IMG/VR virus record: IMGVR_UViG_3300017766_001853
Location: 1 to 35,404 of that record
Source: a virus
Lineage: Duplodnaviria; Caudoviricetes
Length of the DNA stretch: 35,404 nt
Strand: one strand, 5' to 3'
Program-made: the position numbers and the translations under genes
Shown here: positions 1 through 35,404 of the stretch, one piece after another
How positions within the stretch are numbered: the stretch's first letter is position 1
Layout of the letters: the number at the start of each line of letters is the position of its first letter
Notes under the pieces: model-generated
Seen by the model: the letters and a program-made list of their open reading frames with translations, nothing else
Databases searched by the model: none
Told to the model about the DNA's origin: nothing

Positions 1-1725
1 CGGTGCGAAAACACGTCTATCGTGACGTTTACCACCCAGCCATCAGCTGGAGACACTATTACGCTGTCAGACGGACCAGACGTCAGGACTTACACGTTCG
101 TTTCGTCTGTGTCTGCTGCAAATCATGTTAAAATTGACACAACCCTTGCCCTTACAATTGGCAACCTAAAAAGTGCTATCAACAACGACGGCGTCGGAGT
201 CGGCTCCGACTACGGCTCTGGGACCCAGACTAACGCCTCGGTTGTTGTGAGAAGGTTCAACCCCTTTACAAATGAACTGTTTCTATCAGCCCTAAACCCA
301 GAGCCAAGCGGTGGAGTGGGTGTTTTTACGTTCTCTACGACAGGCACGTCATTCGCGTCAATGTCTCCTGTTGTATTTAGGGATGCCTGTCTTCGTCGCG
401 TAAACCTCCTAAACGCCGCGCCATCTGGATCTGCTTCAAGTCCACGGGCAAACAAAAACGTGGCCATTGACGGACAGGGCAGTATTTACACATTCGAAGA
501 CACCGGATCTCCGTCGCTCAAAACAGGGGCATCGTTCTCCTCAACCGCAGCTCAGTACTATGACACCGCAGTGCTGTACCAAAAAATGTACATCACAAAC
601 GGATTCGAAGTGCTGGTATACGACCCGCTACTTGACAGCGTTTCAAAACTGGAAAGCAAGCAAAGCGGGGCTCCCACCGAACGGTGGTCACTTGTTGCCT
701 CCTGGCGAGGAAGGCTAGTTCTGGCTAGAAGCCTAACGTCTCCCCATAACTGGATCATGTCTGCCATTGGCGACCCGACTAACTGGGATCTATTCCCGCC
801 GGTCGTCAACCCAAGTCAAGCTGTTAGCGGAACGGTAAGCCGGGCTGGGCTTGTGCCTGACATTGTCAACGCCTTAATCCCATACAGCGACGACTTGATG
901 CTGTTTGGTGGAGATCACAGCATCTACCGCCTTACAGGCGACCCGATGTCGGGCGGCCAGATGGACCTGGTCACAGACGTTACCGGCATCGCGTTTGGAC
1001 ACGCATGGGATAAGGACCCTCAGGGCGTCTTGTACTTCATGTCGTCTCGCGGTGCTCTGTACGCTTGGCCTCCGGGCGGCAGAATCGTTGAGCTGAGCCT
1101 TGGCAAGTTTGAGCAGCGTCTTGCCGACATTGACTTCTCCCAGCTCTACACAAGGCTGGTATGGAACGACATGGACAGAACGTTGCATGTATTTGCCATG
1201 CCGTACGGCGCAACTGTTTCTGGCCTAGCCCCTCGCCACTTCAGGTATGAGCGCGACAGCAAGGCGTTCTGGGAAGATACTTATGGCAATCCGGTTTCAT
1301 CAGTAGCGGTTGCTGACGGTGACTCGCCCAATGACCGAAGGCTGCTCATTGGCTCTACAGATGGCTACATTAGAAAGTGGGACACATCGGCTGCTGATGA
1401 CGATGGCGCCGCCATTGACAGCTACGTTACGTTTGGCCCGTTCGGAAGCCAGGAAACAGAGCTGCGTCTTTCCATGATTCAGGCTGTTTTGTCTGACAAC
1501 CAAGGCGGGGCACATGTGCAGCTCTTTGCTGGCGACACGCCTGACGTGATTGGCGACCCGGTGTGGGCTGGCAAGCTGACATCTGGCCGCAACCCAAACA
1601 TGTTCACTCGTGTGCGCGGCTCGTACTTCTGGATCCGCTTGCGGAACTCTGCCGCTGGAGAGCGCTGGGCGTTCGAAAACATGACAGTCCGGGTCGCGCA
1701 AGCAGGTCGACGGAGGGTTCGGTGA
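1..1725 (+). CDS. Tail/virion stabilisation protein (tail tubular B / P22 gp10-like beta-propeller), 5'-truncated
   Basis: Frame is open from base 1. Beta-rich with propeller-like segments (WRGRLVLA, SAIGDPTNWD, GVLYFMS) and C-terminal RVRGSYFWIRL. Lies before fibre and ejection genes. Confidence 0.65.
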   Translation, partial: RCENTSIVTFTTQPSAGDTITLSDGPDVRTYTFVSSVSAANHVKIDTTLALTIGNLKSAINNDGVGVGSDYGSGTQTNASVVVRRFNPFTNELFLSALNPEPSGGVGVFTFSTTGTSFASMSPVVFRDACLRRVNLLNAAPSGSASSPRANKNVAIDGQGSIYTFEDTGSPSLKTGASFSSTAAQYYDTAVLYQKMYITNGFEVLVYDPLLDSVSKLESKQSGAPTERWSLVASWRGRLVLARSLTSPHNWIMSAIGDPTNWDLFPPVVNPSQAVSGTVSRAGLVPDIVNALIPYSDDLMLFGGDHSIYRLTGDPMSGGQMDLVTDVTGIAFGHAWDKDPQGVLYFMSSRGALYAWPPGGRIVELSLGKFEQRLADIDFSQLYTRLVWNDMDRTLHVFAMPYGATVSGLAPRHFRYERDSKAFWEDTYGNPVSSVAVADGDSPNDRRLLIGSTDGYIRKWDTSAADDDGAAIDSYVTFGPFGSQETELRLSMIQAVLSDNQGGAHVQLFAGDTPDVIGDPVWAGKLTSGRNPNMFTRVRGSYFWIRLRNSAAGERWAFENMTVRVAQAGRRRVR

Positions 1726-2675
1726 CAACCAATCCCAGTGGACGTAGAGGTCAGTCGTCTAGGTCTGTATCACTAGGCGCTAACGACCCTCGGGCACGTC
1801 GATCCCCACAAGAGGCGTTGACAGACCTAGACCTAGAAGCCCCCCTTAAAATCAACCGCAGCGGCCAGATCAGCCTTGACCTATCTGGCGCGCTAACCAT
1901 TAACCCAGACGGATCTGTCGGCATCAACGTAAGCAATGGCCTAACTATTGCGCCTGGCTCTCCGCTGTCTATTCAGCTCAACATTGACGACGACAGCCTT
2001 GTTATTGGCCCAAACAAGAAGGTTAAGGCGCGACCGCGCATGAGCCAGGTCATCGTTGATAGGCGCGATGTAAACGAGGTTACTGGCCGCAACTTGGCGG
2101 AGGTTTTTGAAAAAGAGACAGAGCTTCTCAAGCGCAAGGGCGCTGCTGATGGCTACTGCGAGCTGGATTCATCATCTAAGGTTCCAGCTGCGAGAGTGCC
2201 GTTTGATCTAATCCCGCTGTCTATCAAACTTTCTTCAGTCAATGACCCAACCTATAACCATATTATTCTTAGGTTTGATGATTCGGGGTCAAGCGCTGCC
2301 GTTAACTACCTTGGTGTAGTAAACTCTGACACGGGCTTGCCCGTTGTTTTTAAGTCCGACGGAGCAGATGCCGATGTCGGCATTGAGATTACAACCAAGG
2401 GCCTTGGTGTCCTGACAGTCAACGGCAGCGCAGTAGAGTTTGCTGCCAACAAAGACATTGCTGGTGGATATGCTGGACTTGGCGGCGGCGGCAAAGTTTC
2501 TACAGCGGTTCTGCCATTGTTTACCAGCGTTGACGACGGCGCTGTTCCTGCAAGCGGCGGAGGCACTACCAACTTTCTTCGCGCAGATGGCACATGGGCT
2601 GCGCCCGGCGGTGGCGGCGGTGGCGGTCTTAGCCAAGCCAACGCGCTAGCCATCGCATCGTTTGGGAGCTTCTGA
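1722..2675 (+). CDS. Tail fibre-like virion protein
   Basis: GTG at 1722 overlaps the upstream TGA (GTGA), with GGAGGG at 1712-1717. Fibre-type motifs KGAADGYCELDSSSKVP, KDIAGGYAGLGGGGKVS and GAVPASGGGTTNFLRADGTW. Confidence 0.65.
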   Translation: MTTNPSGRRGQSSRSVSLGANDPRARRSPQEALTDLDLEAPLKINRSGQISLDLSGALTINPDGSVGINVSNGLTIAPGSPLSIQLNIDDDSLVIGPNKKVKARPRMSQVIVDRRDVNEVTGRNLAEVFEKETELLKRKGAADGYCELDSSSKVPAARVPFDLIPLSIKLSSVNDPTYNHIILRFDDSGSSAAVNYLGVVNSDTGLPVVFKSDGADADVGIEITTKGLGVLTVNGSAVEFAANKDIAGGYAGLGGGGKVSTAVLPLFTSVDDGAVPASGGGTTNFLRADGTWAAPGGGGGGGLSQANALAIASFGSF

Positions 2676-3862
2676 TGGCAATCACACTTGACGCAACGAC
2701 CAAGATCATTGAACTCACGACCAGCTCTACTGCTGACATCGACTATGCGGTGTCGTGGGTGGACGCGACGACTACGGTGTTCACCCCCGGCGATGGTCAC
2801 GGCACGATCAACACGGCTACGACTACGACCATCGTTGCGGCTCCTGCGGCTAGTACCCAGCGTGGCCTAAAGTCCATCTCGGTGTTCAACCGTCATGCTA
2901 CTACGGCCAACACCGTGACCGTGAAGAAGGATGTCAGCGGCACGGAGTACTGCCTGTTCAAGGCAACGCTCATGGCTGGCGAGTCGCTGCAATGGAATGA
3001 CGGCAGCGAGTGGTGCGTGTACGACGCAACGGGCGACAAGAAGGTGAACAGCCCCGTCAATGTGGGCGTGACGGGTCGTGTGATCCCGATCAACAAGGTG
3101 GGCACGGCGACCGAGGGCACGGCGTACTGGTACTCGTTCGGCAAAGACGCAGGCTTCACGGGCGCATGGTCACCCGGCACGCCGGGCCTAAACGGTCGAG
3201 CAACAGACGGCACAACCGCTGCGGACAACGGCAGCTTGACGCTGTGGACACCGACAGGCTCGCTTTACATTACCGAGACGGCGGCGACCACGACCACGCT
3301 CTGCACGATCATGCTTGCCGATGTCGTGTGGGTGAACACGGGCCTCGTGGTGACGACGACCACGGCTCAGGCGATCACCAGCCCGACCTTCCCTGCGCGT
3401 GACCTGAACGGCAGCACGGACGGCGAGGGCTATGTCATCGGCCTGCTGACCACCACGGCCAATACCAACGCTGCTGCGATCAGCGGAAGCACGGTCAGCT
3501 ACACGAACTCGGCTGGCACGGCGGGTCGCACGGCAACGCTGCTGGCTGTGGCTGGCGACCAGATCCCGCCGACCCCCGTGATCGGAACCGTGGTGTGGTT
3601 TCAGTTGGCTGCTGGCGACAAGGGCGTGCGCTCGATCCAGAGCGTGACGCTGGGCACATCGCTCGGCGGCGGTGCGGTGTCGCTGATTGTGGCTCGACCG
3701 CTGACCGTACTGTCTTGCACGCAGGTCAATGTTGCTACGCCCCGTAACTACAGCGATCCCGGCATCCGCATCTACACGGGGTCGGTGATCATCCCCTTCA
3801 TCAAGAACATCAGCTCCTCGGCTGTGACGCTGACGGGCCATGTTGTGGTGACTGAGCGATGA
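2675..3862 (+). CDS. Thr-rich beta-structured virion protein, possible receptor-binding or fibre partner
   Basis: 395 aa, TGATG overlap with the upstream gene, very T/G/A/V-rich, tail-module position. Confidence 0.55.
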   Translation: MAITLDATTKIIELTTSSTADIDYAVSWVDATTTVFTPGDGHGTINTATTTTIVAAPAASTQRGLKSISVFNRHATTANTVTVKKDVSGTEYCLFKATLMAGESLQWNDGSEWCVYDATGDKKVNSPVNVGVTGRVIPINKVGTATEGTAYWYSFGKDAGFTGAWSPGTPGLNGRATDGTTAADNGSLTLWTPTGSLYITETAATTTTLCTIMLADVVWVNTGLVVTTTTAQAITSPTFPARDLNGSTDGEGYVIGLLTTTANTNAAAISGSTVSYTNSAGTAGRTATLLAVAGDQIPPTPVIGTVVWFQLAAGDKGVRSIQSVTLGTSLGGGAVSLIVARPLTVLSCTQVNVATPRNYSDPGIRIYTGSVIIPFIKNISSSAVTLTGHVVVTER

Positions 3863-4242
3863 CCACCTATGACTTCGGTGACGGTGCTGGCCCTGTTGCT
3901 GCACACCAGCACGCCAACGGCGGCGGCTGGGTAGCAGACACGGCGGTCGTCGACGATGCCGTGTGGATCGACGCTAGTGCCAAGGTCTACGGTAACGCGT
4001 GGGTCTGCGGCGACGCGTGGATCTACGAGTCCGCGCAGATTCGAGGCAACGCCTTCGTGGATCACGAAGCGCAAGTGTTCGGCAACTCAACCGTAGAAGG
4101 CACAGCCAGGATTGACGGCGAGTCCCGTGTGTACGACACAGCCATTGTGCGTGGTACAGCCGAGCTGTATGGCTGCACCTTCATCGGCGGCACAGCCGTG
4201 GTGGAGGAAGGGATCCTTAGAGACGAACAGAGGACATCATGA
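3859..4242 (+). CDS. Hexapeptide-repeat left-handed beta-helix protein
   Basis: GGWV motif followed by 6-residue repeats (AKVYGN AWVCGD AWIYES AQIRGN ... AQVFGN STVEGT ARIDGE SRVYDT). ATGA overlap. Confidence 0.85.
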   Translation: MTTYDFGDGAGPVAAHQHANGGGWVADTAVVDDAVWIDASAKVYGNAWVCGDAWIYESAQIRGNAFVDHEAQVFGNSTVEGTARIDGESRVYDTAIVRGTAELYGCTFIGGTAVVEEGILRDEQRTS

Positions 4243-4397
4243 AGAAGTCAAAGCTAAGCGGCTTGTACGCCAACATCCACGCCAAGCGCAAGCGCATTGC
4301 CGCTGGCAGCGGAGAGAAGATGCGCAAGCCTGGGTCCAGGGGCTCTCCGAGTGAGTCAGACTTCAAGCAGTCAGCCAAGACAGCAAAGAAGAAGTAG
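4239..4397 (+). CDS. 52-aa basic phage protein (absent from ORF track)
   Basis: ATGA overlap at 4239. Translates MKKSKLSGLYANIHAKRKRIAAGSGEKMRKPGSRGSPSESDFKQSAKTAKKK. I recall GLYANIHAKRKR from aquatic phage hypothetical proteins. Confidence 0.8.
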   Translation: MKKSKLSGLYANIHAKRKRIAAGSGEKMRKPGSRGSPSESDFKQSAKTAKKK

Positions 4398-4458
4398 TGG
4401 CCTTCCAAAAAACCGCACAAGAGTTCAGCAAGAAAGACTACTGAGGTAATATACCGCT

Positions 4459-5040
4459 ATGGGACTATTCGGAGGCAGCTCTTCCAACCTGTGGTCTAAG
4501 GCAGAAAAGAAGCAGGCTCTTGCATACCAAGAATTTGCAAGAAACAGAGCCGAGCTACTTAACAAGAAGGCTGGATCGGCGCTCGACAAGGGCTTTGCGG
4601 ACGCCTTGGCTCAAAGCCAGCGAGGGGCGGAGCGAGCCAGGGCAAACATTCTTCAGATGGGAATGGCTGGCCAAGGCGCTGCGCAGGCAAGTGCCATGGC
4701 TCGCGGCCTTAGCGGCACCACTGTGCAGGACAACATGGCCCGCATGGCCAGAAGCGACACTGCCAATCAACTTGGCGGCTTGGAGGCTGCCTTGTCTGAG
4801 CGCTATGGCGGCATCGCCGTGGGACGTGGACAGGCCAAGGCGTCTACGCTAGGGCAGCTTGCGGCTATGTATCCGCAGTTTGCCGAGCTTCGCACGTCCA
4901 CATTGCAGGCTCCGACCAAGCAGAAGACCAACATCCTCGGAGGACTGGTTGCTGGACTTGGCGGTCAGTTCCTGGGTGCACTTACCGGAGGCCTGGGCGG
5001 CAACCTTGCGGACAGCATGATTGCCCCTGCGGGAAAGTAG
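4459..5040 (+). CDS. Probable ejection/pilot protein 1 (Gly/Ala/Gln-rich); -1 frameshift isoform would end at 5144
   Basis: GAGGT upstream. MGLFGG start and Gly-rich hydrophobic C-terminus. First of three increasingly large genes, as in podovirus ejection clusters. Confidence 0.65.
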   Translation: MGLFGGSSSNLWSKAEKKQALAYQEFARNRAELLNKKAGSALDKGFADALAQSQRGAERARANILQMGMAGQGAAQASAMARGLSGTTVQDNMARMARSDTANQLGGLEAALSERYGGIAVGRGQAKASTLGQLAAMYPQFAELRTSTLQAPTKQKTNILGGLVAGLGGQFLGALTGGLGGNLADSMIAPAGK

Positions 5041-5075
5041 CCGCCTCCGGTAGCCCAGCCCAAGCCGCCGGAGGC
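5031..5075 (+). other. Putative programmed -1 ribosomal frameshift signal
   Basis: G_GGA_AAG (5031-5037) in correct phase directly before TAG. 5-nt spacer, then stem GCCTCCGG (5043-5050)/CCGGAGGC (5068-5075). The -1 frame is open to TAA at 5142-5144. Confidence 0.7.
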
Positions 5076-5154
5076 CTGGCCAATCCGTCTAAGAAGACAA
5101 CCTCTTCTCAGGCCCTAGAAAACTCTCAGCAATACTTCTTCTAAGCTCTGACAC

Positions 5155-6981
5155 ATGCCGATCCGCTACAACCAAAACCAGGGCAGTCGCTACCAAGACG
5201 AAGACGACCAGCTGCTAGGCATGTTCTTTGGTGGACTTGCCCAGGGACAGGCGTCTTACGAGCGTGCCAAGGATCGCCGCTTAGAGCAGGACTACCGCAA
5301 CAAGCAGTACGACCTGGCCAAGACTTCTGCGCAGGACGAGAAAGACTACCGGCAGTCCATGCTGACGGAGGCAAAGGAGGGCAGGAAGTTTGAGGAGAGC
5401 TACAAGAGGGACCTCTACAAACTAGAGGAAAACAAGACCAACGCCGCTATTGCTGCCAGCAACGAGGCCCTGGCGGTCTCCGGACTACAGCGCCAGGAGG
5501 CTGGCCTCAAGCTGGGCGAGACCACGCGCCAGATCGACCTCGGCAAGGCAGGTACAGAGGCTGAGGCGCTAGCGGCAGAGATCGCAGGCAGGGCTGCGTC
5601 TATGCCGTACGGCATGGATTACGACTACACTTTCAGCAACGATCAGATCATGTTGATTGACCCTGTAAACGGTCAAAAATACATTGATCACCGCGACAAG
5701 GTTCTCTCCGAGATCACATCCGTTGCAGCACGGATGAACCAGGCCAATCCGAATACTCGCCCTGGCGATGCGTTCATGCTGCAAATGCAGCAGGCCAACG
5801 AAAGAAACGACGCCCGAATCACAGAGGCGCTGTCTAAGAACCAGTGGAGCGCCTTGTCCACCGACACTATGTTTGGCGCTAATCCGTTTGGTCCAAGCGC
5901 AGACGGCAAGCCGCAGCAGCCTAGCCAGATGCAGGAGTGGTACACCACCACTAACGCCAAGGTCCAGTCGGGCGCTCTGTCCTACAAGGACGCCATGCTC
6001 GAAATGGCGCAGAAGCGCAATGAACAGATTGCCTACCAGGGCAAGCTCCAGACGCGTTCTAACTTCCAGGAAGACCTCGTTGCTGAGATCACTAGTCTTC
6101 GCTCTGCCCTCCCAAGCCTAAAGGGCGCGGCCAAATTTATGGCACAGCGGCAGGCATCGCAAATGACCGGCATCCTTGCCGAACTGCAATACACGACTGA
6201 TGCCGATATTGCTGGGCTAGCCAAAAAGTTTGGCGATATCGTTGGCGGTCAAGGCCAGGTTGAGTTTGGCACTGAAGCGCAGAAGTTTGCAAGCGACAGG
6301 CTCACTGCGCTGGAAGGCCAAGTTACACCAGAGGCTCAACGCGAGCGCGCACAGATCTTTGGCATGGTTGCCCAGACGCCTGGATTTGAAGGCCTTGGAC
6401 AGGCAGAGGGCGCGGACCAAGGCACTCCGTTTGCGCAGGCTGGAGCTGCGTTTACCCAGTTTATGGGCTTGGGCGGTCAAGCACCCGCTGGCCCCGCCGT
6501 CCGCACAGGCGATGGGTCTGTTGTGCCCGGTGGCGGCACACCCGAGACGCCGCCCGTTCCCAAAACGCAAGACGAACTCGACATTGAGCGTAGGCAGCAG
6601 CTCATCAACGAGCGTTTCAAGGCGTACGAAGCAAACAAGACTCCTGCCAACAAGAAGGCCCTCAGAGATGCAGAGGCGGAGCTGGATAAGTTCAAGTCTC
6701 AGCTTGGGGATGTAGGTAAAGTCAAGAAAGACCTAAAGTCCACCGCCAGTTCATTGGGCGGGGATTTCGAAGACTACGCAAACGTATCAACCAAGGAAGA
6801 CTACCTTGCCGCGCTAGATGCCGCGCAGTCAGAGTTTGATTCCATTCCGCAGCCGACGTACTCGGCAACTGGTCGCCCCTCTGGCGGTCCAACAGAAGAA
6901 CAGGCTATCAGGCGCGGGAAGCTGAAAAAGTTCATCCAAGAATTGAACGACCTCGCTCGGATCAAGAAGTTCGAAGAGTAA
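5155..6981 (+). CDS. Probable ejection/internal virion protein 2
   Basis: 608 aa, helical and Q/A/E-rich, N-terminal FFGGLAQG then charged coiled coil. Assigned mainly by position. Confidence 0.55.
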   Translation: MPIRYNQNQGSRYQDEDDQLLGMFFGGLAQGQASYERAKDRRLEQDYRNKQYDLAKTSAQDEKDYRQSMLTEAKEGRKFEESYKRDLYKLEENKTNAAIAASNEALAVSGLQRQEAGLKLGETTRQIDLGKAGTEAEALAAEIAGRAASMPYGMDYDYTFSNDQIMLIDPVNGQKYIDHRDKVLSEITSVAARMNQANPNTRPGDAFMLQMQQANERNDARITEALSKNQWSALSTDTMFGANPFGPSADGKPQQPSQMQEWYTTTNAKVQSGALSYKDAMLEMAQKRNEQIAYQGKLQTRSNFQEDLVAEITSLRSALPSLKGAAKFMAQRQASQMTGILAELQYTTDADIAGLAKKFGDIVGGQGQVEFGTEAQKFASDRLTALEGQVTPEAQRERAQIFGMVAQTPGFEGLGQAEGADQGTPFAQAGAAFTQFMGLGGQAPAGPAVRTGDGSVVPGGGTPETPPVPKTQDELDIERRQQLINERFKAYEANKTPANKKALRDAEAELDKFKSQLGDVGKVKKDLKSTASSLGGDFEDYANVSTKEDYLAALDAAQSEFDSIPQPTYSATGRPSGGPTEEQAIRRGKLKKFIQELNDLARIKKFEE

Positions 6982-6984
6982 GCC

Positions 6985-9900
6985 ATGCAACAACAAAGCC
7001 CCTATCACGGACTCAAGAACCTCGACGATGCAATGGCCGAGGGCATGGAGCGCTTCCAGTCTGTGTCGCAGCGCTTCCGCGACCTAGCGGACATGGGGGC
7101 CGACCAAGCCACCGTGCAGCGTGAGGCTAAGCGCCTTGGCTATGCGCCCATTGCTGCGGGCCAAGACGGCAAGATGGTGGACTACACCGACATGGTCACG
7201 CGCCGCGCTGACATGACGGTAGGCGAGCACTTGCAGGACGTAGCGGCTGGCTTTGGTAGAGGGCTTGCTAACCTGCCTGCTGACGTTGCCAGCCTCGCGG
7301 CTATTCCGTTCCAAGCTGCTGGGTACGACGGCGTGTCCAACTTCGCCAACAAGTACCGCGAAGGTGTAAACGAGCTTATCCCTACAAGCAACAAGTACCG
7401 CACCTCCATCGCCGAGCAGGTAGGCGGCGGTCTATCCACAATCGCTGGTGCGGCTGCTGGTGGCGCTGGCCTTGCCCGTCTTGGCGTGAAAGGCGCGACG
7501 GCTGCTATGGCCTCTCGCGGGCTTACGGGCGAAGCTCTAGCCGCTGCACAGCGTTCTACGTTTGCCTCGCTGGCCGCCAAGAAGTCGTTGCAGCTAATGA
7601 CCGTCCAGGGCGCTGGCGCTGAGGCTGGCGCTGCGCAGGCCGCAGGCGCGGGAGCGGGCGCAACTATCCTTGCTGCCGCTGGTGGCGCTGCCACAGCACA
7701 GCTAGAGCGATTTGGCTCGGTGAAGATCCTCGGCGAGATCTTTGGCGCTGGATCGCAGGCTGCTGGCCGGATGACTGGCGGCAAGGCGCTCAAGAGCGTT
7801 GCCGGTGGTTTTGCTGGTGAGATTGGTGAAGAAGTTGTTGCCGCCCCCATCTCTACTATTGCCAGAAGCGGATACGAGACAGACCCGTTCTCCAAGAGAC
7901 TTCAGCAAGAACTAGAGGGCACGCTCAAAGTTGCCCCGTTGGTTATCCTGCCGTTCACAGCGGTTCACGGAATCCGCGCATCCCAGATGGTGCGCCGCGA
8001 CAACGAGCTCGCCAAGGCACTGCCTAGCAAACTTGCTCCAAAGCTAGAGGGCGTTGCTGAGGGCCAGATTCTTGATCGTCAAGTTCGCACCGTGGATGAG
8101 ATCCGCGCTGACAACCCCGAGCTTGCTGATCAGCTAGAGCGTGTCGGCGCTCGCATTTCCGGCCCTGACGGCAAGCCCGTCAAGCTCAACTCCAGCTCGG
8201 CGGCGACGCAGCGCGTTCAAGCGCTTGGCGAGGCAATTACCGAAAGCGGCGCTCGCGTTGTGTACTTTGAGCCGGAAGGCGAAGACGCTGGAGATGTTGC
8301 GGGGTTCTACGACAAGGACACTGCGACCATCTTCATCAACAGCAAGCAGTCCGAGAACGTGCAGATCATGCAGGGCATGTTCCACGAGCTGCTGCACGAC
8401 ATCTATCAGGACAGCCCTGGCGGTCTCACGCAAATCCACGAGCGGCTTCAGCAGGCGTTTGGCGACAACTACACCAAGTTCATGCAGAAGGTGGCCAACA
8501 CCTACAAGGACCAGAAACTTACAGAAAGCGAGATGACCGAGGAGTACGTCAACAACTTCCTCGCCCAGGCCATGCCTGGCTACATGGCCATGGCTGTCAC
8601 GTCTAAGGACATGTTCAAGATGGCGGCATACCGCGATCCTGGCTTGGTCTTTGACATCTCCAGAATCCTGTCCAACTTCCTTGGACGGTCTATGGACAAG
8701 TACACCCAGCGCGAACAAGCCATCTTGGCTCAGCGCATGGAGAACATCGCCAACGAACTCCAGGGCGACTTCGCCATGGACCCCAACGCAGCTGTCAAGG
8801 TAGATCCCATGACGGCTGTTCGCGTAGCTGGCGAGGTAAGCGCCGCTATGCAACAGGCGCTAGAACTGCGCTCGCAGGCTATCCCGGAGATTCGCCGCGC
8901 TCTGGAGAATCCCGATGTAGAAGTGTCGCCTGAGGGCGTTGTCAGAAGGCCTGTAGCTGTTGAACGTACCGGCGGCGGCGGTGTTGGCGGCATGACGTTC
9001 AGCGACAGACTTGTGTCGTCTAGCGTTGCCTCGGAAGGGGTGAACGACATGGCCAGCAAGCTGTATCCGGGACGCACTGGACCCAAGCTGGCAAGCGATG
9101 TCTACGAAGTGGTAGATGACCCCACAGCGGAGGGGGGCGGAACCAAGCTGCGCAAGATTGCAAGCGCGGGGGATGAGTACACTCCGCAGATTGCGGCTGA
9201 CGTAAAAGACGCAGTATCCCGCGATGCTTTGTACGGCGAAGTCAAGTTCGACAGCAATGACATCGTAATCAACCTTGCCAAGCGTGTGATGCGCTTGGAT
9301 ATCCCTGCTCAGTACCGGGCGCTTGGACGGGCTATCCAAAAGGTTGCTGAATCAACAGATCGCTTTGCTGGAGCCGAAGCTGATGTTGGCGTAGACGCAG
9401 AGGCAGGCGGCGAAGCCCTGGCCGCTCAGGTTGCTCAGCTGCAAGAGCAGCTGAAGTCTCGGAAGTCTCTACCTGCTGGCTCGCCGGAGCGACGCGCCGT
9501 GCAAGCCCAGCTTGATGTCATCCGCGAGCGCTCTAATGCCTACCGCCGACAAACCGCCGCTAGGTCTAGCGAGGAAATCAGAAAGCAGTCAGAGCGGGTA
9601 AAAGACATCGTCTCCAAGATGCTGGCCGCTGAGGCCATCGTCAAGTACGGCCAGGACTACAGCACGCTCACGGACGAGCAGAAGAACCTTGTCCGCATTG
9701 ATGCCGAGAAGCGCCTCGCTGGCTTCACTGGCGTAGACGACCCCGGCTCCATGCGCATGCCGTTCATGCGCGACACGTCAGCTTTCCGTCGTGGCTTCAA
9801 TCCGGAGCGTGCAGCCAAGCCTTTGGAACAGCGCGGAGAGGAAGCATCTTCAGAGGCTGCCGCACTGGCTACGGCTCGACGCGAAGCTGAGTTTGAGCGT

Positions 9901-12900
9901 GAGTACTCTGCGCTTGAGCAGGAAGAGAAGCTGCAAGGCATTGCTCGGGAAGAAGAGCAGGCTCGCCAAACAGAGCTTGCGGCCATTGCCAAGTACGAGC
10001 AGCAGTTTGCTGAGATGGAGCGTGAGGAGGCACAGCGTACGGCGGACATTGCTGCCGAAGAGCTGGCCATCATGCAGGAGATGTCCAAGGAGGAGGCCAA
10101 GCCTCTGTCCGAGCGCCAGGGGCTTTCTGACCAGCAGAAGGTTGCCATGTACCTGATGGCGCGGGAAGTCATCCCGACGCTCATTGCGCAGCGCAAGCGC
10201 CTGCCCCGTAACCAGCAGCCGCCTAACCTGCGTCAGGCGCTGAAGGAGTACTTTGCGCTAGAAGACGAGTTGCGCCGCAAGTACCCGGATGCTGAAGACT
10301 GGAAGCGCAAGCGCCTAGGAAAGCCAACTCAGCCGTTCCAAAAGCCTACACCCCGTAAGGATGTAGCCCCCAAGAAGGGCGAGACGGCTTTGCAGGCTGA
10401 GATTCGTGGCAAGTACGGCTCGGACCTGGAAACGCTGGGCGAAGAGCAGCGACTGTTGGCCGACTCACGCAAGGCAATCGCGTCCATCTTCAAGGCAGTC
10501 AAAGACAAGGCTGACCTTCCGCGCAACGTTGGAGCAGGAGCATTCGCTCCAGTTGCTGAGTTCAGCAAGCGAACCGCCGGAGCCCGATCCACGACTGGGG
10601 GGCAGCGCCAAGCGCCGTTTACATCCGTCAACGGAAGAAGCCTGGAAGACATCGCGGCGGAGATCTACACAGACCACACGGCTGCGCAAAAGCTCCGCAA
10701 GAACCGTGGAGACAAAGTGCAGGTTGCACGCCTAGAAGCAAAGGTCGCCGACAACCTGAAGCTGCTTGATCGCATCTCCAACACGCAGAAGGCGCGCATC
10801 AACAAGATTAGCGACATCAAGCGCGAGGTGCGAGCTAAGTCTGGTATCGCAGCTCCAACCTTTGGGCGCGACAAAGCCAAGCCTGCCGCCGCCACCGAGG
10901 CTGCCCAGCAGCAGCCTGCGCAAGAGCAGACTCAGGCTCAAGAGCAGGCTGAGACTAAGCCCGCTGAGGCTACTGAAACACAGCAACAGCAAGAGCAGGA
11001 GCAGACGCAGGAACAAGAGCAGCAGACCGTCGAGTTTGACCCTGAGACGTTTGAGCCTAGCGATGACGCCCTGGAGGTTTTGTCGTCCGAGCCTACTCTC
11101 AATGAGGCATACCGCGCAGCAGTAGCCGAGGCAGGAAACGAAGGCCTTGCATTCTTCAGCGGCTACTTGCCGCAAGACGCAAGTGACAAGCAGATGGACG
11201 CGATGGAGGTCCTGCGGGAAAAGTACGAAGAAGGCGTGCAAGAATTTGCTGACGCAGCCGACATTCGCCGCATTCTGTATACAGACCAGCTTGCAAAGCC
11301 ACCCGAATCAGTCGTGGCCTACCGCGTTGACACCACTTCTGGTGTCCCCGAGATTGATGTGATTGCCGTAAACGTGGTCACCGGAGCAGTTCGCCTTGTG
11401 CCAAGGCAGGAAACTGCTGACCACGTTTCCAAGCGACCCGACGCAGAGGTTGAGCGCAGCTTCAATATGCGCCTAGAGGGACTACTGGAAGACTATCGCC
11501 GCGAAACCCGTGGCGAGCGCCAGCAGCAACAACAGCAGGACGAGGAAGGCGACGAGGAAGCGCCAGCCCCTAGCGCCTCTGTAAGTCCACTGGAAATCCC
11601 AGGCATGCAGCCGATGGAGGTGTTTTCCTTCGGCGGTCGCGTCATGGCCGTAATTGACATTGACGGGCAGAAGGTTCCGTTCTACAGAAGCTCTGGAAAA
11701 AACAAAAAGCCTGGCGTATCAGGCGGCCTCTGGTACCCGTTCATGGGAGTGACGGCGTCAGAGAACGGTGAAGTTACATGGATTGCCAAAACCAGCGACG
11801 TTGGGAACTTCTACGGAATTGAAAAACTAAAGCAGGCCGCTGAGTTCTTGAACAACAAGTACTCAATGGAAGCCATGGCGGATGACTCGGTCCCCAACGT
11901 CGCAGCGGAGGGCATGAAGGCCGGTGTTCACAAGACTGGGAAGAACGCCAAGACGCGCACCGCTGAGTACCTAAACTCCCTTACCGGGTATGGGATGGAT
12001 TACCATCCAAGCCGCAAAGACAAGGACGGGGACCAGAAGTTTACTGATTTCTCCAAGCAGTACCTGTCGCGGCTTTCACAGGCTTTGTCAGCCCAGAAGC
12101 CAGCCCCTGCGGCGGCTAGAACCGGCGTCCCAACTACCGCAGAAGAACAAATCCAAGCCGGCATTGACTTCCTTGGCAACGAGTCTACGGCTGGAAGGAC
12201 GGAGCTGTACATCAAACTGCCACAGCTCGCCTCTATGGCGTCTGTTGTCCCGCTTCCTGGGTTTGGTCCGTCGTTTATCCGTGTCCCATCTGGTCCTGAT
12301 GGCAAGCCCATGAAGATCGAGGTGATGTACATGCTGATCAACTGGGGATCAATCACCCCATCGCACACATACAGCCAAGGAAAATTCAGAAAGAACAAAG
12401 ACGGCGACATCAACGAACGCCCGTACGACGATCCCGAGGCGGGCAAGAACTTGCGCCGCGACTTCGAGGCCAACCTCGAAAACTTTGACCCGGCGTTTGT
12501 TTTGTCCACGGACAACACCGCAGTCAATGGCCCGCCTGTAATCACAGCACGGGGCGTTGTCCTGGGGGGCAACTCTCGCGCGATGATGTTGCAGTCCCTT
12601 AGCCGTGAGCAGCGAGATGCGTACGAAAAGGCGCTCAAGGACACTGTCTCGTCTTTGCCGTATTTTGCTGACAAGGAGTACAAAGACTTTGATCCGTTTG
12701 GTGGCACGGTTCTCGTCCGCGTCATCAAGCCTGGTCAGCAAGGCAAGCCTGGCGAGCTGTCTCCGTTCCTCAACGAGTCGTTCACTGCCAGCCGCGAGGT
12801 CAATGCACGCGCCACTTCGCGGGGCGCACGCCTCAAGCCCGAGACTGCATCCCAGCTTTCCAATGTCATTGGCGACCTGACCATGCGAGGTGCCTTGGGC

Positions 12901-15900
12901 GTGCCTAACAAAAGCGTCGAAATCCAGCAGTTGTTGTTGGGCGACGGCGTGTTCACTGAACGCGAGCTTGATGCCTTGCGCGACAAGAAGGGCCAGCTTA
13001 CGGACCAGGGCCGCTCAGAAGTTGAGATGGCCGTGCTCGGCGCTGTCGTTAACGATGTGCGCGTCATGTCTGAGGTCGAGCCCAGCACGATGCAGAAGAT
13101 CGTTGGCTCAGTTGCCCCGCTCTTGCGGATCATGGCGGCGGACCCGTCATCCCGCCAGTCCATCGAGAACGCTATCGACGTGCTGAACTACATGAAGGCC
13201 AACGACATCAGGCTCGACGAGCTTGATCGTCAGCAGTTTGCCTTCACAGATAAGCAGGCCTGGCGCGACGACCAGCTCGCCAAGGATCTTGCGGCCATTA
13301 TGAGCCTCGGCAAGCTGAACGCCGCCAAGGCCCTTTCCCGCATCGCTGTCGAGGCTGAGGCTGCTGGCACCAACCAGGGCGACATCTTTGCTGTTATCGA
13401 GCCCGGCAAGCCCAAGCTAAGCGCAGCCGAGACTGTGCGCGAAGAAGCCCGCCAGATCAACAGCCGCGATAAGGATGAACGCGCTGGAGAGGCCAAAACA
13501 CAGAGCGGCTTCAAGCCCATCTTGTCTCCGTCAGAAATCCCTGAGGGCTTGAACCTAGACCTGGACATCAACATCCAGCAGCTGACAGACATGGCTCGTT
13601 CCTATGAGGCGCAGACAGACCCGCTGGTCAAGTCGGCAATTGAGTCCCAATACAACCGCCTCGCCAACCTTATCATCAAGAAGGTCAAGGATGCCCAGGC
13701 CAAGAACAAGGACAAGTTCTTCAAGCCTCTCTACGAATCCGTCATTACCAAGGTCACCCAACGCGCCAACGTAGCTAACCACCCACGCCTAGGCGATGGC
13801 CTGGCCAAGAAGGGTGGCGGCGATGTCATGTTCAGCCGTCGGCTCGTGGAGACGGAAGACGAGCGCTTGCTGCGACTCGCTACACGCAAGCCGGAAGAAC
13901 TGCTGCGCGTGTCGTCGTCCACCGAGCAAGGCCGTCGTGAAGGCGCTGGCGCTGTCGGCTTCTTGAACTCTGTCTACGAGAACGCTGTTGACGCCGAGGC
14001 CGCGCTGCGAGAAGTCGAGCGCAAGATCTCTGAGTCAGCTGATGCCCAGGCAAAGCTCATTGCTGAAGGCAAGCTGCCTGACGACGTGGAGCGCTACAAC
14101 TACAACAGCGCCAAGCATGCTGTTAGCGACATGCTTGACCTGTACCGTGGACGTATCGGCGAGAACAACAAGATCGCCATGCAGTTCCGGCAGGACATGA
14201 TTGATGCCGCCAAGAAGCACGGCATCCCCATCACGCCTGAAGATGCTGCTGACACGGACATGGTCAGCGCAGAGGACTACCTGTACGCTACGCACGCAGA
14301 AGAGGCAAACAAGGCCATTGCGTATGACCGCGCAGAGGAGCGGTTCGACAAGTCCAAGCGCGGCAAGGACATCAAGAAGGAGATCCGCAAGCTGCGTAGC
14401 TTTGTCGTTGGCGAGCGCGGCAAGTCCAAGCGCGACGATGGCAAGGACCCGGACTTCGACAAGATCGACGAAGCGCTGGCCAAGATTCAAGAGCTTGAAG
14501 CTGAGCGCGATGCGGTGGTGAAGGGTGAGGTTGACAACTCCTACGTCCAAGCCAAGGCCGCTAAAGCAGAGATTGCCAAGCTAGAAGCTGACATCAAGCT
14601 GCTTCCCAAGGACTCCTCTGCGCGTAATCGCCTGGAGGTTGACCTCAAGGAACAGCGTGACCTGTTGGCTGAGTCGACCAAGGATCACTCTGGCTCCGGC
14701 ATGACGGACGAACAGGCCAGGGAGATCCTTGACCGCGTCAACAAGTCGCCTGAGGGCACAAAGCTCAACGGCGCGATTGCTGGCTACAAGGACATTCGCA
14801 CGGCTATGACCGGCTTGCAGGCTGCGAAGCTCAAGATCCAAGTGGACTCGGGCCTCGTCGACCCTGACACGGCGGACAAGTGGCGCGAACGGTATGGCCC
14901 CAACTATGTACCGCTGAAGAGCACGATCCGCCCGCCTGATGGCAACGGGTTTGGCTCTAGTGGATTCAGCATCAAGGGCAAGGAGACCGAGTCCCGTAAG
15001 GGCCGCGCTACCTTGGCTGATGATCTGATTGGCCACTCACTGGTTGACTTCTCGCACGCTAACAGCCGTGCCATGAAGAACCTGGTGATGAACTCGTTTG
15101 TACGCTTGGCTGAGTCAAACTCCAAGCTGAGCATCTGGACCGTTGTCGGCACACGCAAAGACTGGGAGAAGGGTCTCAAGAGCGGCCTGTACGACGAGCG
15201 CGACAACCGTCGCATTGTGTCGGTCAAGCGCACTCAGACCTATGAGGATCCGTTCACTGGCGAGCTTGCAACTCGAACCACTGAGCGCATCGTCTTGGTC
15301 AACGACGAAGGCCTTGCGCGAGCCCTCACGCAGATGGACGGCATCGACATGGGCTCGTTCACGGCTGGTGCGATTCGCGCTACGCGATTGTTCACCAAGA
15401 TGCAGACGGCATGGAACCCTGCGTTCATCCTGCCGAACTTTGCTCGTGACGTGCTGTTGGCTGTCGGCATCCGCTACACAGACAACGGCCTCGGTGCCTC
15501 GCGCAGACTCGTTGCCAACATCGTTCCCGCTCTGCGCACCATCCTGGCCGTGGAACTGGGCAGCACAGCTATCGGCAAAGCTCTTGGCTTTGACAAGATG
15601 AAGGCTGGCAAGTTTGACCTGGAGTACCGCGAGCTTCGCAACCTAGGCGGCTTCTCCAGCCCCGTCGATTACGGCACCGTGACAGAGCAGATGGATCGCC
15701 TCCGCAAGGAATCGGCCCGTCCTAGCAGCGTCTACGGCAAGGCTGTTGAGTCTCAGCGTAATGCAGCCAAGAACCTGTTTGAGTTCGTGGAAGCCATCAA
15801 CACGGTCGTTGAGCGGGCCACGCGCTTGGCTGCATATGTCGAGTTTGACGAGACGATGGCTCAGGACGCAGCAACTTCCGGCAAGCGCTACATGCGCGGG

Positions 15901-17070
15901 TCAGAGAAGATCAAGCGTGCTGCCGCCACCAAGAACCTGACGGTCAACTTCGACCGCCGTGGTCGCGCTGGCCACATCCTGAACTCGCTGTATGCGTTCT
16001 ACAACGCAAACGCCCAGGGTACAGCCAACTTGATTCGCCGCGTTGGACCTAGCGCAACGCCCGAGCAACGTATGCGTGCAGGCATCGCCATCGCGTTCCT
16101 GTCTACGGCAGGCTACGCCATGTCGCTGCTGGCTCGCGCCATGGGCGATGACGACGAGCAGGGCGAAGAGGCATACAAGGGCCTCGCTGCCGACGAGCTA
16201 CAGAAGAACATGGTCATCATGTTGCCTGGAGCCAAGAGTTCCAGACTGACAGTGCCCCTTCCCTGGGGTATGAACATGGCCTATTTCGCTGGCGTTCAGA
16301 TGGAGCGACTGGCCTCTGGCCAGATTGATGCACAGACAGCAGCCGAAGAGTACACAAGCGGTTTGCTTGGCTCGTTCTCTCCGATCACTGGCCCCACTGC
16401 ATCGCTGGCCATCGTGCCGACGCTGGCTCGTCCGTTCGCGGAAATCACTGCGAACATGAACTACGCTGGCAACACGATCATGCCGCCTGTTGACCCGTAC
16501 GATAAGACGCCTCTGCCTGACAGCCGTCGCGCCTACCGTACTGTTGGTGCTCAGTCCCGTTGGGTGGCTGAGACTCTCAACGACTTCACTGGCGGAGACG
16601 AGCGTACGTCAGGCATCATCGACGTGTCGCCCGAGTCCATCGAGCACATCGCCGAGTTCATGTCTGGTGGAGCTGGCCGCTTCGTGCAGAACGCATTCGG
16701 CCTTGACCTGTCCCGCGAGGAACGCCAGATCCGCGACATCCCCGTTGCCGGTGCTATTGCCGGTCGCTTCGTGCGTGAGTCCGACACCAACCAGCGGACC
16801 ATCACCGAGTACTACGCCAACACCGACAAGGTGGCTCGCCTGCGCGAGGACCTCAAGGACCCACGCACCAGATCCGAGTCTATGTCAGACCCGCTCCGTG
16901 CTGTTGACCGCTACGCCACGGCCATCGAGGGCAAGCTACGCAAGCTCAAGGACGCCGAGCGCCGCGCTCAGAACTTTGGCAACGCAGAGATGGTGAAAAA
17001 TCTGTCAGCTCAGCGCATCCAGCTGATGCAAAGCTTCAATCGCCGCTACAATCAAGTCTCCGAACGCTGA
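6985..17070 (+). CDS. Large polyvalent protein (3361 aa), probable major ejection protein
   Basis: Ala/Gly hydrophobic N-terminus; AGFYD...IFIN...FHELLH...EE zincin-like region (HELLH at 8383-8397); GPPVITARGVVLGGNSRAMML ddrB/ParB-like motif (~12300-12830); LPD38-like C-terminus (NLTVNFDRRG...LYAFYNANAQG...VPLPWG...PFAEITANMNYAGNTI). Confidence 0.8.
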   Translation: MQQQSPYHGLKNLDDAMAEGMERFQSVSQRFRDLADMGADQATVQREAKRLGYAPIAAGQDGKMVDYTDMVTRRADMTVGEHLQDVAAGFGRGLANLPADVASLAAIPFQAAGYDGVSNFANKYREGVNELIPTSNKYRTSIAEQVGGGLSTIAGAAAGGAGLARLGVKGATAAMASRGLTGEALAAAQRSTFASLAAKKSLQLMTVQGAGAEAGAAQAAGAGAGATILAAAGGAATAQLERFGSVKILGEIFGAGSQAAGRMTGGKALKSVAGGFAGEIGEEVVAAPISTIARSGYETDPFSKRLQQELEGTLKVAPLVILPFTAVHGIRASQMVRRDNELAKALPSKLAPKLEGVAEGQILDRQVRTVDEIRADNPELADQLERVGARISGPDGKPVKLNSSSAATQRVQALGEAITESGARVVYFEPEGEDAGDVAGFYDKDTATIFINSKQSENVQIMQGMFHELLHDIYQDSPGGLTQIHERLQQAFGDNYTKFMQKVANTYKDQKLTESEMTEEYVNNFLAQAMPGYMAMAVTSKDMFKMAAYRDPGLVFDISRILSNFLGRSMDKYTQREQAILAQRMENIANELQGDFAMDPNAAVKVDPMTAVRVAGEVSAAMQQALELRSQAIPEIRRALENPDVEVSPEGVVRRPVAVERTGGGGVGGMTFSDRLVSSSVASEGVNDMASKLYPGRTGPKLASDVYEVVDDPTAEGGGTKLRKIASAGDEYTPQIAADVKDAVSRDALYGEVKFDSNDIVINLAKRVMRLDIPAQYRALGRAIQKVAESTDRFAGAEADVGVDAEAGGEALAAQVAQLQEQLKSRKSLPAGSPERRAVQAQLDVIRERSNAYRRQTAARSSEEIRKQSERVKDIVSKMLAAEAIVKYGQDYSTLTDEQKNLVRIDAEKRLAGFTGVDDPGSMRMPFMRDTSAFRRGFNPERAAKPLEQRGEEASSEAAALATARREAEFEREYSALEQEEKLQGIAREEEQARQTELAAIAKYEQQFAEMEREEAQRTADIAAEELAIMQEMSKEEAKPLSERQGLSDQQKVAMYLMAREVIPTLIAQRKRLPRNQQPPNLRQALKEYFALEDELRRKYPDAEDWKRKRLGKPTQPFQKPTPRKDVAPKKGETALQAEIRGKYGSDLETLGEEQRLLADSRKAIASIFKAVKDKADLPRNVGAGAFAPVAEFSKRTAGARSTTGGQRQAPFTSVNGRSLEDIAAEIYTDHTAAQKLRKNRGDKVQVARLEAKVADNLKLLDRISNTQKARINKISDIKREVRAKSGIAAPTFGRDKAKPAAATEAAQQQPAQEQTQAQEQAETKPAEATETQQQQEQEQTQEQEQQTVEFDPETFEPSDDALEVLSSEPTLNEAYRAAVAEAGNEGLAFFSGYLPQDASDKQMDAMEVLREKYEEGVQEFADAADIRRILYTDQLAKPPESVVAYRVDTTSGVPEIDVIAVNVVTGAVRLVPRQETADHVSKRPDAEVERSFNMRLEGLLEDYRRETRGERQQQQQQDEEGDEEAPAPSASVSPLEIPGMQPMEVFSFGGRVMAVIDIDGQKVPFYRSSGKNKKPGVSGGLWYPFMGVTASENGEVTWIAKTSDVGNFYGIEKLKQAAEFLNNKYSMEAMADDSVPNVAAEGMKAGVHKTGKNAKTRTAEYLNSLTGYGMDYHPSRKDKDGDQKFTDFSKQYLSRLSQALSAQKPAPAAARTGVPTTAEEQIQAGIDFLGNESTAGRTELYIKLPQLASMASVVPLPGFGPSFIRVPSGPDGKPMKIEVMYMLINWGSITPSHTYSQGKFRKNKDGDINERPYDDPEAGKNLRRDFEANLENFDPAFVLSTDNTAVNGPPVITARGVVLGGNSRAMMLQSLSREQRDAYEKALKDTVSSLPYFADKEYKDFDPFGGTVLVRVIKPGQQGKPGELSPFLNESFTASREVNARATSRGARLKPETASQLSNVIGDLTMRGALGVPNKSVEIQQLLLGDGVFTERELDALRDKKGQLTDQGRSEVEMAVLGAVVNDVRVMSEVEPSTMQKIVGSVAPLLRIMAADPSSRQSIENAIDVLNYMKANDIRLDELDRQQFAFTDKQAWRDDQLAKDLAAIMSLGKLNAAKALSRIAVEAEAAGTNQGDIFAVIEPGKPKLSAAETVREEARQINSRDKDERAGEAKTQSGFKPILSPSEIPEGLNLDLDINIQQLTDMARSYEAQTDPLVKSAIESQYNRLANLIIKKVKDAQAKNKDKFFKPLYESVITKVTQRANVANHPRLGDGLAKKGGGDVMFSRRLVETEDERLLRLATRKPEELLRVSSSTEQGRREGAGAVGFLNSVYENAVDAEAALREVERKISESADAQAKLIAEGKLPDDVERYNYNSAKHAVSDMLDLYRGRIGENNKIAMQFRQDMIDAAKKHGIPITPEDAADTDMVSAEDYLYATHAEEANKAIAYDRAEERFDKSKRGKDIKKEIRKLRSFVVGERGKSKRDDGKDPDFDKIDEALAKIQELEAERDAVVKGEVDNSYVQAKAAKAEIAKLEADIKLLPKDSSARNRLEVDLKEQRDLLAESTKDHSGSGMTDEQAREILDRVNKSPEGTKLNGAIAGYKDIRTAMTGLQAAKLKIQVDSGLVDPDTADKWRERYGPNYVPLKSTIRPPDGNGFGSSGFSIKGKETESRKGRATLADDLIGHSLVDFSHANSRAMKNLVMNSFVRLAESNSKLSIWTVVGTRKDWEKGLKSGLYDERDNRRIVSVKRTQTYEDPFTGELATRTTERIVLVNDEGLARALTQMDGIDMGSFTAGAIRATRLFTKMQTAWNPAFILPNFARDVLLAVGIRYTDNGLGASRRLVANIVPALRTILAVELGSTAIGKALGFDKMKAGKFDLEYRELRNLGGFSSPVDYGTVTEQMDRLRKESARPSSVYGKAVESQRNAAKNLFEFVEAINTVVERATRLAAYVEFDETMAQDAATSGKRYMRGSEKIKRAAATKNLTVNFDRRGRAGHILNSLYAFYNANAQGTANLIRRVGPSATPEQRMRAGIAIAFLSTAGYAMSLLARAMGDDDEQGEEAYKGLAADELQKNMVIMLPGAKSSRLTVPLPWGMNMAYFAGVQMERLASGQIDAQTAAEEYTSGLLGSFSPITGPTASLAIVPTLARPFAEITANMNYAGNTIMPPVDPYDKTPLPDSRRAYRTVGAQSRWVAETLNDFTGGDERTSGIIDVSPESIEHIAEFMSGGAGRFVQNAFGLDLSREERQIRDIPVAGAIAGRFVRESDTNQRTITEYYANTDKVARLREDLKDPRTRSESMSDPLRAVDRYATAIEGKLRKLKDAERRAQNFGNAEMVKNLSAQRIQLMQSFNRRYNQVSER

Positions 17071-17071
17071 C

Positions 17072-17317
17072 ATGGTTCAAGACAAGACAATTGTTCTCGA
17101 CAAAGGGACTCTTATCCCCGTTGGCGTGGCAGCCGGGGTAGTCCTAAGCTTCGCATCTGCTACATTCTGGCTACAAGGCAGGCTGTCGGAGATCGACCGC
17201 AAGCTGGAACGGATCGACGCCCGCGTCCAAACAACGTGGGATCGCACAAGCATGGAGAACTGGGCGCTTCGCCTTGCTCGTGAAAACCCCACAGTCAGCG
17301 TCCCCGAGGTACGATAA
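17072..17317 (+). CDS. Small single-pass membrane protein (holin/antiholin-like)
   Basis: Hydrophobic LIPVGVAAGVVLSFASATFWL followed by a short coiled coil. Confidence 0.5.
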   Translation: MVQDKTIVLDKGTLIPVGVAAGVVLSFASATFWLQGRLSEIDRKLERIDARVQTTWDRTSMENWALRLARENPTVSVPEVR

Positions 17318-17545
17318 ATGGTTGCGATTCAAGCTGTGTTGACGAAGATCGTTGGCTCCTCCACTTGGTGGGTTAGCCTGTTGCTGCCCGTTCTGAAGGT
17401 GCTGCTGGAGAAGTTCGGCATCATCATCCCGTGGGAGGTTGTGATGGCTGGCCAAGGCGCGTACGGCGTCAAGGAAGCCGCCACCAAGCTCCAGCCTGTG
17501 GTTGCAGCCAAGATCGCTGCCGCAGCTGCTGCGCCCAAGGAGTGA
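17318..17545 (+). CDS. Small membrane protein, holin candidate
   Basis: 75 aa, hydrophobic N-terminal half (WWVSLLLPVLKVLL, FGIIIPWEVV), abuts the upstream stop, GAGGT upstream. Confidence 0.5.
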   Translation: MVAIQAVLTKIVGSSTWWVSLLLPVLKVLLEKFGIIIPWEVVMAGQGAYGVKEAATKLQPVVAAKIAAAAAAPKE

Positions 17546-17551
17546 TCTTCC

Positions 17552-17800
17552 GTGGTCGACAAGTCCTCAATGCCGTGCAACAAGCCCCGGCGGGCTGAGG
17601 CGGGCTCTTCCAAGAAGAGTGTCGTCAAGGCCTGTCAGGGAGGCAAAGAGAAGATCGTCCGTTTCGGCGACATCCACTTGTCGATCAAGAAGAACCAAGC
17701 CGACCGCAAGAAGTCCTACTGCGCCAGGAGCGGCGGCATCAAGGGCAAGTCTGACAAGTTCTCGGCCAACTACTGGTCGAGAAGAGCGTGGGACTGTTAG
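17552..17800 (+). CDS. Basic Cys-containing phage protein
   Basis: KIVRFGD...RKKSYCARS...SANYWSRRAWDC resembles a recurrent viral hypothetical family. Fits the operon spacing. Confidence 0.7.
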   Translation: MVDKSSMPCNKPRRAEAGSSKKSVVKACQGGKEKIVRFGDIHLSIKKNQADRKKSYCARSGGIKGKSDKFSANYWSRRAWDC

Positions 17801-17816
17801 GAAGGAGGTGATTAGA

Positions 17817-17864
17817 ATGAAGAAGTGCGGCACGAAGAAGGGCGGCAAGAAGATGCCCCGCTGA
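17817..17864 (+). CDS. 15-aa basic peptide MKKCGTKKGGKKMPR
   Basis: Near-perfect Shine-Dalgarno AAGGAGGTG (17802-17810), 6 nt before ATG. Ends just before the terminator. Confidence 0.6.
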   Translation: MKKCGTKKGGKKMPR

Positions 17865-17881
17865 TCTAGCCGATCAGAATC

Positions 17882-17920
17882 AAGACAACGCCAGGTCCCA
17901 CCGCCTGGCGTTTGTCTTTT
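17882..17920 (+). terminator. Intrinsic terminator ending the late operon, possibly bidirectional
   Basis: Stem ACGCCAGG (17888-17895)/CCTGGCGT (17904-17911) followed by TTGTCTTTT, between convergent genes. Confidence 0.8.
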
Positions 17921-18284
17921 AGGTCTGTACCCACTCCAGGGTGCTCTTGTCGTAGCGCATCCACAGGGCCTTGACCTCCCAGCGGTTGGACTTGTTCTTG
18001 GCCCAGCCGTGTACGAGGATCAGGCCGCCAGCCGCAGACCACATCGCGGCTTCCTCCGACTCCTTGATCTTGTTGACACGAGCCGACAGGTTGGACTTGC
18101 TAGTCGTTTGTACACCAATGATGTTTGTGGTGTCTCCGTCCAGCGCTTTCACGGCAACGATGTCGATTACGCCAAAAAGGTCTTGGCGAACCCTTGCGTG
18201 CTGGTTCCACCTCTCAACTACCTGAGCGGTGTATCCAAGATCTCTAAGCAGTTTAAGGCTACGCTGAGTCGGGCTTGTTGCCAT
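17919..18284 (-). CDS. PD-(D/E)XK-fold nuclease, Holliday junction resolvase-like
   Basis: LRDLGY...DLFGVIDIVAVK...IIGVQTTS pattern typical of Hjc-like phage nucleases. Confidence 0.7.
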   Translation of the reverse strand: MATSPTQRSLKLLRDLGYTAQVVERWNQHARVRQDLFGVIDIVAVKALDGDTTNIIGVQTTSKSNLSARVNKIKESEEAAMWSAAGGLILVHGWAKNKSNRWEVKALWMRYDKSTLEWVQT

Positions 18285-18313
18285 AAAGAAGAAGGGCCAG
18301 GTTTCCCTGGCCC
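18285..18313 (-). terminator. Intrinsic terminator
   Basis: Minus strand reads GGGCCAGG-GAAA-CCTGGCCC then TTCTTCTTT, 9 nt after the upstream stop. Confidence 0.75.
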
Positions 18314-18322
18314 CTTGGTAGC

Positions 18323-18583
18323 TCAGTTGCTGGAGCCCGCAACGAGCGGCTGAAGCGAACTATTGCAATGCAGCAAGGTCTTGCGAACCTCGTCGCTGGC
18401 TCCGTTCATCTTCGACGCTTCCAACATCTCGTCCATGATCTTGCCAACGCGGCGCAGCACTCGTGCTTTCTCGCGGTTGTCAAGCTTAGCAAGACGATCA
18501 GCCAGTTCCTTGCGGCGCTCCTCAGCGCTACGACGACGGCGGGTCTTCACGACAACGCCATCGGTGGTGGTAATGTTAGTCAT
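18323..18583 (-). CDS. 86-aa Arg-rich coiled-coil protein, possible nucleic-acid-binding regulator
   Basis: ATG 18583 lies 6 nt after a consensus -10 box. KTRRRRSAEERRK motif. Flanked by its own promoter and terminator. Confidence 0.7.
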   Translation of the reverse strand: MTNITTTDGVVVKTRRRRSAEERRKELADRLAKLDNREKARVLRRVGKIMDEMLEASKMNGASDEVRKTLLHCNSSLQPLVAGSSN

Positions 18584-18589
18584 GCGAGC

Positions 18590-18618
18590 ACTATATGTAG
18601 TGTAATCGTCAATGTCAA
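18590..18618 (-). promoter_or_regulatory. Sigma70-type promoter for a leaderless mRNA
   Basis: Minus strand TTGACA-17nt-TATAGT-gctcgc-ATG. Confidence 0.8.
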
Positions 18619-18623
18619 TACAC

Positions 18624-18656
18624 AAAAAAGTAGACCCGGCTCACAACCGGGCCTAC
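18624..18656 (-). terminator. Intrinsic terminator of the putative sRNA
   Basis: GTAGGCCCGG-TTGTGAG-CCGGGTCTAC-TTTTTT. The single imperfection is a G-U pair only on the minus strand. Confidence 0.85.
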
Positions 18657-18740
18657 CGACCAGAACAGACAACAGACTGAAGGCTCGCAACCTTCCTGAC
18701 CTATCCGAGCAGGGCTCACAACCCCCTCCAACTTTCCAAC
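18624..18740 (-). ncRNA. Putative phage small RNA with three hairpins sharing one loop motif
   Basis: Promoter TTGACT-17-TACAAA upstream. Three GG-TTGYGAG-CC stem-loops with different outer stems (18711-18725, 18679-18695, 18630-18656). The last is followed by T6. Confidence 0.7.
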
Positions 18741-18746
18741 GCGCAC

Positions 18747-18812
18747 TTTGTACTACGCCCCTGCAAGTTAGTCAATACAGATATTGACTTTTTTCTTATC
18801 GAAAAGCACCAT
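18747..18812. promoter_or_regulatory. Back-to-back divergent promoters around palindrome GTCAATA-caga-TATTGAC
   Basis: Minus: TTGACT (18770-18775)-17-TACAAA (18747-18752). Plus: TTGACT (18784-18789)-17-CACCAT (18807-18812)-6nt-ATG of the helicase. Confidence 0.65.
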
Positions 18813-18818
18813 GTGTGT

Positions 18819-20216
18819 ATGACTACCAGACAACACGGTGACCCTAAAGCCGAGAAGGACTTGCTTGGACTACTCATCAACTCGCCGCACCTCATCTCTG
18901 AGGTGTCGGAAGTCGTGTCCCCTTCGCACTTTACAGGAGACAGGGGCAAGCTGGTCTACGAGGCCATGCTGGCGCTGCACGGCAACGGCCAGATCCTAGA
19001 CTTCTCGTTGCTGTGCGACGAGCTAAACTCGAACGGCACGCTCAACAAGGTTGGCGGCAGGGCTGAGATTGCGGCTCTTGCTGGCAGGTACACCAACGAT
19101 GCGTTCATGGGCCACCTTGCTGGCCGCATCAGAGCACACGCTGCCCTGCGTGACCTTGGAGCTGTTGCGTCCGAGCTGCTGAACGAGAGCCAGTCGTCCA
19201 AGCCCGAGGAGTCGTCCATCCTCGACTTGGTGGACAAGGCGCAGGCGAAGCTCTCAGACATCATCTCATCAAACAAACAAGATGACGTCGGTGAAGCCTG
19301 CACCGAAATCGCATCCGTAGCCGAGATGCTGGTCAAGCCTAGGTCGTCCTCCATGCAGGGCGTGCCCACTGGCTTCCTTGACCTAGACGATGTGTTGTGC
19401 GGCCTGCGCCCCGGGCAGCTTGTCCTGTTGGCTGCTCGCTCTCGCGTCGGCAAGACTAGCCTCGCCTGCGACATCGTGAGGCAGGCCGCTACGGACAACC
19501 GCACCGTTGTATTCTTCTCCTTGGAGATGACGCGCCAGGAGATCTGGGAGCGCATGATCAGTGGGCAGGCTGGCATCAGCCTTCACGACATGCGGATGCG
19601 CGAGGCCACCGACGAGGAAAAAAATAAGGTCTCGTACGCTGCATCAGAGTTGGCGTCAATGTCGATCATCGTGAAGGACACACCCAACACGACGCCGCTT
19701 TCCATGCGAGGCTTCTCGCGCAAGATCATCAGCCGCAAGGGGAAGATCGACCTCATCGTGGTTGACTACCTACAGTGCATCCAGTCCGGCAAGGACAGGC
19801 AGTCGCGCTACGAGCTTGTTAGTGATGTGTCTCGCCAGATGAAGGTACTTGCCCGCACGCTGAACGTGCCTGTGCTTGCGCTGGCACAGCTAAACCGCAC
19901 GGCAGAGGACGAAGAGCCTCGCCTGTCGCACCTGCGCGAGTCAGGCGGCCTAGAGCAGGACGCTGACGTTGTTCTGCTGCTGAACAGGCCGCATGTGTTT
20001 GACAGCGAGAAGGATCCGACACTTGCAACTGTCGACATCGCCAAGCACCGCAACGGGCCGTGCCAGATGATCAACCTTCACTTCGAGGCTGGCAGCGTGA
20101 GTTTCAGGAACAGGGCTCCGAAGATTGAGGACTTCAGCAAGGTCTCGCAGGACTCGCCAGTGGCACCGCCTAGGAAGAAGAAGACCAACTGGTACGAGAA
20201 CGGACAGTTCGACTAA
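18819..20216 (+). CDS. dnaB: Replicative DNA helicase, DnaB family
   Basis: N-terminal AEKDLLG...F domain; motifs AARSRVGKTS, FFSLEM, IVVDYLQ, LAQLNR, LRESGGLEQDADVV, IAKHRNGP. Confidence 0.97.
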   Translation: MTTRQHGDPKAEKDLLGLLINSPHLISEVSEVVSPSHFTGDRGKLVYEAMLALHGNGQILDFSLLCDELNSNGTLNKVGGRAEIAALAGRYTNDAFMGHLAGRIRAHAALRDLGAVASELLNESQSSKPEESSILDLVDKAQAKLSDIISSNKQDDVGEACTEIASVAEMLVKPRSSSMQGVPTGFLDLDDVLCGLRPGQLVLLAARSRVGKTSLACDIVRQAATDNRTVVFFSLEMTRQEIWERMISGQAGISLHDMRMREATDEEKNKVSYAASELASMSIIVKDTPNTTPLSMRGFSRKIISRKGKIDLIVVDYLQCIQSGKDRQSRYELVSDVSRQMKVLARTLNVPVLALAQLNRTAEDEEPRLSHLRESGGLEQDADVVLLLNRPHVFDSEKDPTLATVDIAKHRNGPCQMINLHFEAGSVSFRNRAPKIEDFSKVSQDSPVAPPRKKKTNWYENGQFD

Positions 20217-20220
20217 AGCA

Positions 20221-20257
20221 GAAGGGGCTGGCCAGGGATTACCTAGCCAGCCCCTTC
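20221..20257. terminator. GC-rich hairpin between convergent genes
   Basis: 12-bp perfect inverted repeat GAAGGGGCTGGC/GCCAGCCCCTTC; U-tracts are weak. Confidence 0.6.
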
Positions 20258-20274
20258 ACTTGCTGCCTGCCTGT

Positions 20275-21195
20275 CTACTTCGAGCTAGGCTTCAGCTGCT
20301 TCAGCACACGGAACTTGCTTACCGACTCTTCCCGTGCAGGCAACTTGCGCGTCTGCTCTAAGAAGCTGAACCCAGAACCGTCCTTGAATCGGCCAGTCTC
20401 TGCGTCCCCAAGGGCTTCGAGGATCTTCACGCGCCCCATGCGCTCCATGTCTTCTCCCTCGCTAATCATCTCCTTGCCCTTCGCCATCATGTCAACGTAG
20501 GGAAGGAGTTCGTCGCTCAGGTCAACCGCCTTGCCTGCTTGACGGGCCATCGACTTGGCTGCCTCAACATCCTTCTCGTAGTTCATGGACGGGGGCACAC
20601 GCTTTTCAATGTGCTCCTCCCAGAACATGCGAATCATGTTGGTAGCCCAGCCCTCCCACCACTGTCTGTCGCGGCTGAGTCGATATAAACGCAGGCCCGG
20701 GGGGATCAGTGCCGACACATGCCCGAAGTCACAGTCGGCAATCATCATGTACAGCCTGCACTGAGTCTGCGGGCCGATAGGGCAATCCTCGCCCCATGGA
20801 TCATGGTAAATGGGGGCCTTCATCTCGACGATGAACGACCCATCCTGTCCCTGCCCGACGATGTCAGGCGTACCAACGAGGTACGGCATGCTGTCGTGCT
20901 GGATCATCTTCTTGTTCATCACCATGCCGCCGCCTAGCTGAGCCTGAAGCATCTTGAAGTGCAGCTCCTCGCTGTTGCTGCCCCATGCGAACAGCTCCTT
21001 CATGTCGTCGCTCAGCTCCTCAGGCGTGTCCGTGCCGTCAAGCTCAGACACAATCCGCAGGTACTCGGTGTAGGGTGTGCCGCGCACGCCCTTTTGGCCC
21101 GGGTACAAGATGTTGACCGCCGTGCTGATGTTGATCTTGCCCTTTCGGGCATAGTGCCACTCAGCTGACCCGTGCTCGATGTCCTTGATCCACAT
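20275..21195 (-). CDS. YqaJ/lambda-exonuclease family recombination nuclease
   Basis: GSAEWHYARKG, WGSNSEE, PYLVGTPDIV, IVEMK, QTQCRLYM. Confidence 0.88.
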   Translation of the reverse strand: MWIKDIEHGSAEWHYARKGKINISTAVNILYPGQKGVRGTPYTEYLRIVSELDGTDTPEELSDDMKELFAWGSNSEELHFKMLQAQLGGGMVMNKKMIQHDSMPYLVGTPDIVGQGQDGSFIVEMKAPIYHDPWGEDCPIGPQTQCRLYMMIADCDFGHVSALIPPGLRLYRLSRDRQWWEGWATNMIRMFWEEHIEKRVPPSMNYEKDVEAAKSMARQAGKAVDLSDELLPYVDMMAKGKEMISEGEDMERMGRVKILEALGDAETGRFKDGSGFSFLEQTRKLPAREESVSKFRVLKQLKPSSK

Positions 21196-21196
21196 G

Positions 21197-22051
21197 CTAC
21201 GCGCCCTTCTCTAGCTCGTTGCTGTACACCAAGAGCACGGCCTCCTCGACCTGCTTGGGAGCCTTGCCCTGCAAGTACTGCTCGGAGACCTTGTCGGACA
21301 GCCACTTCAGGTAGCCGATGCCCTCCTTCTGCATAGCAATGGAGTGCAGCTGCTGGTTCTTGAACTTTCCAAACGGCAGCGTCTGCGCGTACGCCCACTG
21401 AAGCGTCAGCGAAGGCGACACCGGGACGCCCATGATCACCGTGGGCATGTTCTCGGCAGGCACTTCCTCTCCGTTGAACTTGTCCACGAGGCGGTCCATG
21501 AATCCGTCGTCGCTAGATTCAGCCTCAACAGCTTGCGGCTGCTGAACTGGCTGAGCACGGACAGGGGGAGTAATCTCGCGCTCTACGCGCTGCGCCTTCA
21601 CGGGCGGGGGCAACGATGCGCTTGCGCGTTCAGTCTTGGACCACAGTTCAAGGGCAACGCCAAAACGCATGGCTGCGTTCCGTAGCGCGTCACCGATCAG
21701 CTGCTTCTCCGCGTCAAACACGTTCGGCTCTACGCTTCCGTAGCCGTAGCGGGTGACGCCGCACACGGTGAGACGGATCCACAGGCCAATCGGCTTGCCA
21801 GTCTTGTCACGCTCAAACTCAGGCACGCCCTCGTGCCAACGGCACGGCTGCCAGTTCCAGTCCGGGTCGATGTCCAACAAACGCTCGGTGATGTCGGCGT
21901 GGCCAACATAGTCCAGCATCGTGCCGCCCTTGGGCTTGCGGCTGATCTTCTCGGGAGGGAACGGGACCCGTAGGGCGTTCAGCTTCCCATGGCGCTCCGC
22001 TGTCTGCGCCGCTTCGGTTGCGACTTCGGTCGCTGTCTTGTGGTCTAACAT
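21197..22051 (-). CDS. Rad52/Sak-like single-strand annealing protein with C-terminal PFGK domain
   Basis: LRVPFP...LDYVGHADITERL...WIRLTVCGVTRYGYG...KQLIGDALRNAAMRFGVALELW; C-terminal LPFGKFKNQQL...YLKWL. Start at ATG 22051 preferred; GTG 22099 is possible. Confidence 0.82.
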   Translation of the reverse strand: MLDHKTATEVATEAAQTAERHGKLNALRVPFPPEKISRKPKGGTMLDYVGHADITERLLDIDPDWNWQPCRWHEGVPEFERDKTGKPIGLWIRLTVCGVTRYGYGSVEPNVFDAEKQLIGDALRNAAMRFGVALELWSKTERASASLPPPVKAQRVEREITPPVRAQPVQQPQAVEAESSDDGFMDRLVDKFNGEEVPAENMPTVIMGVPVSPSLTLQWAYAQTLPFGKFKNQQLHSIAMQKEGIGYLKWLSDKVSEQYLQGKAPKQVEEAVLLVYSNELEKGA

Positions 22052-22102
22052 TTTCCTAGATTCCGTTGTTGTCTCTTGACTTGATTTGCTACCATCCACT
22101 CA

Positions 22103-22657
22103 GTGGTTAGCCCACTGAGCTGGCAACGCGGACAAGTTATGCAATCAATCAACCTCTGTCAACAACTGTCACCTGAAAAAATCAAATACCTCACGAGCTG
22201 TAGCATTCCGGGCTGCGAGGTAAAGGTTTACAGGTACCGAGTAGCGAAGTGGAACTACCGCCCGCTGTGTGTCAGCCACTACAATAGATTGTCTCAGTAC
22301 GGCCACCCGCTAGAAGGTCCGCCGCTAAAGCCGAGGCGTCTGCCAGCGAAGAAGTACCTGCCAGGAATGTGGACTAGCCTCAAGAAGTGGGTCCGCAAGT
22401 ACGGGTTCAGGTTCAAGATTGTGACCTGCAAGCGGCTGGGCAAGGACTACAACGCCATGTATATCGCGGTTCCGGCCAACTCCACTGGCCCACGCGCTGG
22501 CTCCAGCAAGGTGATGCTGAGCATCGCTACTGTCTTGTGCTGGGAGCGCCTTGGCTGGACCATTACAGAGGAGCGCGGAGACGGCTGGCGAATGATCGCT
22601 GTCTTGCAAACTGAGTTTGACGGAGATCGTCTGCCAAGAAAAAGCAGCAAGGCGTGA
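22103..22657 (+). CDS. Basic protein with a C-x4-C...C-x2-H zinc-binding motif
   Basis: CSIPGC...LCVSHYNRLSQYGHPL, the type found N-terminal to many phage HNH proteins. Start uncertain (22103 or 22139). Confidence 0.6.
   Translation: MVSPLSWQRGQVMQSINLCQQLSPEKIKYLTSCSIPGCEVKVYRYRVAKWNYRPLCVSHYNRLSQYGHPLEGPPLKPRRLPAKKYLPGMWTSLKKWVRKYGFRFKIVTCKRLGKDYNAMYIAVPANSTGPRAGSSKVMLSIATVLCWERLGWTITEERGDGWRMIAVLQTEFDGDRLPRKSSKA
22134..22162 (-). promoter_or_regulatory. Sigma70-type promoter of the recombination operon
   Basis: Minus strand TTGACA (22157-22162)-17-TAACTT (22134-22139). Confidence 0.65.
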
Positions 22658-22746
22658 TATGATGCCCGCGGTGAATCCATGACAGTCGTAAAGTATCAAG
22701 TCACAACCGTTCGCCCGGTAGCCTCTCAGGCCTCGTCGGGCTGACG

Positions 22747-23199
22747 GTGCTTGTATACCCAATCGTTGTCGAGATCGACGACATCTGCTGGGAGTCCAGA
22801 TTCGTGAACCAGATCGTGTACGGGGCGTTCAACGAGGGGTCCAACTTCAAGGTTATGGCCCGCGTTGTCGGGCTTGACAATGCCGTGATTACTACGGCTG
22901 GAACCTGTTCGCTGCTCGTGTACGACCTGAACAGCGACGACCCGACGGCTGCGTTTTACACCAACGCAACCCTGTCGCCGAGCCCGATTGCTGCCCTGTC
23001 TACCACCTCGGGCTGGACGGTTGACTCCACTGGCTACAACTTCAGCTACACGATGCAGGACAGCGTTGTCTTTGCGTCTGCCGCTGCAACTGGCGGCCAC
23101 CGCTATCGCTTCGAGTTCAGCGTTCCGGCTGCGTCCGGCACCAATGGCACGGCGAAGATCGTGGCCATCATGACCTGCATGCCGAGCTACGGCACCTGA
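22747..23199 (+). CDS. Beta-sandwich-like hypothetical protein
   Basis: C/G-ending codon pattern; motifs ARVVG, WTVDSTGYNF, GHRYRFEF. True start may be GTG 22804 (GGGAG upstream). Confidence 0.65.
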   Translation: MLVYPIVVEIDDICWESRFVNQIVYGAFNEGSNFKVMARVVGLDNAVITTAGTCSLLVYDLNSDDPTAAFYTNATLSPSPIAALSTTSGWTVDSTGYNFSYTMQDSVVFASAAATGGHRYRFEFSVPAASGTNGTAKIVAIMTCMPSYGT

Positions 23200-23207
23200 T
23201 GGCCCTG

Positions 23208-23537
23208 TCAGAAGCTGGCGTAGTCCGTGTCGGCTGGACGAAGCCGATCATCGGGCCTGTCCTGATGGATGACGACCACGTTGTAGGATCGCTTCCACAT
23301 GTCTTTGTGTTCTTCGTGGTCTAGGCAGTTCACCATCAACTCCATGCCGACGTGCGTCTTTCGCACGTCAACCACGATGCCTGTGCAGTCGTAGACCACC
23401 GGCTTCCAGACCTTGTTCTTCGCGTTGGGCTTGCGCTGGTACGAGACCTTCTGTCCGATCCAGCCAAGGCTGTCGTCAATATGCTTCATCATCGACCTCG
23501 GCACGAACACAGTGCAGCCATCAATCCTCTGACTCAT
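23208..23537 (-). CDS. Hypothetical protein
   Basis: ATG 23537 gives a short overlap with the upstream gene; longer starts (23627, 23636) overlap it by more than 100 nt. Confidence 0.55.
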   Translation of the reverse strand: MSQRIDGCTVFVPRSMMKHIDDSLGWIGQKVSYQRKPNAKNKVWKPVVYDCTGIVVDVRKTHVGMELMVNCLDHEEHKDMWKRSYNVVVIHQDRPDDRLRPADTDYASF

Positions 23538-24069
23538 CCTCTTCGACTTCGTCTGCTTGCTGATCGACGGTGCCGGGCTGCTGCTCGTCTCTGAGATCGG
23601 AAGCCCGGTTGTAGGGTCCAACTTCATCTCTATCAATCTCCACTCTGCTGGACTTGGTTCCCGTTCGGCTGCCGAAGGCTGGCACTTCTTCAGGCGGCTG
23701 ACCTAGGTTTGCGAGGTACGTCAACTCGCGCTCGACATACTCCAGCTTGGCCAATGATACATAATCGTTCGCACGCCTCGTTGACTCGATATCCCTGCGG
23801 CACGCCCGCACAGCCCTACGCATTGATCTGATAATGACTTGCGCGTCTGAGTAGTCGTCTGCCGTGCCGTTCTGTGCAAGCTGTCGGCAGAACTCAGTCT
23901 CGCTGAGGAACAGCGAATCCAGCGCAGCTACAATGCCTCTCCAGTACGCGGCCTTCACAATCGGGTGATTGCTGTTGGCTGGCCCCAGCGACATATCGGC
24001 AAATCTACGGTACCTGACTCCACACCTTAGGGCGAAGCCGTACTTGAACCTGGTTCTGTTCCTAGTCAT
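23521..24069 (-). CDS. Hypothetical protein with acidic C-terminus
   Basis: 182-aa ORF, only long frame in the interval, ends DEVEEDESED. Confidence 0.55.
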   Translation of the reverse strand: MTRNRTRFKYGFALRCGVRYRRFADMSLGPANSNHPIVKAAYWRGIVAALDSLFLSETEFCRQLAQNGTADDYSDAQVIIRSMRRAVRACRRDIESTRRANDYVSLAKLEYVERELTYLANLGQPPEEVPAFGSRTGTKSSRVEIDRDEVGPYNRASDLRDEQQPGTVDQQADEVEEDESED

Positions 24070-24079
24070 TGCGAGCTTT

Positions 24080-24234
24080 TTGCTTGGCCGATGATGTTTG
24101 CTTGCTTAGCCGATGATATTTGTACACCGCGTAGCGCGTGCGCGCAAGTGCGCGTGCGCGTGCCCGCATGTACGCGAGGCCCCCTAACGCCCAGCTATAG
24201 GAATAAAGCCTACGCACATTAGCGTATAGGAATA
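24080..24234. repeat. Cluster of direct repeats and an alternating purine/pyrimidine tract
   Basis: TTGCTTRGCCGATGAT at 24080 and 24102 (22-bp period); GCGCGTGC-type tract 24134-24163; TATAGGAATA at 24196 and 24225. Confidence 0.75.
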
Positions 24235-24338
24235 TCTTCGCCGATTGCCATGATCTGCACATCGACGAGCCCGACATCGTTGTCGTGCTTGCCGTTCTCA
24301 CAACCAGACCGACCGATATCAAAAACAGACAGACAGCT

Positions 24339-25403
24339 ATGACAACCCAGAACCCGAACCCCTTCAGCGGCCTCGATCAGTACATCCGTAGCGTAGCCGA
24401 GAGCGTTGTGGAGTCCACGATGGGCGAAACGACCAAGGCCATGCGTACCAACGACCTCGACATGCCTTCCCGCAGTCGTGAGTTTATCCGTCAGGAACTC
24501 GCCAGCATGGCCGACTCGACCCGTGCGGCCCTTGTCGAGGGGACAGCGAACGCCGCCCGCCCGTACACGGCTGGCGTGTCGCCGCACTTCGTTGAAACCA
24601 CTACGGCCAAGTCTATTCGTCGCGCCATGGCCACGGCCAAGGCTGCCGACCGTTGGCTTGTGATTGTGTCCGGCCCCGCCGGAACTGGCAAGACCTTCCC
24701 CGCGCTGCAAGTCTCCCTCCGCACTGGCCGCCCCGTCTACCCCGTCGAGATCAGCGAGGCCACCACTCTGGACGACCTCTTTATGCGTCCGTGGGTGACT
24801 GGCCCGTCCACGATGGGCTGGGTGGAGGGCCCCGCAGTCCGCGCTGCACGCGAGGGCGGTATCCTTCTTCTGGATGAATGCGACCTAGCCAGTCCGCGCT
24901 TGATCGGCGGCCTTCACGGCTTGCTTGAGTCTGGACAGACCCGTCTGCGCTCAGGTGAATGGCTTCAGGCGCATCCCGACTTCGTGGTGATTGCCACCTG
25001 CAACGGCCTGCGGAGCAGCAAAGGCACCTATTCGACGCACTCGATTAGCACGGCCTTCGCCGACCGCGCCGTGTTCGTCGCTGCCGACTACCTGCCCGAG
25101 GCCGACGAGATCGCTATCCTGTCGCGCTACGGCTCCCCCGAAGCAGCCGCAGATACGCGCAGCGACCTTGTTGTCCTGCGCCGGATGTTCGAGGCTGGCG
25201 GGCTTCGCATCGCCCCGTCTACGCGCCGTGGGGCCGTTGTGGTCGCGGCCTTGGCCGCTGGTGCCAGCCGCGCCGATGCTTGGCAAATCGCTATGGTTTC
25301 GGGCTTGGACTCGAAGACTGCCGAGGAAGTAGGCCGCCAGCTAGCCGCCGCAGAAACGGCCCGCCAGTTGTCCGTCCCGACCGCAAACGGTGTCCTCCCC
25401 TGA
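24339..25403 (+). CDS. MoxR-type AAA+ ATPase (CbbQ/NirQ/NorQ/CobS-like)
   Basis: Walker A GPAGTGKT, Walker B ILLLDE, WVEGPAVRAAREG, HPDFVVIATCN, AFADR. Confidence 0.92.
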   Translation: MTTQNPNPFSGLDQYIRSVAESVVESTMGETTKAMRTNDLDMPSRSREFIRQELASMADSTRAALVEGTANAARPYTAGVSPHFVETTTAKSIRRAMATAKAADRWLVIVSGPAGTGKTFPALQVSLRTGRPVYPVEISEATTLDDLFMRPWVTGPSTMGWVEGPAVRAAREGGILLLDECDLASPRLIGGLHGLLESGQTRLRSGEWLQAHPDFVVIATCNGLRSSKGTYSTHSISTAFADRAVFVAADYLPEADEIAILSRYGSPEAAADTRSDLVVLRRMFEAGGLRIAPSTRRGAVVVAALAAGASRADAWQIAMVSGLDSKTAEEVGRQLAAAETARQLSVPTANGVLP

Positions 25404-25424
25404 TCCACGAAGGTAGGTGAAACC

Positions 25425-26843
25425 ATGACGAAGAGAAACAGGTACAAGAGTCACAAGAAGGCCAGAGGATCGTGGTGGGACTCTGCCGCGCTATGGGAAT
25501 CCGATGACAGCTACGGCGAAACAACCTCGTGGCTGGACAAATGGGACGGCTCCGAGTTCAGGAAGAGCCGTCATCGCATCAATGACGGCTTGGTCAAAGA
25601 AGCAGGTGTCGCCGCAGCCGCAACCGTGCATGCCGCGCTCGACCGTAGAGCTAAGGGCCTGCACATTGAGGGCATTGACTCCTACATCATCGCCACAGCC
25701 AAAGCATGGGGTGGTGAGAAGTTCAGTACCGTGGCGTACGACCGCGCGCTTCGCAAGTACGCAGAACAGTCTGGCAAGGACTGCGGCCTCAAGGGTAAGG
25801 CACTCGAACGGCACACGGACGGATTCGCCGCCAGTGCGGCCCTCGACCTCTTGACGATTGACCAATGGACGGCCTTCGCCAAGTACTACATCCCCGACAG
25901 CTCTAACGGTGCTCCTATGATTGCGTCCGCAATCAAGAAGGTAGCTTCCGATACGATGCAAGCATCGAACGGAACGGGCCACCCGTCCACCGACCGCCGT
26001 ATGAATCAGGCCGTGCCGGACGCGACTAACGCAGACGATGCTTATTACGCAGAATCTGACGAGAAAGACAGGGCTCTATCGGCCAAGACCGGGTTGCGTT
26101 ACGACAAGATCGAGGCAAGGGAGCGCATCGACCTGTCCGGCTTCCGTGCTTCGGCGCAGTATCTAGCCACCGCTCTGGAGGACAGCCGCCGCGAGTACCT
26201 CCTAAGTGAATGGTCTGGTTCTCGCCTTGGTAACGATGCAGCCCTATGGGCCAGCGGGGCGAGCTTCTCGCCCTTCGCCGAGCCTGACATGATGCTGGGC
26301 GGGTTGTGCGATGTTCTGATCTTGGTCGATGCATCGTCCTCTACCATTGACGACGAGAAGACGAATGTGATCTTGTCCACCGTGGCGCACGACTTCGCTG
26401 TTGCGCTTCGCGGGGCCGGACACGGCGCGGCTGTTGTGCCGTGGTCCCACTACAACGGTGGCCTATACAACCGAGAAGGGGCAACGCTCTGGAATGATCC
26501 GATTGACAGCGGCAACTGGCCCGTATGGGGCTGGGGCGGAACTGGCTTGGGTTGTGCAACAAGGGCGGCCCGCATGGCCTTCTCGTTGTGCAGCTCCGGC
26601 AAGAGGCGCAAGATCGCTCTGATCTTGACGGACGGACATACGAATGGCCGTCCTAATGAAGGCGATAGCCGCTCCTATTGGAACTTCGGTTCCGATCTTA
26701 GCGTTCTCTGGGCCGTTGGCCGCTTCGCTAAAGTACCCGACGACTGGAGCGGTCCGAGCCTTCACAGTCTATCGTCTCTGACGATGATGGACGACTTGCT
26801 CGCATCCGATGCGGTCAGGTATCTCTCCGGCCTTAGCCACTGA
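25425..26843 (+). CDS. von Willebrand factor A domain protein, partner of the AAA ATPase
   Basis: MIDAS elements ILVDASSS, GGT and LILTDG in the C-terminal half; directly follows the ATPase. Confidence 0.85.
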   Translation: MTKRNRYKSHKKARGSWWDSAALWESDDSYGETTSWLDKWDGSEFRKSRHRINDGLVKEAGVAAAATVHAALDRRAKGLHIEGIDSYIIATAKAWGGEKFSTVAYDRALRKYAEQSGKDCGLKGKALERHTDGFAASAALDLLTIDQWTAFAKYYIPDSSNGAPMIASAIKKVASDTMQASNGTGHPSTDRRMNQAVPDATNADDAYYAESDEKDRALSAKTGLRYDKIEARERIDLSGFRASAQYLATALEDSRREYLLSEWSGSRLGNDAALWASGASFSPFAEPDMMLGGLCDVLILVDASSSTIDDEKTNVILSTVAHDFAVALRGAGHGAAVVPWSHYNGGLYNREGATLWNDPIDSGNWPVWGWGGTGLGCATRAARMAFSLCSSGKRRKIALILTDGHTNGRPNEGDSRSYWNFGSDLSVLWAVGRFAKVPDDWSGPSLHSLSSLTMMDDLLASDAVRYLSGLSH

Positions 26844-26917
26844 TACACATACAACTACAATCCAACACAACTACGACCCGACTCAACAACACGCCTGGCT
26901 TAGCTGGGCACAAGACA

Positions 26918-27556
26918 ATGAACTACGACAACGATAACGACGACGACGAAAGCGCAGACATGTTCGCCGAATGGCGAGAGCTTGATGCAGAGAGCGCAGA
27001 GGAAGGACAGTACATCTTCTCCGCCGCCGCTCACATCGAGAAGCAGGTCTGGCGAATGTATGACAGCGGGACGCTCGACAACTCGACCGAGATGGACATC
27101 CTAGTGGCCACGATGGTTTCCAGCTTCATGGCCCGCGCTGGCATCAACCCCGATGGGATTGTCGAGGCCCTCATCAACAACACCGATGGGGCGCAGGCCA
27201 GCAGCGTTGTGGTTACTCGGGCCTTGCCCGCTGCGATGTTGGCCGCTGCGGCCTTCTCCACTGCCGCCATGCGCATCGCGCTTGGTGGTGGCGAGATGGC
27301 TGGGCGCGTCCGGCTCCCAAATGAGAAGGCCGATGTATCCACCCGATGCGTCACGACCATCATCCAGATGGCCGCCCGCGCTTGTGCGTCCGTCCGCAAC
27401 AAGACCGATGCAGACCTATCTAAGGGTGTTACCGCTGTCGCACGCCAGTCCGTCAAGAATGAACTATCCGCCAAGGAACTGGAGGCCCTCCAGACCATTG
27501 ACAGCCTTCTGGCCATGTGGGAGCAGGACAAGGGCAACGGTGGCCACCATGGGTAG
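26918..27556 (+). CDS. Hypothetical helical protein
   Basis: 212 aa, acidic N-terminus, codon pattern matching the operon. Confidence 0.7.
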   Translation: MNYDNDNDDDESADMFAEWRELDAESAEEGQYIFSAAAHIEKQVWRMYDSGTLDNSTEMDILVATMVSSFMARAGINPDGIVEALINNTDGAQASSVVVTRALPAAMLAAAAFSTAAMRIALGGGEMAGRVRLPNEKADVSTRCVTTIIQMAARACASVRNKTDADLSKGVTAVARQSVKNELSAKELEALQTIDSLLAMWEQDKGNGGHHG

Positions 27557-27797
27557 GAAACTACACTCCGTGCCATTGCAGGACTCGCAGGTCGTCGTGG
27601 CTGGCTCGGCCACTGAGGCGGCCATGCTCATCGGCGCACGCTCGGCCAAGGCGCACCTCGTCAAAGACCTTCGCGCTGTCGTCTGGGTAGACGATGAACA
27701 GCGAAACGATATGCCAGTTAACGACTGGGCCAGTGCAGTCCTCGGGCAGCCCGTACGGGGTACCGTGGTCGCGCTAGTGGTAGCGGCTGGGCCGTAA
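27549..27797 (+). CDS. DUF3846-like small protein
   Basis: ATG overlaps the upstream stop by 8 nt; VWVDDE...PVNDWASAVLGQPVRGTVV motif. Confidence 0.6.
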   Translation: MGRKLHSVPLQDSQVVVAGSATEAAMLIGARSAKAHLVKDLRAVVWVDDEQRNDMPVNDWASAVLGQPVRGTVVALVVAAGP

Positions 27798-27857
27798 CGC
27801 AAGACAGCGGCAGCGTTAGGAGACAGTACCTGGGCTTTTTATATCGGGGTCGGCCAC

Positions 27858-27886
27858 TTGCAAAAGGGCCGGCCCCGCTCTACAAT
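27858..27886 (+). promoter_or_regulatory. Sigma70-type promoter
   Basis: TTGCAA-17nt-TACAAT in an intergenic gap. Confidence 0.7.
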
Positions 27887-27946
27887 CGAGCACATGCGGC
27901 AGCCACTCCGGCCACCGCGACCACCTCAGACCAGAGGACCTCGACC

Positions 27947-28246
27947 GTGTACCGCCTCAAGTACCAACGCCAAGCCGACCCCAACAGCGCAGCCCATGTA
28001 CTCCTCGTCTGCCACAACCGCACGAGCGGCAACCATCGGGACCAGATCGCCGCCCGCATCCAGCGCGGCTCTGCCTTGGATCAGGCCGTGGCCGACCTAC
28101 TGGCCACCCAGCGTACCAGTCGCCAATACACCGTCTTGGAGACGGCCGCCACGATCCGCGAGCTCGTCAATACAGCCCGATACGAGCTCGGCATCCCCAC
28201 CTACCGCCGCCAGACGCGCCACGGGAAAGGGGCCGTCTCCCTATGA
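27947..28246 (+). CDS. Hypothetical protein
   Basis: AGAGGA 8 nt before GTG; ATGA coupling to the next gene. Confidence 0.65.
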   Translation: MYRLKYQRQADPNSAAHVLLVCHNRTSGNHRDQIAARIQRGSALDQAVADLLATQRTSRQYTVLETAATIRELVNTARYELGIPTYRRQTRHGKGAVSL

Positions 28247-28536
28247 ACACTTACACGAACTGCGTTGTGGTCTGGCCTCGGCACAACCACCAAAGCGGAG
28301 CCGCGCAGCACGTAGTCACCTTCGGAAGCAACTACCCCATGGCCAAGAAGAGCAGGGCCAGATGCGGCCACGATTACGCCTACGACTTCGGCAGCTTGGA
28401 TGGAGCGCAGGCCGCACTGCGGGCGGTCCGCGAGGAACTCGGCCTGCGCCACCAGATCGAACGCTGGACCTTCGCCAAGTTCGGCGGTAAGCGGCTCTGG
28501 ATCGGCCTGCTGGCCCCGTTGGAGGTGAGCCCGTGA
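28243..28536 (+). CDS. Hypothetical protein
   Basis: Start/stop overlaps at both ends; C/G-ending codons. Confidence 0.65.
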   Translation: MNTYTNCVVVWPRHNHQSGAAQHVVTFGSNYPMAKKSRARCGHDYAYDFGSLDGAQAALRAVREELGLRHQIERWTFAKFGGKRLWIGLLAPLEVSP

Positions 28537-28613
28537 AGGCCAAGACCTCAGGACCGACCGCCACGGAGTGGCTATGGCTGGCGTTCTTGCTGGCCCTCGT
28601 CATGGTCGCGTAG
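28533..28613 (+). CDS. 26-aa membrane peptide (absent from ORF track)
   Basis: GGAGGTGA at 28521-28528, GTGA overlap. Translates MKAKTSGPTATEWLWLAFLLALVMVA. Confidence 0.6.
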   Translation: MKAKTSGPTATEWLWLAFLLALVMVA

Positions 28614-28634
28614 ACGCCACTCCTGGCGTAAATC

Positions 28635-28682
28635 GGGGCAGGCCTGCACGTCTAGAGCGTGCTCGCTTGCCTCTTTTCGTTT
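28635..28682 (+). terminator. Probable intrinsic terminator of the accessory operon
   Basis: Outer stem GGGGCAGG/CTTGCCTC with two G-U pairs, inner GCACG/CGTGC, then TTTTCGTTT. Confidence 0.55.
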
Positions 28683-29142
28683 CATGACAGACCACCAAGT
28701 CGGAACCAGTCGTGCTCGACGATATCGCAGGCTTGCAGGCCGGACTGGATCGGTGGCGGATGGAGAGGGGGAAGAGGGACAGGGGGATCGGTGGTGGTTG
28801 ACGGCCTGTTGCCACGAGGGCCGTCCCCGTCGACCAGCTCGCGCTTGGCTCGACTACGGGAAAAAGGCTTGCCTAACAACCCCCAAAAAAATTTCCAGTC
28901 TTTCCCTCTCTATTTCTTTCCTACTATCCTGTTGTGTTCTTTGTTTACGGAATACCACTATCGTGGTATGCGTTCTTTATCTATAGTTGTGTGAGAGTGT
29001 GTGGCTAGTACACTCCCCCTCCAAACTGGGGGACCCTACTGGGGGCTCGGTGTATCTTAGCTCCAACGTACATTCAGCACTACCCTATCCCCCTACACAC
29101 CCCCTCTAAAAGAGGGACCCATCAGGAAAGCTACTCCCCGCC

Positions 29143-29838
29143 ATGGCAGGCGACTCCCCTAACTCCCGCAGGAGCCTGAAGAGCATTGAGGCAGTAGACA
29201 AGCGCGTAGCGCACTCTGAGGCTCTGGGAGGCGCTAGGAAGCGTTCTGCCTCTAGTGATGGCCACAAGGCCACGCATGCGGCTAAGGCTGCTAGGACGAT
29301 GGCTAAGGAGCTAGAGAAGCCTAGCTACGTCCCCATGGAGTTCAAGCTGTCGACACTGCGGCAGTTGATCATCGGGGAGCTGGAGGCTAACGATGGCTTA
29401 AAGGCTAAGGCTGTCGTAGACGCTCTGATTGCTAAGGCTATGGAGGGTGATACGTATTGCCTTAGACTGTTACTGGAGCGGGTGGATGGTCTGATGACTA
29501 AGAATGTGAACCTTACAGGGGCAGTGGCTGTAGGTCAGGTAGTAACTCTTATCGACACTAGGTCTCTGAACGTAGAGTTGCCTATCTCTGTTGGCGATAC
29601 ATCTCTAGAGTTGCGTAGCGTAGGAGTAGAGACTGTAGCTTCTACTTCCTCTACCTCTCTCCTCTCACACTCTCCTCTCTCTAGAGAAGCTAGAGAGAGA
29701 GAGTCAGAAGGTAAAAGCTTTTTCTCTGAAAGCTCTAGGGAGGTGATCAGCAGCTTAGCTGATGATGCTTTAGAGGCAGCTGACTCGGTGCTTGGCAACG
29801 CCCAAGCAGCGAGTGCGGTAGAAGCAGATGAAGAGTAA
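29143..29838 (+). CDS. Terminase small subunit candidate
   Basis: Directly upstream of TerL; AVVDALIAKAMEGDTYCLRLLLERVDG helix pair typical of proteins in this position. Confidence 0.6.
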   Translation: MAGDSPNSRRSLKSIEAVDKRVAHSEALGGARKRSASSDGHKATHAAKAARTMAKELEKPSYVPMEFKLSTLRQLIIGELEANDGLKAKAVVDALIAKAMEGDTYCLRLLLERVDGLMTKNVNLTGAVAVGQVVTLIDTRSLNVELPISVGDTSLELRSVGVETVASTSSTSLLSHSPLSREARERESEGKSFFSESSREVISSLADDALEAADSVLGNAQAASAVEADEE

Positions 29839-29956
29839 CTAGGACCTAGACAGTGTCAGGGAGACTCACCCTCCCCTTCGGTTCCCTCTCAACGAGGCGA
29901 ATCGTACACTCCTAAAAATACCCTGTCAATAGACGAACTAGGAAAAACTTAGAGAC

Positions 29957-31417
29957 ATGCACCAAGGGGCAGTAGGTAAGCAGCAGGTAGAGGTAAGGGG
30001 CGCACCGGCCACGTTGTGGGACAAGGTGCAGAAGCCTGGCCTGGAGAAGGTAACTGAGGCGGTGATTGCTGGTCCTGGCGGCACTGGCAAGAGCCGGGGC
30101 ATTGCCCACTTTCTGTGGTGGGTGTTGAACACATACCCCTACTCCCGGATCCTGGTGATCAGAAAGACCCGGGTGTCGCTGTCGGAGGCGTTCCTGAAGA
30201 CATGGGAGCAGGACGTGATCCCTCCTGGGTCGGAGGTGCTGAACGGACCACTGCGTGCCCACCGTCAAAGCTACCGCCTGGAGAACGAGAGCGAGCTGGC
30301 AGTAGGGGGCTTAGACAACCCTACCCGCCTGTACTCCACAGACTGGGACATCATCTACGTCCAGGAGTGTACGGAGCTGACCGAAGACGAGTGGGAGCGG
30401 CTACGCCGTGGTCTTCGTAACTGGAAGCTTCCGGTGCAGATGCTCCTGGGCGACTGCAACCCTGAGAGCGAGCGGCACTGGCTGTACCGGCGGTTCCTGG
30501 ATGGTAGGACCCAGCGCCTGGACTCCAAGCATGCCGACAACCCCAAGTGGTTCTCTGCGGAGAAGAACGCCTGGACCCCGGAGGGGGTTGCCTATATCAA
30601 CAACCTGGCAAGGCTGACCGGGGTACGCAAGCGCCGACTCCTGTACGGGGAGTGGGTGTCAGCAGAGGGGGCCGTCTGGGAGGAATGGGACGAGGCCCGG
30701 AACGTGATCGACAGACCAGCTGGTGACCTGAAGATGGTCCTGTCTACCCTGGATGTGAGATGGACCTTCGCCAGCATGGACTGGGGGTACACAGCCGCCG
30801 GTGTCATGCAGGTATGGGGCGTAGACGGGGAGCGCCGGATGTACCTGCTGAAGGAAGTGTACATGGGTGGCCAGCAGCTGGAGTGGTGGGCCGACAAGGT
30901 GGTGAAAGCCTATGTCGACTACCAACTACAGGCGGTCGTGGCCGACCCGTCCAGGCCTGATGCCATCAAGCTGGTGAACGACAAGCTGAACGATGCCGGG
31001 GCACCCAGGCTGGTGCGAGCGGCCAACAACCGCCGAACTACAGTAGGCGGCGACATGGGTGGTCTGGACATGGTGCGCCAGTACCTGCGGATCCTGCCAG
31101 GCGGCAAGCCGGGGCTGATGATCCTGCGGGACAGCCTAGAGCAAAGAGACGCCAACCTACACGAGAAGGGACTTCCGTGCTGTACTGTGGAGGAGGTACC
31201 AAGCTATGTGTATGCACAGAGCGAGCATGGCAAGCTCGACACAGAGCGAACAGATCCCAACTGCGCTGACCACGGATGCGACTCCATGCGTTACGCCGTG
31301 TCATTCATTCACCGCAGAGACCTTACCCCGGAGAAGGAACCTGGCCGCAATCCTCAAATTACTTGGGGGCAAGTTCTTGGACATGACGAAGTTTGGGATA
31401 AGATCAGAGACGCCTAG
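29957..31417 (+). CDS. terL: Terminase large subunit (PBSX/SPP1-like)
   Basis: Walker A GPGGTGKS, RKT..SL, Walker B IIYVQE, DCNP, DNP, GEW; nuclease motifs MDWGY, ADPSRPD, DHGCDSMRY. Confidence 0.93.
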   Translation: MHQGAVGKQQVEVRGAPATLWDKVQKPGLEKVTEAVIAGPGGTGKSRGIAHFLWWVLNTYPYSRILVIRKTRVSLSEAFLKTWEQDVIPPGSEVLNGPLRAHRQSYRLENESELAVGGLDNPTRLYSTDWDIIYVQECTELTEDEWERLRRGLRNWKLPVQMLLGDCNPESERHWLYRRFLDGRTQRLDSKHADNPKWFSAEKNAWTPEGVAYINNLARLTGVRKRRLLYGEWVSAEGAVWEEWDEARNVIDRPAGDLKMVLSTLDVRWTFASMDWGYTAAGVMQVWGVDGERRMYLLKEVYMGGQQLEWWADKVVKAYVDYQLQAVVADPSRPDAIKLVNDKLNDAGAPRLVRAANNRRTTVGGDMGGLDMVRQYLRILPGGKPGLMILRDSLEQRDANLHEKGLPCCTVEEVPSYVYAQSEHGKLDTERTDPNCADHGCDSMRYAVSFIHRRDLTPEKEPGRNPQITWGQVLGHDEVWDKIRDA

Positions 31418-31434
31418 CACTGACATCACGACAT

Positions 31435-33321
31435 ATGATCAACACAGACGCGGCTAACCTATATAGCGAGATCCAGTCGGCAGAGAAGTTCCGCGACGAA
31501 CACCTGCGCAGCTACGAGCGCCGCAAGAAGCGCTACGTTGGACCCAGCTTCCTGGGTGACGACACGGACGGGTTTGAGCCCGAGAACCACGAGTTCGAGT
31601 ATGTGTCGCTGCTGCTGCCGAAGACCATCTTCGACAACCCTCGTGTGCGCGTGCAGGCCTACCGCCCAGGCCCCATCCAGGACATCGCCACCGGCATCCA
31701 GGCTGGCATGAACCGTTGGATCCGTGACAGCCACTTGCGCCGAGTACTGGTGCGCATTGGCTTGGACAACTTCTTGTGCTGGGGCATGGCCGTTGTACAC
31801 ATGGAGCCCGATAAGGATCGCCTGCCCCCTGCGTGGGCCCAGGTGGCTTTGCCGTACCGCCCCGTTGTGGAGCGCCTGTCGCCCAAGCGGGTGTTCTGGG
31901 ATCCGCATGCCTTGGACATCGCCGAGGCGCGGTTCATCGGACACGTCTGGGTCCGAGACAAAGAGGACCTAGAGAAGATCGCCAAGGAACACCCCGAGGA
32001 CGGGTGGGACCTGGAAGCCATTAAGAACTTGGCTGAAGACGCCGGAACAGATAAGCTAGAGCGCGATAACAAATATGGAACTCCTTCGCGCAAAGAAGTT
32101 GTCTGCTACGAGGTCTACATTCCTGGCCACCAGATTAAAGGTGAGCCCGGCCCCGACGAAGGATTCAACGGAGCTATCTTCACTATCGCCGTTGGACAAG
32201 CCACAAGCGGGTCGATGGAAGGCAAAAAGGGCGTGTACATCCGCAAGCCGCGCATGTACTACGGCCCGGTAGAGGGTCCGTATGTGCTGTTCGGCACCTA
32301 CCCGGTGCCCGACTCTACGGTTCCGCTGTCCAGCACCGTAGCCATCCAGGCCCAGGTCGAGACGCTGAACATGCACGCCAAGGCGGTCATGAAGGCGGCC
32401 ACACAGCGCAAGCGCATTGCGTTTGTTTCGCGTGCGGAGCCCGATCTACAGAAGAAGGTCAAGCGCTCGGAGGACGGCGACGTTGTGCCGGTCAACACCG
32501 AAGAGCTGAACAATAACCTGAAGGAAGTCGAACTCGGCGGTGTGACGCCTGCTGCGCTGAATGCGTTGCAGATCGAGCGCGAGCGCCGTGACCGTATCTC
32601 GGGTATGTCGGATGCCATGCGTGGCAATGTGGCTGGATCGGGTACAGCTACGGAGAATGCAATCGCCGCGGAAGCCAGCACTGCACGCATGGCGTTTATC
32701 AAGCAGCAGTTCACGGACTCGGTAACCGAGCTGCTGCGTAAGGTCGCCTGGTACATGTACCACGATGACCGCATCGTCTTCCCTGTCGGAGACGAAATGG
32801 CTGCGATCCTTGGCACCAGCCAGCAAGAGATCTACGAGGAGCGTGGCGAGCCTTGGTATCAGGGAGGTGTCCCCGAGGACATGACCGGGTACAGCTTCCG
32901 TGACCTCGACCTCGACATCGAGCCGTACTCCATGGAGCGTGTCAGCGAGCAGCAGATGCAGTCTCGCATGATGCAGGTGGTCCAGATCGTCACACAGATC
33001 ATCCCCCAGGCAATCTCTTCGCCTGTGGACCTGCAAGCACTGCTCAATGTCATTGGCAACATGACCAACACGCCAGACCTGGCCCGTGTTGTGGACATCC
33101 AGGTGGCCCGGCAGATGCAACAGCAGATGCTCCAGGGCGCCCAGGTCAAGCAATCCAGCGCACCGGCCCAGACTGCGTCCGACGTTGGCGCGAAAAAACG
33201 CCCTGGCGTAGTGCAGCCCGGCGGATCTCCGCCTAAGTCAACGACTGTTCCGACGGCGGGGCAGCCCCAGATGAACGTACCGCAGCAAATGGGCATGCAG
33301 CCCAACCCGATGCCGCAATGA
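31435..33321 (+). CDS. Portal protein
   Basis: 628 aa directly after TerL; ISGMSDAMRG...GTATE motif and Q/P/M-rich C-terminal tail as in P22-like portals. Confidence 0.85.
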   Translation: MINTDAANLYSEIQSAEKFRDEHLRSYERRKKRYVGPSFLGDDTDGFEPENHEFEYVSLLLPKTIFDNPRVRVQAYRPGPIQDIATGIQAGMNRWIRDSHLRRVLVRIGLDNFLCWGMAVVHMEPDKDRLPPAWAQVALPYRPVVERLSPKRVFWDPHALDIAEARFIGHVWVRDKEDLEKIAKEHPEDGWDLEAIKNLAEDAGTDKLERDNKYGTPSRKEVVCYEVYIPGHQIKGEPGPDEGFNGAIFTIAVGQATSGSMEGKKGVYIRKPRMYYGPVEGPYVLFGTYPVPDSTVPLSSTVAIQAQVETLNMHAKAVMKAATQRKRIAFVSRAEPDLQKKVKRSEDGDVVPVNTEELNNNLKEVELGGVTPAALNALQIERERRDRISGMSDAMRGNVAGSGTATENAIAAEASTARMAFIKQQFTDSVTELLRKVAWYMYHDDRIVFPVGDEMAAILGTSQQEIYEERGEPWYQGGVPEDMTGYSFRDLDLDIEPYSMERVSEQQMQSRMMQVVQIVTQIIPQAISSPVDLQALLNVIGNMTNTPDLARVVDIQVARQMQQQMLQGAQVKQSSAPAQTASDVGAKKRPGVVQPGGSPPKSTTVPTAGQPQMNVPQQMGMQPNPMPQ

Positions 33322-33626
33322 TCTACTTGTTTGAAGACGCAGACACCGGCGATGTGGTCGAAATCGACTACAAGATCGGCAAAGCACCCAAGATTGGCGC
33401 AAAAGTACGCCGTTTTGGTCGAAATCTAGTGCGAATCCCGGTAGCTCCGCAGGCAAAAGTGGCCCCAACGGCCAAGTTTGTCAGCAATTCGCTGCCGAGA
33501 TGGTGGCCACACGCCACTGACCATGAGCCTGGCACTGGAAAGCCTAGGTTCAACAGCATTCACGAAGTCCGTGAGTCGGTGTCCAAGAGTAAAGACACCA
33601 AAATGGACCAAGTCATCTACGATTGA
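33318..33626 (+). CDS. Small head-module protein (Cys-less FmdB-like N-terminus)
   Basis: ATGA overlap; MIYLFEDADTGDVVEI start; position between portal and scaffold. Confidence 0.55.
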   Translation: MIYLFEDADTGDVVEIDYKIGKAPKIGAKVRRFGRNLVRIPVAPQAKVAPTAKFVSNSLPRWWPHATDHEPGTGKPRFNSIHEVRESVSKSKDTKMDQVIYD

Positions 33627-33648
33627 TGTGGTATAAGGGCAAAAACAA

Positions 33649-34662
33649 ATGACTGAGCAGATTGGCGAGAGCGAAAATCAAGTAGTAGAGACGCAAGAGC
33701 AGTCGCCCAAGCTGGAAAGCGTGCTAGACACCTCCAGTGAGGTCATGACTGAAGCGGAAAAGTCGTTCCTAGACAAGAACGTTCCGCTAGACGATACACA
33801 ATCGACGAGCAGTTCGCAGCAACAGGACTCCGCAAGCGGAAGTCCCAAGGGCTACGACAAGGCCGTTAAGGCCCTAAAGCTCGACGGTTGGGATGACGAC
33901 GACCTGGCCGCCCTTAGCCCCGAGCGAGTGATCGCCCTGGGCAAAAAGGCTACAGAGCGTCATTCAGCCTTCGGCAAAAAGCTACAGGAAGCTGCTGGCA
34001 AGAAAGCCGAAGTCCCCGACGGTGATGAGTCTGAAGAATCTGAGAACGAAACAGCTACGCCTGTAGCGGAAAGCGACGATGCTGAGGAGCCTGGTTCAGC
34101 GGAACCCTCGGGCCAACCTCGCAGCAAAGACGGTCGCTTTGCTATCGACTACAAGGCCATTGCCAAGCCCGTCTCGGACGCTATTGGACTCGGATCAGAG
34201 GTCGAGGAAGCCCTGGCTGCCGCCCTTGAGTCCGCTCTTGCGCCGCTACAACAAAAGCTGGAGTCGTACGATCAGTACCAAGCAGCAATTGTTGAGCAGC
34301 GTGGTGAGGAGATTGGGCAGTCAATCAGGGAGAAGCTCTCGGATCGTTTCCCTGGGCTTCAAGACGAGGAGAAGTTTGAGCGTGTAGTTGGCCGCATGGG
34401 CTTGCTCGCCAAAGCTGACCCCAACTATCAAAGCATGGAGCAACTTATGCTCGATGCCTCCAAGTTGGAGCTTTTTGACGACAACACAGAGATCAACGCA
34501 CGCAAGACCACCCAAGTCAAACGGGCGCAAGGTCAAATCACAACGACCTCCCGCAAAACGCCTACGCCGTCCATGAGTGTGGAAGACAAAGAGGACGCAG
34601 TCCTCGACGCCCTCATGTCTGGCAAGAGCCGTGATGCCGCCCGTCGAGTCTATTTCGGTTAA
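33649..34662 (+). CDS. Capsid scaffolding protein
   Basis: Acidic, low-complexity, helical; PRSKDGRFA motif; directly precedes the capsid gene. Confidence 0.72.
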   Translation: MTEQIGESENQVVETQEQSPKLESVLDTSSEVMTEAEKSFLDKNVPLDDTQSTSSSQQQDSASGSPKGYDKAVKALKLDGWDDDDLAALSPERVIALGKKATERHSAFGKKLQEAAGKKAEVPDGDESEESENETATPVAESDDAEEPGSAEPSGQPRSKDGRFAIDYKAIAKPVSDAIGLGSEVEEALAAALESALAPLQQKLESYDQYQAAIVEQRGEEIGQSIREKLSDRFPGLQDEEKFERVVGRMGLLAKADPNYQSMEQLMLDASKLELFDDNTEINARKTTQVKRAQGQITTTSRKTPTPSMSVEDKEDAVLDALMSGKSRDAARRVYFG

Positions 34663-34689
34663 CTAACACACACAAAAAGGCATTGAACC

Positions 34690-35404
34690 ATGGGTTCCGC
34701 ACTCAGCACGTTCACTGACTTCATTGCGTCAACAGGCCCGTCGTACCTTACGTCGGCGGACATGTTGATCAACGAAGTTCAGAAGAACTCGTACATTATG
34801 CGCCGCTTCCTCAAGGGAGCGGACAAATCCTTCGTCCTTCAGGGCGGCGCAACCATCAAGGATGCGCTGATCCTCGACGAAAACAGCACCTTCCAACAGT
34901 ATCAACCGAACGACGTGTTCACCTGGCAAAACCCCCAGGTCACCACGACGATGTCGGTGAACTGGCGATTCTCGGTTGACCACATGTCGTGGACCGACCA
35001 GGAAATCGAGCTCAACACCGGCGGCGGTGCGAGCAACGAGGCCCTGCGCGGCATCTACAAGCGTCTCAAGAAGGAAAAAGAGATGCGCATGTGGACCAGC
35101 ATGATCAACGGCTGGGAAGACCTGCTCTGGCGCCTGCCGAAGGCGTCGGAGATGGAAGCCGCTGGCGGCCTCTATCCGTACTCGATCCCGGCGCTGATCA
35201 ACGAGAAGCCCAACGGCTTGTTCGACCACACTGGCGGCGAGGCGTTCACCACTGTCCACGACATCAACCCGTCGACCAAGACTCGTTGGAAGCCGCAAAC
35301 CCAGACCTTCACGGGTGGCACGGACTACATCAACGCCGCCACGCCGCGCTCGAACATCATGGGTGCCTTCGACCAGATGTTCTACAAGGTCAAGTTTGAA
35401 GCGC
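34690..35404 (+). CDS. Major capsid protein, 3'-truncated (absent from ORF track)
   Basis: ATG 34690 opens a frame with no stop to the window end: MGSALSTFTDFIASTGPSYLTSADMLINEVQKNSYIMRRFLKG...QGGATIKD...VNWRFSVDHMSW. Strong C/G-ending codon bias and position after the scaffold. Confidence 0.85.
   Translation, partial: MGSALSTFTDFIASTGPSYLTSADMLINEVQKNSYIMRRFLKGADKSFVLQGGATIKDALILDENSTFQQYQPNDVFTWQNPQVTTTMSVNWRFSVDHMSWTDQEIELNTGGGASNEALRGIYKRLKKEKEMRMWTSMINGWEDLLWRLPKASEMEAAGGLYPYSIPALINEKPNGLFDHTGGEAFTTVHDINPSTKTRWKPQTQTFTGGTDYINAATPRSNIMGAFDQMFYKVKFEA

Follow-up and report, generated by a model that had tools for sequence, protein, structure and literature searches.

Between dnaB and a small basic ORF of an uncultured lake phage lies a short interval in which three hairpins on one strand share a single tip, and the question it raises is what such an element does. 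We addressed this in the window, the whole stretch of DNA analyzed, which is the full 35,404-base virus record. Among freshwater metagenomes, 7 of the 24 listed runs contain at least half of the record's words, and 2 of those 7 are possible sources; no run of RNA was listed among the 24. PHROG matches (38 ORFs) include terminase, portal, capsid, and tail proteins, DnaB, a RecE-like exonuclease, an annealing protein, and a CobS-like AAA ATPase; no integrase, repressor, or antirepressor was annotated among these 38 ORFs, and no tRNA genes were found in the window. A 3361-aa protein encoded at 6985-17070 (+), with a weak metalloprotease match near its N-terminus and a conserved C-terminal 800 aa, is probably an ejected internal virion protein.

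The element is placed between dnaB (plus strand, ATG 18819) and the 86-aa ORF (minus strand, ATG 18583), and reads as a predicted small RNA of about 117 nt on the minus strand (18624..18740), composed of three hairpins and a U tail, with ends inferred from sequence. An initial annotation described three hairpins with different outer stems and one core, GG-UUGYGAG-CC, and this description holds exactly: GGTTGYGAGCC is present on the minus strand in three perfect copies, at 18713-18723 (hairpin 1, GGUUGUGAGCC), 18682-18692 (hairpin 2, GGUUGCGAGCC), and 18638-18648 (hairpin 3), each capping a hairpin with a different outer stem. No further copy exists in the 35,404 bases with one mismatch allowed. 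Dinucleotide shuffling of the 117-mer gave a triple of 11-mers with one free position in 0 of 2000 trials, and no other 120-nt segment of the genome contains one. Hairpin 3 and its U run (18624..18657, minus strand) were called as an intrinsic terminator of 13 pairs, 7 of them G-C, by a terminator scan, so that the third core copy is the terminator itself, as had been annotated. The proposed promoter, TTGACT-17 nt-TACAAA (18747..18775, minus strand), can be read by eye, but its -10 box lacks the final T and it is absent from the promoter scan output, which at this locus gave only the promoter of the downstream gene. Its -35 box stands back to back with that of dnaB, 8 nt apart. Such back-to-back boxes 8 nt apart are observed in three lineages (window 18770-18789; L119 about 1540-1570; L120 about 3795-3820), and the palindrome they form could also be an operator.

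The predicted folding energy of the unit is -45.1 kcal/mol for the minus strand (z -2.55, equaled by 4 of 200 shuffles) and -24.4 kcal/mol for the plus strand. Some finer details of the initial annotation need correcting: a GNRA loop is possible only with a bulged U, ViennaRNA giving either a UGYGA pentaloop or a GYG triloop, which differ by no more than 0.2 kcal/mol, and stem imperfections are not solely G-U, since a bulged G interrupts hairpin 1 as well. Most of the tip is base-paired in the predicted structure, with 3-5 nt open. Next to the tips, a G/U-rich, weakly paired tract, GUCUGUU-GUCUGUU-CU-GGUCGGU, occupies 18655..18677 (minus strand). The RNA matches no family in Rfam at gathering score, as the initial annotation had anticipated; 5 weak matches were returned up to E 10, none of them C4. 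A scan of viral contigs for the repeated-core pattern gave 0 stretches, and the same scan of metagenome contigs (8 of 64 parts) gave 118 loci that on inspection resemble tandem or coding repeats, with no promoter-hairpin unit among them; a scan for the 20-nt tract pattern gave 0 matches. One unrelated metagenome contig (L092 274-360) carries four tandem 26-nt hairpins capped by GUUGUGAGC, directly past a stop codon.

Several readings of the repeated core were tried and rejected. A tRNA anticodon mimic (UU-GUG-AG, His-like) would have G at position 38, and the relatives lack such loops. As an origin or iteron array, the core copies are irregularly spaced, and better repeats are found at 24080-24180. 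In type III toxin-antitoxin loci, RNA repeats in tandem are transcribed together with the toxin gene that follows them, which belongs to a known family; here the repeats are 11-nt cores and not tandem units, and the adjoining ORF comes with a promoter of its own and matches nothing in Pfam or PADLOC.

That adjoining ORF (18323..18618, ATG 18583, minus strand) lies 3' of the RNA unit and encodes a basic 86-aa protein. Its own promoter, TTGACA-17-TATAGT, matches the consensus at 11 of 12 positions in the promoter scan, and the predicted RNA is therefore not its leader. The N-terminus of the protein is Arg-rich, conserved, and opens with KTRRRRSAEERRK. Only weak PHROG matches and 2 homologous clusters were found, with no match in Pfam or PADLOC and none usable in the ESM Atlas. 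On the other side, the divergent dnaB helicase gene (18784..20216, ATG 18819, plus strand; PHROG 19, 7.5e-89) has a likely leaderless promoter, TTGACT-17-CACCAT. Both dnaB and the 86-aa ORF look leaderless, with the ATG 6-7 nt past the -10 box.

The DnaB clade comprises 14 further proteins at 55-81% identity, and DNA was read for four relatives, G001 to G004, all syntenic with the window, of which G004 ends before the unit. DnaB identity to the window is 58% for G001 and 61% for G002 and G003, the latter two having RNA units of identical type. At the same place, the relatives carry a promoter (TTGACC-17-TATCAT in G001, TTGACG-17-TACATT in G002), 123 nt (G001) or 115 nt (G002) of stable hairpins, and a U-tailed terminator, and the unit is adjoined in both by the same ORF family as in the window. 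A promoter-terminator layout of 115-123 nt is thus kept in three lineages. The RNA bodies of the window, G001, and G002 do not align, the 11-mer core is absent from G001-G004, and the related loci L119, L120, and L296 have no match in Rfam. No small ORF over the unit is common to the lineages; the 34-codon GTG ORF that crosses the terminator, raised in the initial annotation as what might be conserved instead of the RNA, is not conserved in the relatives examined. Position and layout in three lineages, strand-biased folding, and the lack of a conserved ORF or an Rfam match support the annotation of a novel phage small RNA. The unit is old while its sequence changes fast, which fits a co-changing partner better than a fixed host protein.

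At closer range, the four near-identical strains that cover the whole RNA (X3, X4, X5, X19) differ at 18703/18704 only, outside all pairing blocks; the remaining four strain runs cover it partly or not at all. A diverged 8.8-kb contig (X13) keeps of the intergenic region only 18656-18695, with 35 of 40 bases identical, and this island corresponds to hairpin 2, core included, and the GUCUG tract. G001 has GUCU repeats at the position equivalent to the tract and retains the plain terminator 3' of the 86-aa ORF, including its GAAA loop. Wider searches gave no DnaB at or above 60% identity in the annotated phage collection (25 listed at 31-36%), only ordinary DnaB loci at 32-42% identity in a DnaB-alignment scan of genome contigs (6 of 64 parts), and no new lineage with the unit in nuclease and ATPase scans of viral contigs, which returned one extra fragment without the leader.

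Several other features of the related loci were observed. The terminator of G001 (L119 1683-1712) has a stem homologous to hairpin 3 and a loop, TCACAA, that is the reverse complement of the TTGTGA of the window, as if inverted. The AAA-vWA operon is inverted in G002/G003 (L213 8681-12664) relative to the window and G001. G004 (L122 251-420) has a small ORF of the G002 type, yet its nuclease is 80% identical to that of the window, compared with 56% for the G002/G003 nuclease, a pattern suggestive of recombination where the nuclease begins. Over-extended gene calls read GPQP and QQQ 5' of dnaB (P0036) and PHN 5' of the ATPase gene (P0065), a codon-level hint, not evidence, that the motifs are kept in those lineages.

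A partner of this kind is predicted 5.6 kb away, in the leader of a MoxR-type AAA ATPase gene (24339..25403, plus strand, 354 aa; Pfam AAA_5 1.6e-21). The protein has matches to NorQ, CbbQ, CobS, and midasin, and its relatives are named MoxR-like ATPase. The gene is followed by a vWA/CobT-like partner gene (25425..26843, plus strand), likely co-transcribed with it, whose product has ESM Atlas feature matches of 0.92-0.94 to VWA/CobT_C clusters at TM <0.5 and with a poor structure model, and no match in Pfam or NCBIfam. The C/A-rich leader (24297..24338, plus strand) contains CUCACAACC at 24297-24305, ACCGACC at 24308-24314, and AACAGACAGACAG at 24324-24336. Seven ACA triplets fall within the last 45 nt ahead of the start codon, no Shine-Dalgarno sequence is present, and the predicted fold of the leader is largely unpaired, mostly open from -45 onward; the transcription start in the window is weakly predicted. 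Directly 5' of the ATPase promoter, 22-bp direct repeats that look like a replication origin (window 24080-24180) occur with CCTACG/CGTAGG inverted motifs (window 24080-24240; L208 3770-3980), in larger number in G001, and this array is likely a replication origin or operator array.

Two elements of the RNA are complementary to this leader. The tract is complementary to -15..-3 of the ATPase start: ACCGACC and then AACAGACAGACAG are the ordered complements of the GGUCGGU and GUCUGUU repeats of the RNA, down to -3. The tip is complementary to -42..-34, where CTCACAACC, the complement of tip GGUUGUGAG, is found at 24297-24305, 42 nt upstream of the start codon. The first 9 nt of the hairpin 1 core are complementary to this site, and hairpin 2 matches it with one mismatch, being the GCG copy, so that three tips face a single leader site. 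CTCRCAACC occurs 4 times in the genome, 3 times in the RNA gene and once in the ATPase leader, with 0.61 expected in all; this match was not among the patterns searched for, as the leader was reached via the tract complements, and the tract/leader match was itself noticed before the statistical tests were designed. The suggestion in the initial annotation of a base-pairing regulator is supported by this specific candidate target.

The best local alignment of the RNA complement against both genome strands falls at 24297-24336, with a score reached by 2 of 100 shuffled RNAs. The window leader (-50..+15) contains 17 complementary 6-mers against a maximum of 14 in the other 70,680 segments of 65 nt, a count that none of 1000 shuffles of the RNA and none of 1000 shuffles of the leader attained; tests with k = 5 and 7 agree, and k = 8 is weaker. 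The duplex between RNA nt 62-101 and the leader is predicted at -41.1 kcal/mol before the unfolding cost and about -22 net, a single tip duplex at -15 kcal/mol, and that of the GCG copy at -11. In G001, the leader contains 19 complementary 6-mers against a maximum of 16 in 84,206 segments (0 of 1000 in both shuffles). This leader is GGACAGACAGACAGG-rich and the G001 RNA carries a perfect 14-nt complement, CCUGUCUGUCUGUC, a match found in 0 of 200 leader shuffles, with binding of -27.8 against -9.3 +/- 3.2 (0 of 100). In both the window and G001, the leader is therefore the best genome-wide 6-mer complement of its cognate RNA, with RNA and leader differing between the two. The tip and CTCRCAACC are both missing from G001-G004, being present or absent together, and the G001 RNA has a 12-nt match to the window leader because the ACAGAC repeat is common to both leaders. 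A second perfect 14-nt complement to the G001 RNA (5' hairpin arm) is located near the end of the G001 vWA-like gene (L208 6600-6613).

Ranking of gene starts with accessibility placed the ATPase start 1 of 30 in the window, 1 of 24 in G001, and 3-4 of 20 in the G002/G003 lineage, against ranks of 22-23, 9, and 10-11 with the reverse-complement RNA as a control; these lists were compiled by hand, with some starts approximate and three of the 20 taken from G004. Part of this ranking signal comes from composition, the RNA being G/U-rich and the leader C/A-rich: with shuffled RNAs, the ATPase still comes out on top in 3 of 25 trials for the window and 7 of 25 for G001, and the window cofolding energy was matched by 10 of 100 shuffled leaders. 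The local alignment is not significant for G001 (35 of 100 shuffles), where the best site is in the vWA gene, 1 point above the leader 14-mer, or for G002 (74 of 100). The G002/G003 leader has 4 six-mers, with 12% of segments as good, which is not significant, and its ATPase rank was reached by 12 of 25 shuffled RNAs. Seed complementarity that changes with the target was thus seen in 2 of 3 lineages and is not significant in the third, with three lineages available in all. DnaB and ATPase homologues (clusters P0005-P0018 and P0060-P0067) point to at least ten more lineages.

Other start regions also have complementarity to the RNA. Nine nucleotides of the tract are complementary to dnaB nt +9..+17 (18827-18835), and CAGACAACA is found only in the RNA gene and at dnaB +9. 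The complementarity extends over 9 nt in the window and 8 nt in G001, and the genome contains 35 perfect 9-mer complements, 3 of them near gene starts; the dnaB start is a possible secondary target candidate only. In G002/G003, short GGUCA(U)/AUGACC matches link GGUCAU at the open 5' end of the RNA to the starts of the annealing protein, a small gene, dnaB, and the ATPase, and the annealing-protein start ranks 1 of 20 (0 of 25 shuffles). No significant pairing was found for the 86-aa ORF. The terS leader was rejected as a target, ranking 2-3 of 30 in the window and not in the relatives. Upstream of the probable small terminase gene, two CCCCCUCYAA motifs (window 29011-29110) are complementary to the arm of the first hairpin; this complementarity was not seen for the RNAs of the relatives, and the motifs are possibly upstream of the transcription start. 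The annealing-protein leader of G001 (L208 1734-1760, minus strand) also has CAGACAGACA and is a possible further target, and in G003 several early genes (L213 9851, 11594, 12664, and 4961, minus strand) start with AUGACCA, complementary to GGUCAU of the G003 RNA, and are likewise possible targets.

Taken together, these predictions make it probable, with some room for doubt, that the unit encodes an antisense RNA acting in trans on the phage's own AAA ATPase mRNA, where it would cover the region of translation initiation. Under this model, the RNA would be made early, from the promoter back to back with that of dnaB. Pairing could nucleate where any one of the three UUGYGAG tips meets CUCACAA, or else where the GUCUG tract meets the ACAGAC repeats, and would extend to a duplex of about 30 bp over -42..-3. 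This duplex would occlude an ACA-rich initiation region that has no Shine-Dalgarno sequence and so turn down translation of the early AAA-vWA operon; we infer repression rather than activation because the duplex reaches within 3 nt of the start codon. Weaker pairing may occur to the first dnaB codons and, in the relatives, to the annealing-protein leader. The likely purpose would be a negative feedback in which rising levels of the RNA limit early proteins or shut them off. Three tips for one site could serve faster capture or further targets. A more speculative and on balance unlikely extension is that the RNA is a lineage-specific key for immunity or self-recognition, in which the tips and the matching ATPase leader evolve per lineage, the tips have been multiplied to catch incoming cognate leaders fast, and the silenced MoxR-vWA chaperone has a decision-making early function.

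The initial annotation had also proposed a multivalent protein decoy by analogy with CsrB/RsmZ. Three identical apices on unrelated stems are the classic layout for titrating an RNA-binding protein, perhaps one from the host or else the phage's Arg-rich 86-aa product; the latter begins with KTRRRRSAEERRK, which we take to resemble arginine-rich RNA-binding peptides. We consider this rather improbable, as the loop motif is absent from the G001 and G002/G003 units, and in G001 the apex is lost though its 86-aa protein has an almost identical basic N-terminus. In addition, the four GGA triplets of the RNA all fall outside its predicted loops, and a decoy leaves the ordered complementarity to the ATPase leader without a reason.

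It is also conceivable, at small probability, that the RNA mainly silences host or competing-phage mRNAs with ACA-rich enhancers and that the ATPase leader matches because it shares such an enhancer. The G/U-rich tract and the seven ACA triplets in the 45 nt before the ATPase start are consistent with this, as is GcvB, described as a repressor that acts by masking ACA enhancers (PMC3879156). For the window RNA, the ATPase and annealing-protein leaders of G001 also rank first and second, and three tips for one phage site suggest more targets. A 40-nt ordered match and a lineage-specific pair of tip and target, however, point to a dedicated cognate target.

Function at the level of DNA appears similarly improbable. 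The shared blocks would then be binding sites of one regulator or a relic of leader duplication, and the hairpins terminators that insulate divergent promoters. Read as plus-strand DNA, the RNA gene and the leader are indeed direct repeats; the core forms an imperfect palindrome, the TCACAA loop of the G001 terminator looks flipped from TTGTGA, and the RNA bodies cannot be aligned between lineages. Against this, G-U pairs favor the minus-strand RNA by 21 kcal/mol compared to 4 for DNA, the core copies are spaced 31 and 44 bp apart, unlike iterons, the origin-like 22-bp repeats are located elsewhere (24080-24180), and a dedicated promoter-terminator unit of 115-123 nt has been retained in three lineages. 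Finally, although CAGACAACA is limited to the RNA gene and dnaB +9, cognate dnaB starts score best in 3 of 3 rows, and dnaB ranks 2-4 of 30 and 3 of 24 (reached by 0 of 25 and 1 of 25 shuffles), it is very improbable that the RNA chiefly controls replication via the divergent dnaB mRNA or acts as a primer or origin RNA, given that the match is just 8-9 bp with 35 perfect 9-mer complements genome-wide, that G002 dnaB falls to rank 13 of 20 if not treated as leaderless, and that the promoter scan gave no opposing promoter for an overlapping target.

We regard the feature as real and consider it likely that this phage has a new antisense RNA that acts in trans, with a named target of its own. Viral AAA-vWA pairs are known, and their role is described as unclear in the account cited (PMC7911831). 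Few phage small RNAs have a named target, and for this phage the RNA, the target, and compensating natural variants are all in hand. If the antisense model is true, phages dedicate an RNA to the control of their MoxR-vWA operon, identical hairpin tips in several copies can act as antisense seeds instead of protein baits, and covariance searches miss such RNAs because the seed drifts in step with its target from one lineage to the next. If the self-recognition reading is also true, antisense control of AAA-vWA leaders would be a general and undescribed layer in phages of hosts that initiate without a Shine-Dalgarno sequence. Literature searches, not phrased for exactly this control and covering main texts with few subscription papers, returned no paper that describes this RNA or antisense regulation of an AAA-vWA leader in a phage.

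Among known systems, the CsrB/RsmZ decoys repeat an identical motif on hairpin tips, with several GGA motifs in loops. The window RNA likewise repeats one motif on its tips, but it has no GGA in the predicted loops, the motif is not conserved in relatives, and Rfam gives no match. Short phage RNAs that tune phage development by base pairing include lambda OOP and P22 sar, described as antisense to the phage cII and ant mRNAs (PMC12197685), and lambda PreS/LPR1, of which PreS is reported to act on host genes (bioRxiv 10.1101/2024.10.31.621285). The window RNA is proposed to act likewise, but does not overlap its predicted target, which is a phage chaperone-like ATPase operon. GcvB of enteric bacteria is described as a host multi-target regulator of amino-acid transport that places a G/U-rich stretch over ACA-rich translation enhancers upstream of the start codon (PMC3879156). 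The G/U-rich tract of the window RNA is predicted to cover an ACA-rich region in the same manner, but in the phage's own leader, and the RNA has no sequence match to GcvB in Rfam.

In shape, the closest parallel is with the cuckoo RNAs of alphaproteobacteria (RSs0680/CcsR, RF02344), described as 2-4 adjacent hairpins with one loop motif on variable stems and proposed to pair with translation-initiation regions through the loop CCUCCUCCC, an anti-Shine-Dalgarno sequence conserved family-wide (PMC4615179). The window lineage alone has this likeness of 2-4 hairpins with an identical loop motif on variable stems. Its tip is UUGYGAG and not CCUCCUCCC, and the RNA is lineage-specific, phage-encoded, without an Rfam match, and matched to one leader of its own that lacks a Shine-Dalgarno sequence. 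In mode of action, the parallel is with the C4 RNA of P1/P7, described as an RNA of about 77 nt with three stem-loops, cut by RNase P from the operon it controls and acting in trans on the phage icd-ant mRNA with two elements, one over the ribosome-binding region and the other upstream, where it gives specificity and differs between related phages (PMC5320573, PMC8198154). The GUCUG tract and the hairpin tip of the window RNA would play these two roles, judging from their complementarity. C4 has a role in lysogeny and superinfection immunity; the PHROG matches of the window name no integrase or repressor. Unlike C4, the window RNA is served by a predicted promoter and terminator of its own, is encoded 5.6 kb away from its predicted target, and carries one tip three times, and neither it nor the L119, L120, and L296 loci match the Rfam models of C4. 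Our best reading, which we hold with somewhat better than even confidence, is that the window RNA works like the C4 RNA of P1/P7 and is shaped like the cuckoo RNAs while being a member of neither family.

Follow-up and report, generated by a model that had tools for sequence, protein, structure and literature searches.

A predicted small RNA of an uncultured freshwater phage complementary to the start region of a CobS-like AAA+/vWA gene pair

An uncultured freshwater phage, represented by a 35.4-kb virus record (hereafter the window, meaning the whole 35,404-nt stretch analyzed), carries a predicted minus-strand small RNA gene whose transcript is complementary to the start region of a CobS-like AAA+ gene. 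We lean modestly toward reading it as a trans-encoded antisense RNA that would block translation of the CobS-like AAA+ gene and its vWA-like partner, given the observed promoter-like boxes, three hairpins, terminator, complementarity and synteny. Counting against this reading are the rank of the AAA start in the window (6th of 1300 sites), a weak match in one relative, the lack of a good AAA promoter in the window, and a sample of three phages.

The phage, its relatives and the predicted RNA gene

The window encodes a terminase, an SU10-type portal, a DnaB helicase, a RecE-like exonuclease, an annealing protein and an AAA_5/CobS-like ATPase. Among public sequencing runs, freshwater metagenomes are the best holders of its sequence, and none of the holders listed is an RNA run. 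At 6985-17070 this phage, which has an SU10-type portal, encodes a polyvalent-type protein of 3361 aa that carries LPD38 and ddrB-ParB domains. Both loci of interest are present in three independent phages: the window, G001 and G004. A further record is identical to G004 over their shared length, and other viral scans returned known records or this identical copy; G003 (locus L117) has the AAA leader but no helicase region, and served as a cross target only. Neither a tyrosine integrase nor a resolvase was found in the window and two relatives (0/3 records each, all three possibly incomplete).

Searches for additional relatives added little. A single AAA query of viral contigs returned none, and no relative was found in species genomes searched with recE and terminase profiles. 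A pattern describing the linker and terminator detected 32 loci, with G001 as the only clade member, and a metagenome scan that covered 2 of 64 parts gave 24 distant loci. A two-loop DNA pattern gave 3 loci in viral contigs, none of them accompanied by genes of the window's clade.

The predicted RNA gene and its neighbors are as follows:

18624-18740, minus strand: predicted small RNA of ~117 nt, with its 5' end placed from the -10 box
18747-18775, minus strand: predicted small RNA promoter, -35 TTGACT (18775-18770), 17-bp spacer, -10 TACAAA (18752-18747)
18707-18728, minus strand: predicted hairpin 1, loop UUGUGAG, with a G-U pair that forms on the minus strand only
18679-18695, minus strand: hairpin 2 of the predicted fold, loop UUGCGAG
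18657-18678, minus strand: G/U-rich linker, the predicted seed, pairing with 24305-24338 (duplex -24.9 kcal/mol before opening costs)
18624-18656, minus strand: predicted intrinsic terminator, 10-bp stem, loop UUGUGAG (18646-18640), U6 tail
18784-20216, plus strand: DnaB helicase gene, ATG at 18819, divergent from the small RNA, predicted promoter TTGACT-17-CACCAT
18326-18618, minus strand: 85-aa gene 3' of the small RNA, with its own promoter TTGACA-17-TATAGT and homologs in G001 and G004

We predict that 18740-18624 is a stand-alone promoter-to-terminator unit, as predicted in each of the three phages examined. The downstream 85-aa gene has its own near-consensus promoter, and we therefore read the RNA as independent of that gene and not as its 5' leader. 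The terminator is the top terminator-like site of the region scanned; the small RNA promoter is unlisted by our consensus scan, which requires a T at position 6, and its boxes were instead read from the sequence. Predicted folding energies are -45.1 kcal/mol for the minus strand (z = -2.66) and -24.4 kcal/mol for the opposite strand; a slightly longer cut of the locus gives z = -1.52. All three hairpins carry a loop of the form UUG(U/C)GAG, with heptamers at 18640, 18684 and 18715, a feature that the earlier note had overlooked. The word CTCRCAACC occurs four times in the genome, always on the forward strand: at the three RNA loops and in the AAA leader at 24297.

Between the small gene and the helicase, G001 and G004 likewise have promoter-like boxes on the minus strand, followed by hairpins and by a terminator in the corresponding position. 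The promoters occupy the same place (TTGACC-17-TATCAT in G001; TTGACG-17-TACATT in G004), and the syntenic units measure 123 nt (z = -6.08) and 115 nt (z = -3.77), respectively. The three RNA loci share no short reading frame. The window locus matched no covariance model of Rfam 15 up to an E value of 1, Rfam at locus L112 gave sub-threshold matches to unrelated families only, ARAGORN detected no tRNA, and blastn against 50,697 phage records returned short chance pieces only. The system had been proposed as undescribed; the predicted RNA is a new family insofar as Rfam holds no match, but the mechanism it would use is already of a known kind.

Three near-identical loops within one RNA also invite a different explanation, namely that these hairpins, with 5-bp stems and 7-nt loops, are decoys for a host protein, for instance anticodon-loop mimics that soak up a tRNA-cutting defense nuclease. 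The loop centers GUG and GCG presumably resemble His and Arg anticodon loops. Yet the loops of the window are conserved in neither G001 nor G004, ARAGORN sees no tRNA, and the match to the AAA leader would be left unexplained; we regard decoys as extremely improbable.

In both the window and G004, 8 bp separate the back-to-back -35 boxes of the small RNA and the helicase. Expression of the RNA had been thought tied to the helicase promoter; the promoters do adjoin, but their layout suggests promoter competition or a shared operator and not simple co-expression. In the window these divergent -35 boxes together make up a perfect inverted repeat of 8 bp around a 4-bp center (18770-18789). Separately, the helicase (18819) and 85-aa (18583) genes have a -10-like box 6-8 bases before their ATG in 3/3 phages. 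This spacing makes both genes look leaderless, the helicase mRNA probably being so, and gives a clue to the host.

Complementarity to the AAA start region within the window

The putative target operon and its leader comprise the following features:

24339-25403, plus strand: AAA_5/CobS-like ATPase, 354 aa, the predicted target (PF07728, E 1.6e-21; phrog_249, E 3.6e-36)
25425-26843, plus strand: vWA-like partner, 472 aa, with a MIDAS-like DASSS motif visible in translation
24297-24305, plus strand: leader block 1, CTCACAACC, complementary to the loops and the sole CTCRCAACC outside the RNA gene
24308-24336, plus strand: leader blocks 2 and 3 (ACCGACC; AACAGACAGACAG), C/A-rich
24342-24347, plus strand: fourth colinear block, ACAACC, at +4 to +9, in the best predicted duplex

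The AAA ATG (24339-24341) is in frame with the open reading frame 24285-25403, and homologs begin at the same methionine. The leader is predicted to be mostly unpaired (mean unpaired probability 0.76) and lacks a GGAG-type motif. A Pfam search of the 472-aa protein gave no match. Its nearest Atlas clusters are VWA/CobT_C, with scores of 0.92-0.94 on low feature counts, and are a lead only; the TM values against these neighbors are under 0.5 by query, with a poor model. Downstream of the vWA gene, 26843-26917 is a C/A-rich intergenic tract with CAAC repeats, and is not among the top matches for the RNA. Upstream, a run of GCGC-type short palindromes lies at 24125-24180 between the divergent 182-aa and AAA genes, and similar tracts precede the AAA gene in G003 and G004.

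The earlier note had described three colinear blocks shared by the two loci, and by sequence these lie exactly where it placed them: CTCACAACC at 18640-18648 and 24297-24305, ACCGACC at 18655-18661 and 24308-24314, and AACAGACA at 18664-18671 and 24324-24331. The fourth block, directly after the AAA ATG, had been overlooked. A caution that the blocks lie partly in the terminator stem is borne out, with block 1 comprising the terminator loop plus two stem bases and block 2 overlapping the stem foot.

Watson-Crick local alignment of the RNA with the AAA start scores 21 (29 identities in 40 columns). Only one of 3511 genome windows reaches this score, the AAA start itself, with the runner-up locus at 18.5; none of 1000 shuffled leaders and none of 1000 shuffled RNAs do so. 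The RNA and the AAA leader share 44 5-mers, a count reached by 0/1079 other windows of the scan. As the pair was originally chosen post hoc, genome-wide ranks and the relatives outweigh these shuffles.

When opening costs are included, by a simplified seed-and-extend model and not by IntaRNA, the energy at the AAA start is -15.1 kcal/mol, the 6th of 1300 sites genome-wide on both strands. Among start regions it ranks 1st of 29, with the runner-up at -13.1; such ranks take gene starts from a crude caller, to which the AAA start of G001 was added by hand, and cover phage genomes only. The expectation that pairing energy would exceed that of randomized controls is borne out in part: 3/300 RNAs with permuted loops and linker reach -15.1 kcal/mol, but 24/300 fully shuffled RNAs also do. 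Part of the energy thus comes from composition and the remainder from letter order. A duplex scan without accessibility was uninformative, the AAA start being absent from the best 26 windows listed.

Two further sites were observed in these scans. At 18827-18835 (+9 to +17) the helicase mRNA likewise complements the linker at 9/9 positions, and the helicase ranks 3rd of the 29 start regions. The genome's best predicted site for the RNA 5' end is 28866-28905 (-20.2 kcal/mol), a low-complexity stretch downstream of the AAA-vWA cluster and away from called starts.

Full colinear pairing of the two loci amounts to -41.0 kcal/mol before opening costs and requires an opened terminator. This requirement would fit a reversed direction of control, whereby the AAA leader, as a trigger or sponge, would pair into the 5' arm of the terminator during its synthesis and cause read-through into the 85-aa and 121-aa genes; the 14-mer match of G001 (below) also abuts the stem. 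However, the best accessibility-corrected duplex keeps the terminator intact, the G001 match scarcely enters the stem, and the gene downstream has its own near-consensus promoter; we regard reversed control as very improbable.

In the window, no credible AAA promoter was found within 300 bases: the best site scores 3.8, which is background for a matrix trained on the same genomes that were scored (432/211,800 positions exceed it), and would place the transcription start downstream of blocks 1 and 2.

Conservation and divergence among related phages

G001 is 51% identical to the window in the AAA protein and 60% in the helicase, and the nucleotide loci have diverged (72/130 identical columns in the RNA, 35/63 in the leader). 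At a site fixed in advance, the G001 linker and the AAA leader of the same phage match at 14/14 positions; this 14-mer abuts the terminator stem. By accessibility energy the G001 AAA start ranks first of 834 sites and first of 40 starts, at -21.1 versus -11.4 for the runner-up. The same energy is reached by 2/300 shuffled RNAs and 0/300 loop/linker-permuted RNAs; by plain alignment, the AAA start is tied with three other loci. A consensus promoter with its -10 box ending at -67, identified with the same self-trained matrix, places the match inside the predicted AAA 5' UTR.

Several features of the G001 module stand beside these results. A second 14/14 match, to the 5' hairpin arm of the G001 RNA, lies at 6600-6613 (L008), near the end of the vWA gene. 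Clusters of TAGG-N7-CCTA palindromes flank the G001 AAA-vWA module on both sides (3766-3975 and 8551-8608); the window has one such palindrome (24198-24212) and G004 none. They may be operators or recombination sites, the AAA-vWA module being inverted in G003 and G004.

The 5' end of the G004 RNA has 12 possible pairs over the AAA start codon, and GUCA-type words recur in single-stranded parts of the RNA, facing three TGACC words of the leader. When a 7-bp seed is required, however, the AAA start yields no site among 422; among starts it ranks 5th of 26, its energy is reached by 101/300 shuffled RNAs and its alignment score by 245/2078 windows. The G004 match is weak and is counted as not confirming. 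Synteny in 3/3 phages and the independent top rank in G001 support a separate minus-strand RNA gene and its complementarity to the AAA start; the contribution of G004 is limited to its weak match.

The weak G004 match is one of several observations that would fit a broad regulator, which uses its G/U-rich seed on C/A-rich starts of host mRNAs, the helicase and other phage genes, and for which the AAA leader is one target or a by-product. Same-composition shuffled RNAs match the window energy in 24/300 cases, five sites outscore the AAA start, and the helicase 5' end is matched 9/9 at 18827, 3rd of 29 starts. A comparable case is GcvB, described as silencing ACA enhancer motifs on several mRNAs (PMC3879156). 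Set against this, the AAA start tops the start regions of the window and of G001, with a wide lead in the latter, and the loop 9-mer has no other genomic copy beyond the AAA leader. A broad regulator is possible but unlikely.

Co-variation between RNA and leader was assessed across the three phages. Each RNA shares the most 5-mers with its own leader (44/22/11, 54/29/17 and 15/9/4; n = 3), although this k-mer statistic was picked after the repeated word of G004 had been seen, and the G004 result is given little weight: it is reached by 11/637 windows and 7/2000 shuffled leaders, and at 6-mers the signal vanishes (88/637). Cofolding is also best on the own leader (-24.8 for the window, -31.8 for G001, -9.3 for G004; n = 3), with small margins of 2.4 in the window and 0.8 in G004. 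In cross pairs, the window and G001 RNAs each rank the other's AAA start first, and the window RNA scores -14.6 on the G001 leader versus -15.1 on its own. These near-equal values indicate that much of the signal is a conserved repeat and not compensatory change. We read the pattern as conserved complementarity founded on an ACAG/GAC repeat, to which each lineage has made its own additions, and not as clean compensatory change.

The word CTCRCAACC is absent from the AAA region of G001 (L008), and none was seen in the relatives' RNA loci. This counts against an alternative in which the shared words do not pair as RNA but are sites in double-stranded DNA or protein-bound motifs for one regulator, or the relic of a leader duplication. 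Both copies do lie colinear on the same strand, block 1 of the window overlaps a weak promoter-like site, and the locus sits between two promoters beside DnaB, where repeats could serve as an origin or operator. But in the window the repeats fall within the loops and linker of a promoter-terminator unit whose G-U pairs form on the minus strand only (-45.1 versus -24.4), and a neutral relic is not expected to retain the 14/14 match of G001 while both loci diverged. We consider DNA sites or a relic quite improbable.

Variants of the window in public runs add a second leader type. In runs X3, X5 and X11 the RNA locus has few changes, but the AAA leader, which lies on other contigs, differs too much to be aligned, and this counts against the antisense reading; the change 18704 T>A is the one inside the RNA locus among the 40 of 525 difference rows listed. 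X14 has the same replacement of the AAA leader, over 168 letters, and X4 keeps the window type. The AAA module thus exists as a second allele in X3, X5, X11 and X14, with a P0002-like start (24190-24354 and beyond) and a mosaic boundary at ~24189-24227.

Proposed mechanism and comparison with known systems

If the RNA is a trans-encoded antisense regulator of the AAA+/vWA pair, its transcription would start at a host sigma-70-type promoter that adjoins the helicase promoter in the opposite orientation. Its G/U-rich linker would seed on the unstructured ACAG-repeat leader (-15 to -3) and extend to ~-34, and an RNA loop could add contact at CTCACAACC or at ACAACC (+4 to +9). The resulting duplex would cover a start region without a Shine-Dalgarno-type motif, and so block initiation. 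Repression of the AAA gene would also reduce the vWA-like gene, probably via coupling, and the likely purpose would be to limit or time an early AAA+/vWA remodeling module as replication begins.

Several systems already described resemble this proposal in part. 24B_1 of the Stx phage Phi24B, a proposed repressor of d_ant, has in common with the window RNA a phage origin, a gene distant from the phage target proposed for it, and pairing that is short and imperfect (PMC12197685). In contrast, the window RNA is predicted to have its own promoter and terminator and a length of ~117 nt without sign of processing, and its target would be an AAA+/vWA pair, not an antirepressor, in phages whose three possibly incomplete records show no tyrosine integrase or resolvase. 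C4 of P1/P7, which RNase P releases from a longer transcript, functions in immunity and lysogeny, with two loops contacting the ribosome site and an upstream element (PMC5320573). Like the RNA predicted here, C4 has three stem-loops and several unpaired elements that complement a start region, one close to the ribosome site and another upstream, and these elements differ between related phages (PMC5320573). Unlike C4, the window RNA is predicted to be a free-standing gene with a linker as its main seed, its layout suggests a primary transcript, and it has no Rfam C4 match.

GcvB likewise pairs upstream of the start with C/A-rich ACA sequence, and the AAA leader is ACA-rich (PMC3879156); GcvB is host-encoded and multi-target, whereas the window RNA matches no Rfam family. 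OOP, sar, aQ and sas are phage RNAs that repress phage mRNAs by pairing (PMC12197685), but these are cis-antisense and overlap their targets; the window RNA lies 5.6 kb from its proposed target, not opposite it, and pairs imperfectly, and the cis-antisense class was rejected. For phage MoxR/CobS-type AAA+ proteins with a vWA co-chaperone, a role in virion assembly has been proposed (PMC7824862). The adjoining AAA_5 ATPase and vWA-like genes of the window resemble such pairs (PMC7824862), though here the pair lies among non-structural genes and is inverted in G003 and G004. Among the literature titles and abstracts searched, none deals with the window RNA or with a small RNA that controls an AAA+/vWA pair in a phage. 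In the parts of a review consulted, few trans-acting phage RNAs are described that have a phage target, and these concern lysogeny control; the RNAs there that act on phage genes are for the most part antisense RNAs (PMC12197685).

A more far-reaching proposal, which we hold to be distinctly unlikely, is that in these phages without a detectable integrase the multi-loop RNA is a lock and the co-drifting repeated word of the AAA+/vWA start region its key, in an RNA-based kin exclusion aimed at the chaperone pair. If so, the RNA would time or restrain a host-remodeling ATPase module, and would also silence, in an allele-specific manner, the module of closely related superinfecting phages while sparing diverged ones.

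The predicted pair of RNA and target in the window is precise and has natural variants, and phage CobS-like AAA+/vWA pairs are widespread. If trans-antisense control is borne out, such pairs would need tight translational control, suggesting that their activity is timed or costly, and the window would provide a rule for finding RNA-target pairs in uncultured phages.
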